A stretch of DNA of 64,000 nucleotides from the NCBI GenBank assembly GCA_934281605.1, contig CAKQXD010000008.1:15114-79113 (forward strand), in the 5' to 3' direction. Below are positions 1 through 64,000 of the stretch, piece after piece (the first letter of the stretch is position 1; each line of letters starts with the position of its first letter). The notes under the pieces were generated by a model. It did no database searches and was not told where the DNA came from. It saw only the letters and a list, made by a program, of their open reading frames with translations. The position numbers were made by a program, and so were the translations under genes. Origin of the DNA: an uncultured Clostridia bacterium (GTDB taxonomy: Bacteria > Bacillota > Clostridia > Peptostreptococcales > Anaerovoracaceae).

Positions 1-535
1 TAACAAAAAGCTCCGCAGAAGCATGTTCATCGCAGTTTTACTGGCGCTGATGCTGGGAGTGACCACTTTCGCGCTGATCACTTCTATGGTGGAGGTCAAA
101 GACAATCACTTCGAAACCGGAGTAGTCAAGATCAACCTCAGCGACGGCGAGCCGGTCATCCGCGAGGACGAATACCTCTTTGAACCGGGCATGCGCGTGC
201 AGAAGAATTTCTTCATCGAAAACGAAGGCTCGATAGATGCTTACTATAAAATTTATCTGGAAGACGTCAAAGGCGATCTGGCAGATGTGCTGGAAGCGAC
301 CATTACCGAGAAAGAAAGCGGCAAGGTGCTTTACCAGGGCCTTGTCAGTGATCTGACGAGAGGCTCGGCGGCGGTGGACGATGGGACGCTGGCTGCCGGT
401 GAGCGCAAGGATCTGACCATTCTGTTCTACTTCCCGAAAGAGCGGGGCAACGAAGCGCAGGATAAGACGCTGTCCTTCCGGATGGGAGCAACTGCAACAC
501 AGGTAAGAAATAACCCGGGCCACAGTTTCGAATAA
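1..535 (+). CDS. TasA/camelysin-family secreted protein, 5' end truncated by window edge
   Basis: Frame of the ORF at 23 is open back to nt 2; residues encoded before Met23 (..NKKLRRS) continue the KKALRGS-hydrophobic-TTFAWFTD pattern of the downstream paralogs (here GVTTFALITS); LFEPG..NFFIENEGS and FRMGATATQ resemble TasA core motifs. Confidence 0.5.
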   Translation, partial: NKKLRRSMFIAVLLALMLGVTTFALITSMVEVKDNHFETGVVKINLSDGEPVIREDEYLFEPGMRVQKNFFIENEGSIDAYYKIYLEDVKGDLADVLEATITEKESGKVLYQGLVSDLTRGSAAVDDGTLAAGERKDLTILFYFPKERGNEAQDKTLSFRMGATATQVRNNPGHSFE

Positions 536-576
536 CACAGCACTAGAGATCAAGCAGCGAAGGAGAATTTTTTTCA

Positions 577-1851
577 ATGAAAAAAGTGTGGAACATTATC
601 AGAAAAATTATCGTGTGGGCGATCGTCGTATTCTCGCTGGGCATGATGGCATTCACCATTATTTCCGTCACGACGTTCGACCGTGCGGACCGCAGCGTAT
701 TTGGCTACAGCGCGTTCATCGTACTGTCGGATTCCATGAAGGCTACGGACTTTGATGCAGGAGACCTGGTTCTCATCAAGGAGACCGATCCCAGCACATT
801 AAAGGCAGGCGACATCATCTCGTTCCAGTCGCCGGATGAATCCAACTACGGCGAAATCGTGACTCATAAAATCCGTGAAGTCACAACGGATGACGAAGGA
901 AATCCAGGATTCATCACTTACGGAACAACGACTGATTCCAACGACCAGGGAATCGTCACCTATAATCTGGTAATCGGAAAATATCAGGGACATATTCCGA
1001 ACGTAGGAACTTTCTTTAACTTCCTCAAAACCGTACCGGGGTATTTCATCTGTATTTTCACACCGTTCTTCATCCTGATCCTGGTGCAGGCAAGAAACAG
1101 CATCAAGCTGTTCCGCAAGTACAAGAAGGAGCAGGTGGAAGAAATCCAGGCAGAAAAGAAATCGCTGGAAGAAGAACGGGCCAAATCGCAGGAGATGATG
1201 GAACAGCTGATGCAGATGCAGCAGGCTATGGAGAAAAATGGCGGCACGCTTCCGCCGGAATACCTGGCTCAGATGCAGGCGTCTCAATTTGCAAAGCCTC
1301 CGGCTGACGTTTCTGATACTGCAAAGAGCTCTGCCGACATTCCGAAAGCTGCGCCGCAGCCTGAGCCTCAGAATCCGGCTCCGGCAGACGTTACGCCAGC
1401 GCAGGCGGCATCGGCACAGTCGACCGCAGCGCAGGAAGCTCCGATAGCACCGGTAAGGTCAGAAAGACCGCAGGCTCAAGCACAGCTGCAGAGAACTGGT
1501 GCACCACAAAGACCAGTCACACCGGCAGCCTCGCCGCGATCGACAGCTCCGATCCCACCAGTAAGACCGGAAGCACCGAAACGGACTGTGACACCAGATA
1601 TGTCGCACAGACCGGCGGCTCCACAAAACCCGGTAACGCCGCCACCGGCCACTGCTCCCGTACATCCGGCTCCTGCCCCTCGGCAGAATCCGGCCCCGGA
1701 AGCCCCGACAAGGCCGGCATCTGCCGCGCCGAAGCACCCAGCGCAGCCAGCTTCGCAGCAGAGACCTGCTGTACCGGCAAGATCAGCCAGCAGAGCAGGA
1801 TTCGACGTCCGGTCCGTCGCCAGGGAAAAGAATGACCTGGAACAGAAATAG
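577..1851 (+). CDS. sipW: SipW-type (S26B, archaeal/ER-type) signal peptidase I with long low-complexity C-terminal extension
   Basis: N-terminal TM helix, VLSDSMKAT..GDLVLI..AGDIISF..VTHKI..FITYGTTTDSND matches the SipW pattern VLSGSMEP..GDL..GDVV.F..VTHRI..FITKGDNND (Ser-Met and His retained); second TM, then coiled-coil and roughly 250 aa Pro/Ala/Gln-rich tail; sits inside a TasA-like gene array. Confidence 0.6.
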   Translation: MKKVWNIIRKIIVWAIVVFSLGMMAFTIISVTTFDRADRSVFGYSAFIVLSDSMKATDFDAGDLVLIKETDPSTLKAGDIISFQSPDESNYGEIVTHKIREVTTDDEGNPGFITYGTTTDSNDQGIVTYNLVIGKYQGHIPNVGTFFNFLKTVPGYFICIFTPFFILILVQARNSIKLFRKYKKEQVEEIQAEKKSLEEERAKSQEMMEQLMQMQQAMEKNGGTLPPEYLAQMQASQFAKPPADVSDTAKSSADIPKAAPQPEPQNPAPADVTPAQAASAQSTAAQEAPIAPVRSERPQAQAQLQRTGAPQRPVTPAASPRSTAPIPPVRPEAPKRTVTPDMSHRPAAPQNPVTPPPATAPVHPAPAPRQNPAPEAPTRPASAAPKHPAQPASQQRPAVPARSASRAGFDVRSVAREKNDLEQK

Positions 1852-1879
1852 ACTCAAATAAATACACCTTAAAAAGACC

Positions 1880-1969
1880 CTCCGCTCACCACCCGGTGAG
1901 CGGAGATCAAAGGGCACGAACTGTCGAAGCTTTGCAGAAAAGCATAAATCGACCGCGCCTTTTGATCTC
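1880..1969 (+). other. structured intergenic element 1 (hairpin A CTCCGCTCACC/GGTGAGCGGAG plus 13-bp long-range stem GAGATCAAAGGGC/GCGCCTTTTGATCTC)
   Basis: Inverted repeats read directly; same two-part architecture recurs at 3268, 4627 and 5906 upstream of each paralog. Confidence 0.5.
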
Positions 1970-2061
1970 CGAGAGGGAGAAGCTCCTCTCCTCGAATCTC
2001 TGGAAAAATTTCGAGGGGGGGGTACATCGCACATCGTTATTTAAAATGGAGGAGCAAAACT

Positions 2062-3237
2062 ATGAACGAAAGCACGAAAACGAAAAAAGCACTCCGAGGC
2101 AGTCTGTTCGCATTATTCTTATGCATCGTACTGCTCATCGGAACGACCTTCGCTTGGTTTACAGACACTGCAAGTACAGGCGTAAACAAGATCCAGGCTG
2201 GGAATCTGGATGTGGAGCTGGAATACAGCCATGACATGGTAAAGTGGCAGGCGGCAAACGAGAATACTCAGATGTTTAATGACGACACTCTTTGGGAGCC
2301 GGGGCACACAGAGGTTGTATATCTCCGTGTAAAGAATGCAGGAAATCTGGCACTGAAATACAATATAGCTACAAACTCTTATGATATGGAAAGAGGAAAA
2401 AATGCTGCTGGTGATTTGTTCTATATTGATCAATATCTGAAGATCGGTACCGTGCAGACAAATGCTGCTTTTGCAAACCGCGAAGAAGCGATTGCAGCAA
2501 TCGCTGATACAGAGAAGACAATAGCAAAAGAAACTCCGATCAGTAAAGATTGGACTGTTCTGAAGGCTGGCGAAAAGAGTGCGCCAACTGCGGTTGTTCT
2601 CTATATGCCGACTACAGTTGGTAATGAAGCGAACAATGTTCAGTCTTGGCGTAAGCCTTCACTGAAAGGACTCGGACTGGTTGTAAATGCAACTCAGGCA
2701 ACTGTGGAATCTGATAGCTTCAATAATACATATGATGAAAACGCTGCAACGACGCTTTCAACAGTAAGTTATAGTTCAGGACAGCATAACATTACTGGAA
2801 AAATTCAGGCAAATGGCAGTTTTGGTGCAGTTCAGGCTGAGGGAACAGCTCAGTTTACCATAGATGCTGACGTCTATGCTGTGTACAATAATGGCGGTGC
2901 CATGGCTGTTGAAGCTGGTGGAACCAGTAGGGTTATCATCAATGGAGGAGACTTCCGTCAGGTAGGAGTACCGAAGGATGATTCTGCATGCGATTTGATT
3001 TATGCAACGGACAGTGCGACTATCGAGATCAAGGGTGGAACTTTTAAAGCCGTTAAACCTGCCAATACTCTCAATGTTAAGGACACAGATAGAGGTAGTG
3101 CGAAAATTATCGTTAAAGGCGGATCTTTCTACAAATATGATCCTTCCAATCCTACACTGGGGGATAATGAAGTCTTTGTAGCTGCTGGCTATCATGTAGA
3201 AAAGAGCGGTGACTGGTATAAGGTAGTTGCTGATTAA
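2062..3237 (+). CDS. SipW-cognate signal peptide protein: TasA-like N-domain fused to C-terminal beta-helix-like domain (paralog 1)
   Basis: MNESTKTKKALRGSLFALFLCIVLLIGTTFAWFTDTASTGVNKIQ, cf. TasA GGGTWAAFND/camelysin GGGTFAFFSD; LWEPG..KNAGNLALKY core motif; C-terminal GG-T/F repeats and conserved end PSNP..G....FVAAGY.V; RBS GGAGG upstream. Confidence 0.65.
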   Translation: MNESTKTKKALRGSLFALFLCIVLLIGTTFAWFTDTASTGVNKIQAGNLDVELEYSHDMVKWQAANENTQMFNDDTLWEPGHTEVVYLRVKNAGNLALKYNIATNSYDMERGKNAAGDLFYIDQYLKIGTVQTNAAFANREEAIAAIADTEKTIAKETPISKDWTVLKAGEKSAPTAVVLYMPTTVGNEANNVQSWRKPSLKGLGLVVNATQATVESDSFNNTYDENAATTLSTVSYSSGQHNITGKIQANGSFGAVQAEGTAQFTIDADVYAVYNNGGAMAVEAGGTSRVIINGGDFRQVGVPKDDSACDLIYATDSATIEIKGGTFKAVKPANTLNVKDTDRGSAKIIVKGGSFYKYDPSNPTLGDNEVFVAAGYHVEKSGDWYKVVAD

Positions 3238-3267
3238 GAAAAAATCATTAGCTGATTCAAATAATGT

Positions 3268-3349
3268 AATGCTAATAGTTCCGCTCACCGATAGGTGAGC
3301 GGAAAGTAAAGGACATATTACCACATAAAATCGCGATGGATACTGTGTC
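3268..3349 (+). other. structured intergenic element 2 (hairpin A TTCCGCTCACC/GGTGAGCGGAA plus perfect 15-bp stem GGAAAGTAAAGGACA/TGTCCTTTACTTTCC)
   Basis: Read directly; stem B differs from element 3 at three positions, each with a compensatory change. Confidence 0.5.
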
Positions 3350-3405
3350 CTTTACTTTCCGATAAAAAGATATTGTATTAAGAAATGTGAGAAAGGAAGA
3401 AGCAA

Positions 3406-4611
3406 ATGAACGAGAGCACGAAAACAAAAAAAGCGCTCCGCGGCAGTCTCTTTGCATTATTCTTATGCATCGTACTGCTGATCGGAACGACATTCGCATG
3501 GTTCACGGACACTGCAAGCACAGGTGTGAACAAGATCCAGTCCGGTAAGCTGGATGTGGAACTGCAGTACAAGGACGGTGACACCTGGAAAAATGCAGAA
3601 GGACAGACTTTGGATTTTCAGAAAGCTGAAAAAGGAGCCGGAGAGGAAATCCTTTGGGAACCGGGATGCACGTACAAACTGCCGGAAATCAAAGTTGTTA
3701 ACAACGGAAACCTGGCACTGAAGTACAAACTGGAAGTGACAGGAATCGAAGGTGATAAAAAGCTGAATGAAGTCATCGACTGGACGATTGCTGGTGGTGA
3801 ATTAGATGCGGAGAAGCCTTTGGCAGCAAGTGCATCGTCTGATCCGATGACGATTCAGGGACACATGCAGGAATCTGCAGGTAACGAATATCAAAATCTG
3901 TCCATTGAAGGCATCAGCATTACTGTATATGCAACCCAGGATACAGTTGAAAACGACAGCTTTAATAATCAGTATGATAAGAACGCAACTTATCCGGTGA
4001 AGTCAGCCAATGAGCTGAAAGAAGCGCTTGCTAACGGTGGCAGTGTTTCCGTATCGAAGGATATTAAGACAGATAATATTGGTGATACGGCTGCAGATCG
4101 TGTGATTATTTCAAATCCGACGACGCTGAATTTAGATGCAAAGATCGTAAGCCCGGATGACATGGGGAATAACAATACGAATTTCTGTGCGTTGATTGTT
4201 GATGCGAATACGACGATCAATGCGACTGCAAATGGTGGTATTGATACAGGCAAAAATGGCGGATATGCAATCAATGTTCGCAAGGGCGCAAATCTGACGA
4301 TCAACAATGGCTACTATTACGGTGGCGGTACTGCGGTTCAGGTACAGGAAGGCACACTAACGATCAACGGCGGTACCTTTGCCTGCGAGCCGTTCGGCGC
4401 TCCATATGGTTACAACTTCCTCATCAACTGCGTGGACTCCGCTTACAAAAATGGAACTGCAAAAGTTATCATCAAAGGTGGTACATTCATTAACTTCAAT
4501 CCTTCCAATAACTCCGCAGAAGGAGCAGGAACGAGCTTCGTAGCTGACGGCTACACTGTGAAGTCTGAAGTAAAAGGTAATGATACTTATTATACTGTAG
4601 TAAAGAAATAA
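3406..4611 (+). CDS. SipW-cognate signal peptide protein: TasA-like N-domain plus beta-helix-like C-terminal domain (paralog 2)
   Basis: First 45 aa identical to paralog 1 (synonymous nucleotide differences); LWEPGCTYKLPEIKVVNNGNLALKY; C-terminal SANELKEALANGGSVSVSKDI.. then GG-T repeats; ends FVADGYTVKSEVKGNDTYYTVVKK. Confidence 0.65.
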   Translation: MNESTKTKKALRGSLFALFLCIVLLIGTTFAWFTDTASTGVNKIQSGKLDVELQYKDGDTWKNAEGQTLDFQKAEKGAGEEILWEPGCTYKLPEIKVVNNGNLALKYKLEVTGIEGDKKLNEVIDWTIAGGELDAEKPLAASASSDPMTIQGHMQESAGNEYQNLSIEGISITVYATQDTVENDSFNNQYDKNATYPVKSANELKEALANGGSVSVSKDIKTDNIGDTAADRVIISNPTTLNLDAKIVSPDDMGNNNTNFCALIVDANTTINATANGGIDTGKNGGYAINVRKGANLTINNGYYYGGGTAVQVQEGTLTINGGTFACEPFGAPYGYNFLINCVDSAYKNGTAKVIIKGGTFINFNPSNNSAEGAGTSFVADGYTVKSEVKGNDTYYTVVKK

Positions 4612-4626
4612 ATTTGCTTACACATA

Positions 4627-4699
4627 TTCCGCTCACCGGTGGTGAGCGGAAAGGAAAGAATATTTTACTGGATAATTAGTATGGTATTCTTTCCTTTCC
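4627..4699 (+). other. structured intergenic element 3 (hairpin A plus perfect 15-bp stem GGAAAGGAAAGAATA/TATTCTTTCCTTTCC)
   Basis: Read directly; covaries with element 2. Confidence 0.5.
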
Positions 4700-4766
4700 G
4701 AAGGGAATTGCGTATTGGATTAGATTTACTTTATGGAACGAAATCTAAGAAAGGAAGAAGAAGCAA

Positions 4767-5870
4767 ATGAACGAGAGCACAAAAACGAAAAAAGCACTCC
4801 GCGGCAGTCTCTTTGCATTATTCTTATGCATCGTACTGCTGATCGGAACAACATTCGCATGGTTCACGGATACTGCAAGCACTGGGGTGAACAAGATCCA
4901 GTCTGGTAAGCTGAAAGTTGGACTTCAGTACAAAGATACTGATGGTAACTGGAAGGATGCAACTAAGACAACTTTGGACTTTGTAAAAGCTAAGGATGCT
5001 AAAGATGAAGCAATTTTATGGGAGCCTGGTTGTACTTATGAATTACCACAAATCAAAGTTGTAAATGAAGGTAATTTAGCTCTGAAATATGTTATTAAAG
5101 TAACTGGAATTCAGGGTGATGCTAAGTTGAATGAAGTAATTGACTGGACTGTAGATGGTAATGCATTAGATAAAGATCAAACGCTGTTAGCTAATAAAGA
5201 ATCTGATCCAATGACAATCAAGGGACATATGCAGGAGTCTGCAGGTAACGAATATCAGGATCTGTCGATTGATGGAATCACCATTACTGTATATGCAACG
5301 CAGGATACAGTTGAAAGCGACAGCATTGATAATCAGTACGATAAGGATGCTCAGTACACTGAAACAATCGCAGAGGGCAAAACTTTTACAAGTGGTACCC
5401 ATACTATCAACACTGGTGTTACTGCAACTAAAGCTAATGCGATTGCTGTAAAAGCAACAGGTTCTAGCACCAATGTGACAATCACTGGAGGAACCTTTAA
5501 CGGTGGTTCTGGTGGAAATAATCAGTGCATCCACGTTGCCAATGGTGCAACTGTTACGATCAAGGATGGCACATTTACAGTTGGTGGAGATGCTAAGGGC
5601 GAAGGAAACTCTGTTATTGAGAGCAATGGTGGAAATATCATCATCGAAGGTGGATTTTTCCAGACAGACTATTCTTGGAGAGGTTTCTATTATGTTCTGA
5701 ATCAGCAGAACAATAACCCGGGAACAATCACTGTTAAGGGCGGTACATTCGTAAATTACGATCCAAGCAAGGGTGATGATAACCTGGGTGGAAACTTCGT
5801 AGCTGACGGCTATAAAGTAGTTTCCGAAACTCACGGATCCGATACTTGGTACAAAGTCGTTGTAAAATAA
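4767..5870 (+). CDS. SipW-cognate signal peptide protein: TasA-like N-domain plus beta-helix-like C-terminal domain (paralog 3)
   Basis: Same N-terminus; repeats TITGGTFNGG / TIKDGTFTVGG / IIEGGFF / TVKGGTF; ends FVADGYKVVSETHGSDTWYKVVVK. Confidence 0.65.
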   Translation: MNESTKTKKALRGSLFALFLCIVLLIGTTFAWFTDTASTGVNKIQSGKLKVGLQYKDTDGNWKDATKTTLDFVKAKDAKDEAILWEPGCTYELPQIKVVNEGNLALKYVIKVTGIQGDAKLNEVIDWTVDGNALDKDQTLLANKESDPMTIKGHMQESAGNEYQDLSIDGITITVYATQDTVESDSIDNQYDKDAQYTETIAEGKTFTSGTHTINTGVTATKANAIAVKATGSSTNVTITGGTFNGGSGGNNQCIHVANGATVTIKDGTFTVGGDAKGEGNSVIESNGGNIIIEGGFFQTDYSWRGFYYVLNQQNNNPGTITVKGGTFVNYDPSKGDDNLGGNFVADGYKVVSETHGSDTWYKVVVK

Positions 5871-5905
5871 GATGTAACAATCAAATTATCAAGATTTCAA
5901 TTTCC

Positions 5906-5970
5906 ACCCGCCTTTTGGCGGGCGGGAATCAAAGGGCACAGAGCGCGAGCGGTTTGTGTGCCTTTTGATT
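5906..5970 (+). other. structured intergenic element 4 (hairpin CCCGCC/GGCGGG plus 14-bp stem AATCAAAGGGCACA/TGTGCCTTTTGATT)
   Basis: Read directly; shares the ATCAAAGGGCAC / GCCTTTTGAT arms with element 1, each with a single G-U position. Confidence 0.5.
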
Positions 5971-5998
5971 TCTGAAAATAACAGAAGGAGATTCTGAT

Positions 5999-7417
5999 AT
6001 GAAACGGAGCAGTACAACGAAAAAAGCTCTTTTTATAAGTACGTGTGCATTGTTGTTCAGCCTGCTGATGATGGCTGGCAGTACCTTTGCATGGTTCACA
6101 GACAGCGTCAGCACCGGCAGCAACAAGATTACGACCGGATCGCTGGACGTGCAGCTTTTGCATCAAAATCAGCATGTGGACAGCAGCGAAAAGGTGACGC
6201 AGAGCACGCTTTTGTTCACCGATAAAGATGGAAAAGCGATAAACTGGGAACCGGGCGCGGCGGCATACGAAAACTTTACAGTAAAAAACAACGGCAATCT
6301 GGCACTGAATTACAGACTGGCGCTGGATCTGAACAACGCCAACACCATCGCCGGAACGGACAAATCCTTAAAGGATGTTTTAAAAGTCAAAATCGTGAAA
6401 GGCGGAGTGTCTGCATCAGACGTGAAGGAAGATGCGCTGAAGAATGCAACGAACTTTGCAGCGGTGACGGACGGACAGATCAACATTCCTGCAGCAGCAG
6501 GAGATGCCCGCGAGCAGAAGCTTGTCAAGGATGCAAAGAGCGCAACCTACGGAGTCATTCTTTACTGGCAGCCGGATCCGGAGCGCGATTATGAGTATAA
6601 CCTGACTAATTATCCAAACAAGGATTCCAATAACAATGAGAAGGATCTGACCAGCGATGGCAACGATCATCTTTCGATTGATCTGGGGATCAGCCTGGCG
6701 GCAACGCAGGCGATGGAAGAGGCGGACAGTGCTGGCAATACCTATGATCAGGGCGCGATTTACCCGGCGTCCAGCGCGGCGGAGCTGAAAGACGCATTAA
6801 GCAAGGCTGGCAAGGGCGATGTTGTGGAACTGACGGGAAATATTGCACTGGATTCGGATCTGAGCATCAGCAGGGATGTGACCATCAGAAGCACTGGCGG
6901 TGCGGTGATCTCCGGGGAATCCGTTGTGATCGGTTCGACCGCGGATGTGACGCTGCAGGGCATCACGTTCAAGTCGCCGAGGTCTTCGGGGAACAAGGGA
7001 ATCAGCCTCAAGACTTCTGATTATGCCGGCAAGCTGGTTCTGGACAAGTGTACTTTTGAGGAGCCGCAGTGGAGCAGTCTCAAGATCGATGCAAAGGCTT
7101 CGGCCAGCGTTACCATAAAGAACTGCACGTTCGATGCATCCGGTACAGCGGCGGGTCATAAGTGTGATAAAGAATCGGATTCTTCTGCACTGGCGGATGG
7201 CGCACATCGGATCCTTTCCATTTCGGGAGCTTCGGGAACAGAGCTGACGATGACGGACAATACGTTTAAGGGGCTGGATAAATGCGATGCTTCTTCGGCT
7301 GTTCTGATCAGCGGGATCACCGGAAGCGGACTGAGCGTGAAGGGAAATACAGCGGATACGCTTTCCAAAGTGAGTATCGGTGCGAACGGAAGCACCAGCG
7401 GTTTTACGAAAAAATAA
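5999..7417 (+). CDS. SipW-cognate signal peptide protein: TasA-like N-domain plus pectin-lyase-fold-like parallel beta-helix domain (paralog 4)
   Basis: GSTFAWFTDSVSTGSNKITTGSLDVQL; NWEPG..VKNNGNLALNY; C-terminal AELKDALSKAGKGDVVELTGNIAL.. followed by repetitive V/I-T/S-G strands typical of right-handed beta-helices. Confidence 0.6.
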   Translation: MKRSSTTKKALFISTCALLFSLLMMAGSTFAWFTDSVSTGSNKITTGSLDVQLLHQNQHVDSSEKVTQSTLLFTDKDGKAINWEPGAAAYENFTVKNNGNLALNYRLALDLNNANTIAGTDKSLKDVLKVKIVKGGVSASDVKEDALKNATNFAAVTDGQINIPAAAGDAREQKLVKDAKSATYGVILYWQPDPERDYEYNLTNYPNKDSNNNEKDLTSDGNDHLSIDLGISLAATQAMEEADSAGNTYDQGAIYPASSAAELKDALSKAGKGDVVELTGNIALDSDLSISRDVTIRSTGGAVISGESVVIGSTADVTLQGITFKSPRSSGNKGISLKTSDYAGKLVLDKCTFEEPQWSSLKIDAKASASVTIKNCTFDASGTAAGHKCDKESDSSALADGAHRILSISGASGTELTMTDNTFKGLDKCDASSAVLISGITGSGLSVKGNTADTLSKVSIGANGSTSGFTKK

Positions 7418-7426
7418 CGAGAGGAC

Positions 7427-8143
7427 GTGTTACTGTTGAAAAGACGACAGAACAATTTCATAAAGGACGGGACGGCAGCGGAGTCTTCCGTGTGGAAGAT
7501 GCTGCTCCCTTCGTTTCTGGGAATCATTGTCTGCACCATTTGTCTGGCGGGCATGACCTGGGCGTGGTTTACCAGCGGAGTGCAGTCGCAGTCCACGATA
7601 ACGGCGGACGAGTATTCCCTCAACGAGACCATTACGCCGAAAGCGGGCGGTCAGGCATTAGAAAAGTCCAGTGAAGGAACTTATGCGCTGGCTGCCAATA
7701 CGACGTATGTTGTAAAGGTAACGCCGACGGTGACGCCGCAAAGCGGAGGCTACTGCATCGTCAAGATCATTTCAGACGGCAGTGAGGCCAAGTATTATAC
7801 GCAGTCACTGAATGCCAGCCAGGAATTTAACTTCCTGATTTCCAATGGCAGCAAGGCGGTTTCCTGTCAGGTGATTGCAGCATGGGGAACGCCGGATGCT
7901 TCGAAGACGGCGAATAATACGCTGCTGGGATCGGGTTCGACGATCACAGTCAATGGCGGTGCCCCAGCAGATGTTACACAGCCAGCACAGGATTCGGTAA
8001 AATCCGACTCTAATAAGACGAACTCCGATTCCGATGCCTCCAATGCTGCAAAGGATTCCAACGTATCCAGCGGCAGCGATCAGAAAGATGATGGTGCTGC
8101 GAATACGACCCAGAAGAGCGATCAGGAAACGACTGGGGAGTAA
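7427..8143 (+). CDS. small SipW-cognate signal peptide protein with Ser/Asp/Asn-rich C-terminal tail (paralog 5)
   Basis: CLAGMTWAWFTSGVQSQS motif after a TM segment; start is 9 nt after the stop of paralog 4; polar low-complexity tail. Confidence 0.5.
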   Translation: MLLLKRRQNNFIKDGTAAESSVWKMLLPSFLGIIVCTICLAGMTWAWFTSGVQSQSTITADEYSLNETITPKAGGQALEKSSEGTYALAANTTYVVKVTPTVTPQSGGYCIVKIISDGSEAKYYTQSLNASQEFNFLISNGSKAVSCQVIAAWGTPDASKTANNTLLGSGSTITVNGGAPADVTQPAQDSVKSDSNKTNSDSDASNAAKDSNVSSGSDQKDDGAANTTQKSDQETTGE

Positions 8144-8199
8144 AGCGAGCTTGGAACCCTGCAATTAAGTAGTATTGCGCGACTTCCCTCAAGTCATAA

Positions 8200-8228
8200 T
8201 TGACATTACAATCTGTTTGAATTATAAT
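8200..8228 (+). promoter_or_regulatory. consensus sigma-A promoter TTGACA-17-TATAAT
   Basis: TTGACA at 8200-8205, 17-nt spacer, TATAAT at 8223-8228. Confidence 0.5.
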
Positions 8229-8234
8229 AACATT

Positions 8235-8312
8235 AACCAAAAGGGTGGTTATGTTCAAGTTGTTCACAACACAAAAAACACCGAAGTGCGATTTTCGGTG
8301 TTTTTTATTTTT
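8235..8312 (+). ncRNA. candidate small RNA (about 78 nt) from consensus promoter to intrinsic terminator
   Basis: Promoter at 8200-8228; terminator hairpin CACCGAA/TTCGGTG plus T-run at 8278-8312; only a 35-codon ORF (ATG 8251) that runs through the terminator; no downstream same-strand gene. Confidence 0.3.
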
Positions 8313-8650
8313 TGATACCATAGGCTGGGAACGCTCCGGCACGTTTTTATGATTTTATCGCAGTATATTGGGGAAAAATCATAGTGACGGGAGCAGGATT
8401 CGCGTAAGGATGAAAATCTGGAAATTATTAGGATGATTTTCATCCGAAATTGCGATCCGCCTAAAATAAGGATGATTGGATAAAAAACCACCGCCTAAAA
8501 CAGCCCGATTCATCCTTATTCCTGGTCCTCACGCGAATAAGGATGAATCGCTCCGAACCGTAGTACCCCGAACTGGAATTGTCCCGACCCGAAGCTGCCC
8601 GGACCTGGAGCACCCCGCCCCACAGCACCTGAGAATAAGCCTGAACTACC

Positions 8651-9190
8651 CTAAACCCGCGGCAGCCTCCTTAAAATCAGCCAGGAGATGATGCCAATGG
8701 CGGCGCCGCTGGCGACGCCGGAGAAGATGAGCACCGGGAAGTAGGCGAACATTTTGAGATTAGAGACCAGGAACGAAGCTACCAGGATCTGCCCCAGGTT
8801 GTGGGCGACGCCGCCTGCGATGGAGACTCCGGTGACGGAAAACCAGCCGGTCTTCTGCAGCAGGAACATGACCAGGAAGCTGAGAAGAGCACCTGCCATG
8901 GAATAAGCAGCGCCAAAGAGCCCGGTAAACAGCAGACCGGCGATCAAAACCCGAACGATGTTGACCGTCAGTGCGTAGCGCGGGCCCAGATAATACAGGG
9001 TGACGATGATCACCAGGTTGGCGATCCCCAGTTTGATGCCGGGAATGGCAGGCGTGAAGGGGATCAGGAATTCAATGTACGAAAAAATCAGCGCCAAAGA
9101 GACCATGAGTGCGGTCAATGCTGTGCGCCGCGCGTGGCTGTCGTGTGAAGTTGTCGGCGTTTGCTGCCGTTTCATGCAGTCGTTTTTCAT
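8651..9190 (-). CDS. Gx transporter family membrane protein (heptaprenyl diphosphate synthase component I-like)
   Basis: about 5 TM helices, Gly-rich; typical partner of NusG-domain-II protein and ApbE. Confidence 0.5.
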   Translation of the reverse strand: MKNDCMKRQQTPTTSHDSHARRTALTALMVSLALIFSYIEFLIPFTPAIPGIKLGIANLVIIVTLYYLGPRYALTVNIVRVLIAGLLFTGLFGAAYSMAGALLSFLVMFLLQKTGWFSVTGVSIAGGVAHNLGQILVASFLVSNLKMFAYFPVLIFSGVASGAAIGIISWLILRRLPRV

Positions 9191-9203
9191 ATTTGTTCCT
9201 TAT

Positions 9204-9566
9204 CTACCTTGCCACCGAGTCATACTCCGATGTGCCGCCTTTGATTTCCAGCATGACTTTGTTGGGCAGGCACACGATGCTCTCCCCCGTTTGGGAGATG
9301 GCGTGCTGTTCAACGCAGTCCTGTCCGCGGCAATCGGAAAAACTCATTGAAACCTTACCGTTCTTTATGGTAATCTTATTTATATGTGAATCCTGTTTTA
9401 CTTCGATCGTGCGATTCTCGGCGAGGGAGTAGGTCCCGAAGACTTTCCCGGCTCTGGTGATGACCAGTTCGCTGCCCGCCGTCTGCCCGAAGGAGAAAAA
9501 CCAGGACATGGCCAGCCCGATGACGATCAGGGCCAGAGCCAGTATCACATCCGCTTTTTTTATCAT
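9204..9566 (-). CDS. NusG domain II-containing protein (DUF1312)
   Basis: N-terminal TM then beta-rich domain; ATG at 9564-9566 with GGAGG RBS; the ORF-track start is upstream at an alternative codon. Confidence 0.5.
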   Translation of the reverse strand: MIKKADVILALALIVIGLAMSWFFSFGQTAGSELVITRAGKVFGTYSLAENRTIEVKQDSHINKITIKNGKVSMSFSDCRGQDCVEQHAISQTGESIVCLPNKVMLEIKGGTSEYDSVAR

Positions 9567-9593
9567 AACAATACCTCCGGAGGTACCAGGAAT

Positions 9594-10640
9594 ATGCATA
9601 TAACATCAAGAACCGGCACATGGATCAAACTTCTGCCGGCCATACTGATAACAGTACTCATCATTATAACACAAACCGGGTGCGGCGAAAAAGACCCTGT
9701 TTCCAAATCTGACTTCTGTCTGGACACCACCTGCGATATCAAGCTCTACGATATGGGGTCCGGTGAGGCCAGCAAGATCCTGGACGGCGCATTCGAAGAG
9801 ATCGACAAGTACGAAAATCTCATGAGCAAGACCATCGAAGGCAGTGACGTCTACAAGATCAATCACGCCCAGGGGCAGCCGGTGGAAGTCTCGAAAGACA
9901 CCCTTAAGGTTATCAAAATGGGAATCGAAATGGGCGATCTCTCCGGCGGCATGTTCGATATTACCATCGGTAAAGTGTCCTCTCTCTGGAATTTCAACGG
10001 AGACGATCCGAAGGTGCCGGAGCAGTCGGATCTCAACGACGCACTCACGACGGTAGGCTATAAAAACATCGTTATCGACGGCAGTTCCGTCAGTCTGAAA
10101 AATCCTCGGGCGGAGCTGGATCTGGGCGGCGTGGCCAAGGGCTATATCGCCGACAGAGTCTGCGACTATCTGGAGAAGCAAGGCGTAGAAAAAGCCGTCA
10201 TCAACCTGGGCGGCAACGTGGCCGTGCTGGGAGAAAAGGACAAGGATACCCCGTGGAACATCGCCATCGAGCGCCCTTACAGCGACCGGACGGAGATGAT
10301 GGGTTACGTTTCGGTCAAGGATGCGACGGTAGTAACGTCCGGCATTTACGAGCGAAAATTCGAACAGGACGGCGTCCTCTACCATCACGTGCTGGATCCT
10401 CATACCGGTTATCCGGTGGACTCGGATCTGGAAGCGGTGACCATCCGCGCGGCGCGGGGCAATTCCGGTTTCTGCGACGGCCTATCCACCGTTTGTCTGA
10501 TGCTGGGCCGGGATAAAGCGCAGGCCCTGATCGAGACGTTACAGAAGGAGCATCCGGAAATGAAGCTGGAAGCCGCCTTTATCGATAAAAACGACACCAT
10601 GACCCAGACCGACGGCATGGACGTCAAGAAGGATGAATAA
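9594..10640 (+). CDS. apbE: FAD:protein FMN transferase ApbE (lipoprotein)
   Basis: Lipobox ITQTGC; GGVAKGY and HHVLDPHTGYP motifs. Confidence 0.75.
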   Translation: MHITSRTGTWIKLLPAILITVLIIITQTGCGEKDPVSKSDFCLDTTCDIKLYDMGSGEASKILDGAFEEIDKYENLMSKTIEGSDVYKINHAQGQPVEVSKDTLKVIKMGIEMGDLSGGMFDITIGKVSSLWNFNGDDPKVPEQSDLNDALTTVGYKNIVIDGSSVSLKNPRAELDLGGVAKGYIADRVCDYLEKQGVEKAVINLGGNVAVLGEKDKDTPWNIAIERPYSDRTEMMGYVSVKDATVVTSGIYERKFEQDGVLYHHVLDPHTGYPVDSDLEAVTIRAARGNSGFCDGLSTVCLMLGRDKAQALIETLQKEHPEMKLEAAFIDKNDTMTQTDGMDVKKDE

Positions 10641-10641
10641 G

Positions 10642-11655
10642 ATGACAAAACACATCGATGTGATCGTGCCCTGCTACAACGAGGAGAGCAGCCTGGATCG
10701 TTTCTGGAAAGGATCCGGCGCGGCGTTTTCGCAGATCAAAGGGTACGCATTCCGCTATATTTTCATAGACGACGGGAGCACCGACGGGACGCTGGACAAG
10801 ATCCGCCAGCTGGCGTCTTTGCAGGATGCTGCAAAGACCGATGCTCCGGGAGCACCGGTCTCTCCGGAGGAATTTGCACCGCAGGTCTCCTACATTTCCT
10901 TCAGCCGGAACTTCGGCAAGGAGGCCGCCATGTACGCCGGTTTGCAGGCGTCACGCGGGGACTTTGCAGTGATCATAGACGCTGACCTGCAGCATCCCCC
11001 GGAATTAGTAGAAAAGATGATCCGCATCGTAGAGGAAACCGGATGCGACAGCTGCGCCGCGCGGCGTGTGAGCCGCAAGGGCGAGCCGAAGATCCGCAGC
11101 GCTTTTGCACGGGCATTTTACAAATTGATGAACCGGTACAGCGACATCGAGATCGTGGACGGAGCGGTGGATTTCCGGCTTATGAGCAGGCAGATGGTCA
11201 AAGCCATCGTGCAGATGCCGGAGCGGCAGCGGTTTTCCAAGGGGATCTTTTCCTGGGTCGGCTTTGATACGGAATGGATCGAATTTGAAAACGTGCAGCG
11301 GATCGCAGGCGAGAGCAAGTGGACCCTGTGGGGACTGGTGAAATACGCCCTGGATGGGTTCATCGACTTTGCAGAAGCTCCCCTGAAACTGGTGGGGGTG
11401 CTGGGTGGACTGACCACCGTATGCTCCGCCATATACTTCCTCATCGAATTTTTTAAGACGGTGATCATCGGCCGGGATACGCCGGGATATGCGTCCACCA
11501 TATGCCTGATTCTGTTTTTTGGCGGACTGATCATCGCCATCTTAAGCCTGATGGGCGAGTACATCGGCAGGATGTATCTGGAAACGAAAGGAAGACCGAT
11601 TTATATAGAAAAGGAAAGCAATATAGATGAAGAGACGAAGAGAGAGACCGATTAA
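10642..11655 (+). CDS. family 2 glycosyltransferase (GtrB/CsbB-like polyprenyl-phosphate sugar transferase)
   Basis: VIVPCYNEE, FIDDGSTDGT, DADLQHPP motifs; two C-terminal TM helices; ATG 10642 preferred over 10633 on RBS spacing. Confidence 0.7.
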   Translation: MTKHIDVIVPCYNEESSLDRFWKGSGAAFSQIKGYAFRYIFIDDGSTDGTLDKIRQLASLQDAAKTDAPGAPVSPEEFAPQVSYISFSRNFGKEAAMYAGLQASRGDFAVIIDADLQHPPELVEKMIRIVEETGCDSCAARRVSRKGEPKIRSAFARAFYKLMNRYSDIEIVDGAVDFRLMSRQMVKAIVQMPERQRFSKGIFSWVGFDTEWIEFENVQRIAGESKWTLWGLVKYALDGFIDFAEAPLKLVGVLGGLTTVCSAIYFLIEFFKTVIIGRDTPGYASTICLILFFGGLIIAILSLMGEYIGRMYLETKGRPIYIEKESNIDEETKRETD

Positions 11656-14305
11656 GATCGGAGCCTCCTGCAAAGAAATCGTACAACGAATTAAACTGAT
11701 TTTGGCGGCGTTCTGCCTGCCGGTGCTTTTGATGCTGCTGGCATTCCTGGTGATGGGTATCTATCCGGCGGGAGAAAACCAGATCGCCGTCATCGACATG
11801 TACCACCAGTACGTTCCATTCCTGGGCGAACTGCAGAACAAGCTGCAGAGCGGCGGCAGTCTGTTTTATATGTGGAACGGCGCTGGCGGCAGCAACTTCT
11901 GGAACCTGCTGGCCTACTATGGAGCCAGTCCGCTGAACCTGATCCTGGTGCTGTTTCCGAAGAAGTTCCTCATGGAAGGGGTCACGCTGATCCTGCTGCT
12001 CAAGATCGGACTTTGCGGGAGCACCATGGCGGTATATTTGCGGACGGTTTTCTGGGACAGCCAGGGCCGGCGTGCCGATGTGTCTCTGGTGGGCTTTGCG
12101 ACCCTGTATGCGCTGTGTTCCTACGTGATGGCGTATTACTGGTGCATCATGTGGATGGATGCGGTTGCACTGCTGCCTCTTTGCATCCTGGGTCTCCACA
12201 GGATCCTGGAAGGGGACAGCGGGGTATTTTATACCGTGTGCCTGGCGCTGACGGTGTTCATCAATTATTACATGGCCATCATGGTCTGCATTTTTATCCT
12301 GTGCTACTATCCGGTGCTGTATTTTATCAAGGTGCAGGGGGAGAGCGCGGGGCATTTTTTCAAGACGACGGGACGGGCTGTGGGTTATTCCCTGCTGGGA
12401 GTCGCTATGGCGGCGGTCATGCTGCTGCCGACCTGGCTCAGCATGCAGTCCACGTATTATATTTCGGCGGATATGCCGCAGGAGACGGAGTTTTACAACG
12501 ATCTTCTGGATATCCTCAACCAGCTGCTGCCTAACGCACAGCTGACTTACCGGGAGGGACTGCCGAATCTCTACTGCGGGATGTTCGTGGTGATCCTGCT
12601 GGTGTTTTACTGGATCAGCAAGACGATTTCTTTGCGGGAAAAACTGCTCAACGGAGCGTTTCTCGTTTTCCTGATCCTGAGCCTGAATATCAACAAGCTG
12701 GACTTTATCTGGCACGGATTCCATTTCCCTAATCAGCTGCCGTATCGTTATACCTTTGTGATCTGCTTCCTGCTTATCGGGATGGCGTATAAAGTCTTTC
12801 TGCGGGTGGATGAGATCCGGATCCGGCATCTGTGGATCGTTCTGGCGGCGGGCGGCGGCTATTACGTGCTGGCGCAGAAGATCCTGACGGAGCATATCAA
12901 AGACATGGATCTGTTCGTTTACAGCGGACTGGCATGGCTGGCGCTGTACGGCGGGGTGCTGATCCTTTACAAAAAAGGACTGCTTCAGAAGAATCTGCTG
13001 ATCGTGCTGACGGTGATCCTTCTGACCTGCGAAATGGTGTCCAACACCTGCACGTCTCTGGACAAGGTGGGAACGACGCTTCGCAGCAATTACTACGAGA
13101 ATGAAGCGGATGTGACCAAGCTGATCGAAGCCACGGAAGGCACGGGCGGCGATTTCGGGCGGACGGAGATGAACGATAATTATATCCTCAACTGTCCGGC
13201 TATGTATCATTATAAAGGGATCTCCCAGTTTTCCTCTTCTGTTAATGCCAATGCGACGGCTCTGATGGAGCAGATCGGCGTGGAAGGGGAGCCGAGCAAG
13301 AACCGGTTCAATTACAATCAGACGGATCCGGTGACTAATGCAATGCTCAATATCCGGTACCTCATCGGCAAGAATCTGCCCATCGAAGACAGCGATTTTA
13401 CCCTCATCGGAAGATCGGGAAACAGCAGATTGTATGAGAGCAAGTATCCATTGTCTATCGGCTATATGACGGCGGGAACGATCCGGACGTGGAACTATGA
13501 ACAGGATAACCCGTTTCGGGTGCTGGACGATTACGTGAGAGCGGTGACGGAAAACAAGTACACCCGTATTTTCAGCGAGGTGGAGGCGTCAGATGTGGCT
13601 TCCTCCAATGTGGAGCTGACCAGCACGGGAACCGGCACGTGGGACTGCAAGCTGAACAATGAAGATAAAAAAAGCAAGACGGTCCTGAACTACGAGGCAA
13701 AAACGACGGGTAAACAGTATCTTTTCATCGAAGCGGACGAGGCGGATACCATTCTGGTCAGCCGGGAAGGCAAGGACGGCAAGACGGAGATCCGCAACGA
13801 CTGCGGCTCCATCGTCAATATCGGCGAGATGGAGCAGGGCGATGTGTTTACCGTTACGATAGAATACAAAGCAGGAAAGATGGGCTCCGTGGTAAGCCAC
13901 GTCTGCACCATGGATGACGCCATCTGGCAGGATGCGTATAAAACGCTTTCTGCTGATTTGCTGGACGTGACCGATTACGGGGATTCCTATTTGAAGGGTA
14001 AGATCCACGTGGATCAGGACGGCGTGTTTGTGACGTCGATCCCGTATGAAGCGGGTTGGACGTTAAAGGTAGACGGGCGCACTCGCGAAATCAACGAACT
14101 GGTAGGCGGAGCATGGATATCCACCAGCCTGTCAGCCGGGGAGCACGAGATCGAGCTGAGCTTCCGGCCGCCGGGACTGATCGCAGGACTGCTGATCACG
14201 CTGGCCTGCATCGGACTGCTGATCGCTGCAGAATGGTGGCGGAGAAGACGCTTAACCTCTCCACCGCTCGATGAGAGTCCGGAAGAGCTGTGGGATCTCC
14301 ACTAG
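11627..14305 (+). CDS. YfhO family membrane glycosyltransferase
   Basis: 892 aa, many N-terminal TM helices and large C-terminal extracytoplasmic domain; paired with the GtrB-like GT2 as in CsbB/YfhO systems. Confidence 0.65.
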   Translation: MKRRRERPIKIGASCKEIVQRIKLILAAFCLPVLLMLLAFLVMGIYPAGENQIAVIDMYHQYVPFLGELQNKLQSGGSLFYMWNGAGGSNFWNLLAYYGASPLNLILVLFPKKFLMEGVTLILLLKIGLCGSTMAVYLRTVFWDSQGRRADVSLVGFATLYALCSYVMAYYWCIMWMDAVALLPLCILGLHRILEGDSGVFYTVCLALTVFINYYMAIMVCIFILCYYPVLYFIKVQGESAGHFFKTTGRAVGYSLLGVAMAAVMLLPTWLSMQSTYYISADMPQETEFYNDLLDILNQLLPNAQLTYREGLPNLYCGMFVVILLVFYWISKTISLREKLLNGAFLVFLILSLNINKLDFIWHGFHFPNQLPYRYTFVICFLLIGMAYKVFLRVDEIRIRHLWIVLAAGGGYYVLAQKILTEHIKDMDLFVYSGLAWLALYGGVLILYKKGLLQKNLLIVLTVILLTCEMVSNTCTSLDKVGTTLRSNYYENEADVTKLIEATEGTGGDFGRTEMNDNYILNCPAMYHYKGISQFSSSVNANATALMEQIGVEGEPSKNRFNYNQTDPVTNAMLNIRYLIGKNLPIEDSDFTLIGRSGNSRLYESKYPLSIGYMTAGTIRTWNYEQDNPFRVLDDYVRAVTENKYTRIFSEVEASDVASSNVELTSTGTGTWDCKLNNEDKKSKTVLNYEAKTTGKQYLFIEADEADTILVSREGKDGKTEIRNDCGSIVNIGEMEQGDVFTVTIEYKAGKMGSVVSHVCTMDDAIWQDAYKTLSADLLDVTDYGDSYLKGKIHVDQDGVFVTSIPYEAGWTLKVDGRTREINELVGGAWISTSLSAGEHEIELSFRPPGLIAGLLITLACIGLLIAAEWWRRRRLTSPPLDESPEELWDLH

Positions 14306-15637
14306 GGGGATCTGATTATAATAAAGAGCTAAAAGTCCCTCCTTCGGATGAGGGACTGCAGGGATGCCGAGCTGCTCGGCATCCTTTTTTAATTCCTCCG
14401 TCGTTTTGCTGCTCTTGACGTTGAGGATGACGCTGATCCCGGATGATGTATTCTTTACCGTTACGAAATCGGACGCAGCCTCTGCAAAGGTGTCGGTCAC
14501 GGCAGACAGCTTCTGTGAATAGAGTTTTCTAAGCTTTTTGATGTGGGTCTGGTAGTGCCCGCTCTCCATGAACATGGCCAGGGTCAGCTGCTCCAACTTG
14601 GAACAGGTCTGGGAATAGTCCTGGGCCATGGACGAAAACAGGCGGGCCATCTTCTCCGGGAGCACCATGTAGCTGATCTTCACCGCGGCGAACAGGGTGC
14701 TGGAGAAGGATCCCAGGTAGATGACCCGGCTGCTGTTTTCCAGGCTCTTGAGGGCCGGGATCGGCTTGCTGAAATACCGCAGTTCGCTGTCGTAGTCGTC
14801 CTCGATGATGTAGCTGTCGTTGCTGGCAGCCCAGCCCATCAGTTCATAGCGTCTGCCGATAGGCATGACGGCTCCGGTAGGCACGTGGTTGGACGGGCTG
14901 ACGTAGACGGCGGTGCGTATATTGGTCGGAAGTTTTTCGATCATCAGGCCGTCGTCGGCCACTTCTACGGGAGTCAGTGCAAAGCCGCGGTCGCGGAAGA
15001 TGCTGCGGACCGGCAGGTATCCCGGGTCTTCTAAAGCTACGTGCTCAATGGAAAGTTTTCGAAGCAGGGTCGCCAGATGGTTGGTGATCTGCTGGGTGCC
15101 GGCGCCGATGATGATCTGCTCCGGATCGCAGGAAACGCCGCGGGACATGTAGAGATACCGGGAGATCTCCGCCCGCAGCTCCGGCTCGCCCTGGGGATCA
15201 CTCTCGAAAAATAAAGACGTGGAAAACTCCGTCAGGATCTTGTTCATGCACTTTTTCCACTTGTTGAAATCGAAGCAGTCGGGGTCGCAGTGAAACGCCG
15301 GCGTGCTGGATCCGAACGTGATCTCCGCGTCGCTCTGAGGCGCCAGCAGTTCGCTGGCCGAGGGAGCCAGGGTCTGGCTCAGGTGGGAGAAAACGTCCCG
15401 CACGTAGTAGCCTGACTGGGCTTTGCTGTAGACGTAGCCTTCCACCAGCAGCTGGTTGTAGCTCTGCTCCACGGTGGTGACGCTTAGTCCCGTGGATCTG
15501 GAAAGGCTCCGAAGCGAAGGCAGCTTCTCGTTTTCCCGGATCTCACCCTTTAAAATGGCGTCCCTGATATAGTCGTAGAGCTGCAGATAATATGGTTTTT
15601 GACGGCTGTCGTCCAGCACAGGCATGATGGCTTTCAT
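14252..15637 (-). CDS. MocR/PdxR-family regulator (GntR HTH fused to PLP aminotransferase-like domain)
   Basis: N-terminal KLPSLRSLSRSTGLSVTTVEQSY HTH, about 380-aa aminotransferase-like domain; 3' end overlaps yfhO 3' end by 54 nt. Confidence 0.65.
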   Translation of the reverse strand: MKAIMPVLDDSRQKPYYLQLYDYIRDAILKGEIRENEKLPSLRSLSRSTGLSVTTVEQSYNQLLVEGYVYSKAQSGYYVRDVFSHLSQTLAPSASELLAPQSDAEITFGSSTPAFHCDPDCFDFNKWKKCMNKILTEFSTSLFFESDPQGEPELRAEISRYLYMSRGVSCDPEQIIIGAGTQQITNHLATLLRKLSIEHVALEDPGYLPVRSIFRDRGFALTPVEVADDGLMIEKLPTNIRTAVYVSPSNHVPTGAVMPIGRRYELMGWAASNDSYIIEDDYDSELRYFSKPIPALKSLENSSRVIYLGSFSSTLFAAVKISYMVLPEKMARLFSSMAQDYSQTCSKLEQLTLAMFMESGHYQTHIKKLRKLYSQKLSAVTDTFAEAASDFVTVKNTSSGISVILNVKSSKTTEELKKDAEQLGIPAVPHPKEGLLALYYNQIPLVEIPQLFRTLIERWRG

Positions 15638-15835
15638 GGCTTCCTCCTGATTGTACTGATAAAAATAAATATTTTTGTCTATTCAATTAGATACAATTAT
15701 CCTGTAGTATAGTATAAAATAAACAGCGGAGTTTGAAAAGAGGTTGTATTCGTAAAGGCATCTCTCCCCCTTTTCAAAGCAAATGAAAGATGGTAAAATA
15801 AATACCGTATGTAGAAGAAGGGAAAGGATGAGTTT

Positions 15836-16663
15836 ATGGAAACTCTGAACATAAAAAATATCGTTTTACAGGCAGGACGGCCGAAGGTGGCGGTTCCACT
15901 GGTGAGTCAGCTGCCGCAGGAGATCATCGCCGAGTGCGAGCATGCTGCCATGCTGCCGTGCGATCTCATCGAGTGGCGTGCGGACAGTTATCTGTCTGGG
16001 CTCACTGATCTGGAGGAAGTGCTTCAGACGAAGGAATTTTACCTGGACTTTCTGAAGATTTTAGACGATCTGGAATACATCGCAGGGGACAAGCCGCTGA
16101 TCTTTACGCTGAGAAGCGTGGAACAGGGCGGTATGCTGCAGCTTTCGCAGGCGAAGAAGGCGGAGATTTATCAGCTGGTGGCTCAGTCAGGGCTGGCAGG
16201 GCTCATCGACGTGGAGCTTCCGGTGGCAGCGCAGTCGGCGGAGGATATTTGCGAGGAAGGCGGTCTTTCGCTGCGGGAGCAGATCGATGAGATCCACGCT
16301 TTTGGAGGTAAAGTCATTTGTTCCTATCACGAATTTGACCGGATGCTGAGTCCGGAGGAGATCCTGGAGAAGATCCAGATCATGCAGGCTGCAGGGGCGG
16401 ATGTGTTCAAGATCGCAGCCATGGCGGTGACCAAGGAAGATGCGGAAAACCTGCTGAAGACCACGGCGTTCCTCCATCAGAACGGCATCGGACCGCTGGT
16501 GATGATGGCCATGGGCGAATGGGGCAAGACTACGCGGGTCGCTGCGGGACGGTACGGCTCCTGCATCACCTTTGCCGCGGGGCAGGAAGCTTCGGCGCCG
16601 GGGCAGGTGGACGCGTTCACCATGCTCAAATGGCTGAACGATTATTACGGTGAAGAAGCATAA
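15836..16663 (+). CDS. aroD: type I 3-dehydroquinate dehydratase
   Basis: LIEWRADSY, PLIFTLRSVEQGG, KIA, ASAPGQ align with E. coli AroD ILEWRVDHY, PLLFTFRSAKEGG, ASAPGQ. Confidence 0.75.
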   Translation: METLNIKNIVLQAGRPKVAVPLVSQLPQEIIAECEHAAMLPCDLIEWRADSYLSGLTDLEEVLQTKEFYLDFLKILDDLEYIAGDKPLIFTLRSVEQGGMLQLSQAKKAEIYQLVAQSGLAGLIDVELPVAAQSAEDICEEGGLSLREQIDEIHAFGGKVICSYHEFDRMLSPEEILEKIQIMQAAGADVFKIAAMAVTKEDAENLLKTTAFLHQNGIGPLVMMAMGEWGKTTRVAAGRYGSCITFAAGQEASAPGQVDAFTMLKWLNDYYGEEA

Positions 16664-16734
16664 AATAATAAAGAGTTTAGAGCGCCGGGCGACGGGAATC
16701 TCTGTCGTCCGGCGAGTCAGTACGGAGAAAGAAA

Positions 16735-17574
16735 GTGACGGATTTCATAAAAGTAGAAAATCTGGTTTTTGATTATATCAAGAGTGAGGACGGCAGTACG
16801 TTCCGTGCCATTGACGACGTCAGCTTTACGGTGGAAAAGGGCAGTTTTACGGCGGTCATCGGGCAGAACGGCTCGGGCAAGTCGACGCTGGCCAAGAACA
16901 TCAACGGCCTGCTGGTACCGACGGGCGGCAAGATCTACGTGGACGGACTGGACACGGCGGATCCGGAAAACATCTGGGACGTGCGCCAGAAGGTGGCCAT
17001 GGTGTTCCAGAACCCGGACAACCAGATCGTGTCCTCGGTGGTAGAGGACGACGTGGCCTTTGGGCCGGAAAACCTGGGAGTAGATCCGCAGGAGATCCGA
17101 AAGCGGGTAGACGATGCGCTGAAAAGCGTAGAAATGTACGAATTTCGCAGGAAAGCGCCTCACCTTCTGTCGGGCGGTCAGAAACAGCGAATCGCCATCG
17201 CAGGAGCTGTGGCCATGGAGCCGGAATGCATCGTGTTCGATGAACCGACGGCTATGCTGGATCCGCGGGGAAGACGGGAAGTGATGAATGTCATCCACCG
17301 GCTCAATCAGAAGGGCATCACGGCGCTGCTGATCACTCATTTCATGGAAGAAGCTGCGGAGGCGGACAAGGTCATCGTGCTGGATCAGGGCGAGGTCAAG
17401 ATGACGGGAACGCCGCTGGAGATCTTCCGGCGCGCGGAGGAACTGAAAGCCCTCAGCCTGGGCGTGCCGCCGGCGGTAGATCTGGCGTATCGTTTGAGAG
17501 AGCGGGGGATCGAAGTCCCGCAGGATCTGCTGGAAGTAGAAGATATTGTGAGGTATTTATGTCAATTAAAGTAG
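16735..17574 (+). CDS. ecfA1: ECF transporter ATPase EcfA1
   Basis: Walker A GQNGSGKST, LSGGQKQR signature, Q-loop; three-gene ECF module. Confidence 0.8.
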   Translation: MTDFIKVENLVFDYIKSEDGSTFRAIDDVSFTVEKGSFTAVIGQNGSGKSTLAKNINGLLVPTGGKIYVDGLDTADPENIWDVRQKVAMVFQNPDNQIVSSVVEDDVAFGPENLGVDPQEIRKRVDDALKSVEMYEFRRKAPHLLSGGQKQRIAIAGAVAMEPECIVFDEPTAMLDPRGRREVMNVIHRLNQKGITALLITHFMEEAAEADKVIVLDQGEVKMTGTPLEIFRRAEELKALSLGVPPAVDLAYRLRERGIEVPQDLLEVEDIVRYLCQLK

Positions 17575-18410
17575 AAGGACTGACACATATATACAGTGAA
17601 GGACTGCCGGATGAATCCCTGGCGCTGGAAGACATCAGCTTTCACGCGCTGGACGGACAGCTGGTGGGCCTCATCGGTCATACCGGATCGGGGAAATCCA
17701 CCCTGGTACAGCATCTCAACGGGCTGCTGAAGCCGAAGAAAGGTCATATCATCGTGGGCGACGTGGACATCACGGCGGAGAATGTGGTGATGCGGGACAT
17801 CCGCAAGCGGATCGGTCTGGTGTTCCAGTATCCGGAGTATCAGCTGTTTGAGGAGACAGTTGCAAAGGACGTGGCGTTCGGGCCGTCCAATCTGGGGCTT
17901 TCTCAGGAAGAGGTGGACGAGCGTGTGCGCGAGGCCATAGAGCTGGTAGGACTGGATTACGACAAGGTGAAAAATCTGTCGCCGTTCGATCTTTCGGGCG
18001 GTCAGAAGCGGAGGGCTGCCATCGCGGGAGTTATCGCCATGAAGCCGGAGGTATTGATTTTAGACGAACCGACGGCGGGGCTGAACCCGAAGGCGCACGC
18101 TGACATTCTCAATATGGTAGAAAAGATCCACGAAAGCGAGAAGAACATCATTTTTCTGGTGTCCCACAACATGGACGACATCGCCAGAATGTCCGATAAA
18201 GTCCTGGTGATGGATCACGGCAGGCTGATGATGGACGGAACGCCGGAAGAGGTCTTTGCACGCGGAGAAGAGCTGAAGGAAATGGGACTGGCCCTGCCGG
18301 CCTCCATGGAGATCGCTGCCCAGCTGCGTGAGAAGGGCTTTGCAGTGGAAGGAACATGTCTGACGATGGAAGAAACGGCAGACAGGATAGCAGAGGTATT
18401 GAAACGATGA
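17559..18410 (+). CDS. ecfA2: ECF transporter ATPase EcfA2
   Basis: GHTGSGKST, LSGGQKRR; overlaps ecfA1 end. Confidence 0.8.
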   Translation: MSIKVEGLTHIYSEGLPDESLALEDISFHALDGQLVGLIGHTGSGKSTLVQHLNGLLKPKKGHIIVGDVDITAENVVMRDIRKRIGLVFQYPEYQLFEETVAKDVAFGPSNLGLSQEEVDERVREAIELVGLDYDKVKNLSPFDLSGGQKRRAAIAGVIAMKPEVLILDEPTAGLNPKAHADILNMVEKIHESEKNIIFLVSHNMDDIARMSDKVLVMDHGRLMMDGTPEEVFARGEELKEMGLALPASMEIAAQLREKGFAVEGTCLTMEETADRIAEVLKR

Positions 18411-19207
18411 TAAGAGATATTACCCTCGGGCAGTTTTATCCGGGGAATTCATGGGTACATAGACTGGACGCAAGGGTCAAGATCATGGTCACGCTGCTTT
18501 ATATCGTGTCCATTTTCGTGGTGAAGGATTTCATCGGTTTTGCGCTGGAAGCTCTGGGGCTTGCGGTGGTCATCGCCATCTCCCGGGTGCCGCTGAAATT
18601 CATCCTGCGAGGGCTGAAGCCTATCTTCATCCTGATCGCCTTTACGTTCGTTATCAATATGTTTATGATCAAAGGAGAGGTGCTGGTGTCTTTCTGGATC
18701 TTCAGCATCAGTCGTGAAGGCCTGCGGATGGCGATTTTCATGGCGATCCGGCTGATCCTGCTGATCATCGGTTCGTCGCTTCTGACGCTGACCACCAAGC
18801 CCATCAGCCTGACGGACGGCATGGAAGCGCTGCTGTCGCCCTTTAAGAGATTCGGGCTGCCGGCTCATGATCTGGCCATGATGATGACCATCGCGCTGCG
18901 GTTCATCCCGACGCTGCTGGAGGAAACGGACAAGATCATGAAGGCCCAGATGGCCCGTGGCGCCGACTTTGAGAGCGGCAATATTTTACGGAGAGCCAAG
19001 GCGCTGATCCCGATCCTGGTGCCGCTGTTTATCAGCGCGTTCCGCATCGCCCAGGATCTGGCTATGGCTATGGAGGCCAGATGCTATGGCAGCAACGGCA
19101 AGAAAACCCGCATGAACGGCATGAAGATCTGCTCGCGTGACATCGTGGCATGCCTGATTTTCGCGGCGTTTTTAGCAATGATCATACTGGAAAGGATTCT
19201 GCTGTGA
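18407..19207 (+). CDS. ecfT: ECF transporter transmembrane component EcfT
   Basis: MIRDITLGQFYPG start (ATGA overlap with ecfA2 stop), multiple TM helices, conserved ARGA motif (KAQMARGADFESG). Confidence 0.7.
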   Translation: MIRDITLGQFYPGNSWVHRLDARVKIMVTLLYIVSIFVVKDFIGFALEALGLAVVIAISRVPLKFILRGLKPIFILIAFTFVINMFMIKGEVLVSFWIFSISREGLRMAIFMAIRLILLIIGSSLLTLTTKPISLTDGMEALLSPFKRFGLPAHDLAMMMTIALRFIPTLLEETDKIMKAQMARGADFESGNILRRAKALIPILVPLFISAFRIAQDLAMAMEARCYGSNGKKTRMNGMKICSRDIVACLIFAAFLAMIILERILL

Positions 19208-19950
19208 GACAGAGAAAAGCAAAAGATCTGGACAAGAGACTGCAGGAATGCAGTGAATATATCGTGCCTCTGCCGGAGGACGGCGGGCGTTCTTATGGGG
19301 AAATCGGCAGTAAAGAACCGACTTTCCAGACGCCGGAGCATGAAGCGGCGCTCCGCGCACTTTGGAAGGAGTGCTTTCCGCGCCAGCGTGATCTGTATTT
19401 AGAGATCGGCTGCGGCAAGGGAGATTTTATCACCCGGAAGGCTGCAAAAGATCCGGCCAGCGATTTTCTGGCCATCGAGGGGCAGGAGACCGTTATTCTG
19501 CGGGCGCTGGAAAAAGCCAAGGGCATGCCAACGGCGGGGCAGACGGAAGAAGCCGGGCAGGGGTCTTTGCAGAACCTGAAATTCATGATGACTTTCGTGG
19601 ATCACATGAGCGATTATTTTCTGGAAAATCAGCTTTCCGGCGTGTATCTGAATTTCAGCGATCCGTGGCCCAAGGCTCGTCACGCCAAGCGACGGCTGAC
19701 GTATCGCAAGCGGCTTTTAGATTACGGCTGGGCGGTAAAGCCGGGCGGATTTATCGAGATCAAGACCGACAACGATCCGCTGTATGCGTTTACGCTGGAG
19801 GAACTGGAAGCGGTCGGCTACGAGATCGTGGAGCAGACCACGGACCTGCACCACAGCGACTACGCGGCGCGGCTGGTCATGACCGAGTACGAAAAGAAAT
19901 TCCACAGCCGGGGCAAGAACATCAACTACGTCAAGGCGCTGGTGCCATAG
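19204..19950 (+). CDS. trmB: tRNA (guanine-N7)-methyltransferase
   Basis: LEIGCGKGDFI SAM motif, FSDPWPK; GTG at 19204 overlaps the ecfT stop; the longer ORF from 19150 is the alternative. Confidence 0.65.
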   Translation: MRQRKAKDLDKRLQECSEYIVPLPEDGGRSYGEIGSKEPTFQTPEHEAALRALWKECFPRQRDLYLEIGCGKGDFITRKAAKDPASDFLAIEGQETVILRALEKAKGMPTAGQTEEAGQGSLQNLKFMMTFVDHMSDYFLENQLSGVYLNFSDPWPKARHAKRRLTYRKRLLDYGWAVKPGGFIEIKTDNDPLYAFTLEELEAVGYEIVEQTTDLHHSDYAARLVMTEYEKKFHSRGKNINYVKALVP

Positions 19951-20084
19951 GCGAAAAGTTTGCCGGGTGCTCTGCAAACGGCAACTGAAAATAGTGAAAA
20001 AATAGTGAAAGAATAGTGAAAAATCCTGCGGGAGACGATGCTCGACTGATCGCCTTTTGCAGGATTCTTTTGTTGGCAGCTTTT

Positions 20085-20735
20085 TCACAGCCCTTTGATA
20101 TATTTCCCGGGATCCACCGGCTCGTCCTTCAGCTTCAGCGAAAAATGCAGATGCTCCGCGCCGCTGGCTTCGAATGTGGACGTCTTGCCGACTTTGCCGA
20201 TGATGTCTCCGCAGGAGACGACCTCGCCCAGTTCTACCAGACCGTCTTTCGCCATATTGCCGTAGAGGGATAATAGATCGTTGCCGTGGCTGATCTCCAC
20301 GATCATGCCGTAGCGGTCGTCCTGTTCGATCCGGGTGACGGTACCGCTGGCGCATGTCTTGACGTTGGTTCCCGCCGGCGCAGCCAGATCGACGCCGTCG
20401 TGAGTCATGTACTGATCCAGGGTTTCCCAGTAAATGGGCATGTCCATAGAATATTTCTGGATCACCTCGCCGGAAAGGGGTTTGGTGAATCCGCTGGACG
20501 AGCTGCTGCCGGAGCTTTTTCCGTCCTGACTGTCTACGACTTTTGTTGTGGCTTTTTCCTGTGTTTTATTGACCGCTTTTTTCTTCACGACTTCGGCGGC
20601 TTTATCGACCTGCAGGTTGTCGCGCACTTTGCTGACGGTGGATGTTACTGCAAAGACCGCGACCAGGGCTGCCAGGCAGAAGAACAGCACCAGCGCGATA
20701 GCCGGGCGATCCTTTGTTTTCTTTTCCTGTCGCAT
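20085..20735 (-). CDS. M23 family peptidoglycan metallo-endopeptidase, membrane-anchored
   Basis: N-terminal TM, Ser-rich linker, C-terminal HxH..HLHFSLK M23 motifs. Confidence 0.65.
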   Translation of the reverse strand: MRQEKKTKDRPAIALVLFFCLAALVAVFAVTSTVSKVRDNLQVDKAAEVVKKKAVNKTQEKATTKVVDSQDGKSSGSSSSSGFTKPLSGEVIQKYSMDMPIYWETLDQYMTHDGVDLAAPAGTNVKTCASGTVTRIEQDDRYGMIVEISHGNDLLSLYGNMAKDGLVELGEVVSCGDIIGKVGKTSTFEASGAEHLHFSLKLKDEPVDPGKYIKGL

Positions 20736-20899
20736 GAAATTTCACCTCCATGGAGTTAGTATCGCCGGGAGATTTGGAAATCATACTGTTTGCGGCAAAA
20801 ATGTTGTATGCTTTTAAGATAATGAAAAATTATTAGTGTATGAAACAGAAATCCTTGTTATAATCTAAAAAAAGACTAAACGGAAAGGTGGGAATGGTT

Positions 20900-21118
20900 A
20901 TGTGCAGAAAAGAAGAATTGAGCTTTTCAATATTTTTATTGTATAGTCTTGCGGATAAATGGAATATGTCCCCCGCCACAGTGTATAAAATTTTAAATAC
21001 AACAGGAATTTTGGATAACTATATTATCGGCTGTTACGACACGCTTCATACTCAGGGAAAAGAGTATCTGGTGGAGGATATTACAGAGTTTGCAAGGGAA
21101 AAGGGAGTTGCAGTATGA
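20900..21118 (+). CDS. DUF3791 domain protein
   Basis: MCRKEELSFSIFLLYSLADKWNMSP..; typical DUF3791 N-terminus; first ATG after an RBS. Confidence 0.45.
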   Translation: MCRKEELSFSIFLLYSLADKWNMSPATVYKILNTTGILDNYIIGCYDTLHTQGKEYLVEDITEFAREKGVAV

Positions 21119-21606
21119 TCGTTTATCACGGATCGACGGAGATTATAGAAAAACCAGATGTGATACATTCTAAAAAGTATCTGGATTTTGGCAGGGGATT
21201 TTACATTACTTCTTTTGAGAAACAGGCAAAGAAGTGGGCTTCTCGGAAAGGGATGCGTCAGGAAAAGCCAGGAATCGTTAATGTCTATAATTTGTCAGAG
21301 AACTGGAAAGAGCGCCGTGTCTTATCTTTTGAGGAGGAGAACGAACAATGGTTGGACTTTGTCTGTGGATGTCGAAAAGGCCAGCCCTTAAATCAGAACT
21401 ATGATATTATCATCGGTAATGTTGCAGATGACGATGTTTTTAAGACGGTGGATATGTATTTCAGAGGATTATGGGATAAGAAAAGAGTGCTGGAGGAATT
21501 GCGATACTACAAAATGAACGATCAGATTTGCATCGTAAACCAGAAGACGTTAAATGAGCTGATGGTATTTCAGTCTGCATATGAGGTAAGAAGCAATGGT
21601 AGATAA
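21115..21606 (+). CDS. DUF3990 domain protein
   Basis: MIVYHGSTEIIEKPD..FGRGFY; flanked by two DUF3791 genes as in many Clostridia. Confidence 0.45.
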   Translation: MIVYHGSTEIIEKPDVIHSKKYLDFGRGFYITSFEKQAKKWASRKGMRQEKPGIVNVYNLSENWKERRVLSFEEENEQWLDFVCGCRKGQPLNQNYDIIIGNVADDDVFKTVDMYFRGLWDKKRVLEELRYYKMNDQICIVNQKTLNELMVFQSAYEVRSNGR

Positions 21607-21844
21607 AAAACAATTAGAAGAAGTTTATAAGCAGAATTTGGAGAATGATATCATCAATCAGATTTCGGAATACAAGGAAATCCCATTGAGAGAAGCCTTT
21701 GATATCTATTACTCCAGCAAATTAGCGGAGCAGATCGAAGCGGATCGTTATGGTATCGAGAATATGGATGCAAAGTATCTGGCAGAGGATTTGATTGAAA
21801 ATGAGCCGGAATTATTTGCAAAGGATCCCTCCAACCACTTGTAA
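21596..21844 (+). CDS. DUF3791 domain protein (second copy)
   Basis: small acidic protein overlapping the DUF3990 stop. Confidence 0.4.
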   Translation: MVDKKQLEEVYKQNLENDIINQISEYKEIPLREAFDIYYSSKLAEQIEADRYGIENMDAKYLAEDLIENEPELFAKDPSNHL

Positions 21845-22026
21845 TCCCAAACAGGCATGGTATAATGAAGCCATTGTGATTTGTACGGCGTTGCCGTGCG
21901 GATGGCTTCATTGAATTGCGGACAGGATTCTAATTTCAGAGGAAGTCCGCAGTATAATTAATCCATTGCGATTAAATTGTATACGAATCGAAGACTTGTG
22001 AAATCAAAACATTAGAGGTGAACAAT

Positions 22027-23265
22027 ATGGGAGAATACATTTTAGCAAGAGGGAACGGAAGACACATCCCTCACGAAGATAAGATTTTTGGCATCAGCAA
22101 TCGCGCCAAGGCGATGATCGCTGAAAAGGGTGCGGACAAGGTCATCAATGCGACCATAGGCTCCCTGCTGGACGACGACGGCAATCTGGTCGTTCTGTCC
22201 TCCGTCGATGAGGTGTTCAAGCACCTGAGCCCGGCGGAATATGCGGACTACGCTCCGATCGGCGGCATCAAGCCGTTCCGTGAAGCGGTACAGCAGGCTG
22301 CGTTCGGATCCCATCGTCCGAAAGGCTACGTGGAAGCGGTAGCGACGCCGGGCGGTACAGGCTCCTTAAGAAACGTCATCGCCAACTACTCCGACGGCGG
22401 AGATCAGGTGCTGACGTCTGACTGGCACTGGGCGCCGTACAACACCATCGCAGGAGAAATCGGTCGGAGCATCGCGACGTTTGAATTCTTTACAGAAGAC
22501 GGCAAGTTCAACATCGATTCTTTCCAGAAAAAATCTGCAGAGCTGCTGGCCAAGCAGGAAAGTCTGGTCATCATCCTGAACACACCGGCTCACAACCCGA
22601 CAGGATACTCCTTGACGCTGGAAGACTGGGATCACGTGATCGCCGTGCTGCAGGAAGAAGCTAAGTGCGGCAAAGCCATCGCCCTGGTCATCGACGCGGC
22701 CTACATCGACTTTGCAGGAGACGAAGAAGAATACAGAAGATTCCTGCCGAAGCTGGAAGATCTGCCGGAAAATGTGCTGCCGATCATGGCGTACAGCCTT
22801 TCCAAGACATATACCTTATACGGGACTCGCTGCGGTGCGATGATCTGCATCGCCAAGACGCAGGAGATCGCCGACGAGTTCAAGAGAGTCTGCGAGTACT
22901 CCTCCAGAGGTTCCTGGTCTAACAGTGCAAAGGTGGCGCAGGTCATTCTCTCCAGGATCTACGGAGAGCCGGGTCTTTTAGAGCGCGTAGATGAAGAGCG
23001 TGCTCATTACAGAGAGATGCTCATCAAGAGAGGCAGAGCCTTTGAAGAAGAAGCAAGAAATGTCGGCCTGAAGATCGTGCCGTTCGACGCTGGATTCTTT
23101 ATTTCCATCCCGTGCAGCGATCCGGACGCTATCAGTGCCAAGCTGGAAAAGGAAGGCGTGTTCATCGTGCCGCTGGCAAAGGGACTGCGCGTATCCGTGG
23201 CTTCTATTTCCGAAGACAAGTGCCGCAAGCTGCCTGCTATCATCAAGGCTGCCATGGAAGACTAA
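22027..23265 (+). CDS. class I/II PLP-dependent aminotransferase (aspartate/aromatic type)
   Basis: about 410 aa, SLSKTYTLYGTRCGAMI (PLP-Lys region), AHNPTG; RBS before ATG 22027. Confidence 0.6.
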   Translation: MGEYILARGNGRHIPHEDKIFGISNRAKAMIAEKGADKVINATIGSLLDDDGNLVVLSSVDEVFKHLSPAEYADYAPIGGIKPFREAVQQAAFGSHRPKGYVEAVATPGGTGSLRNVIANYSDGGDQVLTSDWHWAPYNTIAGEIGRSIATFEFFTEDGKFNIDSFQKKSAELLAKQESLVIILNTPAHNPTGYSLTLEDWDHVIAVLQEEAKCGKAIALVIDAAYIDFAGDEEEYRRFLPKLEDLPENVLPIMAYSLSKTYTLYGTRCGAMICIAKTQEIADEFKRVCEYSSRGSWSNSAKVAQVILSRIYGEPGLLERVDEERAHYREMLIKRGRAFEEEARNVGLKIVPFDAGFFISIPCSDPDAISAKLEKEGVFIVPLAKGLRVSVASISEDKCRKLPAIIKAAMED

Positions 23266-23358
23266 GTATATTTTTATGCAAAGATCATCCCGGGGGTGTG
23301 CAAGATGCTCTCGGGATTTTTGATTGCAAAAATTTTATAAATAAATTCCAGAATATGG

Positions 23359-23387
23359 TTGACATATATTTCCAAGCAAGATATAAT
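23359..23387 (+). promoter_or_regulatory. consensus sigma-A promoter TTGACA-17-TATAAT upstream of the PC4/YdbC gene
   Basis: read directly. Confidence 0.45.
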
Positions 23388-23435
23388 ACACTCACAAAAG
23401 AGGTATTGTATTGATGCAGGGAAAGGAGATCACAT

Positions 23436-23912
23436 ATGTCATCAAACAGGGATTTTGACCGGGAGGTCACATTTGAAATCGTGGAGGAGATCGGCGTCAT
23501 CGCCGCACATTCCACGGGATGGAAGAAGGAGCTGAATCTGGTCAGCTGGAACGGAGGTCCGGCCAAGTACGATATTCGCGACTGGGATCCCAGTCACAGT
23601 CGCATGTCGAGAGGCGTGACGCTAAAAGAACAGGAGATGCGCCAGATCGTGGATCTGCTCAGGCACCGCAGACCGCATCGCCGGGACAGAGAACAGGAGC
23701 AGGGCGTCATGATGGATGCGCCGCCGAGTCAGACGGCAGAACAGCCTGTGGAAGGATCTTTGCAGGAATCCATGCAGGAACTGGCGGATCCGCAACAGAT
23801 GCCGGAACCACAGGAGACGGCGTCATCCAGGGAAACGGAAGACGACTTTTTCGTCCCTGAGCCCCAGAACTTAGATGCTACGACAGAGAGCGGATGCGCC
23901 TGCTGCAGCTGA
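23436..23912 (+). CDS. PC4/YdbC-family ssDNA-binding protein with acidic C-terminal extension
   Basis: VTFEIVEEIGVIAAHSTGWKKELNLVSWNGGPAKYDIRDWDP matches the YdbC family core; Arg-rich then acidic tail. Confidence 0.55.
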   Translation: MSSNRDFDREVTFEIVEEIGVIAAHSTGWKKELNLVSWNGGPAKYDIRDWDPSHSRMSRGVTLKEQEMRQIVDLLRHRRPHRRDREQEQGVMMDAPPSQTAEQPVEGSLQESMQELADPQQMPEPQETASSRETEDDFFVPEPQNLDATTESGCACCS

Positions 23913-24112
23913 TGCCGGAAAATACAAAAAACAGTATTTTTCATTATTGAAACCTTTTATTATACCGAAGGAGGGAGCCGGCATGCAGGCTCCTTTTTTC
24001 GCGGCTCAGGCACGAGGCGTCATGACAGCGAAAAATCCCGCGGTTGTATCTGTCCGGCGCGCAGAGTATAATAACAGTAACGTATTGCGAAGAGATTAGA
24101 CGAGGAAACGAT

Positions 24113-25777
24113 ATGAAAATCAAATTGCAGCCGCAGATCGGTGCGGCATACGAAGAAATCACCATGGACCGGCCGGTGACCGTGAAAGAGCTGGCGGACC
24201 GTTATCAGCCCAAGCTTCCGTATACTGTGCTGCTGGCCAACGTGGACGGCAAGGACGAGGAGCTGACTTACCTGCTGGATCGGGACTGCGTGGTTCGGCT
24301 TTTGGATATGCGGACTTACAGCGCCAACCTGGTGTACCAGCACAGTTTATCGCTGATTTACTTAAAGGCGGTCATGGACGTGCTGGGAGATCTGAGTGTG
24401 GAGATCGAAAACTCCCTGAATAAAGGGCTGTATACGGAAATCAAAACGCCGGAGCCTATCACAGAGGAGCAGATCGCGGCGGTCGAGCAGCGGATGCATG
24501 AGCTGGTAAAGGCGGATCTTCCTATCGTGCGTGAGGTGTACAGCCGTCAGGAGGCTATCGAGATCTGGGGCTCCTACAATTATCCGGAGAAGTCCCGGCT
24601 GCTGGAGCACGCTGAAGATGTGGAGACGGCTAAGTTCTATACCTTGGAAGGCTATCGAAACTTTTTCTATGGCCTGATGACGCCGTCTACCGGCTATGTG
24701 GAGCATTTTGAGCTGCGCAAGTACAGGAGAGGCGTGCTGCTGCGTTTCCCCCATCCGTCCCATCCGGATCGCATCCCGGCTTTCGAGGATGATAAAAAGC
24801 TGTATGGGGCGTTCGGCGAAGCTAATAAATGGCAGCATCTGCTGGATATTTTATATCTGGAAGACTTGAATGAAAAAATCCGTCACGGCGAAGCCAAGGA
24901 TCTGATCTTGCTGTCAGAGGCGCTTCACGAGAAGAAGATCGCTGAGATCGCAGACCGGATCACTAAAGAGAAGCGGCGGATCATCCTGATCGCCGGGCCG
25001 TCGTCGTCGGGCAAGACCACGTTCGCGCGGAGGCTTTGCGTACAGCTGCGAGTCAACGGCCTGCAGCCTCTTTACATGGGAACGGACGACTATTTCGTGG
25101 AGCGGTGCGACACGCCGCTGGGCGAAGACGGCAAGCCTAACTACGAGAACCTGGACGCGCTGGATATCGACCTGTTCAACGACAATATGAACCGGCTGCT
25201 GGCTGGGGAGAAGGTGGATCTGCCGGAATTCGACTTCCTGGAGGGCAAGAAAAAGTATGGACGGCGGATCACATCCATCCGCAGCAATCAGCCCATCGTC
25301 ATCGAAGGGATCCACGCCCTCAACGATATATTGACGGAGAAAATAGATGAAGAGCAGAAGTTCCGCATCTATATCAGCCCGTTTACCCAGCTGAACATCG
25401 ACGTGCACAACCGGGTGCCGACCACGGATGCGCGGATGCTGCGTCGGATCGTGCGGGATTATAAATTCCGCGGACACAGCGCGGCCCAGACCATCGCTCT
25501 CTGGCCGAAGGTGCGGACAGGCGAAGACGTGAACATCTTCCCGTACAACGGCAGGGCGGACGTTCTGTTCAACTCGGCGCTGGTGTACGAACTTTCGGTA
25601 TTGAAAAAATACGCGCAGCCTCTGCTGGAGGCGGTAGGCCCGGAAGAAGAGGAATACAGTGAGGCGGTGCGGATGCTGAAATTCATTCGGTTCTTCGACG
25701 TGATCGACGAAGAACAGTACATCCCCAACAATTCCATCATGCGGGAATTCATCGGCGGCAGCGTTTTTGTAGAATAA
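24113..25777 (+). CDS. uridine kinase-family nucleoside kinase with N-terminal TGS-like domain
   Basis: Walker A ILIAGPSSSGKTTFARRL, udk-like core (IVIEGIHAL); roughly 230-aa N-terminal ThrRS-N/TGS-like region; RBS before ATG 24113. Confidence 0.6.
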   Translation: MKIKLQPQIGAAYEEITMDRPVTVKELADRYQPKLPYTVLLANVDGKDEELTYLLDRDCVVRLLDMRTYSANLVYQHSLSLIYLKAVMDVLGDLSVEIENSLNKGLYTEIKTPEPITEEQIAAVEQRMHELVKADLPIVREVYSRQEAIEIWGSYNYPEKSRLLEHAEDVETAKFYTLEGYRNFFYGLMTPSTGYVEHFELRKYRRGVLLRFPHPSHPDRIPAFEDDKKLYGAFGEANKWQHLLDILYLEDLNEKIRHGEAKDLILLSEALHEKKIAEIADRITKEKRRIILIAGPSSSGKTTFARRLCVQLRVNGLQPLYMGTDDYFVERCDTPLGEDGKPNYENLDALDIDLFNDNMNRLLAGEKVDLPEFDFLEGKKKYGRRITSIRSNQPIVIEGIHALNDILTEKIDEEQKFRIYISPFTQLNIDVHNRVPTTDARMLRRIVRDYKFRGHSAAQTIALWPKVRTGEDVNIFPYNGRADVLFNSALVYELSVLKKYAQPLLEAVGPEEEEYSEAVRMLKFIRFFDVIDEEQYIPNNSIMREFIGGSVFVE

Positions 25778-26445
25778 TGATAGAGGAAATGAGGAAAAGG
25801 TTTATGGACGCAAATGTAAAAGAAGCAAACAAAATTCAGATCGAAAAAGTGATCAAAAATCTGGAACGGAGAAATATCACAGGACACTACTGCGAGACAG
25901 CGGCGGATGTTTCTGCAAAGGTTCTGTCTCTCATCGACGAGGGGGCGGAGGTTTCCTGGGGAGGCTCGGCGACGCTCAACGAGATCGGCGTTAAGGATGC
26001 TGTCAAAGCAGGAAATTACAAGGTGAACGATCCCATGGATCTCAGCGGCGGCGAAGATCCTATAGAACTTCGGAGGAAATCCCTTACTTGTGATGTGTTC
26101 CTGGCAAGCACCAACGCTGTCACTATGGACGGCGTTCTCGTCAACATCGACGGAACGGGAAACCGGGTGGCGGCTATGATGTTCGGACCGAAAAAAGTCA
26201 TCCTGATCGCGGGGATCAATAAACTGGCGGCCGATGAAGAGTCGGCGCTCCGCAGGGTAAAGCAGGAGGCCTGCCCGCCTAATTGTATTCGTCTGGGCAA
26301 GAAGACGCCGTGCGCTGTGACAGGGGAATGCGGGAATTGTTTAACGCCGGGGCAGACCATCTGCAGCTATACGGTATCCACCAGATTCTCCCCGGAAAAA
26401 GATCGCTTACACGTGATTTTAGTCAATGAAGTGCTGGGATATTAA
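25777..26445 (+). CDS. LUD-domain (lactate utilization LutB/LutC-like) protein with C-terminal Cys cluster
   Basis: GGSATLNEIG, LVNIDGTGNRVAAMMFGPKKVILIAGINK typical LUD; CPPNC..C..C..GNC; start codon ambiguous (25777/25789/25804). Confidence 0.5.
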   Translation: MIEEMRKRFMDANVKEANKIQIEKVIKNLERRNITGHYCETAADVSAKVLSLIDEGAEVSWGGSATLNEIGVKDAVKAGNYKVNDPMDLSGGEDPIELRRKSLTCDVFLASTNAVTMDGVLVNIDGTGNRVAAMMFGPKKVILIAGINKLAADEESALRRVKQEACPPNCIRLGKKTPCAVTGECGNCLTPGQTICSYTVSTRFSPEKDRLHVILVNEVLGY

Positions 26446-26484
26446 AATTATTTTTGAAAAAAATATAAAAAAATATGAGAAATT

Positions 26485-26530
26485 TTCCTGCTGAAAATAT
26501 ATTTTGGCAGGATTTTTTCTGTTTTTGAGA
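26485..26530 (+). terminator. intrinsic terminator after the LUD gene
   Basis: TCCTGC..GCAGGA hairpin followed by TTTTTTCTGTTTTT. Confidence 0.5.
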
Positions 26531-26679
26531 ACGGTTTGAGAAAGTTTTTTCGGAGAGAAAAGCATCGAAATTGTCAGAAAAGAAACACGGGCAAAAGTGT
26601 ATGAGACCCGTGCTCGAAAGCCGTTGAAATCACAAGATTTGCGAGCTTGAAAAAAACCAAAAAACTTTCCTCAAACCCC

Positions 26680-26708
26680 TTGCACTTTGAGGCAAAATGT
26701 TATATACT
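26680..26708 (+). promoter_or_regulatory. candidate S10-operon promoter TTGCAC-17-TATACT with about 290-nt leader
   Basis: read directly; long leader before rpsJ. Confidence 0.4.
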
Positions 26709-27001
26709 AACAAGGCTTGTGTAAGGCGATGATGTGGGAAGTTACCTTGCTATAGGAGAATTTCCACTGAGAATTGTCCCCACAAAAGATGGGGGCGAAG
26801 GGATTCGCTGAGTTTTTATTGTGTGAAAAATATAAGAAACACACGGAAGCGTGTACAACGCAGGCAAAACCACGTACACGTTGAAAATTCAGCACGGAGC
26901 GATGATTGCGGAACGAAGCGCAGTCCGCAGCCGGAAGCCTCGTAAACAGAACCCCTTGTATGAGCATAGCGAAAACAATACAAAAATTTTAGGAGGAAGA
27001 A

Positions 27002-27313
27002 ATGAGCGAATTACAGAAAATCAGAATCAAGCTGAAAGCTTACGACCACGCGCTTCTGGATCAGTCCGCTGCGAAAATCGTAGAGACTGCCAAGAAGACA
27101 GGCGCAGAAGTATCGGGACCGATTCCGCTTCCGACAGAGAAGGAAGTCGTTACGATCCTGAGAGCTGTTCACAAGTACAAGGACTCCAGAGAACAGTTCG
27201 AACAGAGAACTCACAAGAGATTAATCGACATCACGAGTGCTACGGCAAAGACAACTGACGCACTGACGAAGCTGGATCTGCCTGCAGGCGTTGATATCGA
27301 AATCAAATTATAA
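27002..27313 (+). CDS. rpsJ: 30S ribosomal protein S10
   Basis: [16 protein letters not shown]..; conserved cluster position. Confidence 0.9.
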
Positions 27314-27473
27314 TGAGTCTCAGGAAACTGAGCCAAACACTTTAAAGGCGAAGGGAACTCCCCTTAGTATGACCGGATGGACAGAAGAGGCGCGCTCACG
27401 ACGCACATCTGGAAAGGTACGGTCCGCTGTAAGTTGATTTGCACGGTGAGAACCGGGCAAGAAGGAGGAAAAT

Positions 27474-28103
27474 ATGAAAACAATTTTAGGAAAGAAGCTG
27501 GGAATGACTCAGATCTTTACCGAACACGCAGTGATTCCGGTAACAGTAGTCGAAGCAGGCCCAGTGACGGTAACACAGATCAAAACCGTTGAGAACGATG
27601 GATATGATGCTGTACAGTTCGGATTCGAAGATGCGAAGCCGCAGAGAGTCAACAAGCCTATGACTGGACACTTTGCAAAGAACGACATCGCTCCGAAGAA
27701 GCATCTGGCTGAGTTCAGACCGGAAGAAGGCGAAGCTTACGAAATCGGACAGCAGATCACAGTTGCTGACTTCGAAGAAGGCAAGAAGCTGGACGTAACA
27801 GGCACTTCCAAGGGTAAAGGTACTCAGGGTAACATCAAGAGACACGGACACCACAGAGGCCCTATGAGCCACGGTTCCAAGCACAAGAGACTTGCTGGTG
27901 CGCTTGCCGCAGGTACGTATCCTTCCAGAGTATTCAAGGGCAATGCTGGTCCGGGAAGAATGGGTCGTGAGACCGTAACAGTTCAGAACGTAGAGCTGGT
28001 AAAAGTTATAGAAGAAAAGAACCTGATGCTGATCAAGGGTGCTGTTCCGGGAAACAAAGGCGGAATCGTTCGCATCCAGTATGCAGTTAAGGGACAGAAA
28101 TAG
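27474..28103 (+). CDS. rplC: 50S ribosomal protein L3
   Basis: MKTILGKKLGMTQIF. Confidence 0.9.
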   Translation: MKTILGKKLGMTQIFTEHAVIPVTVVEAGPVTVTQIKTVENDGYDAVQFGFEDAKPQRVNKPMTGHFAKNDIAPKKHLAEFRPEEGEAYEIGQQITVADFEEGKKLDVTGTSKGKGTQGNIKRHGHHRGPMSHGSKHKRLAGALAAGTYPSRVFKGNAGPGRMGRETVTVQNVELVKVIEEKNLMLIKGAVPGNKGGIVRIQYAVKGQK

Positions 28104-28129
28104 GATGACTTCAGGAAGGAGGAAGTAAG

Positions 28130-28753
28130 ATGTCAAAAGTGACAATGCTGAACATGGCAGGTCAGGAAGCCGGAAGTATCGAATTAAAAGATGAAATCTT
28201 CGGCATCGAGCCAAACCAGAATGCAGTTCATGCAGTAGTAAAGAACATTTTAGCAAACAAGAGACAGGGTACACAGTCTGCTAAGACCAGAGCTGAAGTC
28301 AGAGGAGGCGGAAGAAAGCCTTTCAGACAGAAGGGTACAGGACGCCACAGACAGGGAAGCACAACAGACCCGTCTCAGGTAGGAGGCGGTATCGTTTTCG
28401 CACCGAAGCCAAGAAGCTACAGATACACTCTGCCGAAGAAACTGAGAAGACTGGCAATGCTGTCCGCTCTTTCTTCTAAGGTTGCTGAAAACGAACTGAT
28501 CGTATTAGACGAGCTGAAGTTCGACGCTCCTAAGACGAAGGAAATGGTAAAGGTACTGGAAAATGTAAAGGCTGAGAAAAAGGCTCTGATCGTTACGGCT
28601 GAAAAGGACGAAAACATCATTCGCTCCGCAGCAAATCTCCAGGGAATCAGAACAGCTCTCGTTACGACGATGAACGTGTATGAGATCATCAACCACACGA
28701 ACCTGATCGTAACAAAAGAAGCTATTGAAAAAATTGAGGAGGTGTACGCATAA
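28130..28753 (+). CDS. rplD: 50S ribosomal protein L4
   Basis: sequence and order. Confidence 0.9.
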
Positions 28754-29043
28754 TGAAAACTCCTTACGATGTAGTGCTGAAGCCGGTTATCTCCGAAAAG
28801 AGTATGGAAGACGCACAGGTAAAGAAATATACATTCAAAGTTGCTGTAGATGCTAACAAAACAGAAGTGAAGCACGCAGTAGAAGAAATCTTTGATGTAG
28901 AAGTTGCTAAAGTCAACATCATGAACGTTGTAGGAAAGAAAAAGAGAATGGGAAGATACGTAGGTATGACTGCTGCCAGCAAGAAAGCAATCGTAACACT
29001 TACTGAAAAGAGTAAGGAAATCGAATTCTTCCAGAGTCTGTAA
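28753..29043 (+). CDS. rplW: 50S ribosomal protein L23
   Basis: sequence and order. Confidence 0.9.
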
Positions 29044-29062
29044 ATATAGGAGGTAGGTAAAG

Positions 29063-29896
29063 ATGGCAATCAAAAAATACAATCCGACCACTCCTGGTTT
29101 AAGAGGAATGACGGTTTCCACTTTCGAGGAAATCACTTGCGATACACCGGAGAAGTCCCTGACAGTAACTCTGAAAAAGCATGCCGGAAGAAACGTTAGA
29201 GGCAAGATCACGGTAAGACACAGAGGCGGCGGATACAGACCGAAGTACAGAATCATCGACTTCAAGAGAGACAAGGACGGTGTTCCTGGTACAGTAGCAA
29301 CGATCGAATACGATCCGAACAGAACTGCTAACATCGCTCTGATCAACTACGCTGACGGTGAGAAGAGATACATCATCGCACCGAACAAGCTGAACGTTGG
29401 AGACGTGATCGAGTCCGGAGCTGAAGCTGATATCAAGGTTGGTAACGCTCTTCCGCTGGCAAACATTCCGGTAGGTACGATCATCCACAACGTAGAACTG
29501 AAGCCTGGCAAGGGCGGACAGATGGTTAGATCCGCTGGTAACGGCGCTCAGCTGATGGCTAAGGAAGGCGCTTTCGCTCAGGTAAGACTGCCGTCCGGAG
29601 AAGTTAGAAAAATCCACATCGGATGCAGAGCAACGATCGGTGAAGTCGGCAACCTCGACCACCAGAACATCCAGATCGGTAAAGCAGGTAGAAAAAGACA
29701 CATGGGTATCAGACCTACAGTAAGAGGTTCCGTAATGAACCCGAACGATCACCCTCATGGTGGTGGTGAAGGTAAGGCTGGAATCGGTCGTGTAAGTCCG
29801 GTAACTCCTTGGGGTAAACCTGCACTGGGATATAAGACAAGAAAGAAGAAAAAAGCATCCGATAAATATATCGTAAAGAGAAGAAACGAAAAATAA
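29063..29896 (+). CDS. rplB: 50S ribosomal protein L2
   Basis: [12 protein letters not shown].. Confidence 0.9.
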
Positions 29897-29914
29897 TCAG
29901 GAAGGAGCAGAATA

Positions 29915-30187
29915 ATGGGCAGATCACTTAAAAAGGGTCCTTTCGTCAACGCTAAGCTGCTGAGAACCATTGAAGAAATGAACGCAGCTAACGATAAGAA
30001 AGTAGTTAAGACATGGTCAAGACCATCGACCATATTCCCGCAGATGGTTGGACATACCATCGCAGTGCATGACGGCAGAAAGCACGTGCCTGTATATATC
30101 ACGGAAGACATGGTAGGTCACAGATTGGGAGAATTTGCTCCTACCAGAACTTACAGAGGCCATGCCGCAGATAAGAAATCAAAGTAA
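29915..30187 (+). CDS. rpsS: 30S ribosomal protein S19
   Basis: [11 protein letters not shown]. Confidence 0.9.
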
Positions 30188-30206
30188 GAAAAGGAGATAA
30201 TTGAAA

Positions 30207-30539
30207 ATGGAAGCAAAAGCAATTGCAAAATACGTAAGAATGTCTCCTATCAAGCTTAAGCCTGTTACGGATCTCGTAAGAGGAAAAGACTTAAATGAGG
30301 CATTGAACATCTTAAAATTCACTCCGGGCAAGGGAGCTGAAATAGTAGAAAAGGTTGTAAAGTCTGCAGCAGCAAATGCAGATGTAAAAGAAATGAACAC
30401 TGACAACCTGTATGTAGCTGAAGTTTATGCTCATCAGGGACCGACTATGAAAAGATGGAGAGCTGGATCGCAGGGTAGAGCATCGATAATCTTAAAGAGA
30501 AGCAGCCATGTGGGCGTGACTCTGAAGGAAAAGAATTAA
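30207..30539 (+). CDS. rplV: 50S ribosomal protein L22
   Basis: MEAKAIAKYVRMSPIKLK; ATG 30207 preferred over TTG 30201. Confidence 0.85.
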   Translation: MEAKAIAKYVRMSPIKLKPVTDLVRGKDLNEALNILKFTPGKGAEIVEKVVKSAAANADVKEMNTDNLYVAEVYAHQGPTMKRWRAGSQGRASIILKRSSHVGVTLKEKN

Positions 30540-30558
30540 GAATAGGAGGTTTCATTAG

Positions 30559-31434
30559 ATGGGTCAGAAAGTAAGTCCACACGGACTGAGAGTAGGCGTT
30601 ATTAAAGACTGGGATTCCAAATGGTATGCAGACAAGAGCAAGTTCGCAGACTACCTGGTTGAAGACAACAAAGTCAGAGATTTCGTAAAGAAAAAATTAT
30701 ATGTTGCCGGCGTATCTAAGATCGTCCTGGAAAGAGCAGCAGAGAATAAACTGAAAGTGATCGTTATGACAGCAAGACCTGGTATGGTAATCGGAAGATC
30801 CGGAACAGGAATTGAAGATCTGAAATCTGAACTCGAAAAGATGACAGGCAAGACGATCATCATCGACATCAAAGAAGTAAGAAGAACAGAACTGGATGCA
30901 CAGCTGACTGCAGAAAGCATCGCACAGGCTCTGGAAAGAAGAGTTTCCTTCAGAAGAGCTATGAAGCAGGCGATCGGCAGAACCATGAAGGCTGGCGCTA
31001 AGGGCATTAAGGTCCTCACATCCGGAAGACTCGGCGGAGCTGAAATCGCCAGATCCGAAAAGTACAGCGAAGGTAACGTTCCTCTCCACACGCTGAGAGC
31101 TGACATCGACTACGGATTTGCAGAAGCAGATACGACTTACGGCAAGCTGGGCGTTAAGGTTTGGATCAACCACGGCGAAATCCTCGACAAAGGCCTGAAG
31201 AGTGCAGTTCCTGAAGACAAGGAAGGCAGAAGAGACGGCAAGAAGAGAGGCGACAGAAGACCGAGAAGGGATGGAGACAGAAGACAGAGAAGAAACGACA
31301 GAAACGACAGAAACGAAATTCCTAAGGCAGCAAACATCAGAGTAAGAAAAGCTCCTGTAGCGGAAGCTCCAGAAGCACAGGTTGAAGAAGCACAGGTTTC
31401 TGCAGAAACAGCAGAAGCAACTACTGAAGAATAG
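30559..31434 (+). CDS. rpsC: 30S ribosomal protein S3 with roughly 70-aa charged C-terminal extension
   Basis: [14 protein letters not shown]; 291 aa versus about 220 typical; tail [27 protein letters not shown] then acidic EA repeats. Confidence 0.9.
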
Positions 31435-31460
31435 ACATTGGTGAAAGGAGGACACGCGTC

Positions 31461-31895
31461 ATGTTAATGCCAAAGCGCGTTAAACGCAGAAGAGTCCACA
31501 GAGGCAGAATGAAGGGTAAGGCCACTAAGGGCAACACCATCACATACGGTGATTATGGTCTTACAGCGACTGAATGTGGATGGATCACTTCAAATCAGAT
31601 TGAAGCAGCCAGAATCGCTATGACAAGATCCGTTAAAAGAGGTGGTAAGGTTTACATCAAAATCTTCCCTCATAAGTCCGTTACTAAGAAGCCTGCAGAA
31701 GTACGTATGGGTTCCGGTAAAGGTGCTCCTGAGTACTGGGTAGCAGTTGTTAAACCAGGCAGAGTTATGTTTGAGATTGAAGGTGTTACAGAGGCTCAGG
31801 CAAGAGAAGCTATGAGACTTGCATCCCACAAGCTGCCGGTTAAGTGTAAATTTGCCATCAGTGAAAAGATCGCAGAAAAGGGTGGTGAAGCATAA
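31461..31895 (+). CDS. rplP: 50S ribosomal protein L16
   Basis: [10 protein letters not shown]. Confidence 0.9.
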
Positions 31896-32098
31896 TGGAA
31901 TTAAAGAAAATCAGAGAAATGTCAGAAGCGGAACTGAACAGTGAACTGGTAAGAATGAAGAAAGACCTGTTCAACCTCAGATTCCAGCACGTTACGGGAC
32001 AGCTTGAAAACCCGATCAAAATGCGTGAAACAAAGAGAGATATCGCTAGAGTGAAGACCATTATCAGGGAAAAAGAACTTGCTAAGGTTCAGGACTAA
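31895..32098 (+). CDS. rpmC: 50S ribosomal protein L29
   Basis: sequence and order. Confidence 0.85.
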   Translation: MELKKIREMSEAELNSELVRMKKDLFNLRFQHVTGQLENPIKMRETKRDIARVKTIIREKELAKVQD

Positions 32099-32116
32099 CG
32101 GAAAGGAGGATGGATT

Positions 32117-32377
32117 ATGGCAGTTGAAAGAAACAGAAGAAAGACAAGAGTCGGCATGGTAATCAGCGACAAGATGGATAAGACAATTGTCGTTGCGGTA
32201 GAAGACTTCGTAAGACATTCCCTTTACGGAAAGGCTGTAAAGAGAACCAAGAAGATCAAAGCCCATGACGAAAACAATGAATGTAACATCGGTGATAAAG
32301 TAAGAATCATGGAGACAAGACCTCTTTCTAAGGATAAGAGATGGAGACTTGTCAACATTGTTGAGAAAGTGAAGTAA
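32117..32377 (+). CDS. rpsQ: 30S ribosomal protein S17
   Basis: sequence and order. Confidence 0.9.
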
Positions 32378-32392
32378 AGGAGGCGCCTGGCA

Positions 32393-32761
32393 ATGATTCA
32401 GACTGAAACAAGATTAAAGGTGGCTGACAACTCCGGAGCGAAAGAACTGTTATGCATCCGTATTCTGGGCGGAACGAGCCGTCAGTATGCTAACATCGGC
32501 GACGTGATCGTATGCGCTGTAAAGGATGCTGCACCGGGCGGAGTTGTGAAAAAGAGCGACGTAGTCAGAGCTGTTGTAGTTAGAACAAAGCATGGTGCCA
32601 GAAGAGCAGACGGCAGCTATGTAAAGTTCGACCAGAACGCAGCAGTAATTATTAAAGATGATTTACAACCGGTTGGAACCCGTATCTTCGGACCAGTAGC
32701 AAGAGAACTGAGAGATAAGGGCTTCATGAAGATAGTGTCCCTGGCACCGGAAGTATTATAG
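32393..32761 (+). CDS. rplN: 50S ribosomal protein L14
   Basis: [19 protein letters not shown]. Confidence 0.9.
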
Positions 32762-32773
32762 GAGGTGTACGAG

Positions 32774-33079
32774 ATGCGAATTAAGAAAGATGACACAGTA
32801 ATCGTACTGACCGGAAAAGACAAAGGCAAGACCGGGAAAGTATTGAAGGCAATGCCGAAAGACGGCAAAGTGATCGTAGAAGGCGTTAACATTCAGACAA
32901 AGCATCAGAAGCAGACCCAGAAAGAAGCTGCAGAAATCAAGCATCAGGAAGGTCCGATCGATGTATCTAATGTTATGTACTATGATGCTAAGACAAAAGC
33001 ACCGACAAGAATCGGTTACAAAGTAGAAAACGGCAAGAAGGTCAGAGTTTCCAAGAAGACCGGCGCCGTAATCGACTAG
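32774..33079 (+). CDS. rplX: 50S ribosomal protein L24
   Basis: [19 protein letters not shown]; ATG 32774 with GGAGG RBS. Confidence 0.85.
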
Positions 33080-33096
33080 GAAAGGAGGAGACGATT

Positions 33097-33639
33097 TTGG
33101 CAGCAAGATTAAAAGACACTTATAAAAACACCGTATTTTCTGCTCTGATGGATCAGTTTAAATACGACAACGTAATGGAAGTTCCAAAGCTTGAAAAAGT
33201 TACGATCAACATGGGTCTGGGCGAAGCGAAGGAAAACGCTAAGATCATGGAGAGTGCAGTAGAAGAAATCGGTCTGATCACAGGTCAGAGACCGGTAGTA
33301 ACAAGAGCCAGAAAGTCCATCGCAAACTTCAAAGTAAGACAGGGAATGCCGGTTGGCGCTAAGGTTACCTTAAGAGGCGACAACATGTACACTTTCATCG
33401 ACAAGCTCTTCAACATCGCTCTTCCGAGAGTAAGAGACTTCAAGGGTGTGAGCAAGAATTCCTTCGATGGAAGAGGAAACTACTCCATGGGTATCAAGGA
33501 ACAGCTTATCTTCCCTGAAATCAACTACGATAAGGTAGATACTATCAAGGGCATGAACATTGTATTTACGACAACGGCTAAGACAGACGAAGAAGCAGCA
33601 GCTCTGCTCGCAGGTCTCGGTCTGCCGTTTGAGAAATAG
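33097..33639 (+). CDS. rplE: 50S ribosomal protein L5 (TTG start)
   Basis: sequence and order. Confidence 0.85.
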
Positions 33640-33652
33640 AAGGAGGAAGACG

Positions 33653-33838
33653 ATGGCTAAAACATCTCTCAAAGTAAAACAGCAGAGAAAACCGAAGTTT
33701 TCCACACGTGCATATACCAGATGCAAGATCTGCGGAAGACCGCACTCCGTACTGAAAAAGTACGGCATCTGCCGTATCTGCTTCCGTGAACTGGCTTACA
33801 AGGGCGAGATTCCGGGTGTGAAGAAGGCTTCCTGGTAA
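33653..33838 (+). CDS. rpsZ: 30S ribosomal protein S14 type Z (zinc-binding, 61 aa)
   Basis: [48 protein letters not shown]; CxxC..CxxC. Confidence 0.9.
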
Positions 33839-33964
33839 ATCGCTTGCGAAACGCGATTCCAAACAGGTAATTTTTCCAGCATCGCTGGGAATATATAAAA
33901 AACGTTAAAACTACTATTTGCCAAGTTGCAAAGAATGCAAAACTAGCAGAGGAGGAACAACACA

Positions 33965-34363
33965 ATGACAATGACAGATCCAATTGCGGATATGCTGACC
34001 AGAATCCGGAACGCAAATACCGCAGGTCATCCGACAGTAGAGATCCCGGCTTCTAAGATGAAGAAGTCCATCGCAGGAATACTGAAGGAAGAAGGATACA
34101 TCGAGGATTTTGAAGTAATCGATGACAACAAGCAGGGCATGATCAAGGTTACCATGAAATATGGTCCTGACAAAGAAAGAGTTATCAGCGGAATCAGAAA
34201 GATTTCCAAGCCGGGACTGAAGTCCTATGCGAAGGCAAACGAAATCCCTAGAGTTCTGGGTGGACTGGGTATCGCAGTAATCTCCACTTCCAAGGGAGTT
34301 ATCAGTGACAAGGAAGCCAGAAAGCTGGGCATCGGCGGCGAAGTAATCTGTTATGTATGGTAG
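33965..34363 (+). CDS. rpsH: 30S ribosomal protein S8
   Basis: [18 protein letters not shown]. Confidence 0.9.
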
Positions 34364-34375
34364 GAGGATATAGAA

Positions 34376-34921
34376 ATGTCAAGAATAGGACTTAAACCAA
34401 TCACTCTTCCTGCCGGCGTAGAGGTCAAAGTTGGAGACAAGAATGTCATCAGCGTTAAGGGACCGAAGGGCGAACTGCAGGAAAAGGTAAGCAGCTTATT
34501 AACAGTTGAAAATAAAGACGGCGTTGTAACCGTATCCAGAAGCAGCGATGCTGCAGAGCACAGAGCACAGCATGGTCTGGCTAGAACACTCATCAGCAAC
34601 ATGGTGAAGGGTGTAACAGAAGGCTATGAAAAGAAGCTCCTGCTGGTAGGCGTTGGTTACAAAGCTGAGAAAAAGGGAAACAAGCTGGTGATGAACCTCG
34701 GTTTCTCTCATCCGATCGAACTGGAAGATCCGGAAGGAATCACGACAGAAGCACCGGATGCAACAACAGTAGTCGTTAAAGGAATTGACAAAGCACAGGT
34801 TGGCAACTACGCTGCGAACATCAGAGCTTACAGAAGACCTGAACCTTACAAGGGCAAGGGTATCAAGTACGATGGTGAAGTTATTCGCAGAAAAGAAGGT
34901 AAAACCGGGGCTTCATCTTAA
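34376..34921 (+). CDS. rplF: 50S ribosomal protein L6
   Basis: sequence and order. Confidence 0.9.
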   Translation: MSRIGLKPITLPAGVEVKVGDKNVISVKGPKGELQEKVSSLLTVENKDGVVTVSRSSDAAEHRAQHGLARTLISNMVKGVTEGYEKKLLLVGVGYKAEKKGNKLVMNLGFSHPIELEDPEGITTEAPDATTVVVKGIDKAQVGNYAANIRAYRRPEPYKGKGIKYDGEVIRRKEGKTGASS

Positions 34922-34939
34922 AGAAAGGAGTAAAGTAAA

Positions 34940-35305
34940 ATGGCTAAAGAAAGCAGAAATGATAGACGTGTTGCTAGACACAAGAGAATCAGAAAAAATC
35001 TTACTGGTACTCCTGAGAAGCCTAGACTTTGCGTTTTCAGAAGTAACAAGAACATTTCAGTTCAGATTATCGACGATGTGAATGGAGTTACACTTGCTTC
35101 CGCATCTACTATCGACAAGGAATTAAAGTCTGACATCGCATATGGCGGCAACAAAGACGCTGCGAAAGCAGTAGGAGAAGCTATTGCAAAGAGAGCACTG
35201 GCAAAGGGTATCGAAGAAGTAACCTTTGACAGAGGCGGATTCCTCTATCACGGAAGAGTTAAGGAACTTGCTGACGGTGCTCGTGAAGCAGGTTTAAAAT
35301 TCTAA
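34940..35305 (+). CDS. rplR: 50S ribosomal protein L18
   Basis: sequence and order. Confidence 0.9.
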
Positions 35306-35320
35306 CAGGAGGTAAGTTGA

Positions 35321-35824
35321 ATGCGAAACACTATAGATGCATCCAAGCTGGACTTAAATGAAACTATTGTAAACATCAGACGTGTTGCTAAGACTGTTAA
35401 GGGCGGACGTAACATGAGATTCAGCGTTACAGTAGTTGTAGGCGACGGAGATGGACATGTAGGCGTTGGCCTCGGCAAAGCGCAGGAAATTCCGGAAGCT
35501 GTAAGAAAAGCAACAGAAGATGCGAAGAAGAAACTCATAACCGTTCCTATGGTAGGAACAACGATCCCTCATAGAAACCTGGGCGTATTCGGTGCAGGAA
35601 GAGTTCTCCTGATGCCGGCTGCTCCTGGTACCGGCGTTATCGCAGGTTCCTCTGTACGTACAGTACTGGAAGCTGCAGGCCTGAAAGACGTTCGTGCGAA
35701 GTCCATCGGCTCCAACAACACCGGCAACATGGCATACGCTGCACTGGAAGGTCTGAAGAACCTGATGACAGTGGAAGAGGTTGCTAGAAAAAGAGGAAAA
35801 ACGAAGGAAGAAATCTTAGGATAA
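35321..35824 (+). CDS. rpsE: 30S ribosomal protein S5
   Basis: sequence and order. Confidence 0.9.
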
Positions 35825-35837
35825 GGAGGAAGAAGCA

Positions 35838-36020
35838 ATGGCAAAGATGATCAAAGTCACATTGACAAAGAGTGTTATTGGCGCTTCCCCGAAACAGAAA
35901 AAGGTTGTAGAAGCGTTAGGACTTAAGAAGATGCACCAGTCAGTTGAATTAGTAGACTCTCCTGTAACAAGAGGGGCAGTAAACAAGGTATCGCATCTTT
36001 TAACTGTAGAAGAGTTATAG
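35838..36020 (+). CDS. rpmD: 50S ribosomal protein L30
   Basis: sequence and order. Confidence 0.85.
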
Positions 36021-36040
36021 GATAGGAGGTGCAAAGAGAA

Positions 36041-36481
36041 ATGAAACTGCATGAATTAAGAGCGGTTCCGGGTGCAACAAAAGCACCTAAGAGAAAGGGC
36101 CGCGGTACAGCTACAGGACAGGGCAAAACTGCAGGACGTGGTATGAACGGTCAGAAGTCGAGAAGCGGCGGCGGCGTTAGACCTGGTTTCGAAGGCGGAC
36201 AGATGCCTCTCTACAGAAGAATTCCGAAGAGAGGATTTACAAACATCTGGGCAACAGAATACACTGTTTTAAATGTAGAAGATTTAAACAGATTTGATGC
36301 AGGTACTGTTGTTACGCCGGAACTGATCAAAGAAGCCGGCATGGCAAAACAGGTAAAAGACGGTATCAAGATTCTTGGCAACGGAACGCTGGAGAAGAAC
36401 CTGACAGTAAAGGCCCATAAGTTCAGCAAGACTGCTGTAGAAAAAATAGAATCTGCCGGAGGAAAGGCAGAGGTGATCTAA
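36041..36481 (+). CDS. rplO: 50S ribosomal protein L15
   Basis: [12 protein letters not shown]; ATG 36041. Confidence 0.9.
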
Positions 36482-37764
36482 TGGAGATGCTCAGAACAGT
36501 CGCAAAAGCTTGGAACATCCCGGACATCAGAAAGAAGATAATCTTCACCCTTCTGATGCTCCTCATATTCCGGATCGGGTCTCAGATCCCGGTTCCGGGA
36601 ATTGACCGGGAAGTTCTTTCGCAGACTTTCAATAGTGAAACAGGACTTTTTGCTCTGTTCAATCTGTTTTCTGGAGGCGCATTCAGTAACTTCACGATAT
36701 TTGCGCTGAGTATCACACCATACATCACAGCCTCCATCATACTTCAGCTCCTGACCATCGCAGTTCCTTCCCTGGAACGGCTGGCAAGAGAAGGTACGGA
36801 GGGAAGAAAGAAAATTGCACAGTACACCAGATATCTGACGGTGCTGCTGGCAATCGTGCAGGCGATCGGCGTTTCCATCGGACTGTTCCGACAGGCGCTG
36901 GTCAGCACGGATGTTTTCTCCGTAACAGTGATCGTACTCGTACTTACCGCAGGAACCGCATTTCTCATGTGGCTCGGTGAGCAGATCAACGATCACGGTA
37001 TCGGAAACGGGATCTCGCTGATCATCTTCGCAGGTATCATCGCGAGACTGCCGTCTGCTATTCAGGAAATCTGGGTAAAGCTTCAGGAAGGAAGCATGAG
37101 TGTTGTCACACTGATCGTATTCGTGATCTTCTGCGTTGTTGTAATCGTTGGTATCATCGAAGTACAGCAGGGTCAGAGAAGAATCCCGGTTCAGTATGCT
37201 AAGAGAGTTGTCGGCAGAAAGATGTACGGCGGCCAGGCAACACATATTCCGCTCAAGGTGAATCAGGCCGGAGTTATCCCGGTAATCTTCGCCATGTCAT
37301 TCCTGCAGTTCCCGCTGACCATCACATACTTCATGAATTCGGACAGCGGAGCAGCAGCCTGGATCGAAAAATGGCTGTCACCGACAGGAACCCCGGGCGT
37401 GTGGGTATACGCTGCGTTCAATGTTGTGTTGATTATTTTCTTCACATATTTCTACACATCCGTTACCTTCAATCCGATGGAAGTAGCACAAAACATGAAA
37501 GCCAACGGCGGCTTCATCCCAGGAATCCGGCCGGGCAAGGCTACAGTGGAATACCTGAACAGAGTTATGACAAGAATCACATTTGTTGGAGCACTGTTCC
37601 TGGCTGCAGTAGCAATCCTGCCGACGATCGTCAGCCAGCTGGGCGGACTCAACTTCCACTTTGGTGGAACGTCACTTCTGATCGCAGTTGGTGTTGCGCT
37701 GGATACGATGAAACAGCTTGAGAATCAGATGGTAATGAGAAATTACCAGGGATTTCTGAAATAG
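36481..37764 (+). CDS. secY: preprotein translocase subunit SecY
   Basis: 10 TM helices, IRKKIIFTLLMLLIFRIGSQIPVPG. Confidence 0.9.
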   Translation: MEMLRTVAKAWNIPDIRKKIIFTLLMLLIFRIGSQIPVPGIDREVLSQTFNSETGLFALFNLFSGGAFSNFTIFALSITPYITASIILQLLTIAVPSLERLAREGTEGRKKIAQYTRYLTVLLAIVQAIGVSIGLFRQALVSTDVFSVTVIVLVLTAGTAFLMWLGEQINDHGIGNGISLIIFAGIIARLPSAIQEIWVKLQEGSMSVVTLIVFVIFCVVVIVGIIEVQQGQRRIPVQYAKRVVGRKMYGGQATHIPLKVNQAGVIPVIFAMSFLQFPLTITYFMNSDSGAAAWIEKWLSPTGTPGVWVYAAFNVVLIIFFTYFYTSVTFNPMEVAQNMKANGGFIPGIRPGKATVEYLNRVMTRITFVGALFLAAVAILPTIVSQLGGLNFHFGGTSLLIAVGVALDTMKQLENQMVMRNYQGFLK

Positions 37765-37785
37765 TATCTCATCAGGAGGAAAGAG

Positions 37786-38430
37786 ATGAATTTGATTTTA
37801 TTAGGCCCTCCGGGAGCCGGTAAAGGCACACAGGCTGCCAAGATTATTGAAAAATATAATATCCCGCACATTTCCACAGGCGACATTTTCCGTGCCAACA
37901 TCAAGGAAGGCACGGAGCTGGGGAAGAAAGCGCAGGAATACATGAACAAAGGAGAACTGGTTCCGGATGAACTGGTAGTGGAGATCGCTACCGACAGACT
38001 GAAGAAAGACGACTGCAAGGACGGCTTCCTTCTGGATGGATTCCCACGGACTGTGTTCCAGGCTGAAAAGCTGGATGAATTCCTGTCTGCACAGGGCAAG
38101 AAAGTAGACCACGTTCTCGATATCGACGTCGATAAAGAGGAACTGATGGTGAGACTGACTGGAAGAAGAGTCTGCAAGACTTGCGGAGCATCTTTCCACG
38201 TTGTCAATATTCCTCCTAAAAAAGAAGGAATCTGCGATGTATGCGGTGCTGAGCTGGTGCAGAGAGCAGACGACAACGAAGAGACGGCAGCAAACCGGAT
38301 CGAGGTGTACAATAAAGAAACAAAACCTCTGATCGACTACTATGAAAAAGCAGGAAACATTGCACATGTCGATGGAACTATCGGCCTGGAAAACGTTTTC
38401 AATAAAATCGTTGAAATCGTAGGGGAGTAG
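37786..38430 (+). CDS. adk: adenylate kinase
   Basis: GPPGAGKGTQA; Zn lid CKTCG..CDVCG. Confidence 0.9.
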   Translation: MNLILLGPPGAGKGTQAAKIIEKYNIPHISTGDIFRANIKEGTELGKKAQEYMNKGELVPDELVVEIATDRLKKDDCKDGFLLDGFPRTVFQAEKLDEFLSAQGKKVDHVLDIDVDKEELMVRLTGRRVCKTCGASFHVVNIPPKKEGICDVCGAELVQRADDNEETAANRIEVYNKETKPLIDYYEKAGNIAHVDGTIGLENVFNKIVEIVGE

Positions 38431-38439
38431 ATATTAGAT

Positions 38440-39192
38440 ATGATCATTATTAAATCAGAAGAAGAAATCGATTTAATGCGGATATCGGGCAAGGTGACAG
38501 GAACCATTTTGAGAGATCTGGCAGACTTCATCAAGCCCGGAATATCTACGGCAGACATTGACCGATTTGTAGAAACTACAATACGGGATCACGGAATGAT
38601 TCCGACCTTCAAAGGATACGGCGGATTTCCGGCCAGTGCCTGTGTGTCGATCAATGAAGAAGTTGTACACGGTATTCCGTCCAAGGACAGAATCATCAAA
38701 GAAGGCGATATCGTCAGCGTCGATGTGGGTTCTACCTACAAAGGATACGTCAGCGATGCAGCCAGAACCTATGCGGTAGGTGAGATCAGCAAGGAAGCAC
38801 AGCATCTGATCGATGCGACGAGAGCAAGCTTCTTTGCAGGACTGGAATTTTGCAAAGTCGGCTACAGACTTTCCGATATCTCTCATGCGATCCAGAAGAG
38901 CGCAGAGGGAGAAGGATTCTCTGTTATCCGGGATTTCGTTGGGCACGGCGTCGGACAGCAGATGCATGAAGACCCGCAGATCCCGAATTACGGAAGACCG
39001 GGAAGAGGTCCGAGACTTGCAAGCGGCATGGTCTTTGCGATCGAACCGATGATCTGTGAGGGCAGCTACGATGTAGAAACCCTTTCCAATGACTGGACGG
39101 TCGTAACCCTGGACGGCAAGCTTGCAGCCCATTACGAAAATACTGTGGTTATAACGGACGGTGAGCCGCAGCTGCTCACCCTGGTGGAGTAA
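38440..39192 (+). CDS. map: type I methionine aminopeptidase
   Basis: sequence and order. Confidence 0.9.
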
Positions 39193-39206
39193 AGCGAGGT
39201 AAAAGA

Positions 39207-39428
39207 ATGGCGAAAAAAGATGTCATTGAAGCAGAAGGCAAGGTTGTAGAAGCCCAGCCGAATGCGATGTTTATCGTCGAACTTGAAACAGGACACAAAG
39301 TGCTGGCACATGTTTCTGGTAAGATTAGAACAAATTATATCAGGATCATCCCGGGAGACAAGGTAAAGGTGGAGTTATCTCCATACGACCTGACCCGCGG
39401 AAGAATCACCTGGAGAGGAAAAGCTTAA
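39207..39428 (+). CDS. infA: translation initiation factor IF-1
   Basis: [16 protein letters not shown]. Confidence 0.9.
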
Positions 39429-39471
39429 ATAGGCGGACAACACAGCAGCATATCCAGTAATTCTGGATTGA

Positions 39472-39609
<138 letters not shown>

Positions 39610-39768
39610 GCGAAAACGCATTTCGCATCAAAATGGTTATATGGCGTCTGGCTCTTTGCCGGAAGCGTATAAATAGTTATTACAACAAAGAACATCCCGT
39701 TTATATTACGACCGCCGACATAAGTCTTCGGCGTGTTACGTGACGGAAGATGGGAACAGGAGGAAAAT

Positions 39769-40137
39769 ATGGCTCGTATAGCCGGTGTAGACTTACCAAA
39801 TGAAAAAAGAATTGAAGCCGGTCTCACCTATATCTACGGAATAGGCTGGACTACTTCCAGAAAAATCTTAGAAAAAACCGGAATAAATCCTGACACAAGA
39901 GTTAAGGATTTAACTGAAGAAGAAGCCGGTAAGATCAGAAAGGTAATCGAAGCTGATTACATGGTAGAAGGTGACCTGAGAAGAGATGTGAACATGAACA
40001 TCAAGCGTCTGATGGAAATCGGATGCTACAGAGGTATTCGTCACAGAAGAGGACTGCCTGTAAGAGGTCAGAAGACAAAGACAAACGCCAGAACCAGAAA
40101 AGGTCCTAAGAAGACCGTAGGTAGAAAGAAGAAGTAA
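39769..40137 (+). CDS. rpsM: 30S ribosomal protein S13
   Basis: [10 protein letters not shown]; ATG 39769 with GGAGG RBS. Confidence 0.9.
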
Positions 40138-40152
40138 AGGAGGTAGAACAAT

Positions 40153-40551
40153 ATGGCTAAAGCTGTAAAGAAGGCTGTTAGAAAGAAGAAAAGAGAACGT
40201 AAAAATGTAGAAAAAGGCCAGGCTCATATTCAGGCTACCTTTAACAATACATTAGTGACCCTGACTGACATGGCAGGAAACGCACTTTCCTGGTCCAGCG
40301 CAGGTTCCCTCGGATTTAAAGGCTCCAGAAAGTCCACTCCGTTTGCTGCACAGTCCGCTGCTGAAGAAGCTGCTAAGGGTGCAATGGAACACGGACTGAA
40401 AACCGTTGAAGTTTATGTAAAAGGTCCGGGATCCGGCAGAGAAGCTGCTATCAGAGCACTTCAGACTGCAGGTCTTGAAATCACTATGATCAAAGACATC
40501 ACACCGATTCCGCACAATGGTTGCAGACCGCCGAAACGCAGAAGAGTCTAA
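40153..40551 (+). CDS. rpsK: 30S ribosomal protein S11
   Basis: sequence and order. Confidence 0.9.
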
Positions 40552-40569
40552 TAGAAGGGAGGAACAACA

Positions 40570-41157
40570 ATGGCAACAAATAGAGAACCAGTATTGAAGA
40601 GATGCAGATCCCTTCAGATCGACCCAAGTCACTTAGGTATTTTCAAGGAGTCCAAGAGAGCTCCTCAGAAGAACATGAAAAAAATGAGCGAATATGGTCT
40701 CCAGCTTCGTGAAAAGCAGAGAGCTAAGTTCGTATATGGCGTAGAAGAAAAGCAGTTCAGAAACACATTCAACAAAGCAGCGAAGAAAAAGGGTATCACT
40801 GGTGAAAACCTGCTGATCATGCTCGAAAAGAGACTGGACAACGTTGTTTACAGAATGGGACTGTCCCTGACAAGAAGAGAAGCCAGACAGCTGGTTGTTC
40901 ACAGCCACTTCCTGGTAAACGGTAAGAAAGTAAACATCCCATCCTATCAGGTAAAGGCCGGTGATGTTATCTCCGTAAAGGCTAAGAGCCTCAACTCTCC
41001 GAAATTCAAGGAGATCAAAGAGATGACTGTAGGTGTTCCTGAGTGGCTGAGCGTTGACAGAGACAAGATGGAAGGAAAGGTTATTGCTGATCCGACTAGA
41101 GAACAGATCGATACTCCAATTGAAGAACGTTTAATCGTCGAATTGTATTCCAAGTAA
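40570..41157 (+). CDS. rpsD: 30S ribosomal protein S4
   Basis: sequence; located inside the alpha operon. Confidence 0.9.
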
Positions 41158-41204
41158 TCTGTTGACTGATCGTTACAGTTTTGGAATGAAAAGGAGGGTT
41201 TTGA

Positions 41205-42152
41205 GTGATAGAAATCGAAAAACCAACAATCGAATGTATATTTTCAAACGAGGATCCCAATTACGGGAAGTTTGTCGTAGAACCTCTGGAAAGAGGCTAC
41301 GGTACGACTTTGGGAAACAGCCTGAGAAGAATTCTGCTGAGTTCACTTCCCGGAGTTGCTGTTACGTCAGTCAAGATCGACGGTATTCTTCATGAGTTTT
41401 CCACCATTCCTGGTGTAAAGGAAGATGTTACAGAAATCATCCTGAACCTCAAGAAGCTGGCAGTGAAACTCAATGGAGAAAATACAAAAAGAGTTCTGAT
41501 CAATGCCATTGGTCCGAAAGAAGTTACGGCAGCAGATATTTTAGGAGATTCCGATGTGGAAATCTTCAACCCGGAACTTCATATCGCGACCCTGGAAGAG
41601 AACGCTACTCTTATTATGGAAATCAATCTGGCACGGGGCAGAGGTTACGTTCCGGCCGATATGAACAAAGATGAAAACACACCGATTTCGGTAATTCCTA
41701 CAGACTCGATTTACACACCGGTAAGAAAGGTAAACTTCACGGTGGAGAATACGAGAGTAGGTCAGGTGACCGACTATGACAGACTCGTTCTCGAGATCTG
41801 GACAGACGGTTCTGTAACGCCGAGCGAAGGTGTATCCATCGGATCCAAAATCATGCAGGAGCATCTGAACCTGTTCGTAGAACTGACAGACTCCGCAGAA
41901 GGCATGGAGATCATGGTCGAAAAAGAAGAGAACCAGAAAGAAAAGGCTCTCGAAATGACTATCGAGGAACTGGAGCTTTCCGTTCGTTCTTTCAACTGCC
42001 TTAAGAGAGCAGCGATCAACACAGTAGAAGAACTGACACACAGAAGTGAAGAAGACATGATGAAGGTTCGTAATCTTGGTAAGAAGTCCCTGGACGAAGT
42101 GAAGCATAAGCTGGAAGAGCTGGGGTTGAGCCTGAAACAAAGCGATGAATAG
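41205..42152 (+). CDS. rpoA: DNA-directed RNA polymerase subunit alpha (GTG start)
   Basis: sequence and order. Confidence 0.9.
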
Positions 42153-42172
42153 AGAAATAGGAGGATGCAGCG

Positions 42173-42514
42173 ATGCCAGGATATAGAAAATTAGGCAGAA
42201 CTTCAGCTCACAGAAAGTCTATGCTGAGAAATCTGGTAACAGATCTGCTCAGAGAAGGCAGAATCACTACGACTGACACAAGAGCGAAGGAAGCCAGAAG
42301 ACAGGCAGAAAAAATGATCACGCTTGCTAAGCGCGGAGATCTCCACGCTAGAAGACAGGCGCTCGCATACGTATATGATGAAACTGTAGTAACTAAGTTA
42401 TTTGATGAAATCGCTCCGAAGTATGCAGACAGACAGGGCGGTTACACAAGAATCCTGAAGCTTGGACCTCGTCAGGGAGACAACGCTGAAATGGTATTCT
42501 TAGAACTGGTTTAA
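42173..42514 (+). CDS. rplQ: 50S ribosomal protein L17
   Basis: [17 protein letters not shown]. Confidence 0.9.
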
Positions 42515-42531
42515 TCAGAATACAAAACAAG

Positions 42532-42560
42532 CATAAAAACGGACTTCGGTCCGTTTTTTG
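42532..42560 (+). terminator. intrinsic terminator after rplQ
   Basis: AAAAACGGAC TTCG GTCCGTTTTTT. Confidence 0.7.
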
Positions 42561-42652
42561 TTGTTCTGGAAACTTGACCGCAAAGCCTCAAATACGGTAT
42601 GATAGGAATAGCAAAACACACAGCTGGACAAATAAATAGTAGGAGATTGATT

Positions 42653-42958
42653 ATGGTTAAACTGGAGAATGTACTGGGCGGAAGCGTTCAGTTTCACTTT
42701 AATATCGCAGAGAAGCTGCACAAGATCGTCGTGATCGCAGAGGGCGTCACGACCGTGTACGACGAAGATGAAGTCCTGGCAATGCTCAAGGTCTGGAACC
42801 ACCTGGGCGAGGCGCTGGAATCGGACAAGATGGCGGTGGATCTGGTCAACGGATTCATGAGCAAGTTCGAGGAAGACGGGGAGACTTACGTGGAATATTC
42901 CTACGGCGCACGCGATCTGCGGTGCAATGTCAAAACCGGAGAACTGGTCGAGGACTAG
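42653..42958 (+). CDS. hypothetical protein (101 aa)
   Basis: ORF with GGAG RBS and an upstream promoter-like TTGACC-18-TATGAT; no family recognised. Confidence 0.35.
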   Translation: MVKLENVLGGSVQFHFNIAEKLHKIVVIAEGVTTVYDEDEVLAMLKVWNHLGEALESDKMAVDLVNGFMSKFEEDGETYVEYSYGARDLRCNVKTGELVED

Positions 42959-43001
42959 TATCCTCCAGTGACTCAACTAACGAAGGAGAATGAGAATACC
43001 C

Positions 43002-43832
43002 ATGAATTACGAAATAGTAATGGAGATGCAGCGCATCTGCGCAGGCGAAGAGCGGGAACTGACCCGCGGCCAGATCGCTGAAGAGACCATTGACATCAAG
43101 AAAGAGATCAAGAATCTGCCTCCTGACAAGGCACGGGAGTGCGAGATTTTTTATGAAAAGATGCTGCAGGACGCTTCGAAAAAGGCGTACAATGTGGACA
43201 CCCTGATGACCGAAAAAGAAGCTATCCAGCAGGAGTTTGACACCTTCCGACGCGAGAGCATCGGTAACGACAGCTTCCACGCCATGTATGACGCCATCAG
43301 CGAATTCTTTATGAATCCGCCGTTTGAGGGTCTCGACACCATCGAATACGGCGTCAACGAAGTCTGCGTCTTTGCAGTGCTGGAATACGTAGCCGGCAGG
43401 AGAAACGACGACCACGATCACGAGGGATGCCGCAAGGACTACTGGGACAGCATCGCGCAGCGGACTTACGACGCTACCGCGGACCACTGGATCGGCGTAT
43501 ATGACGACCTGCAGAAGCGTTTCGACAAGATCTGGGCGGATGCCGATGCACAGGATCCTGCAAAGGCTCCGGCGGACGGTTCTGCTGCAAAGACTGCTCC
43601 GGCGGCTGATCGGGCGCTTCAGGAGAAAATGGCAGCTTGCGGTATCTTAGCGATCGCCGCGATCCGCGATCAGGACGCATTCTCCCTGGATATGGTGCAG
43701 GGAGGCGCTTTGCAGAAAGCTAAAGAAGTCGTGGAAGAGTTTATGTCCGACAATTATGAAGAAGGCAGAAGCGACTTTACGGACAACGTAGTACGTCTGC
43801 TCCGCTTCCTCAACGAGTTTTTTACGGTATAA
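43002..43832 (+). CDS. hypothetical acidic protein (276 aa)
   Basis: ORF with GAAGGAG RBS; followed by a hairpin plus T-run at 43868-43910; no family recognised. Confidence 0.4.
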   Translation: MNYEIVMEMQRICAGEERELTRGQIAEETIDIKKEIKNLPPDKARECEIFYEKMLQDASKKAYNVDTLMTEKEAIQQEFDTFRRESIGNDSFHAMYDAISEFFMNPPFEGLDTIEYGVNEVCVFAVLEYVAGRRNDDHDHEGCRKDYWDSIAQRTYDATADHWIGVYDDLQKRFDKIWADADAQDPAKAPADGSAAKTAPAADRALQEKMAACGILAIAAIRDQDAFSLDMVQGGALQKAKEVVEEFMSDNYEEGRSDFTDNVVRLLRFLNEFFTV

Positions 43833-43918
43833 GAAGGGCATGTATCATAATATAAAGGTCAAAATCAGGTATCTGACGGGGAACTGTCAGGTGCCTTTTT
43901 CTTTTTTTTGAAAAATTA

Positions 43919-43945
43919 TTAGCACTCTCATGTATTGAGTGCTAA
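43919..43945 (+). promoter_or_regulatory. CIRCE (HrcA operator) TTAGCACTC-N9-GAGTGCTAA
   Basis: Exact match to the CIRCE consensus, located upstream of clpB. Confidence 0.7.
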
Positions 43946-43952
43946 AAAGTTC

Positions 43953-43981
43953 TTGACTTTCACTAAAACCGGTCTTACAAT
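43953..43981 (+). promoter_or_regulatory. sigma-A promoter TTGACT-17-TACAAT for clpB
   Basis: read directly, immediately 3' of CIRCE. Confidence 0.5.
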
Positions 43982-44019
43982 AGAATTAAACAGGGAAGAC
44001 CCTATTGGAGGTGAGATTT

Positions 44020-46611
44020 ATGAATATAGAAAAATATACACAGAACGCTCAGGGGGCGATTATCGATTGTCAGAATATTGCAGTCGAGGAAGGACATCAG
44101 CAGATCGATGGCGAACATCTGCATCTGGCACTGCTCATGCAGAAGGACGGACTGATCCCGAAACTTCTGAAATTCATGAGCATCAACACCGGTGAAGTGA
44201 TCGGTGCGGTACAGCAGCAGATCGACAAACTGCCGAAGGTTTCCGGCAGTGCGGAATCCATGTACACTACAAGACGGCTGCAGCAGCTGCTTCTCAGCGC
44301 TGAGAAAAAAGCTGAGAAGATGAAGGACGAATATGTCAGCGTTGAGCATCTGTATCTGGCTCTGCTGGATGAGAGAAATACTCCATCGGCTGAGATCTTC
44401 AGAAGATACGGTATCACCAAGGATAAGTTCCTGGACGCTTTGAATCAGGTGAGAGGCAACCAGAGAGTGACCAGCCAGAATCCGGAGGAGAACTACGATG
44501 CACTCAATAAATACGGACGTGACCTGGTAGAGATGGCACGGGAAGGCAAGCTGGATCCGGTCATTGGTCGAGACAGCGAGATTCGTCACACCATCCAGAT
44601 CCTTTCCAGAAGGACCAAGAACAACCCGGTACTCATCGGTGAGCCGGGCGTAGGTAAAACTGCCGTTGTAGAAGGACTGGCGCAGCGTATCTTAAATGGA
44701 GACGTGCCGGAAGGACTGAAGGACAAGACCATTTTCGCACTGGATATGGGAGCTCTGATTGCAGGAGCTAAATTCCGGGGTGAATTTGAGGAACGTCTGA
44801 AGGCAGTCCTCAACGAAATCGAGAAATCCGAGGGCAGGATCATTCTGTTCATCGACGAGATCCACAACATCGTAGGCGCAGGCAAGACCGAGGGCGCGAT
44901 GGACGCAGGCAACCTGCTGAAACCGAAACTTGCCAGAGGCGAGCTCCACTGCATCGGCGCAACGACTCTGGATGAATACAGAAAGTATATCGAAAAGGAT
45001 GCCGCTCTGGAACGTCGTTTCCAGAAGGTTCTGGTCGATCAGCCGACGGTGGAGGATACCATTTCCATCCTCCGTGGACTGAAAGAACGGTTTGAGATCC
45101 ACCACGGCGTAAGGATCACCGACAGCGCGCTGATCGCGTGCGCGACTTTGTCGGACCGTTATATTAGCGACAGATTCCTGCCGGACAAGGCCATCGACCT
45201 GATGGACGAGGCTGCGGCGCGGATCCGTACCGAGATCGACAGCATGCCGTCTGAACTGGACGAAATCTCCAGAAAGATCATGCAGCTGGAAATCGAAAAA
45301 CAGGCGCTGGCCAAAGAATCCGATGCAGGCTCCAAGGCGCGGCTGGAAAACCTGGAAAAAGAGCTGTCTCAGTTAAAGGATGAAAGCAACTCCATGAGAG
45401 CTCAGTGGGAAGGCGAGAAGAAAGCCATCACCGAGGTCAAGGTCATCAAGCAGGAAATCGAGTCGGTAAAACATGACATCGAAGAAGCTGAGAGAAACTA
45501 CGACCTGGAGAAACTGGCACAGCTGAAATACGGCACTTTGCCGGATCTGGAGAAGAAGCTGGAAGTCGAAAAGAAAAAGGCAGAAGAGGGCAAGGATGCC
45601 CGTCTTCTGAAAGAAGAAGTCGGCGAAGAAGAAATCGCGGAAGTCATCTCCGGCTGGACCGGCATCCCGGTCAGCAAGCTGGTGGAAAGCGAGCGGGAAA
45701 AACTGCTGAAGCTGCCTGAAATACTCCATAAGAGAGTCATCGGACAGGACGAAGGCGTGCAGGCCGTGGCGGAAGCCGTGCTCCGTGCCCGTGCAGGATT
45801 AAAGGATGAAAAGCGGCCGATCGGTTCGTTTATCTTCCTGGGACCTACCGGAGTCGGCAAGACCGAGCTGGCCAAGGCTCTGTCTGAAGCGCTGTTTGAC
45901 TCCGAGCGGAACATGATCCGAATCGATATGTCCGAGTACATGGAGAAGCACTCCGTCTCCAGACTGGTAGGAGCTCCTCCGGGATACGTCGGCTACGATG
46001 AAGGCGGTCAGCTGACCGAAGCCGTAAGACGGAAGCCGTACAGCGTTATCCTGTTTGACGAGATCGAAAAGGCTCACCCGGATGTGTTCAACATCCTGCT
46101 GCAGCTGCTGGATGACGGCCGTCTGACCGACAACCAGGGCAGGACCGTAGACTTCAAGAACACCATCGTCATCATGACGTCCAACATCGGCAGCAGCTAT
46201 CTGATCGACGGTATCCGTCAGGACGGAACCATCGATGCTGATGTAAAACAGAAGGTAGAGGATGAGACGAAGAAGTACTTCCGTCCGGAATTCCTCAACC
46301 GTATCGACGAGATCGTCGTATTCTCACCGCTGACCGAGGATCAGATCGTCAAGATCATCGATCTGGGTATGCGGGACATCGAACACCGCCTCGAAGAGCG
46401 GAATATCACTCTGTCCCTTACGGATGCGGCTAAGAAGTTTATCGCCGACGAGAGCTATGACCCGGCATACGGCGCACGACCGGTCAAGAGATTCCTGCAG
46501 CGCAGCGTAGAAACTGAGCTGGCAGGCGAGATCATCCGGGGCGCCGTCAAGGACGGCGACAGCGTCGTCATCGACAGCGATGGAAGCAAGCTGAGCTTCC
46601 AGACGAAATAA
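44020..46611 (+). CDS. clpB: ATP-dependent chaperone ClpB
   Basis: two AAA+ modules ([16 protein letters not shown]), long coiled-coil M-domain, N-terminal Clp_N repeats. Confidence 0.9.
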
Positions 46612-46643
46612 AGAATGATACTCTGCTGAAAAGCAGAATGCAA

Positions 46644-46697
46644 AAGGCTATTGCACGAGACTGTACAAGTCAAGGCAATAGCCTTTTTGTTATTTTT
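46644..46697 (+). terminator. intrinsic terminator after clpB
   Basis: AAGGCTATTGC..GCAATAGCCTT plus TTTTGTTATTTTT. Confidence 0.6.
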
Positions 46698-46985
46698 CGA
46701 CACATTTTTCGCGAGGGGGTATTCCCCGATGTACAGAAAAAAATACAAGAAATTTTTCTTCCAAAACCAGACTGAAATCGGACAATCAGACTGGTTTTTC
46801 TTTTTGCTGCAAAGATTTCGCCAGGGCGTATTTTAAAAGAAAAGGATAGCTTGCGGCGTCAGGAGGGGGGCGCATGGCACACATGGGATTTATTAACAAA
46901 CCGTGAGCGCCTTGGAAATACGTGGATTGCGGGGAATTTTGTACCGATGCTAAAATAGGTTATTCATTCGGGGAGGAACATTTTA

Positions 46986-47558
46986 ATGAACAAATCCATA
47001 CGACGAATCTGGAATGTGATCTCCATTATTTTAGTGGTGATCGTCGTGGCATTGACCATACTGCTGGTGGGCGTGCGGCTCATCGGTCTGCAGCCCTATG
47101 CGGTCCTGTCGGGCTCCATGGAGCCGACCTATCATACAGGCGCTCTGATCTATGTGAAAAAGACCCAGCCTCAGGAAGTAGAGGTCGGTGATCCCATTAC
47201 TTTCGTACTGGATGATCAGCTCAACATCGCCACCCACAGGGTAATTAAAATAGACGATGCAAACCGGCATTTTTATACCAAGGGCGATGCCAACGAGTTT
47301 GCCGATGCATCGCCGGTGCACTACAACAACCTGATCGGCAAGCCGGTCTTCACCATCCCTTATTTGGGATACCTGTCCGCCTATGTAAAGGATCCTCCCG
47401 GCAGATACATAGCGCTGGCTGCTGCGGCCGTCCTGCTGCTTCTCGTATTCCTGCCGGATCTGTTTGACGGGGAGAAGAAAAAGGAAAAGAAATCCGGCGC
47501 CAGTGGCAGGGCGGAGTCCTCTGCCGCAGGGGATCATCAAGATGTGGGTAACGCTTAA
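46986..47558 (+). CDS. sipW: SipW-type signal peptidase I (canonical)
   Basis: AVLSGSMEPTYHTGALIYV..VGDPITF..IATHRVIKIDD..FYTKGDANEFAD is collinear with B. subtilis SipW; N- and C-terminal TM segments. Confidence 0.75.
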   Translation: MNKSIRRIWNVISIILVVIVVALTILLVGVRLIGLQPYAVLSGSMEPTYHTGALIYVKKTQPQEVEVGDPITFVLDDQLNIATHRVIKIDDANRHFYTKGDANEFADASPVHYNNLIGKPVFTIPYLGYLSAYVKDPPGRYIALAAAAVLLLLVFLPDLFDGEKKKEKKSGASGRAESSAAGDHQDVGNA

Positions 47559-47607
47559 AAGCGCCCAGATATATTCCATTAAAACTTATTTTACAGGAGG
47601 AAATGAA

Positions 47608-48183
47608 ATGAAAAGCAAGAAGAAAGTTTTTATGACTGTTCTGTGCGCTGCCGCGCTCGTTGTCGCAAGCGTACTGGGAACAATGGCGTTTTTAACGTCA
47701 AAAGACAAGGTAAACAATACGTTTACAGTTGGTAACGTAGCAATCACGCTGGATGAAGCTAAGGTTACCGATGCTGGAAATCCAGTTGAAGGAGCTGACA
47801 GAGTAAAGGCGAATATCTACAAACTGATTCCAGGTCATGAATACACAAAGGACCCTACGGTTCACGTAACTGCAAACAGTGAAGACAGCTGGGTATTCAT
47901 AAAGGTAGAAGACGGTCTTGCTGCTATCGAAGATGATACTACGGTTGCTGATCAGATCACAGGCAATGGGTGGACTGCACTGGATGGCGTTGCAGGCGTT
48001 TATTACAAAGAATACTCTTCCAGCACAGCTGCAACAGATCTGGTTGTGTTTGAAACATTTAAGGTAAAAGGCGATGCTGATGTAGCTCAGTATGCAAACG
48101 CTAAGATCGATGTTACAGCATATGCGATCCAGAAAGATGGATTCACAACACCGGCAGCAGCCTGGGCTGAAGTAAGCAAATAA
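47608..48183 (+). CDS. TasA/camelysin-family protein with SipW-cognate signal peptide (small, 191 aa)
   Basis: LGTMAFLTSKDKVNNTFTVGNVAITLDE; GGAGG RBS. Confidence 0.55.
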   Translation: MKSKKKVFMTVLCAAALVVASVLGTMAFLTSKDKVNNTFTVGNVAITLDEAKVTDAGNPVEGADRVKANIYKLIPGHEYTKDPTVHVTANSEDSWVFIKVEDGLAAIEDDTTVADQITGNGWTALDGVAGVYYKEYSSSTAATDLVVFETFKVKGDADVAQYANAKIDVTAYAIQKDGFTTPAAAWAEVSK

Positions 48184-48228
48184 GCATACACATCGCGTTA
48201 AGACAAATACAAGAAAGGACTATTCGTC

Positions 48229-48939
48229 ATGAAAAAGAAAATCGTAACCTGCTGTCTGGTGGCAGCATTGCTGGTGATCGGCGTCATCGGTGCATCCCTG
48301 GCCTACTTCACCGACAAAGATGCGAAAGACAACGTATTTACGACGGGCAACGTAGATATTTCTCTGCAGGAAAACTTTGAACAGAATTCCAAGCTGCTTC
48401 CGGCAACAGGAAGTGCTCAGAACGGGACACTGGAAAACGGTGTGACCAAGGAGATCATGGTAAAAAATGAACTGAAGTCGGAAGATGCATATGTCCGCGT
48501 ACATATCGCGATCCCGTCTATTTTAGATGACGGCGCTTCCACCTTTGATGCGAAGAATAATGTTCTGCATTTCAACTATGACCCGGATTCCATCGGTGCA
48601 GGCAAGTGGGACTGGTCCAGAACTTCCGGAGCTCCATATCAGGGTGACTGGAATTTCTACACCACTACGATCGACGACATTGACTACAATGTTTACGTTG
48701 TAACATACGGAACTGCGTTAAAGGCTGGAGAAACGACTCCGGAAAAGGCAATGCATCAGGTTTACCTGGACAGCAAGGTAACCAATGCAGATATCACAAA
48801 GATCAAGGAATCTTTAGGCGATAACTGGGAGATCAAGGTTGTCGCAGAAGGAGCGCAGGCTGCTGGCTTTGCAGATGCTTATGCTGCACTGAATGCTGGC
48901 TTCGGCGTGCCGGGCACTTATGACGCTTTTGCAAAATAG
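48229..48939 (+). CDS. TasA/camelysin-family protein with SipW-cognate signal peptide
   Basis: GASLAYFTDKDAKDNVFTTGNVDISLQE (classic AYFTD). Confidence 0.6.
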   Translation: MKKKIVTCCLVAALLVIGVIGASLAYFTDKDAKDNVFTTGNVDISLQENFEQNSKLLPATGSAQNGTLENGVTKEIMVKNELKSEDAYVRVHIAIPSILDDGASTFDAKNNVLHFNYDPDSIGAGKWDWSRTSGAPYQGDWNFYTTTIDDIDYNVYVVTYGTALKAGETTPEKAMHQVYLDSKVTNADITKIKESLGDNWEIKVVAEGAQAAGFADAYAALNAGFGVPGTYDAFAK

Positions 48940-49125
48940 GCTGCTGGATCAGCTGCATACCCTGCTCACATCAAGATGAGCAGGGCATACATGAGTGCCT
49001 GAGGAGGGATCTTTGCAGGAGACGCTGCAAAGAGTTTGCAGACATTCATCTATGTCCTGCGCCGCATGCGTGGGCAAGCGAAAACTAAGTACGTTAATTT
49101 GAGAAAAAAACGAGGAGCTATCACT

Positions 49126-49674
49126 ATGAAAAAGAAAATCGTAGCAGGAGCCGTTCTGGTTCTATGTCTTTCCATGTTGATCTATTCGACGATCGCTTAC
49201 TTTAACACGGCGGACACAGCGAGAAATGTGATCACATCGGGAAACATCAAGATCGCTCTAAACGAGACAGACGCTGCAGGCGCGCCGTTTAAAGACGCCG
49301 TGGACGTCATGCCGGGACAGACGGTCGATAAAATCGTTACCGTACAAAACACAGGAGATAATCCGTCCTACATACGAGTCAGCGTGACGAAAGCCATCCA
49401 GCTGGCAGCAGGCATGAGCGGAAATCCCGACGCCGGTCTGCTTTCGCTGGATTTCGATACGACCCACTGGACGCTGCAGGACGGATATTATTACTATAAT
49501 GAAGCGCTGGAGCCGGGGCAGACCACGGCGCCGCTTTTTACAGGCGTGACTTTCGATAAGTCCATGGGCAATCTGTATCAGAAAAGCAAGGCAGTTATCA
49601 CAGTCAACGCACAGGGCACTCAGGTGGAGCACAACGGCACATCGGCCCTCACCGCAAACGGCTGGCCGGAATAG
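49126..49674 (+). CDS. TasA/camelysin-family protein with SipW-cognate signal peptide
   Basis: STIAYFNTADTARNVITSGNIKIALNE. Confidence 0.55.
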   Translation: MKKKIVAGAVLVLCLSMLIYSTIAYFNTADTARNVITSGNIKIALNETDAAGAPFKDAVDVMPGQTVDKIVTVQNTGDNPSYIRVSVTKAIQLAAGMSGNPDAGLLSLDFDTTHWTLQDGYYYYNEALEPGQTTAPLFTGVTFDKSMGNLYQKSKAVITVNAQGTQVEHNGTSALTANGWPE

Positions 49675-49693
49675 GAAAGGAGGAAACTAGCAT

Positions 49694-52669
49694 ATGAAAA
49701 ACACGAAGAAAAACAAACTACTCTCACTTCTGCTGTGTGGCGCTATGGTTTTCTCGACCTTTGCATTCCTGCCGGCGCGCGTGAATGCGGCGGATGAAAC
49801 GCAGGCTAACGAAGCGACCCGGCAGACCGATGGCAAGGACGCTGCCTCGCAGACCGAGACTAAAGCGCAGGATACGAAGGCGGATAAGGCAAAGAACGGC
49901 AGTCAGGTGACGGAGTCGAAAAAAAGTACAGCTTCCAAGACGTCAACGGTGAAAACCGTGGACTTTACGAAAGCCGCGCCGTTTCTCGATCCGGTAGTCG
50001 GCAAAACGACTGCGAAAAAAGCCAAAGCTGCGAAATCGGCTAAGGCTGCGAGTGCTTCCGATGAATCCACCGGAGTCGATAACGACGGTGTTGTAACTAA
50101 CAAAACTGTAACAAAAAATGAGAATGGCTCATACAAGATTCGTCTGGAATCCTATGTTACAGGGGCGTCGACTACGACGACCGTGACCGAAGATGTACCG
50201 ACGGATATCGTGCTGGTGCTGGACCAGTCGGGAAGTATGGCGGATCCGTTTGGATCGGATGAGTATACTAAGGTTTATAAAGATGATCTGGATACATCAA
50301 AGACATATTATGTGGAAGGTAACAGGGGATACAAGGAAGTATCCTGGTGCGATACCTGTGAAACCTGGACTGATGGATGTCGAAACTATGGCTGGTATCA
50401 TTCCAAAGGGACCTTATATAATCCTAAAACTAGTGATTCGTCAAGCGGAACGCAATTTTATATCCTTCAGCAGGCACAAATCAAGTTACAGGCTTTACAG
50501 GATGCGGTTACTTCATTCTGCGATTCCGTAGCTGATAAGGCAAATGGTGCGGATAAGACCGCAGGGACTATGGATGATGTAAATCACAGAATTGCCATTG
50601 TAGGATTTGGAAGCGACGGCACTTCGAATAGCAATTATTATTATACGAATACAGAGCTGTTTAAGGGTTCTACCCAGACCAGATATGATAACCTGACCGA
50701 AGCGGATTATACAAGTGCCTTTCAGGATATGAATACAGCGACTGGCAAAAGCAATGTTATAAAATCCATAGAGGCGTTAGATGCTAAGGGTGCTACGAGA
50801 GCGGATCTCGGTATGGATATGGCAAAATCCATATTAGATAAAAATTCTGTTCAGCCCGGGGAAAAAAGAAATCGCGTCGTCATCATGTTTACCGATGGAA
50901 GTCCAACGGCAACGAATGGATTCCAATTGAATGTTGCGAACGATGCCATCACGAAAGCAGGCGAGATCAAAACCGCAGGGACTACTGTATATTCCGTTGG
51001 CATCTTTGAGGGGGCGGATGCAACCAGTGCAGGAACAAATCCTGGCGGCAATCTGCAGCAGAATTCCGCGTCCTTGCCGGCGGCTTGCAACTGGTTTATG
51101 CAGAACCTTTCCAGCAATAACGGTACTCCACAGACTCCTAGCTACTACCTTTCTGCCAGCAATAGTGCATCGTTGAGCGAAATTTTCAAGCAGATTTCCG
51201 ATCAGATACAGACGGGAGGAGCCAGTGTAAAGCTGGACAGCACAACGGTTGTAAAGGATATTGTTTCGGACTACTTTGAACTGCCATCGGGTGCAACGGC
51301 AAGTGATATTACGTTGAAAACAGCTGACTTTGATGGATATGAAGCCGATGGGGAAACAGCAAAATGGAAAAATGAAGGAACAGCGCAAGGTGTTACAGCA
51401 AGCATATCCGATAAAACGGTAAATGTCACAGGCTTTGATTTTGCTGCCAATTATGTGGGGATTGATGATAACAATGGAGTGAAATCCAATCGCGGGAAAA
51501 AACTGATTATCGAATTCGATGTGAAGGTGCGCAATGGATTCCTTGGCGGGAATGGCGTTCCAAGCAACGGTGCAGACTCCGGTATTTATACGAAGAAAGA
51601 TGGAGTCGATACGGTTGTAGAGAATTTTGAACAGCCAACCGTTGATGTTCCGGTCAGCAAGATCACTGCGGCGGCTTCCGATAAAAACGTATATCTGGAG
51701 GGCAGTCTTAGTGCAAGTGATATTCGTTCGGGTGTTACCGTGAAAGCGGGAAGCAACACGCTGGATTTAACGAAGGATAACTTTGGCCTTGAACCATGGC
51801 AGAATGCTTTTGTCGATATCAGTGCTACAGTGAAGGATAAAAATGATAACGATATTTTAGCTGAGGAGTATGATGGAATGAACAATCTGACAGAGGACGA
51901 TTCGTACACGGTGAGCGCTTCCATCAAAGCCAAATCCGGCGATGGAGGAAATGCAGATTCTGCGACTGGCAAAGTCAATGTCTTCAAACCGGAGCTGACG
52001 TATAAAGACAGCACGGCATATTACGGTGATACAGCGCCGACAAGCTATGATAGCAACATGGTAGACAGTGCTCTTTGGAAGCATGGAAGTACGACAGATA
52101 CAGACGTAGTTATGACGGGAAGCAGACCAGAGCTGACGATTTACTATGATCCGGCCATCGGAGATACCAACTGGTATAAGGATAATAAGATTTCCGCCAA
52201 ACACGATATTCCGGTCAAGGCAACGGTGAAAATCGGCAATAAAAATGTAACGGATCATATTACTTTTAAGCATGAAAACTGTGCTGGATCCTGCGGATTT
52301 GACAAAGACAAGGAGCAGTTCCTGATCCATGTGAAGGCCTGCAGCCTGACTGTGAAAAAAGAGGGCGGCATGGCAGGAGAGCCGTATGTGATGAACATCT
52401 ATAAAGACGGAGTGCTCTATACCTCGATGACGATCGTCGGCAACAGCAGCGAAACGATAAAAGAGCTGCCAGTGGGAACATACACTGTACAGGAAGATAC
52501 CGACTGGGCTTGGAGATATAAAGATCCTGCCCCAGCAATTTCAGCAGGAGTTGGTCTGAGCAAGAATCATACATCAGGAACGATCACCGTTGAGAACCGT
52601 GACAGATATGGCTCTTTCCTCAATGGATACAGTACCGTTGTGAAGAACGTTTTGGAAACGAGTAAGTAA
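49694..52669 (+). CDS. large secreted VWA-domain protein with C-terminal CnaB/isopeptide-like domain (tip-adhesin-like), no LPXTG
   Basis: Signal peptide ..FLPARVNAADE; VWA MIDAS IVLVLDQSGSM, IAIVGFGSDGT, VVIMFTDGSPT; C-terminal SLTVKKEGG..YVMNIYKDGVLY..LPVGTYTVQEDTD..TITVENR resembles SpaA/CnaB isopeptide domains. Confidence 0.6.
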   Translation: MKNTKKNKLLSLLLCGAMVFSTFAFLPARVNAADETQANEATRQTDGKDAASQTETKAQDTKADKAKNGSQVTESKKSTASKTSTVKTVDFTKAAPFLDPVVGKTTAKKAKAAKSAKAASASDESTGVDNDGVVTNKTVTKNENGSYKIRLESYVTGASTTTTVTEDVPTDIVLVLDQSGSMADPFGSDEYTKVYKDDLDTSKTYYVEGNRGYKEVSWCDTCETWTDGCRNYGWYHSKGTLYNPKTSDSSSGTQFYILQQAQIKLQALQDAVTSFCDSVADKANGADKTAGTMDDVNHRIAIVGFGSDGTSNSNYYYTNTELFKGSTQTRYDNLTEADYTSAFQDMNTATGKSNVIKSIEALDAKGATRADLGMDMAKSILDKNSVQPGEKRNRVVIMFTDGSPTATNGFQLNVANDAITKAGEIKTAGTTVYSVGIFEGADATSAGTNPGGNLQQNSASLPAACNWFMQNLSSNNGTPQTPSYYLSASNSASLSEIFKQISDQIQTGGASVKLDSTTVVKDIVSDYFELPSGATASDITLKTADFDGYEADGETAKWKNEGTAQGVTASISDKTVNVTGFDFAANYVGIDDNNGVKSNRGKKLIIEFDVKVRNGFLGGNGVPSNGADSGIYTKKDGVDTVVENFEQPTVDVPVSKITAAASDKNVYLEGSLSASDIRSGVTVKAGSNTLDLTKDNFGLEPWQNAFVDISATVKDKNDNDILAEEYDGMNNLTEDDSYTVSASIKAKSGDGGNADSATGKVNVFKPELTYKDSTAYYGDTAPTSYDSNMVDSALWKHGSTTDTDVVMTGSRPELTIYYDPAIGDTNWYKDNKISAKHDIPVKATVKIGNKNVTDHITFKHENCAGSCGFDKDKEQFLIHVKACSLTVKKEGGMAGEPYVMNIYKDGVLYTSMTIVGNSSETIKELPVGTYTVQEDTDWAWRYKDPAPAISAGVGLSKNHTSGTITVENRDRYGSFLNGYSTVVKNVLETSK

Positions 52670-52684
52670 AGGAGGTAGGTACGA

Positions 52685-53260
52685 ATGAGAATGAATTTCA
52701 TGAAAAGACGAAGCAGTACAGCCTCCACGAAAATGATGGTGCTGGCAATATCAATCATATTACTTTTAAGCACAGCCGTAATGGGAACCATGATGTTTCT
52801 GGTAAGCAAGACTCCTGTGGTCACCAATACCTTTGCTCCTGCAAAGGTCACCTGCGAGGTGCAGGAGCAGTTTGACGGTACGGTGAAGAAAAACGTTACA
52901 GCAAAGAATACCAGCAATATCGATGCCTATCTGCGCATCAAGCTGGTTTCTTACAGAGTCAATGCAGATGGAGAACGCATCGGCGGAACAGTAGTGATCC
53001 CGAACTTTACGCCGGGTTCCGGCTGGTTTGAACAGGATGGTTTTTACTACTATCATAAGCCGGTTGCACCGGGCGAAATACCGGATGTAAACCTGATTGG
53101 TGATTCTGGAATAACCCTTGTAATCTACACGGATGCAGACGGCGGCAAGCAGGTCATCGAAGTGATCGCAGAAGCGATCCAGGCGAAACCGACCAGCGTC
53201 GTAGCCGATCAATGGAACGTTACAGTCAATGACAGTGGAACCATCAGTAAAAAGAACTAA
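52685..53260 (+). CDS. TasA-like small protein paralogous to 47608
   Basis: MGTMMFLVSKTPVVTNTFAPAKVTCEV parallels GTMAFLTSKDKVNNTFTVGNV; AAGGAGG RBS. Confidence 0.5.
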   Translation: MRMNFMKRRSSTASTKMMVLAISIILLLSTAVMGTMMFLVSKTPVVTNTFAPAKVTCEVQEQFDGTVKKNVTAKNTSNIDAYLRIKLVSYRVNADGERIGGTVVIPNFTPGSGWFEQDGFYYYHKPVAPGEIPDVNLIGDSGITLVIYTDADGGKQVIEVIAEAIQAKPTSVVADQWNVTVNDSGTISKKN

Positions 53261-53272
53261 GGAGGTGCGATC

Positions 53273-53965
53273 ATGAAAAAAACAATTACAATACTCTCGT
53301 CCTTGGTTCTCGTGCTGATCCTGGCGTGCGGGACGGCGGCGCCGTCCTTTGCAGGAGAATCTCATGTAACGTATCAGGGAAAAGCGAAAGACTTCGTGTT
53401 CCAGCCGGGAAGCAGTTACTCGCCGACCGACCTTTTCACCAACTTCAAAGGCGTGATGCCGGGGGATCAGCTGACGCAGCAGATTCAGGTGAAGAATGAC
53501 GCATCGAAAAAAGTGAAAGTGAAACTTTACATAAAAGCTCTCGGTCCTGCAGAACTGCAGGGTGCCAATGGCGGGCAGATCGTCAGCAAAGAGGATTCTG
53601 CGGACTTTCTCAAAGAAATGAATCTGACGGTAACGCAGGATGGCAAGTCGAAGCTGTTTCAGGCACCTGCCGATCAGACTGCCGGTCTCACTGACTGGGT
53701 CTGCCTGGGGACATTTTACTCCGGTGCGGACGTGATGCTCAATGTGAGCCTTGATGTGCCGATCACCATGGGAAACGATTACCAGGATCGGATCGGTGCG
53801 CTGGACTGGCAGTTTATGGCGGAGGAATATCCGATTTCCAAGGATGATCCGAAAGCTGCAAAGACCGGTGACGACATGAATATCTGGCTGTATGCAGGAA
53901 TAGGAGCAGTCGCGCTTCTGGCGGCAGGACTCGTGTTCGCGACACGCCGGAAAAAATCAGAATAA
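53273..53965 (+). CDS. secreted TasA-like-fold protein with C-terminal sorting-signal-like membrane anchor
   Basis: Sec signal ..APSFAGE; PGDQLTQQIQVKNDASKKVKVKLYI resembles the TasA core; C-terminus PKAAKTGDD plus a 20-aa hydrophobic stretch plus RRKKSE (tripartite, LPXTG-like but P replaced by A). Confidence 0.5.
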   Translation: MKKTITILSSLVLVLILACGTAAPSFAGESHVTYQGKAKDFVFQPGSSYSPTDLFTNFKGVMPGDQLTQQIQVKNDASKKVKVKLYIKALGPAELQGANGGQIVSKEDSADFLKEMNLTVTQDGKSKLFQAPADQTAGLTDWVCLGTFYSGADVMLNVSLDVPITMGNDYQDRIGALDWQFMAEEYPISKDDPKAAKTGDDMNIWLYAGIGAVALLAAGLVFATRRKKSE

Positions 53966-54044
53966 CAGGATAACGAAATAACTCATAAAAAACTTGTCAC
54001 CGGGATTTTTTAATCCTCATGACAAGTTTTTTCTTTTCATATTA

Positions 54045-54578
54045 TTAACTTAATTTCATCACATCTATCCCGCGGCCTTTGATGCGGCGCTGATAAAACA
54101 GGATGAGCGCGGTAAAGACGAAGTCATAGAGCAGCAGGAATGCAACGCCTGCGATGATCAGCAGCCAGACCGGGTAATCCGGCAGATGGATGCTTCCCAT
54201 GAGAAGCTGCTTGAAGCCCAGCAGACCGATGGTCAGCAGTACAGCGAAGAATCCTGATTTTAAGGACAGCTGGATCCAGCGGCTGGACAGCTTTTCGATA
54301 TAGTATTTAACGATCCCGTAGTATCCGAAGAGAAATGCGTAGGGGATCATGGCCAGCTTGTTAGGAATGATGGCGAATCCCAAAAGCACGGCGGCCACGT
54401 AAAGGAGCAGGCCGCCCTTGACTCCAGCTTCCAGGATCATCACCGCCGTGAACACAGAGCCAATGGCAAACAGCGTCAGCTCGATACCCGGCACGATGGA
54501 TCCGCCGAATAAACACACCATCGTAAGAGCAAGGCAGATTCCGCCCAGCGCGATTTTTATTGTTTTCGAAGATTTCAT
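54045..54578 (-). CDS. polytopic membrane protein, unknown function
   Basis: 177 aa, about 5 TM helices. Confidence 0.4.
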   Translation of the reverse strand: MKSSKTIKIALGGICLALTMVCLFGGSIVPGIELTLFAIGSVFTAVMILEAGVKGGLLLYVAAVLLGFAIIPNKLAMIPYAFLFGYYGIVKYYIEKLSSRWIQLSLKSGFFAVLLTIGLLGFKQLLMGSIHLPDYPVWLLIIAGVAFLLLYDFVFTALILFYQRRIKGRGIDVMKLS

Positions 54579-54639
54579 AGGGTTCCTTTCCGTGGAGTTT
54601 TCACGGCTGTCTTCAGCCGCTCTCTCAAAATCCCAGCGC

Positions 54640-55209
54640 CTAGATGCAGTCGCAGCAGCAGTCGGCGCAGATGTAGCACTGCAGCGCCTGACAGCACATA
54701 TCGTTGCTGTTGCCGTAGCCCCGTCCGTAAGCCTGGTTCTGGTACTGATTTCCCATGCTCATCATCTGCCCGTAAATCCGGCTGTATTCCACGTTGCCCG
54801 GTTCCATATCGGCAGCTGTACGCAGCTTGTTCATAGCGTCATCGTACCAGCCCTTTTTATAGGAAAGCATACCCGACAGGAAAAACCATTCGGCGCTTCT
54901 GTCGTTGGTGCCGTTGAGCATGGCTTCCGCTGCGGACAGGTTGTTGGCGTCCAGATAGCGGCGGACCTGCATGTAGTCCGGCGTGGCGCCGTATCCGGTG
55001 CTCCCGGTACTGCCTCCGCTTCTGCCGCGGCCCTTCATCAGCATATCGTAAGCTTCGTTGATTTCCTGCAGCTTTTCTTCTGCCAGGTCAGCCAGCGGAT
55101 TGTCGTGATATTTGTCCGGGTGATATTTCTTGACCAGTTCCTTGTAGGCTTTCTTGATTTCTTCATCGGTGGCGTTTTCGGAAACGCCTAATACTTCATA
55201 CGGGTTCAT
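54640..55209 (-). CDS. J-domain (DnaJ N-terminal) protein with TPR-like middle and C-terminal Cys cluster
   Basis: [33 protein letters not shown] with HPD motif; C-terminus [18 protein letters not shown]. Confidence 0.6.
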
Positions 55210-55232
55210 AGAATTGGGTACTCCTTTTATTC

Positions 55233-56180
55233 TTAAATACGTTTTTTCTTTTCTACGCGTGTGATGATTTCCTCGGTTTTGCGGTTGAGTCCGAGGTAGA
55301 TGATGTTCTCCAGTATCCCCTGATTTTTCTGCAAAGGCAGCTCCTGCAGGCTGTTGCTGGCGATGGCCAGGTAGTGGAACAGGTTGAAGCGGAGATCCGG
55401 TTCGATCCGGTCGCGAAACTCCTGTGGCGTTTCGCCCGCAGCCTCATAGGAAAACCGGTAGAGCAGGGGGTTGTAGGAACCGCTTTCCAGGTTTTCTTCG
55501 ATATCGTCTACGGCGTCGATCAGGTAGATCCATTTGCCCAGGTGCCAGCCGATCCGACCAGTGGTTTCCATCAGACCGTCGAGGTCTATGCTTTTAGTCT
55601 TCTCCGAAGGTTTGTTCCCAGTCAGTTCCGTCCCGGCATTCTCCCCATACAGCGCCCGCACTCCTTCCCGAAAGATGATCTCCATTATGCAGGAAAAGGC
55701 GTCGGCCGCCTGGTCGATGCTGCCGCAGTGAGCCGCTTCCAGAGTTGCCAGGGATTCCAGGTTGTCCTCGAGCCCTTTGCACAGATCCGGATACTGAACC
55801 CGCAGCTTCCGGTAGATCCCCCGGAGCATCACCATGGTCGCCTTGGCGTAGAGCCGGTTCTCGTCCTTTGCATCGTCTAACAGCTTGTACCACGCCAGAA
55901 GCAGCATGACGTCCCCGGCATAGTCCACGGCCCGGTTGTAAATCAAAGTTTTCTTCTTGATGGGATGTACGACGCAGTGCTCCTGGGCGGGAGCATCGGG
56001 AGCATCTGAAAGCGACTCCAGCAGGATAGCCAGAAACGCGGCATCATAACTGAGGGCCATCCGCGGCAGCTGCCCGTAGCGTCGGCCGATGGATTTGCAG
56101 ATCCCGCAGTAGTATCCGCAGTACACTTCGTATTCCCGGACTTTTAATTCTCCTTTGTCGATTTTCACATATCCCAGCAT
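55233..56180 (-). CDS. DUF5685 family protein (partner of the J-domain protein)
   Basis: [30 protein letters not shown] matches my recollection of the DUF5685 N-terminal pattern MFGY..PELKV.EYE.Y...YCGLCK; ATG at 56178-56180, whereas the ORF-track start is a TTG. Confidence 0.45.
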
Positions 56181-56337
56181 ATAGAAAGAGTAGCATAAAA
56201 CTATGGACAATTCAAATGATTCCCGTGAAGATTTCCTGAAAATGCAGAAAATCCGCCGGCTCTTCAGCAAAGAGCACAGCGGATTTCCCGAAAACTAATT
56301 GATAAAAGAGGCCAATGCCTTGCTTTTCTACGTTTTT

Positions 56338-58449
56338 CTACTTCTTCACGATCCCGTAGTACACCTTGGACGTCAGCCAGTATACCACCCAGTAGAACAG
56401 GGCGAATGCCAGGAAGCATCCCACTGTGCAGAGGGTGAAGAGCCTCAGATTGAACAGGTTCATCAGCGTCAGGATCCGATACAGGAACGGGAAGGCGAAA
56501 CCGATGTGGACGCCTGCAGTCACCAGCGGCAGGAAGAACACCGTCAGGATCTGCGACCGGATAGTCTGCTTTACCTCGTGGTGGCTCATGCCCACATTCT
56601 GTAGGATGCTAAACCGCTGTTTGTCCTCGTAGCCCTCCGTGATCTGCTTGTAGTACATGATCAGGATGGTGGCCATCAGGAACAGGATCCCCAGGAAGAT
56701 GCCCACGAAGAACAGCCCGGAGTAAACGCCGCGGAAGCTGGCCTCTTCATTGGTGCGGCATTCCAGACTGCCGTTGAACCCCGGATCCGCCTTTGCCATA
56801 GCGATGGAAGACGGCTGCGGAGCATCGGACTTTGCAGCATCTGCCGCATCGTTCATCGCCTGGATATCATCCCACGTCTTGTGGTACGCCGCCAGGATCT
56901 GATCCTTCTGCTTCTCCGCATTGCCGGTCACGTCAGCCATGTAGTTGATCTCCAGCCAGGAGCCGAATTTATCTGCCTTATCGCCCAGCGCTTTATTCTG
57001 ACCGGTCTTCATCTTTTCGATTACCGAAAGGTCTTTCACGACCAGATAATGTCCGGAAGAAATCTTGGCAGCGGTGTTTCCATTGGGCATGAAGCTCGGC
57101 AACGTCTTTTTTATATGGAGGGACAGGTCGAACACGTTGATGGTGCCTGTCGGAAGTTCCTGCCGGCTGGAATAGGCCAGCACTTCGTTTTCCCCAAGCG
57201 TCTCGTTTGTGCCCATGGCTTTGTTGTAATCCTCCAGCGGCACGACTACGAAAGTGACCAGCTGGTTGTACTTCTGCATGGCAGAGAAATTGCTGTAAAG
57301 GCTTGGGTCGGTCACGAAAAAATCCTTACTCTTTTCATAGATGGCGCTGAAGGAAAAATCCCGGTAAGCGATCTCATGCGTCAGGGTCAGCCCCTCGGAT
57401 CTGGCGTTGTCCCGCAGCGCTTTCAGTCCCTGGTCAAAATAGTCGTTGTCCTGCGCCATGCACGTGATGTTGTATTCCGCCGGATAACGCTGTTTCAGCG
57501 CATCGTTCACGCCCAGATACATGGACAGGGTCGTGGAAATGATGACCAGCACCATGGTGGAAAGGATGCAGATGTTGGCAAGGCCCACCGCATTCTTTTT
57601 CATCCGGTACATCATGGCGGAAATGCTGACGAAATGCTTCGTCTTATAGTAATACCCCTTGTTCTTTTTCAAAAGCTTGAGCAGCGCGATGCTCCCGGCG
57701 GTAAACACCAGATACGTGCCGATGATGACCAGCACCACTGCGATGAAAAACATGGCGATAGCAGCCACCGGATTGTCGGTGGTTACCGCGATGTAATACC
57801 CGGCAGCCAGGCAGATCACTCCGGCAACCGCCAGGATCCACTTGGCCTTCGGCTCTTTTTCGCCGGTCGTCCGGCTCTTCAGCAGATCCACCGGCTTGGA
57901 ACGGTAGATGTGCCGCATGGAGTTAAAAAACATCAGCAGGAAGATGCCGCCGAACAGCACCAGACTTTGCAGGATGGAGCTGACGGAAATATAGAACCCC
58001 AGCGGAACCTTTGCAGCCAGCATATGGGAGATGATCAGGTACAATAATTTATCCAGCAGGATCCCCAGAATCAGCCCCGCCGCTATGGTGATGAGGAAGG
58101 TGTAAACCGTTTCCAGGAAGATCACCCGGCAGATGTGCTTCTTTTCCATGCCTAAAATATTGTACAGACCGAACTCACTCCGGCGCCGCTTCACGAGGAA
58201 GCTGTTGATGTAAAACAGGAAGATCACCGCGAAAATAGCCGTCACGCCCTGTCCCAGGGTCATGTAGGACGATATCATATCGCCGCCCCACATTTCCGAG
58301 ATCCCCTTGTTGGCCCCCAGCGAGCCGATGATGTAAAACAGCGCGATGGTCAGGCTGCAGGACAGCATATAGGGCAGGTAGGTCTTCCGGTTGTTTTTGA
58401 TGTTGGTGAACGCCATACCCGGATAAAGCTTAGCCATGGATACCACCAC
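56338..58449 (-). CDS. BceB-like FtsX-family ABC transporter permease
   Basis: 703 aa, 10 TM helices with a large extracellular loop. Confidence 0.65.
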   Translation of the reverse strand: MVVSMAKLYPGMAFTNIKNNRKTYLPYMLSCSLTIALFYIIGSLGANKGISEMWGGDMISSYMTLGQGVTAIFAVIFLFYINSFLVKRRRSEFGLYNILGMEKKHICRVIFLETVYTFLITIAAGLILGILLDKLLYLIISHMLAAKVPLGFYISVSSILQSLVLFGGIFLLMFFNSMRHIYRSKPVDLLKSRTTGEKEPKAKWILAVAGVICLAAGYYIAVTTDNPVAAIAMFFIAVVLVIIGTYLVFTAGSIALLKLLKKNKGYYYKTKHFVSISAMMYRMKKNAVGLANICILSTMVLVIISTTLSMYLGVNDALKQRYPAEYNITCMAQDNDYFDQGLKALRDNARSEGLTLTHEIAYRDFSFSAIYEKSKDFFVTDPSLYSNFSAMQKYNQLVTFVVVPLEDYNKAMGTNETLGENEVLAYSSRQELPTGTINVFDLSLHIKKTLPSFMPNGNTAAKISSGHYLVVKDLSVIEKMKTGQNKALGDKADKFGSWLEINYMADVTGNAEKQKDQILAAYHKTWDDIQAMNDAADAAKSDAPQPSSIAMAKADPGFNGSLECRTNEEASFRGVYSGLFFVGIFLGILFLMATILIMYYKQITEGYEDKQRFSILQNVGMSHHEVKQTIRSQILTVFFLPLVTAGVHIGFAFPFLYRILTLMNLFNLRLFTLCTVGCFLAFALFYWVVYWLTSKVYYGIVKK

Positions 58450-59197
58450 CCGTCGCCATGCTGGTCAGTGTGTCGGAAATCTTCTGGAACATTTCCTCGT
58501 TGGTGGAATTGCCCCGGTACATCTGGTGGAACACCGATCCGTCGCCGATGAACAGCACCCGGCTGGCATGGCTTGCCGCCTTCACCGAATGGGTCACCAT
58601 CAGGATCGTCTGCCCTGACTGATTGATCCGATTGAACATCTGCAGAAGATCGTCCGAAGACCGGGAATCCAGCGCCCCGGTCGGTTCGTCTGCCAGGATC
58701 AGCTTCGGCTGGGTGATCAGCGCCCGCGCCACCGCGGCCCTCTGCTTCTGACCGCCCGAAACCTCATACGGATATTTATATAACAGCTCCGAGATACCAA
58801 GCATCGCCGCCAGCGGTTTCAGCCTCTGGTTCATCTCATGGTACTTCTTGCCCGACAGCACCAGCGGGAGCATGATATTGTCCATCAGGTTGAACGTATC
58901 CAGAAGATTAAAATCCTGGAATACGAACCCCAGATTCGTGCGCCGGAATGCCGAAAGCTCCTTTTCGCTTATCGCCGTCAGATCGCGCCCCTCCAGCAGC
59001 ACCTTGCCCCGCGTCGGCCGGTCCAGTGCAGCCAGGATATTCAGGAGCGTCGTCTTGCCAGATCCCGATTCCCCCATGATCGCAACGTACTCCCCGGCTT
59101 CCACCGAAAACGTCACATCGCGAAGCGCCTGCACGCTGGAGCCGCCAAACCGCGTCGTATAAATTTTCTCAACATTATTTACCTCTAAAATAGCCAT
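58430..59197 (-). CDS. BceA-like ABC transporter ATP-binding protein
   Basis: MAILEVNNVEKIY.., GESGSGKTT, LSGGQKQR; ATG at 59195-59197 with GGAGG RBS. Confidence 0.7.
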   Translation of the reverse strand: MAILEVNNVEKIYTTRFGGSSVQALRDVTFSVEAGEYVAIMGESGSGKTTLLNILAALDRPTRGKVLLEGRDLTAISEKELSAFRRTNLGFVFQDFNLLDTFNLMDNIMLPLVLSGKKYHEMNQRLKPLAAMLGISELLYKYPYEVSGGQKQRAAVARALITQPKLILADEPTGALDSRSSDDLLQMFNRINQSGQTILMVTHSVKAASHASRVLFIGDGSVFHQMYRGNSTNEEMFQKISDTLTSMATGGGIHG

Positions 59198-59373
59198 GTC
59201 GGCGTACCTCCTTATTCGTTCTGCAATAAGAGTACCAGAGAAAAAAAGCCGCTGCCATGGATTTCCCTTACGACAGCGACCCCTAACCTTACAGTTTTGT
59301 AAGATAGCTCCTTCTTTTCTGCAAAGCGCGCTCCGCGCGTTCCGGTGCAGGCGTCGGATGGGACCCGACCCCA

Positions 59374-60381
59374 TCACTCCGCCAGCAGCGTGCGTGTTTC
59401 AAAATCGATCGTCACCCGGGTGCCTTTGCCCGGCTGCGATGCGATAGAGATGGTGTGGGACAGCCTGCGTGAAATCTCCTTGCACAGATACAGACCGATT
59501 CCGGTAGACTTCTTGTCGATGCGGCCGTTGTAGCCGGTGAATCCCCGTTCACCCAGCCGTGGGATGTCCGCCGGATCGATGCCGATACCCGTGTCCTCAA
59601 TGACCAGTGACGCCGGATCTTCCTGATAGATATGGATGGAACCGGTGCGGGTGTACTTGAGGGAATTGGACAGGATCTGCTCGATCATGAACTGGGCCCA
59701 TTTCTCATCGGTGAGGACGGTGGCCGTCATGGGATCCATCTCCAGAGAGATCTTCTTGGCGATGAACATGGGAGCATATTTGCGGACTGCCGGTTTCACG
59801 ATGTCTTCTAATGGCAGCCTGCGGATCACGTAGTCCGTCGAATTGGACTTGAGCCGTGCATAGGAAAGAACCATTTCTACATACTGCTCGATCTTAAACA
59901 GCTCCAGATTCAGAGGCGAATTTTTTTCTTCTTTCGCCAGCAGCAGGCGCATGGCCTGGATGGGGACTTTGATCTGGTGGACCCACATGGCGTAGTAGTC
60001 CTGCAGGAAGTTTTTCGATTCCGCTGTTTCCGTCAGGATGCGGTTCTGCTCCGTGTGGAGGAGTTCAAGCAGCTGCTGGTAATCCTGCTCCAGCGGCGTG
60101 CGGGCCGGGGGCAGGGTTTCCAGGCTGACGGTGATGGTCTGCATCGCCTCCTGCAGTTTGCGCCTGGTCTGACAGAACCGGGAAAAGTCGATACCGACGG
60201 CGATGCTCCCGATGATGAAACAGATGCTCCCGGCGAAAAGCAGGCAGTCTGTACTGATATGATAGAGGTAGAAGATCCCTGCGCAGATCAGGAAAAACAG
60301 CAGCAGGATCAGGATGATACCCTTTTTCTGCCGCAGGTAGGCCATGAAGTTTTTTCGGTAAAAATGGTGTTTCGTGTTCAT
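59374..60381 (-). CDS. sensor histidine kinase (BceS-like, intramembrane-sensing)
   Basis: two N-terminal TM helices with a short loop, H-box, HATPase motifs (GTGIGL). Confidence 0.65.
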   Translation of the reverse strand: MNTKHHFYRKNFMAYLRQKKGIILILLLFFLICAGIFYLYHISTDCLLFAGSICFIIGSIAVGIDFSRFCQTRRKLQEAMQTITVSLETLPPARTPLEQDYQQLLELLHTEQNRILTETAESKNFLQDYYAMWVHQIKVPIQAMRLLLAKEEKNSPLNLELFKIEQYVEMVLSYARLKSNSTDYVIRRLPLEDIVKPAVRKYAPMFIAKKISLEMDPMTATVLTDEKWAQFMIEQILSNSLKYTRTGSIHIYQEDPASLVIEDTGIGIDPADIPRLGERGFTGYNGRIDKKSTGIGLYLCKEISRRLSHTISIASQPGKGTRVTIDFETRTLLAE

Positions 60382-61055
60382 GGGATCATGTACCCGATTC
60401 CTTTCTTGGTTTTGATGAGATCCGTGATCCCGATGGAGGCCAGCGTCTTGCGGAGGCGGGCGATATTGACGGATAATGTATTCTCGTCAACGAAGCAGTC
60501 CGTTTCCCACAGCTGGCTCATCATGGCGTCGCGGCTGACCACTTCGCCTGCGTGCTCCAGCAGGATGGCCAGGATCTTGTTTTCGTTCTTAGAGAGCTCA
60601 GCCCGCTTGCCCTCGTAGTCCACTGTGCAGGCGGTGGTGTTGAGGAGGATGCCGCCGTGCTCCAGTGCTCCCGTCTCCTGCTGGGCGTTGAAGTCGTAGG
60701 AGCGGCGCAGCAGGGCCTGGATCTTGGTAAGGAGCACCTGCATTTCAAAGGGCTTGGCGACGAAATCGTCTCCGCCCATGTTGATGGCCATGATGACGTT
60801 CATGTCGTCCCCTGCGGAGGAAATGAACATGATGGGCGTCTTGGAGATCTTGCGGATCTCGCTGCACCAGTGATAGCCGTTATAAAACGGCAGGGAAATA
60901 TCCAGCAGGGTCAGGTGAGGATCGCAGGCCAGAAATTCCTCCGTCACGTGCTGAAAGTCGCTGCAGATATGCGGTTCAAAGCCCCAGCGGGTCAGTCCCT
61001 CTGCGATGGCTGTTGCGATGACGTCATCGTCTTCCACCAGAAAGATCCGGTACAT
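60378..61055 (-). CDS. OmpR-family response regulator (BceR-like)
   Basis: MYRIFLVEDDD receiver domain; winged-helix C-terminus. Confidence 0.7.
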   Translation of the reverse strand: MYRIFLVEDDDVIATAIAEGLTRWGFEPHICSDFQHVTEEFLACDPHLTLLDISLPFYNGYHWCSEIRKISKTPIMFISSAGDDMNVIMAINMGGDDFVAKPFEMQVLLTKIQALLRRSYDFNAQQETGALEHGGILLNTTACTVDYEGKRAELSKNENKILAILLEHAGEVVSRDAMMSQLWETDCFVDENTLSVNIARLRKTLASIGITDLIKTKKGIGYMIP

Positions 61056-61116
61056 AGGCTTCTCCTTTCGTCTGTTATTATTATGAAAAAGGCTGCGAGA
61101 AACCGCAGCCCTAGCG

Positions 61117-62298
61117 TTATCGTGTTAAAAGCGCCTGATACAGGGCAAAGCCCGAAAGCAGCAGGTCTTCTTCAAAATCAAAGTTGGTGCTGTGAAGGGG
61201 GATGCCCGTTCCCGTTCCCAGGACGAAGAATACTGCCGGAGCATACTGACCGTAGAAGGAAAAATCCTCGGAGATCATCAGGGGCAGAGGCATTTCCTCG
61301 TAGCCACCGTCAAGCTGCTGCAGCACCGGGCGGATCTCCTCATACAGTTCCTTGTCGTTGACTACCGGCGGGTAGCCGTCGCTGTGGGAAAATCCCGTAG
61401 TGCAGTGGTATTCTGCTTCGATTTTCTCCAGATTTTTCGTCAGGATGCCGATGATCTTCTGGAAGTGATCCTCGTCGTATGCCCGGACGGTTCCCAGCAG
61501 GTGGGAGTAGTCGGAGACGATGTTGCGGGCGTAGCCGCTCTCCATCTTGCCGAAGTGGATCAGAGTCCGTTCTTCCGGGACGTCGCACGGCGCGTAGGTC
61601 AGATCGCCCACCCCATCGGTGAAGCGGTGGATGGCGCCGAACATCTTAGAGTGATCGGCATACGTCCGCTTGACATAATCTGCGGTGATGTAAAGGGCGT
61701 CCAGTCCTTCATAAGGCGCCGTTCCATGAGCCGCCTTGCCGTTGATATCGACGTTGATCTCGGCGGATTTGGGCATGAAAGCTCCCGGACGGGAGGAAAT
61801 CACGCCTTTCGGCAGGAACGGCCACAGATGGATGCCGAACACTTGGCTGACATTGTATTTGGTGAAGATCCCGCTCTTGCAGATCTCTTCCGCGCCGCCC
61901 AGGGTTTCCTCGGCAGGCTGGAAGATGAGCAGGACATTGTGATCAAGTTCTTTGATCGTGTCGATGTATTCCCCGAAGGTGAGCACCATGGCCATGTGGC
62001 CGTCGTGACCGCAGGCGTGCATCCTGCCGGAATGGGTGGACACGTAGTCACATGGATTGACTTCCGTTACAGGCAGTCCGTCCATGTCGGATCGGAAGGC
62101 GTAGGTATCTGCCGCGCTCCGGTCGAACCAGGCGCAGATGCCGGAGCCGCACAGGAAGGTCAGTTCACAGTCCAGCTGCTCCAGTACGGATAAAAGATAT
62201 GCTTTTGTCTCCGGCAGATCCCGGTCCAGTTCGGGGATCTGGTGGAGGTTGCGGCGGTGTGTTTTCAGTTTTTCGAGATAAAGGCTGTTGTCTGTCAT
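61117..62298 (-). CDS. M20 family amidohydrolase (N-acyl-amino acid amidohydrolase/hippuricase type)
   Basis: HQIPEL, MHACGHDGH, M20D dimerisation region. Confidence 0.65.
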   Translation of the reverse strand: MTDNSLYLEKLKTHRRNLHQIPELDRDLPETKAYLLSVLEQLDCELTFLCGSGICAWFDRSAADTYAFRSDMDGLPVTEVNPCDYVSTHSGRMHACGHDGHMAMVLTFGEYIDTIKELDHNVLLIFQPAEETLGGAEEICKSGIFTKYNVSQVFGIHLWPFLPKGVISSRPGAFMPKSAEINVDINGKAAHGTAPYEGLDALYITADYVKRTYADHSKMFGAIHRFTDGVGDLTYAPCDVPEERTLIHFGKMESGYARNIVSDYSHLLGTVRAYDEDHFQKIIGILTKNLEKIEAEYHCTTGFSHSDGYPPVVNDKELYEEIRPVLQQLDGGYEEMPLPLMISEDFSFYGQYAPAVFFVLGTGTGIPLHSTNFDFEEDLLLSGFALYQALLTR

Positions 62299-62335
62299 AT
62301 AATGAAAAGTCCTTTCGTTTCTTTGTTCTCTGCTC

Positions 62336-63550
62336 TTAGATTCCGATTTTCAGCAGCTCGATGAACTGCTTGGCCGTCCGCGGACTTCTGCCGCTCTTGC
62401 GGATAGCATAGGCTTCCGCCCTGCGGAAGAGTTCCGCCTCGTCCATGTCCACGCCGTATTCTGCGGCCAGGGACTTGACGATAGCCAGGTATTCATCCTT
62501 ATCCGGTTTCTGGAAGGTGATGGTCAGACCGAACCGTGCGGAAAGGCTCATAGTTTCCTGCAGGGTATCGTTGACGTGGAGTTCGTCTCCGGTACGTTCG
62601 CTGAAGGTTTCCTTTACCAGGTGACGGCGGTTGCTGGTGGCGTAGATGGCCACGTTGTCGCCGCATCCGGAGATGCTGCCTTCCAGCGTCGCTTTCAGCG
62701 CCGAGAAGTTGTCGTCGCTGCCGTTGAAGCTCAGGTCGTCGATAAAGAGGATGAATTTCAGCGGGTTGGAGGCCAGCTCTTCCATCAGCTGCGGGATTTG
62801 GTACAGCTGGTTCTTCTTCACTTCGATGAGGCGCAGTCCCTGCGGGGCCAGAGCGGCTGCCACGGCCTTGACCGTAGAGCTTTTGCCCGTTCCGGCGTCT
62901 CCGTAGAGGAGCATATTGCTGGCGCTTTCACCGTTCGTCAGAGCCTGGGTGTTTTTTAGGATGAGATTCCGCTCCCGTTCGTATCCGAAGAGCTGATCCA
63001 GGGTCTGGTGATCCGGGTGAGCCACCGGTACGATCTCGCCGTTATCGAGACGGAAGAAGTTGTATTTCGCAAAGATCCCGTAGCCGGTCTTGGTGATATT
63101 CTTTAGTTTTTCTTCGAATTCTGCCTGAAAATCCGCTTTGTGGACGGTCCACTCCGGCAGGAATCCCTTGTAATCCAGGACCTCCCGGACGTCTGCGGGC
63201 GTCAGCGCTGCGATCTCCGCCAGGAGAAGCAGCTCCTGCTGAGCGGACTGACGGATCGCCTCCGGTACGGAGCGGCCGGCCGCCGTCTCCTTTACATAAA
63301 AATTATCGTCCTGCAGAAGCAGAGTATGGATGTAGTCGGTAAGGTCGGCAGACTCTTCGTAGAGCGCCGAGACGAAGTCGCTGTAGAGTGAAATCGCGTG
63401 ATCTGTCTCGCTGTCCGGCACGTACTTGTCCACGGCGTCCAGCAGGGCGTGGAGCTTCTGGAGCACATCATCGTTTTTGATGTGGGAGAAGACGGTCAGC
63501 GAATCTATTTTCCATTTTAATTCTTTGAGTTTTTTCTTCATGTAAGTCAC
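62336..63550 (-). CDS. DUF815-family AAA-like ATP-binding protein
   Basis: Walker A LLYGDAGTGKSS; Walker B ILFIDDL. Confidence 0.5.
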   Translation of the reverse strand: MTYMKKKLKELKWKIDSLTVFSHIKNDDVLQKLHALLDAVDKYVPDSETDHAISLYSDFVSALYEESADLTDYIHTLLLQDDNFYVKETAAGRSVPEAIRQSAQQELLLLAEIAALTPADVREVLDYKGFLPEWTVHKADFQAEFEEKLKNITKTGYGIFAKYNFFRLDNGEIVPVAHPDHQTLDQLFGYERERNLILKNTQALTNGESASNMLLYGDAGTGKSSTVKAVAAALAPQGLRLIEVKKNQLYQIPQLMEELASNPLKFILFIDDLSFNGSDDNFSALKATLEGSISGCGDNVAIYATSNRRHLVKETFSERTGDELHVNDTLQETMSLSARFGLTITFQKPDKDEYLAIVKSLAAEYGVDMDEAELFRRAEAYAIRKSGRSPRTAKQFIELLKIGI

Positions 63551-63658
63551 CTCTGTGCATATTTATCCTTTCTATTATACTATAAGTCTTGCTTTTCCAG
63601 AAATTTTTTTTTATGATGGTAGAGGTATTGAGAATTTATGCGGAGAAAGGATGCAGCG

Positions 63659-64000
63659 ATGAGACTGAATAAATATATTGCGGCGGCGGGGATCTGCAGC
63701 CGGAGAAAAGCGGATGAGCTGATTGCCAACGGCAACGTCAAGGTCAACGGCGCGGTGGTGCAGCAGATGGGCGTCGATGTAGGCGAAGGCGATGTGGTGA
63801 TGGTCAACGGCAAGGTACTGGATCACACGCCTAAGAAAAAGGTGTACGTGGCGGTAAACAAGCCGCTGGGTTATATCACGTCTATGGATGATGATAAGGA
63901 CCGGGCGACGGTGGCGGAACTGGTGGCGGATATTCCGGAGAGACTGTTTCCTGTGGGACGGCTGGATTACAATACGACGGGGCTCCTGATCATGACCAAC
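63659..64000 (+). CDS. RsuA/RluB-family rRNA pseudouridine synthase, 3' end beyond the window
   Basis: S4 domain MRLNKYIAAAGICSRRKADELI; catalytic region PVGRLDYNTTGLL. Confidence 0.65.
   Translation, partial: MRLNKYIAAAGICSRRKADELIANGNVKVNGAVVQQMGVDVGEGDVVMVNGKVLDHTPKKKVYVAVNKPLGYITSMDDDKDRATVAELVADIPERLFPVGRLDYNTTGLLIMTN

Follow-up and report, generated by a model that had tools for sequence, protein, structure and literature searches.

A cluster of co-directional genes in an uncultured Clostridia bacterium raises a question about the DNA between its members: why does the spacer ahead of each of four paralogs hold the same two-part folded element, and what might that element do for the genes on either side? 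The paralogs encode proteins with SipW-dependent signal peptides. SipW-dependent TasA-like proteins are builders of extracellular fibres and biofilm matrix, and gut Clostridia carry large, strain-variable arrays of them. A sequence-only reading of the stretch of DNA analysed here (64,000 nucleotides, hereafter “the window”) had noticed the element and proposed for it roles in processing or stability, in attenuation or in recombination. Here, we describe the element in the window and its relatives elsewhere, and weigh the ways in which it could act. The element belongs to a conserved RNA family, whose members in many gut Clostridia follow genes for SipW-dependent, TasA-like fibre proteins.

Two abutting helices in four spacers

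The cluster includes a gene for a signal peptidase followed by four paralogs, P1 to P4. Each copy of the element combines a hairpin (A) with a longer stem (B). The features are listed below, with folding energies in brackets.

577..1851, + strand: gene for a sipW-type signal peptidase whose tail is long and Pro-rich (NCBIfam TIGR02228, NF046067), preceding copy 1
1880..1905, + strand: copy 1 hairpin A, CTCCGCTCACC-ACCC-GGTGAGCGGAG, a perfect 11-bp inverted repeat 28 nt past the sipW stop (-21.6 kcal/mol folded by itself)
1901..1971, + strand: copy 1 stem B, arms CGGAGATCAAAGGGCACG...CGCGCCTTTTGATCTCCG, its loop holding a structured insert of ~35 nt (-36.0 kcal/mol)
2062..7417, + strand: four SipW-dependent-signal-peptide paralogs, P1 2062-3237, P2 3406-4611, P3 4767-5870, P4 5999-7417
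3279..3304, + strand: copy 2 hairpin A, TTCCGCTCACC-GATA-GGTGAGCGGAA, 41 nt past the P1 stop (-20.8 kcal/mol folded by itself)
3300..3361, + strand: copy 2 stem B, arms CGGAAAGTAAAGGACA...TGTCCTTTACTTTCCG (-28.4 kcal/mol)
4627..4651, + strand: copy 3 hairpin A, TTCCGCTCACC-GGT-GGTGAGCGGAA, 15 nt past the P2 stop (-18.7 kcal/mol folded by itself)
4647..4700, + strand: copy 3 stem B, arms CGGAAAGGAAAGAATA...TATTCTTTCCTTTCCG (-29.3 kcal/mol)
5903..5926 (extended), + strand: copy 4 hairpin A, core CCCGCC-TTTT-GGCGGG at 5907-5922, ~31-36 nt past the P3 stop (-17.7 kcal/mol)
5923..5974, + strand: copy 4 stem B, arms CGGGAATCAAAGGGCACAGAG...TTGTGTGCCTTTTGATTTCTG (-25.7 kcal/mol), merely 24 nt upstream of the P4 start codon
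8273..8306, + strand: canonical intrinsic terminator at the cluster end, a 14-bp stem and then a long T run, in contrast with the A/B elements

All four paralogs match TIGR04088, with weak matches to Peptidase_M73 and a Beta_helix domain in P4; P1 and P3 are 45% and 59% identical in protein sequence to P2. The spacer RNAs fold with z-scores of -7.0, -7.5, -6.4 and -6.0, and none of 200 dinucleotide shuffles folded as well. Taken together, A and B reach -40 to -48 kcal/mol in the four spacers, a GC-rich A abutting a long B in each. In copies 1-3, hairpin A has perfect 11-bp arms, (C/T)TCCGCTCACC / GGTGAGCGGA(G/A), around a loop of 3-4 nt, and exact GGTGAGCGGA occurs within the 64 kb in these three spacers only. 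The window holds two A subtypes and two B subtypes; the A subtype of copy 4 is also found at the orthologous position in three other loci (L001, L002 and L005).

All four copies lie where the sequence-only reading had put them, on the + strand, with dimensions that need adjustment. Stem B, given there as 13-15 bp enclosing 15-40 nt, is real, with arms of 18-24 bp (counting G·U and one mismatch) that enclose 6-35 nt. Likewise, A and B do overlap, by 4-5 nt in the window rather than 3-4 nt. As described, a matching change accompanies each of the three B-arm differences between copies 2 and 3 (position 7 of the 5' arm pairs with position 9 of the 3' arm, 12 with 4, and 14 with 2), and copies 1 and 4 have in common the B arm pair ATCAAAGGGCAC...GCCTTTTGAT with a G·U. 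Past the complete helices there is no long U run, as had been noted, but the B 3' arm is itself U-rich right after the GC clamp (UUUUGAUUUC, CUUUACUUUC, CUUUCCUUUC). The overlap had also been taken to make A and B mutually exclusive, and here the earlier reading fails: in the structural ensemble, 7 inner bp of A form with a probability of ~1, as do at least 13 inner bp of B, and only the nucleotides common to A and B partition between the two helices.

A conserved sense-strand RNA family

A covariance model was built from a seed of 42 sequences, among which copy 3 (4627-4704) was the sole window copy. The model matches all four copies and recovered the other three with E = 3e-9 to 4e-7: copy 1 (1880-1975) with 41.4 bits and E = 3.7e-7, copy 2 (3279-3365) with 42.3 bits, and copy 4 (5902-5978) with 49 bits and E = 3e-9. 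A search of the 64 kb gave no plus-strand match beyond these four; the other matches in the window are weak minus-strand echoes of copies 1 and 4 (E 0.13-0.38).

The search of related genomes that the sequence-only reading had called for shows that the structured spacers recur. Across Clostridia, 42 of the 74 homologous loci hold matches to the model, with 96 sense-strand copies in all, and at least two orders are represented. Brotomerdimonas butyrica and Yeguia hominis are among the carriers. In an alignment of 88 copies, 87 of them distinct, pairing holds in 97.1% of cells, with both sides changed at 24 of the 27 pairs. None of 500 shuffles came up to this, and controls in which the arms were slid dropped to 45-51% paired. 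The earlier argument from covariation was right, and the signal is far stronger across genera than inside the window.

The family also identifies the strand. G·U occurs 267 times in the family pairs and A·C 24 times, an 11-fold excess, indicating that the element acts as sense-strand RNA. Model scores on the minus strand at the same sites are 40-50 bits below those on the plus strand.

The helices are arranged base to base. A has ~10 bp and a UUCG-type loop, B has ~18-22 bp, and the flanking RNA enters and leaves where the two meet. One continuous purine-rich strand supplies the 3' arm of A as well as the 5' arm of B, and its partners are two pyrimidine-rich arms. A and B abut throughout the family, giving a quasi-continuous helix of ~30 bp, and B keeps its length of ~18-22 bp while its loop spans 6-130 nt. 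Conservation sits in the helices, the loops being a UUCG-type tetraloop and a variable insert. Within an invariant AAG/UUU box, two positions are always A·U, and a G·U wobble is retained in 72 of 87 copies. Of the extra pairs that the A/B overlap allows, the first is kept in 93%, the next in 69%, and the one after in 38%. Helix identity is higher within a locus (89%) than between loci (73%).

A search of Rfam 15 with positions 1-12000 of the window, with E values up to 10, gave over the elements only chance miRNA and sRNA matches far below threshold. Among 14 related loci, nothing in Rfam 15 reached the gathering score except a c-di-GMP-I riboswitch elsewhere in one of them (L060).

Anchoring to the upstream gene

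The element is tied exclusively to one gene family, and its position is set by the stop codon upstream, at a median distance of ~14-21 nt. All 96 copies lie on the gene strand, 6-120 nt past the stop of sipW or a TasA-like paralog. A second, context-blind scan of metagenome DNA, seeded by sequence, gave the same picture: a TasA-like ORF precedes each of the 148 evaluable copies, at a median distance of 14 nt. By contrast, the distance from the element to the next gene is variable (12-239 nt).

The next start codon, with an SD-like sequence before it, comes 12-31 nt past the element in 23 of 86 copies, window copy 4 among them. With the next ribosome-binding site so near in many copies, transcription would have to read through the element. 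No sigma-70-like promoter was found in the window spacers. A longer contig (L197), 100% identical to the window across the window's first 9 kb, has a near-consensus TTGACT-17-TAGAAT upstream of the first gene. In other loci, weak sequences resembling promoters and operators are present in the long leaders, suggesting that some arrays may comprise several transcription units. Poly-G leaders also occur, and their length differs between strains.

A candidate 3' stem-loop module

Of the proposed roles, we favour processing or stability in the service of paralog stoichiometry: the element is an RNA structure of the sense strand, keeps its place relative to the stop codon before it, and resembles the 3' stem-loops of selective RNA processing and stabilisation (SRPS) described in Clostridium (PMC4423207). 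We give about an even chance to the reading that it is such a module and sets the amounts of the paralogs relative to one another. The element would be a cis-acting mRNA structure that marks the 3' end of each cistron in the SipW/TasA-like cluster. We infer that the cluster is transcribed mostly as one long RNA, started at a promoter that precedes the first gene. The upstream cistron would then be freed by an endonuclease that cuts inside the element or downstream of it, or by occasional termination in B, and its 3' end would carry the very stable double hairpin and so stop 3'-to-5' exonucleases. Such a block would give each paralog message its own half-life, making unequal amounts of the paralogs possible.

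Strains of the same species lack the element at some junctions, suggesting that it is modulatory, not essential. A pure exonuclease block needs stability alone, and leaves the AAG/UUU box, the kept G·U and the A/B abutment unexplained. The greater likeness of helices within loci than between them is likewise unexplained by such a block.

Alternative explanations

An intrinsic terminator consists of a GC-rich hairpin with a short loop and a U-rich tract directly after it. The inner, GC-clamped hairpin of B with the U-rich distal part of its 3' arm (consensus UUUUGAUUGC) could be a leaky version that terminates a fraction of transcripts, leaving the downstream paralogs to be supplied by read-through. 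The A-rich proximal part of the 5' arm would pair with the U tail and A would stack on top, producing a fully paired 3' end. We regard this, the main rival, as unlikely, though several features fit it. The upper hairpin has a median dG of -8.5 kcal/mol and a median loop of 6 nt, and the three U next to the GC clamp are nearly invariant. Of the 88 copies, 64 have five or more U in the 8 nt past the clamp, and 45 have six or more. Copy 4 looks like a respectable terminator, with a UUUUGAUUUCU tail and -10.7 kcal/mol. Moreover, a terminator has been predicted downstream of bsaA in the C. perfringens sipW-bsaA cluster, which yields 1.4-kb and 7.3-kb mRNAs (PMC7395162).

However, the lower stem, which would be the U tract, covaries at G/C (GAUUGC with GCAAUC; GGAUCGC; CGGUAGC), and termination needs no such covariation. 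In 24 of 88 copies there are at most 4 U, entire subfamilies have 3-4 U (UUUCGGUAGC, CUUCGGUUGC), and the inner hairpins of window copies 2 and 3 are AU-rich and weak (-5.7 and -4.8 kcal/mol), with loops of 14-24 nt. The genuine terminators of this genome carry long U runs, unlike the A/B elements. Terminator-like features show no difference between copies before a dependent gene and those before a long leader (p = 0.37-0.98). Four such terminators in series would also starve P4 and P5 of transcript. The U-rich B 3' arm directly after the GC clamp means that some termination may occur, and the closeness of downstream ribosome-binding sites suggests that it would be at most partial.

A second alternative is that the AAG/UUU box and the G·U, in a helix of about two turns, form a sequence-specific double-stranded-RNA signal that is bound or cut by a dedicated factor, either RNase III or an RNA-binding protein. 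Such a factor would actively control which paralogs are expressed or translated, in contrast to a passive stabiliser. The invariant A·U pairs of the box and its retained wobble speak for this possibility, as do the steady length of B despite its changing loop and the constant junction that makes A and B one long quasi-continuous helix. So does the likeness of helices within a genome, given that the neighbouring proteins are only ~45-59% identical. That likeness could come equally from gene conversion of the whole junction block, since the adjacent 5' gene ends are 87% identical in DNA. Two B and two A subtypes coexist inside one window, and the clusters contain no gene for a candidate RNA-binding protein. 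We consider such a signal quite doubtful. The corresponding idea that the twin hairpin, with this helix stacked on a UUCG-capped clamp, is a new class of cis-regulatory RNA, read by a trans-acting nuclease or binding protein that selects fibre paralogs gene by gene, is just as speculative. Such a signal might work together with the strain-variable poly-G leaders.

In an attenuator switch, A and B would be alternative structures that toggle the downstream gene. The 4-5 nt common to both in the window, and the complementarity of the shared CGGA(A/G) to both flanks, speak for this role, which is highly improbable all the same: family-wide the overlap is just ~1-2 bp (one extra pair being well kept), both helices coexist while just the common nucleotides slide, A is so stable that it neither needs a switch nor would allow one, and the element keeps its distance from the upstream stop and not from the downstream start. 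Nor is there any sensor or leader logic; as an attenuator or riboswitch, the element would lack a conserved unpaired sensor and a fixed leader position, its conservation being in the helices.

A role at the level of DNA, whether as an attC-like site for shuffling paralogs or as a mobile palindromic repeat (REP or MITE), is very hard to credit. Paralog number and content do differ between strains with identical P2, and junction blocks are homogenised within arrays. The two mapped strain breakpoints nevertheless fall outside the hairpins, one at ~3378, in the leader 17 nt past B, and the other at ~3099, inside the P1 coding region. A duplex-DNA palindrome predicts neither the excess of G·U over A·C nor a strand-asymmetric score, and no copy among the 148 evaluable ones stands apart from TasA-like genes. 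The hallmarks of attC are the recombinase core sites R''/L''-L'/R', extrahelical bases, an integrase nearby and rearrangement junctions at the site. Here the helices are perfect, with G·U tolerated on a single strand, no GTTRRRY core or extrahelical bases were seen by reading alone, and the called genes of the loci examined include no integrase. A REP, BIME or MITE would be scattered, whereas the 64 kb holds just four copies, all in the array.

Significance and comparison with known systems

If the element is indeed a 3' stem-loop module, one conserved RNA module behind almost every paralog would be a testable handle on post-transcriptional subunit ratios, and the SRPS principle, known from cellulosomes, would apply to a second kind of extracellular assembly. 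The family would give RNA databases a well-supported entry (~90 distinct sequences with heavy covariation), and the element could be used in Clostridia as a compact, portable part with which to adjust the expression of operons. Should the conserved box prove to be a recognition site, it would represent a new RNA-protein or RNA-nuclease interaction.

The A/B element shares with an A-tract/U-tract intrinsic terminator its GC-clamped hairpin, U-rich 3' flank and complementary A-rich 5' flank. It differs in its flank pairing, which is 10 bp long with covariation at G/C, in often having too few U, in the second hairpin that adjoins it in every case, and in the genes that begin 12-31 nt on. The intercistronic REP/BIME hairpins and other stabilisers of E. 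coli operons (malE-malF, pap) keep 3' exonucleases away from the upstream segment, so that genes of one operon are expressed to different degrees (cited in PMC4423207). REP sequences are dispersed genome-wide among unrelated operons, whereas the A/B element follows one gene family in fixed orientation.

The C. perfringens sipW-bsaABCRSD cluster likewise pairs a SipW peptidase with TasA/BsaA-type matrix or fibre proteins. Northern blots revealed a 1.4-kb bicistronic and a 7.3-kb mRNA, the latter interpreted by the authors as read-through of a predicted bsaA terminator (PMC7395162). As in the A/B clusters, a structure after the subunit gene appears to divide expression between short and read-through transcripts. 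The bsaA structure, compared here by its description, is presented as a predicted ordinary terminator, unlike the A/B element (PMC7395162).

The closest parallel is the cip-cel operon of C. cellulolyticum. Its SRPS stem-loops (dG -6.6 to -31.8) mostly have no U runs, and genes downstream of them are still transcribed (PMC4423207; PMC8219983). They are placed 3' of selected genes in operons that encode multi-subunit assemblies outside the cell, are conserved between species, and can be predicted with SLOFE (PMC4423207; PMC8219983). Left at the 3' end of a cistron, they block exonucleases and let the genes of the operon be produced unequally (PMC4423207). Both systems occur in the class Clostridia, between co-directional genes for the subunits of an extracellular assembly (PMC4423207). 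Both have stable hairpins at gene 3' ends, with no classical U run and with conserved orthologues, and in the A/B clusters, too, the genes downstream are presumably still transcribed. The A/B element departs from this pattern in having two abutting helices rather than one, and its -40 to -48 kcal/mol, against -6.6 to -31.8 kcal/mol, lies beyond any SRPS stem-loop reported. Unlike the cip-cel stem-loops, it constitutes one homologous, sequence-conserved family, with an invariant box and a G·U, that is bound to a single gene family and stands after nearly every paralog.

The TasA-like cluster and its intergenic element

A single co-directional cluster on the + strand fills positions 1–8300 of the window, with the following features:

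23–535, +, 3' part of a Peptidase_M73/TasA-like gene
577–1851, +, SipW-type signal peptidase with a long Pro-rich tail
2062–3237, +, P1, SipW-dependent signal peptide (TIGR04088)
3406–4611, +, P2, SipW-dependent signal peptide (TIGR04088)
4767–5870, +, P3, SipW-dependent signal peptide (TIGR04088)
5999–7417, +, P4, TIGR04088 signal peptide and beta-helix domain
7427–8143, +, short AWF-motif protein
8273–8306, +, canonical terminator

P1–P4 are TasA-like paralogs; for P2, no sequence relatives were found in the PDB at E-values up to 1. A consensus scan of the window spacers found no sigma-70-like promoter, and L197, a contig that extends the window sequence upstream, has a TTGACT-17-TAGAAT site ahead of the first gene. 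The first 150–166 nt of P1, P2, and P3 (2062–2227, 3406–3571, and 4767–4913), which encode the signal peptide and an AWFTD motif, share ~87% DNA identity, whereas the whole proteins are only 45–59% identical. This difference suggests that the junction block, which comprises element, leader, and signal peptide, has undergone gene conversion or is strongly constrained.

The spacers after sipW, P1, P2, and P3 contain copies 1–4 of a two-part structure, the “A/B element”, in which hairpin A adjoins stem B. Inverted-repeat searching and folding recovered all four copies where the sequence-only reading had placed them. The arms of A form a perfect 11 bp helix in copies 1–3, and an extendable CCCGCC/GGCGGG helix in copy 4. 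Stem B is present as described, but it is longer than had been estimated, at 18–24 bp including G·U pairs and one mismatch. Where the B arms of copies 2 and 3 differ, at three positions, each change is compensated, as claimed. Folding energies are −18 to −22 kcal/mol for A, −26 to −36 kcal/mol for B, and −40 to −48 kcal/mol for A and B together; z-scores range from −6.0 to −7.5, with none of 200 shuffles as stable.

The arms differ in composition: pyrimidines make up 87% of the A 5' arm, purines make up 86% of the A 3' arm and 71% of the B 5' arm, and U makes up 50% of the B 3' arm. Thus, one purine strand pairs with two pyrimidine arms, with the helices base to base. Almost no variation occurs at two A·U pairs, and an adjoining G·U wobble is retained in 72 of 87 copies. 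The A loop is UUCG or CUCG in most copies, while the B loop ranges from 6 to 130 nt. By eye, the purine strand includes GGAGG, GGUGA, and AAAGG, and the pyrimidine arms look like the 16S 3' tail; this SD/anti-SD-like resemblance may be a plain outcome of the purine/pyrimidine asymmetry of the arms.

Conservation of the element across Clostridia

Homologues of P2 number in the thousands. When each GTDB species was represented by one genome, a protein-seeded scan yielded 74 loci, including Brotomerdimonas, Lentihominibacter, Yeguia, Eshraghiella (Butyrivibrio) crossota, Faecalibacterium, and Agathobacter, with many Oscillospiraceae and Eubacteriales MAGs among the remainder. The closest named relative is Brotomerdimonas (84% identity), and the loci span at least Eubacteriales and Lachnospirales in the NCBI taxonomy. 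Reading the spacers of related loci showed that the two-part element recurs 3' of paralogs, most frequently as CCTCTCCGCC-TTCG-GGCGGAGGGG followed directly by GGGCAATCAAAGGGCATA...TGTGCCTTTTGATTGCCC, with covarying subtypes that include GGCTACCGAAGCGGATAA/TTATCCGCTTCGGTAGCC and GGGGCGATCCAAGGGCACAAG/....

A seed alignment of 42 short-loop copies has a consensus of two adjacent helices, with compensatory change in 15 of 23 predicted pairs. For the full 27-pair structure, 94.8% of cells in this alignment are paired, versus 84% after shuffling and ~50% when partners are slid. The covariance-model search proposed in the sequence-only reading, run with a model built from this alignment, found homologous structured spacers in related loci: 96 plus-strand matches in 42 loci and the four window copies, with no further plus-strand match in the 64-kb window. 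When 88 copies (87 distinct) were aligned to the model, 97.1% of cells were paired, 24 of 27 pairs showed two-sided change, and 0 of 500 shuffles equalled this; the alignment is biased towards structure because it was fitted to the model, and an independent MAFFT alignment agrees with it on pairing.

Rfam 15 has no family for the element (E-value scan of window positions 1–12000; gathering-score scans of 14 related loci), and a full-text literature search found no description of an RNA motif tied to sipW, tasA, or camelysin. The A/B element is real, widespread, and unannotated, and the comparative data confirm and greatly strengthen the initial observation. Members of Yeguiaceae, Lachnospiraceae, Oscillospiraceae, and unplaced Eubacteriales carry both P2-like proteins (60–84% identity) and A/B elements that are nearly identical. 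This distribution across families and orders of Clostridia suggests that the whole cluster spread horizontally among gut bacteria.

Position relative to TasA-like genes

All covariance-model matches lie behind a TasA-like paralog or sipW, 6–120 nt from its stop codon. To avoid protein-seeded bias, we scanned metagenome contigs with the 20-nt core of the most frequent subtype, obtaining 152 matches in 120 human-gut contigs. A TasA-like ORF precedes every match with an evaluable upstream ORF (148/148; median 14 nt), and all four matches in IMG/VR contigs are behind TasA-like ORFs. These matches indicate that the A/B element is specific to the TasA-like gene family.

The distance from the element to the next start codon is variable: among 86 copies, it is 12–31 nt in 23, 38–109 nt in 37, and 196–239 nt in 24. 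Most seemingly array-final elements have the RBS of a small membrane-protein or AWF-motif gene within 25–30 nt; in locus L053, where the element is truly array-final, a canonical terminator lies ~190 nt beyond. The small membrane-protein gene (motif YRYWRRELRCHYLCLIPFVTERNV) begins ~25–30 nt past A/B in many arrays and has no counterpart in the window cluster. It was located as follows:

L016, 8020–8766
L026, 9149–10171
L039, 4441–5430
L048, 6955–7842
L069, 3632–4606
shorter forms, L018, L021, L022, L030, L045, and L063

Molecule and strand

Non-Watson-Crick cells comprise 267 G·U/U·G versus 24 A·C/C·A. A duplex-DNA palindrome would disfavour G·U and A·C equally, and a minus-strand structure would give the reverse bias. 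At the same sites, the minus strand scores 40–50 bits below the plus strand with the covariance model. Together, the base-pair bias and the score asymmetry place the probable seat of A/B function in the sense-strand transcript; single-stranded DNA of the top strand is a formally possible functional form.

Leaders and other structures near the element

Spacer 1 contains a third structure 3' of copy 1 (window 1971–2022). Here, GAGAGGGAG...CTCCTCTCC (~1971–1995) and CCTCTCCTCGAA / TTCGAGGGGGGG (1985–1996 / 2010–2021) are rivals for the same pyrimidine stretch, and the latter pairing draws on an 8-G run at 2015–2022. In contigs with the same 14-nt upstream flank, this run has 7 or 8 G; runs in other flank groups vary 8/9 or 8/9/10. 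Such variation could stem from a hypermutable, phase-variable tract or from errors in sequencing.

Spacers extending ~205–240 nt past B share a conserved long leader (L045 5775–6000 and 7557–7782; also L012, L015, L025, L029, L040, L046, L047, L057, L067, and L069). It starts with ATGAAAACTGCACAATCGGCAATTTGCACCAC, an SD-like sequence and ATG that open a mini-ORF or RNA motif. There follow a run of 6–11 G and then TA; an operator-like palindrome, TTAGTCA-N3-TGACTAA, overlapping a weak promoter-like TTGACT-16-AAAAAT; GATACCTCCGTTTTGTCGGC, which is able to pair with the G run; and finally a hairpin, an A run, and the RBS of the next paralog. G-run length determines the frame in which the mini-ORF is read and its stop codon.

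Short leaders 3' of B carry the motif (A/G)TATTG-N-(A)TTAGA or ATTGAA ~35–45 nt before the start codon (window 3371–3385 and 4723–4737; L028 ~7340–7383; also L016, L022, L025, and L063) and, in several genera, the inverted repeat TGTAAnCAC...GTGnTTACA. Candidate identities for these motifs are an operator, a non-sigma-70 promoter, and another RNA hairpin. In L060, a c-di-GMP-I riboswitch (RF01051; 1628–1713, +; 72 bits versus a gathering score of 35) is placed upstream of the homologous TasA-like array, so c-di-GMP may control at least some clusters. A gathering-score Rfam scan found no such riboswitch in strains of the window's own species.

Possible functions of the element

We consider it most likely, with a probability of roughly 0.5, that A/B is a cistron-end RNA module that would protect or punctuate 3' ends and uncouple the expression of paralogs. 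The main rival, that the element acts in part as a leaky terminator, is rather unlikely. The inner part of B alone has a modest terminator look (median ΔG −8.5 kcal/mol; median loop 6 nt), although the inner hairpins are weak in window copies 2 and 3. The sequence-only reading stated that no U-tract follows the hairpins. A classical U run is indeed absent, but the statement must be qualified because, in 64 of 88 copies, five or more of the 8 nt past the GC clamp of inner B are U. However, G/C positions in this would-be U tract covary with their pairing partners, entire subtypes have just 3–4 U, and true terminators of the window's genome have long U runs. Moreover, next genes frequently begin 12–31 nt beyond the element, and terminator-like features show no difference between copies with obligatory read-through and long-leader copies (p = 0.37–0.98). 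Terminator tuning, for which weaker features are expected before a close dependent gene, is rejected on the same comparison.

A more novel possibility, and a less probable one still, is a recognition site for a specific protein or nuclease. Identity of helix columns is 89% within a locus versus 73% between loci, with adjacent proteins only ~45–59% identical. This likeness within loci points either to a shared trans-acting reader or to the entire junction block having undergone gene conversion, the latter because gene 5' ends are also 87% identical in DNA.

A role as a DNA recombination site, also suggested in the sequence-only reading, is not supported. The strain comparison proposed there did reveal variation: paralog content differs among strains of the window's species with identical P2. 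Over the first 9 kb of the window, L197 matches it at 100% identity. In L195 and L196 (2894–6932), paralogs of 390, 392, and 457 aa replace P1 (versus window 1852–3405), SipW is 346 aa versus 424 aa in the window, and A/B is absent after sipW and after the 457-aa gene. L198–L201 have yet another paralog combination (L198 332–2836). The array is a hotspot of strain-level variation. Neither mapped homology breakpoint is in the hairpins: one lies inside P1 (~3099), the other 17 nt beyond B, within the leader (~3378); recombination shapes the arrays, but A/B is not singled out as its site.

An attenuator switch had been proposed on the premise that overlapping A and B are mutually exclusive. The shared stretch is 4–5 nt in the window. 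Across the family, as B is extended into A, pairing holds in 93% of copies at the first additional pair, 69% at the second, and 38% at the third. The Boltzmann ensemble gives a probability of ~1 both to the 7 innermost bp of A and to at least the 13 innermost bp of B; the shared nucleotides alone partition, 31–45% to A and 55–84% to B. A and B thus meet at a sliding junction, and the overlap counts and ensemble probabilities speak against the switch.

An attC, MITE, or phage origin is rejected on strand asymmetry, the exclusive TasA-like association, and IMG/VR matches that are likewise behind TasA-like ORFs. A promoter in or just past B is rejected, since the −35-like TTGAT in the B 3' arm is not kept in the CGGUAGC and GGAUCGC subtypes.

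Comparison with known systems

Of the systems described so far, selective RNA processing and stabilisation (SRPS) in Clostridium cellulolyticum comes closest. [quoted passage not shown] For the experimentally studied relative sipW-bsaABCRSD of C. perfringens, a terminator is predicted 3' of bsaA, and Northern blots showed a bicistronic mRNA of 1.4 kb and an mRNA of 7.3 kb, the latter interpreted as its read-through product (PMC7395162). On sequence features, the A/B element is a candidate member of the SRPS kind, which it resembles in position, strand, stability, and the absence of a classical U run; SRPS itself is defined by RNA-level traits (processing sites, abundance ratios). Unlike SRPS stem-loops, A/B is a twin helix, is much more stable, keeps sequence inside its helices, and forms a single homologous family that recurs after nearly every paralog.

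Follow-up and report, generated by a model that had tools for sequence, protein, structure and literature searches.

A conserved SipW-headed operon of TasA/BsaA-like proteins with a VWA adhesin in gut Clostridia, proposed to build a surface fibre

The DNA analysed here, a stretch of 64,000 nucleotides from a contig of an uncultured Clostridia bacterium (the window), carries an operon of seven open reading frames on its + strand, between positions 46986 and 53965. All were present at the span given by an earlier, sequence-only reading, and the same seven had been called independently on public contigs of identical sequence. The true starts of T1 and T3 are MKSKKK and MKKKIV, respectively, the mechanical ORF list running both too far upstream. 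Gaps between genes are 12 to 49 nt, with the exception of T2/T3 (186 nt), and are 12 to 19 nt in the block made of T3, the gene for a 991-aa VWA protein (the cargo), T4 and T5. The features are the following:

46612..46985, + strand: clpB/sipW intergenic region, presumed from its position to be the promoter/leader of the operon
46986..47558, + strand: SipW-type (ER/archaeal-type) signal peptidase I, 190 aa (TIGR02228, Peptidase_S26)
47608..48183, + strand: T1, TasA/BsaA-like subunit, 191 aa (PF12389, TIGR04088)
48229..48939, + strand: T2, TasA/BsaA-like subunit, 236 aa (PF12389, TIGR04088, TIGR04090)
49126..49674, + strand: T3, TasA/BsaA-like subunit, 182 aa (TIGR04090, PF12389)
49694..52669, + strand: VWA adhesin (cargo), secreted, 991 aa (VWA HMM match)
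49949..50002, + strand: conserved short motif KTVDFTKAAPFLDPVVG, residues 86-103 of the cargo, in its disordered N-terminal region (conservation in 35 homologues)
50201..51208, + strand: VWA domain with complete MIDAS (D177, S179, S181, T368, D401) and inserted beta arms
52340..52597, + strand: C-terminal SpaA/CnaB-like beta-sandwich, residues 883-968 (K889/E934/N968, seven predicted strands)
52613..52657, + strand: conserved C-terminal tail SFLNGYSTVVKNVLE, residues 974-988, of low model confidence (homologue conservation)
52685..53260, + strand: T4, fourth TasA/BsaA-like subunit, 191 aa (hhalign to T1-T3)
53273..53965, + strand: T5, putative base/anchor subunit, 230 aa (sorting signal, distant TasA-like match)
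53855..53962, + strand: sorting signal of T5, AAKTG-DD, hydrophobic helix (IWLYAGIGAVALLAAGLVFA) and RRKKSE (TIGR01167)

The intergenic region includes a terminator-like hairpin of clpB (46672-46685). An Rfam search of it gave no family match, c-di-GMP riboswitch included, and no convincing sigma-70 site was seen on its + strand. A second SipW cluster lies in the same window, at positions 1-8143.

The product of the first gene scored 116.9 bits (E 7.6e-34) against TIGR02228 in an HMM search, which confirms that a SipW-type peptidase opens the operon. It also matches Pfam Peptidase_S26 and, under the Bacillus equivalog cut-off, the SipW model NF046067 (E 7.7e-29), and it displays the motifs SGSMEP (S44), THRV (H84) and GDAN (D101). 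SipW is the first gene in all related loci covering that region. The sequence-only reading had placed behind it three small proteins of the TasA/camelysin type with a SipW-cognate motif and, after the VWA gene, a fourth TasA-like protein, and both assignments held. T1, T2 and T3 exceed the gathering score of Pfam Peptidase_M73 (PF12389), with 22.6 (cut-off 22.5), 27.1 and 25.8 bits respectively, these matches covering mainly the N-terminal 50-80 residues. With TIGR04088, a model of the SipW-cognate signal peptide, T1 and T2 are above the cut-off of 19 (27.5 and 34.5 bits). The BsaA family model TIGR04090 is matched by T3 (55.6 bits, E 6e-15, cut-off 60), T2 (E 4.2e-8, residues 10-192) and T4 (E 3e-4), and T2 also hits the TasA model NF046066 (E 0.0013). 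Among 30 members of the T1-T4 family, 23 match TIGR04090, all below threshold, 17 match Peptidase_M73 and 17 match TIGR04088. By hhalign, the four proteins are homologous to one another along their full length (probability 98-99.9% for T1 against T2, T3 and T4, and 98.4-99.4% for T4 against the other three).

The SipW-cognate motif reads AFLT in T1, AYFT in T2 and AYFN in T3, and T4 has MFLV instead. The signal-peptide sequences read GTMA/FLTS, SLA/YFTD, TIA/YFNT and GTMM/FLVS from T1 to T4, and the donor-strand-like sequences are VNNTF, DNVF, RNVI and VTNTF; T4 also contains a conserved VTCEV. Across the 30 sequences, the donor-strand Asn and a Glu/Asp are present in every member and a Lys in the PG..K strand in 26. 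T3, which ends 19 nt upstream of the cargo gene, is more conserved than T1 and T2 (orthologues in relatives are 42-62% identical), and T4 is found directly 3′ of the cargo gene in all related loci covering that position. These comparisons support the view that T1-T4 are SipW-type TasA/BsaA-like paralogues.

T5 is predicted to have an ordinary AxA-type signal peptide, a distant TasA-like beta-sandwich and a C-terminal cell-wall sorting signal. Its earlier description as a TasA-like protein with a C-terminal anchor is retained, the likeness being distant: the best match of the T5 profile among PDB sequences was Bacillus subtilis TasA (8aur/5of1), weak (E 0.06) but colinear and spanning the GNxYQ...F.F.E motif, and hhalign against T3, with signal peptides removed, gave 93%, but over no more than 37 columns. 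AF2 predicts a beta-sandwich (pLDDT 72.8); a Foldseek search with this model gave no significant match and did not retrieve TasA. The tail had been taken only to mimic a sorting signal, a view that does not fit our results. It scored 24.1 bits against TIGR01167 (LPXTG_anchor, cut-off 15.9), residues T198, G199 and D200 are invariant, and all 120 homologues listed have x-x-[KQREA]-TG-[DEG] ahead of a TM helix and a basic end; NCBI gives homologues the name LPXTG cell wall anchor proteins. Many of those listed have PPQTG, SPQTG, PPKTG or DPKTG, the motif of the window itself, AAKTG, being neither LPXTG nor (S/P)PxTG. In some relatives the tail is extended by 2-4 Cna_B repeats, and in two of them (L008 and L009) it is replaced by three SLH domains. 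The SrtB sortase of Clostridium difficile cleaves (S/P)PXTG-D signals, with substrates including SPKTGDE and SPKTGDS (PMC4155245), which the T5 signal and the (S/P)PxTG forms of its homologues resemble.

The 991-aa protein consists of a signal peptide (residues 1-32), a disordered Lys/Ala/Thr-rich linker, a beta-sandwich with an inserted VWA domain (E 3.5e-8, HMM search), beta stalk domains and a C-terminal SpaA/CnaB-like domain, and lacks an anchor: as reported previously, no LPXTG-like tail was found. In HMM searches it showed neither a recognisable TasA-like domain nor a signal peptide of the SipW type. The MIDAS is complete, as had been claimed, its five residues (D177-x-S179-x-S181, T368 in GATR and D401 in TDGS) being invariant across 35 homologues; FGSDGT, the former candidate for the MIDAS Thr, was rejected, as it forms a beta-strand. 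The nearest folds are SpaC, PitA, Mfa5, RrgA and GBS104, and a 703-aa relative matches Pfam GBS104-like_Ig, in line with the tip-adhesin-like make-up noticed earlier. The CnaB/SpaA-like nature of the C-terminal domain was likewise upheld. K889, E934 and N968 are invariant in homologues and are a candidate intramolecular isopeptide triad. The window copy matches Pfam DUF5979 (E 1e-3), and among 13 homologous domains, 10 match DUF5979 (best 4.4e-7), 6 DUF7601 and 7 SpaA PF17802 (best 6e-5). Two further segments are conserved. In the N-terminal motif, conservation across the 35 homologues reaches 90% or more at V89, T92, A95 and P96, unlike in the flanks, and the pLDDT is about 77 in block 91-100 versus 22-45 in adjoining blocks, making the motif a candidate docking or strand element. 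In the C-terminal tail, L976, N977, S980 and N985 are invariant, yet the pLDDT of residues 976-991 is below 50 in the monomer model, and this tail may be a partner-binding or strand element.

Thirteen genome loci and 5 additional contigs, with identities as low as about 40%, show the order SipW-T-T-T-cargo-T4-T5 as far as their sequence reaches, and all relatives with the whole operon on one contig have it. The operon is real and widely conserved in gut Clostridia. Its cargo slot is modular. In one locus (L018), a Flg_new-repeat protein replaces the VWA protein; the C-terminal domain is the only region that the two have in common, together with a similar tail, and T3 and T4 diverge along with the cargo. 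A profile of this domain plus tail maps to the extreme C-terminus in nearly all of the best 150 50%-cluster representatives.

The sequence-only reading knew of no such system. Judged by its parts list, however, the system is of a kind already known from Clostridium perfringens, where sipW-bsaA-bsaB-bsaC(-RSD) is a biofilm matrix operon encoding SipW, a TasA-like polymer, the VWA protein BsaC and, in most strains, an LPXTG-bearing BsaB-like paralogue (Obana 2020, PMC7395162; Kivimaki et al. 2025 preprint, PMC11580942). There, sipW-bsaABC yields SipW-dependent, SDS-stable BsaA polymers, and mutants of BsaA N35, E56 and K74 support donor-strand exchange plus isopeptide formation (PMC7395162, PMC11580942). 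In the preprint, genes for LPxTG and SpaA proteins, signal peptidases and sortases are also listed in the neighbourhood of TasA-family genes (PMC11580942). The window operon resembles bsa in its leading SipW followed by TasA-like paralogues with SipW-type signals (which score on the BsaA-family TIGR04090, all under the curated cut-off), its secreted VWA protein, the T5 signal and, presumably, sortase-independent polymerisation. It differs in having four SipW-type paralogues and a separate, non-SipW-type anchor subunit; a VWA gene in mid-operon, between T3 and T4, rather than last; a larger VWA protein (991 aa versus about 70 kDa), whose stalk resembles that of SpaC and whose C-terminal domain is SpaA-like; and neither an adjacent srtB nor bsaRS-type two-component genes.

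Other known systems are tapA-sipW-tasA of B. subtilis and sipW-tasA-calY of B. cereus, with which the window shares a dedicated SipW and TasA-fold subunits probably joined by N-terminal donor-strand exchange. Unlike these, it has several paralogous subunits instead of one major one, and an embedded adhesin gene. It has no homologue of TapA, which ties the B. subtilis fibre to the cell and of which T5, with its sortase-type signal, would be the functional counterpart; in the donor strand, Asn stands in place of the Asp of TasA. The TasA-like filaments of archaea (bundling pili, Sulfolobus threads) are built by donor-strand complementation, some with inter-subunit isopeptide bonds (PMC9715654 and related preprints), as may hold here, but are homopolymers of archaeal surface proteins lacking VWA cargo, sortase signal or such a multi-paralogue operon.

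We consider it likely that this operon is of the bsa type and makes a SipW-dependent surface fibre, with a base subunit anchored in the wall and a VWA protein that resembles pilus-tip adhesins. SipW would cut off the special signal peptides of T1-T4, and the exposed N-terminal strand (conserved x-N-[TV]-[FI]) would fill the beta-sandwich of the neighbouring subunit, so that the subunits polymerise by donor-strand exchange, as in TasA and BsaA, and need no pilin-polymerising sortase. Three positions of T1-T4 have conserved Asn, Glu and Lys, so an isopeptide lock between subunits, like that of BsaA, may exist. The 991-aa protein would be an adhesive cargo at the fibre tip, a metal-dependent (MIDAS) ligand-binding head on a beta-domain stalk. 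Its SpaA-like domain and tail, at the C-terminus, probably join it to the fibre, and T3 and T4, whose genes flank its own and which vary along with it, would serve as adaptors; T5 would be the base subunit.

Alternatively, and less probably, this may be a biofilm-matrix operon and no pilus-like organelle, the T proteins forming loose fibres of an extracellular matrix like those that C. perfringens and B. subtilis make, the VWA protein being an independent secreted matrix- or host-binding protein, and T5 a separate surface protein or nucleator. BsaC was indeed recovered from culture supernatant, and bsa over-expression gives a gel-like matrix (PMC7395162, PMC11580942). The lack of a TasA-like domain and SipW-type signal in the 991-aa protein also fits, its link to the fibre being one that we infer. 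Loose matrix fibres account poorly for the strict conservation of the tightly spaced T3-cargo-T4-T5 block, for cargo termini that are conserved though unstructured, for the recurrence of the cargo's C-terminal domain, with a similar tail, on an unrelated protein in that slot, for the co-variation of T3 and T4, and for a cargo fold nearest to pilus tip adhesins.

Anchoring raises a separate point. The absence of a sortase, noted earlier, was corroborated: no TLxTC motif occurs in the whole 64-kb window, the genes called around the operon, over about 8 kb on its upstream and about 20 kb on its downstream side, give no match to the Sortase Pfam, and the related loci are free of sortase genes for 8-10 kb around their operons. 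Housekeeping sortase genes, for their part, are normally unlinked to those of their substrates. Given the TIGR01167 pass, the conserved TG core, the SrtB-like forms and the NCBI names, T5 is probably cut at its x-x-K-T-G-D, TM and basic signal by a housekeeping sortase encoded elsewhere, tying the fibre to peptidoglycan, a job that SLH domains would take over in some relatives. The earlier proposal of a sortase-independent fibre is thereby given up for anchoring, and for polymerisation it is plausible. That the whole fibre dispenses with sortase, the T5 tail being an imitation that works as a plain membrane anchor, seems to us distinctly unlikely. It would agree with the lack of a sortase gene in the window and beside the related operons, with the departure of AAKTG from LPXTG and (S/P)PXTG, and with C. 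perfringens HN13, in which BsaA oligomers behave as membrane- rather than wall-anchored and polymers are normal in a srtB mutant (PMC7395162, PMC11580942). A plain TM anchor, however, has no need for an invariant T-G-D 4-6 residues before the helix, kept over clades whose linkers are otherwise unalignable, nor for exact PPQTG, SPQTG or PPKTG forms like those cut by SrtB; and the substitution by wall-binding SLH domains argues for a wall-anchoring role.

The 991-aa protein has its best structural matches in adhesins of sortase pili (SpaC of Lactobacillus rhamnosus GG, 6m48; PitA, 7vcr/7w6b; RrgA, 2ww8; GBS104, 3txa). It shares with them a VWA head that bears a MIDAS and is set into a beta-sandwich, Ig-like stalk domains, and a CnaB/SpaA-like domain in which a Lys/Glu/Asn triad occurs. 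Unlike them, it has no LPXTG signal and no pilin-specific sortase, and since TasA-like proteins, instead of CnaA/CnaB pilins, are the candidates for the shaft, its joining to the shaft would need another chemistry. A conventional SpaCBA-type pilus with pilins mis-read as TasA-like, to which these matches, the T5 signal and the Cna_B repeats of T5 relatives might point, is hardly tenable, given that T5 alone bears a sorting signal, that no class C sortase is nearby, that T1-T4 match TasA, BsaA and SipW-cognate models instead of pilin models, and that a dedicated SipW heads the operon.

The locus consists of seven open reading frames on one strand, and the positions given for them in the sequence-only reading agreed with independent gene calls on public metagenomic contigs of identical sequence:

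46986-47558, + strand: SipW signal peptidase, 190 aa
47608-48183, + strand: T1, predicted TasA/BsaA-like paralogue, 191 aa
48229-48939, + strand: T2, predicted TasA/BsaA-like paralogue, 236 aa
49126-49674, + strand: T3, predicted TasA/BsaA-like paralogue, 182 aa
49694-52669, + strand: VWA protein, secreted candidate adhesin, 991 aa
52685-53260, + strand: T4, predicted TasA/BsaA-like paralogue, 191 aa
53273-53965, + strand: T5, candidate base/anchor subunit, 230 aa

Intergenic gaps are, in order, 49, 45, 186, 19, 15 and 12 nt. The operon lies on the chromosome, with a ribosomal-protein/rpoA/rplQ block and clpB upstream, and convergently transcribed genes downstream. Promoter and terminator scans of the operon gave no signal above shuffled controls, and no family or riboswitch was found by an Rfam scan of the leader and internal gaps. 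The sole long gap, between T2 and T3 (48940-49125, 186 nt), had no Rfam match, and neither a promoter nor a terminator was clear in it; this gap could divide a variable SipW-T1-T2 part from a conserved block made of T3, the cargo gene (here the VWA gene), T4 and T5.

SipW scored 116.9 bits with TIGR02228 (cut-off 51.85), which bears out the proposal that a dedicated ER/archaeal-type signal peptidase is encoded inside the operon. It also matched the SipW model NF046067 (E 7.7e-29), and was gene 1 in every related locus covering that region. T1 and T2 were above the cut-off for the SipW-cognate signal peptide (TIGR04088), and T1 to T3 above the Pfam gathering score for PF12389 (Peptidase_M73, TasA/camelysin), the matched stretch being confined to approximately residues 1-50 to 1-78. 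The BsaA family model TIGR04090 matched T3 (E 6e-15, 55.6 bits), T2 (4e-8) and T4 (3e-4), all under its curated cut-off of 60. In profile-profile comparisons (hhalign), the T1-T4 orthologue groups were homologous over their full length, with probabilities of 98.3-99.9%, T4 being tied to the other T proteins at 98-99%. Among 30 members of the T1-T4 family, TIGR04090 was matched by 23 (all sub-threshold), Peptidase_M73 by 17 and TIGR04088 by 17. A mixed T1-T4 profile found no match among PDB sequences. Taken at the level of sequence, these results support the membership of T1-T4 in the TasA/BsaA group, as had been proposed for the small SipW-cognate proteins.

A joint alignment of these 30 proteins showed that the Asn of an N-terminal x-N-[TV]-[FI] strand was kept in all of them, as was a Glu/Asp 13 residues past it, while the Lys of a PG-x-x-x-K strand was kept in 26. 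One Trp and a C-terminal A-x-A-x-Q motif were invariant. In T4 orthologues, the strand that comes next after the donor strand also carries a conserved Cys (VTCEV); the exceptions are loci L008, L009 and L018.

The closest described system is the biofilm-matrix operon sipW-bsaA-bsaB-bsaC(-RSD) of C. perfringens, in which SipW is needed for export of BsaA, and which also encodes BsaB and a secreted VWA protein, BsaC (PMC7395162, PMC11580942). The extracellular polymers of BsaA (CPE0515) resist SDS, and their formation does not depend on the neighbouring sortase, srtB (PMC7395162, PMC11580942). According to models and mutagenesis, polymerisation proceeds by N-terminal donor-strand exchange with an N35-K74 isopeptide lock, E56 being catalytic (PMC11580942, 2025 preprint), and the presence of several paralogues per operon suggests heteropolymers (PMC11580942). 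The Asn, Glu and Lys positions of T1-T4 can be equated with N35, E56 and K74 by spacing arguments only. T1-T4 would be processed by SipW and, by homology with BsaA and TasA, the N-terminal strands so freed would complement adjacent subunits; the resulting fibre may be locked by bonds between Asn and Lys.

Pfam recognised a single domain, VWA, in the 991-aa protein. The MIDAS residues D177, S179, S181, T368 and D401 were invariant across 35 homologues. An AlphaFold2 model built on the alignment of these homologues (mean pLDDT 76.6) starts with the signal peptide and ∼100 disordered residues; the VWA domain (∼aa 170-505) then sits as an insertion within a beta-sandwich, and is followed by three more beta domains and by a seven-strand domain (aa 883-968). 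The best Foldseek match of the model in the PDB was PitA, the tip pilin of pilus islet 2 (E 9.8e-11). With phmmer, the 991-aa protein found no match among PDB sequences.

In CnaB-type isopeptide domains, a seven-strand sandwich carries a Lys in its first strand, an Asn or Asp in its last strand, and a catalytic Glu or Asp. In the C-terminal domain of the VWA protein, K889, E934 and N968 were invariant and lay on predicted strands 1, 5 and 7. The window copy of this domain gave a sub-threshold Pfam match to DUF5979 (E 1e-3, 20 bits for a threshold of 25); over 13 homologous domains, DUF5979 was matched in 10, SpaA (PF17802) in 7 (best 6e-5) and DUF7601 in 6. A profile of the domain retrieved nothing significant from PDB sequences, GBS104 appearing at E 6 only. 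MIDAS invariance, the model, its likeness to PitA and these domain matches therefore support the reading of the protein as a VWA module joined to a CnaB/SpaA-like domain. The absence of an anchor was confirmed as well: the VWA protein and T1-T4 have neither a TM segment nor an LPXTG-like tail at the C-terminus.

Two further segments of the VWA protein are candidate partner-binding strands. The first, KTVDFTxxAPFLDPVxG (aa 86-103; window 49949-50002), is conserved although it is isolated in an otherwise disordered region of the monomer model. The second is a C-terminal tail, SFLNGYSTVVKNxL (aa 974-988; window 52613-52657), in which L976, N977, S980 and N985 were invariant and pLDDT was below 50. 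A role of the first as a TasA-type donor strand was considered and rejected as unproven, as TVDFTxxAPFL aligned unconvincingly with the xNTF strands. Two invariant Cys, C863 and C883 (window 52280-52345), were also seen just N-terminal to the C-terminal domain.

Conservation of gene order was examined in 13 loci, all in genomes that serve as species representatives; these were MAGs of uncultured Clostridia, Oscillospiraceae and Erysipelotrichaceae, together with two bins carrying odd Bacteroidota labels. Wherever the contig was long enough, SipW came first in all of them and was followed by two to four T genes, then by the cargo gene, T4 and T5, with VWA protein identities down to ∼40%. The same order was recovered in five further contigs, found via T5 or VWA homologues, so the predicted synteny in relatives holds. 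T3, T4 and T5 kept one-to-one orthology across loci; T1 and T2 were more variable. The two oddly labelled loci, L001 and L013, are Clostridia-type operons in bins labelled Bacteroidaceae and Alloprevotella, and these labels are more likely an artefact of contaminated bins than a sign of genuine Bacteroidota hosts.

At one relative, L018 (3520-9405), the frame of SipW, three T genes, cargo, T4 and T5 was intact, and the cargo was a 1961-aa Flg_new (Listeria-Bacteroides repeat) protein devoid of VWA. The region common to this protein and the 991-aa one was limited to the C-terminal SpaA-like domain (E 6e-4), including its K, E and N, and to a tail that is alike in both. With this change of cargo, and at equal T5 identity (61-62%), identity fell from 61% to 35% for T4 and from 60% to 42% for T3, meaning that the T3-cargo-T4 block varies together. 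The N-terminus of the L018 cargo (..AGTVMMTGGSDTVGCEVEF) resembles that of T4 (..GTMMFLV...VTCEVQE).

A profile of the C-terminal module, domain plus tail, retrieved 948 clusters (50% identity) at E<=1e-10. Among the best 150 of these 948 clusters, the match was at the extreme C-terminus in nearly all, in proteins of 750-1370 aa. VWA matches were present in 8 of 10 sampled proteins bearing the module. One bearer, P0387 (703 aa), also matches the GBS104-like tip-pilin Ig family, and resides in the same seven-gene frame. For one VWA orthologue, the index of the assembly collection listed 176 blocks. Two giant proteins, P0241 (4272 aa) and P0242 (2691 aa), contain 24-31 tandem copies of the SpaA-like domain and lack the tail; large adhesins thus use this domain as a repeated stalk unit too. 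In two relatives (L020, 216-1349; L025, 3726-4859 and 11467-12279), the operon is flanked by genes for phage-type integrases, suggesting that some genomes may carry it on integrative elements. No integrase adjoins the window copy.

Because of the synteny, the co-variation and the conserved unstructured termini, we infer that the VWA protein would be a ligand-binding cargo of the fibre, probably joined to it through its C-terminal domain and tail, for which T3 and T4 would act as adaptors; it may sit at the tip. The same genes could instead encode a loose matrix, with the VWA protein free, as BsaC partly is. We regard this as rather unlikely, given the same three observations.

T5 is the candidate anchor of such a fibre. 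Its signal peptide is of the ordinary AxA type, unlike the SipW type of the other subunits. A profile of ten T5 orthologues had TasA (8aur, 5of1) as its best match among PDB sequences, at E 0.06 only; the alignment was colinear and covered the terminal GNxYQ...F.F.E motif. In hhalign comparisons without signal peptides, T5 matched T3 at 93% over just 37 columns, the VMPGD..T..I.V.N core (97% with signal peptides included), and gave no signal with T1 or T4. The AlphaFold2 model of T5 was a beta-sandwich (pLDDT 72.8), for which Foldseek returned generic jelly-roll/CBM-like sandwiches at E>1e-3, TasA being absent among the best 50, so that a TasA fold for T5 rests on the weak profile evidence. 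The likeness of T5 to TasA is thus weak but specific.

The T5 C-terminus (..DPKAAKTGDDMN..) had been described as mimicking a sorting signal. It scored 24.1 bits with the LPXTG-anchor model TIGR01167 (cut-off 15.9), and all 120 T5 homologues listed share x-x-[KQREA]-T-G-[D/E/G], after which come a hydrophobic helix and a tail of Arg/Lys; this argues against mere mimicry. T198, G199 and D200 are invariant. The variants among these 120 included KTKTGDD (62), PPQTGED, DPKTGDD and SPQTGDD, many being of the form (S/P)PxTG. They match the (S/P)PXTG signals of the substrates of C. difficile SrtB, which cuts between Thr and Gly, an Asp following the Gly (SPKTGDE, SPKTGDS) (PMC4155245). Two T5 homologues carry the NCBI name "LPXTG cell wall anchor domain-containing protein", and the whole family has 3198 members. 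Distant relatives at L005, L007 and L010 have the same N-terminal domain, and after it two to four Cna_B repeats, then LIQTGQ, a TM segment and KKKK. In the T5 orthologues of L008 and L009, three SLH domains replace the sorting signal, as expected for a wall-anchoring subunit:

L007, 11252-12997: T5 orthologue with Cna_B repeats
L010, 11796-13052: T5 orthologue with Cna_B repeats
L008, 11612-12916: T5 orthologue with three SLH domains
L009, 11636-12943: T5 orthologue with three SLH domains

No sortase was found in the window (TLxTC motif), in the 8 kb of its contig that lie just downstream, or anywhere in the ∼76 kb covered of one metagenomic contig carrying the locus, and Pfam annotation of neighbour genes at all related operons returned no Sortase family. 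The only two TLxTC matches in the window and the 13 loci, at L008 and L009, lay at residues 21-67, near the N-terminus, and were discounted. As no operon is adjoined by a sortase, the enzyme acting on T5 would have to be a housekeeping one encoded elsewhere; judging from the signal and its replacement by SLH domains, this sortase would place T5 on the wall as the base of the fibre. T5 might instead be a plain membrane anchor acting without sortase, as the lack of a linked sortase could suggest; we consider this improbable, in view of the above-threshold signal and the SLH replacement. A conventional sortase pilus is contradicted by the missing sorting signals and hardly deserves consideration.

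We thus favour, as the likely outline, SipW processing of T1-T4, donor-strand assembly of a fibre, a T5 base on the wall, and coupling of the VWA cargo. More tentatively, and with less than even likelihood, the operon may specify a hybrid organelle widespread in gut Clostridia. Its shaft would be a TasA/BsaA-like heteropolymer formed by donor-strand exchange, with a possible Asn-Lys isopeptide lock, and its base would be fixed to peptidoglycan by the housekeeping sortase or, in some relatives, by SLH domains. An exchangeable protein, either a VWA adhesin or an Flg_new-repeat protein, would form the tip, plugged in via the SpaA-like domain and tail, while T3 and T4 would be adaptors specific to each cargo. 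If true, this would be a third, modular route to Gram-positive adhesive pili, beside the sortase-polymerised and type IV ones.

Like the bsa operon, the locus co-encodes a secreted VWA protein, a possible counterpart of BsaC (CPE0517). It also encodes an anchor-bearing, putatively TasA-like protein, T5; most C. perfringens strains have an LPXTG-bearing BsaB-like paralogue (PMC11580942). Neither the window nor any related locus has the adjacent sortase. The locus further differs by its regular seven-gene form, by a separate anchor subunit whose signal is not of the SipW type, by the VWA gene lying in the middle and encoding a SpaC-like protein, by an exchangeable cargo, and by having no linked sortase. 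With sortase-assembled pili (SpaCBA/RrgABC) it shares the tip-adhesin build, in which CnaB-type Ig domains carry a VWA domain with a MIDAS. Such pili have a dedicated class C sortase for their pilins, and each pilin bears a sorting signal, the tip adhesin too; the locus differs in having no sortase motif in the window, and no sorting signals on T1-T4 or the VWA protein.

The sequence-only reading was therefore confirmed in what it observed and supported in part of its interpretation; sorting-signal mimicry did not stand, and neither did novelty, as the parts list and the central idea were already published for the bsa operon (PMC7395162, PMC11580942). The value of the locus is accordingly that of a well-defined, testable example rather than of a new principle. 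Little in it will surprise specialists after the bsa papers, yet it is a clean and abundant gut-commensal example with a modular cargo slot. To our knowledge, nearly all work on TasA/BsaA-type fibres has dealt with Bacillus and C. perfringens, and the toolkit is found here, expanded and very regular, in abundant uncultured gut Clostridia. A SpaC-like VWA adhesin on a sortase-anchored fibre, if real, would likely be a colonisation or aggregation factor of commensals, and a tractable case for the coupling of a non-pilin cargo to a donor-strand-exchange polymer.

A second SipW-dependent cluster was noticed at the window start (window 1-8143 plus ∼800 nt upstream of it; L023 3209-12145, L023 being the copy that overlaps this end). 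Its GC content is 0.42-0.44, compared to ∼0.53 around. Within the window it comprises:

577-1851: SipW-like peptidase (TIGR02228, 69 bits), which shares 34% identity with the first SipW and has a long tail rich in Pro and Ala
2062-3237, 3406-4611, 4767-5870 and 5999-7417: four paralogues with near-identical SipW-type signals, each above the TIGR04088 cut-off
7427-8143: WAWFTSG protein, a further member

The signals of the paralogues read GTTFAWFTDTASTG in three and GSTFAWFTDSVSTG in the fourth. Their C-terminal halves are beta-helix-like, with a weak Pfam Beta_helix match on one. At L023 3209-4537, a 442-aa call (its C-terminal part being window 23-535) has a T5-like domain, then a stretch that resembles a sorting signal, made up of LTARTGD, a TM segment and KSRRDKKK. 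Further on in the same frame come TTFALITS, a second signal of the SipW type, and a domain resembling TasA (NF046066, E 8e-4), meaning either a fusion or two genes with no stop between them. The x-R/K-TGD anchor motif is thus used twice by this organism, in T5 and in the L023 3209-4537 protein.
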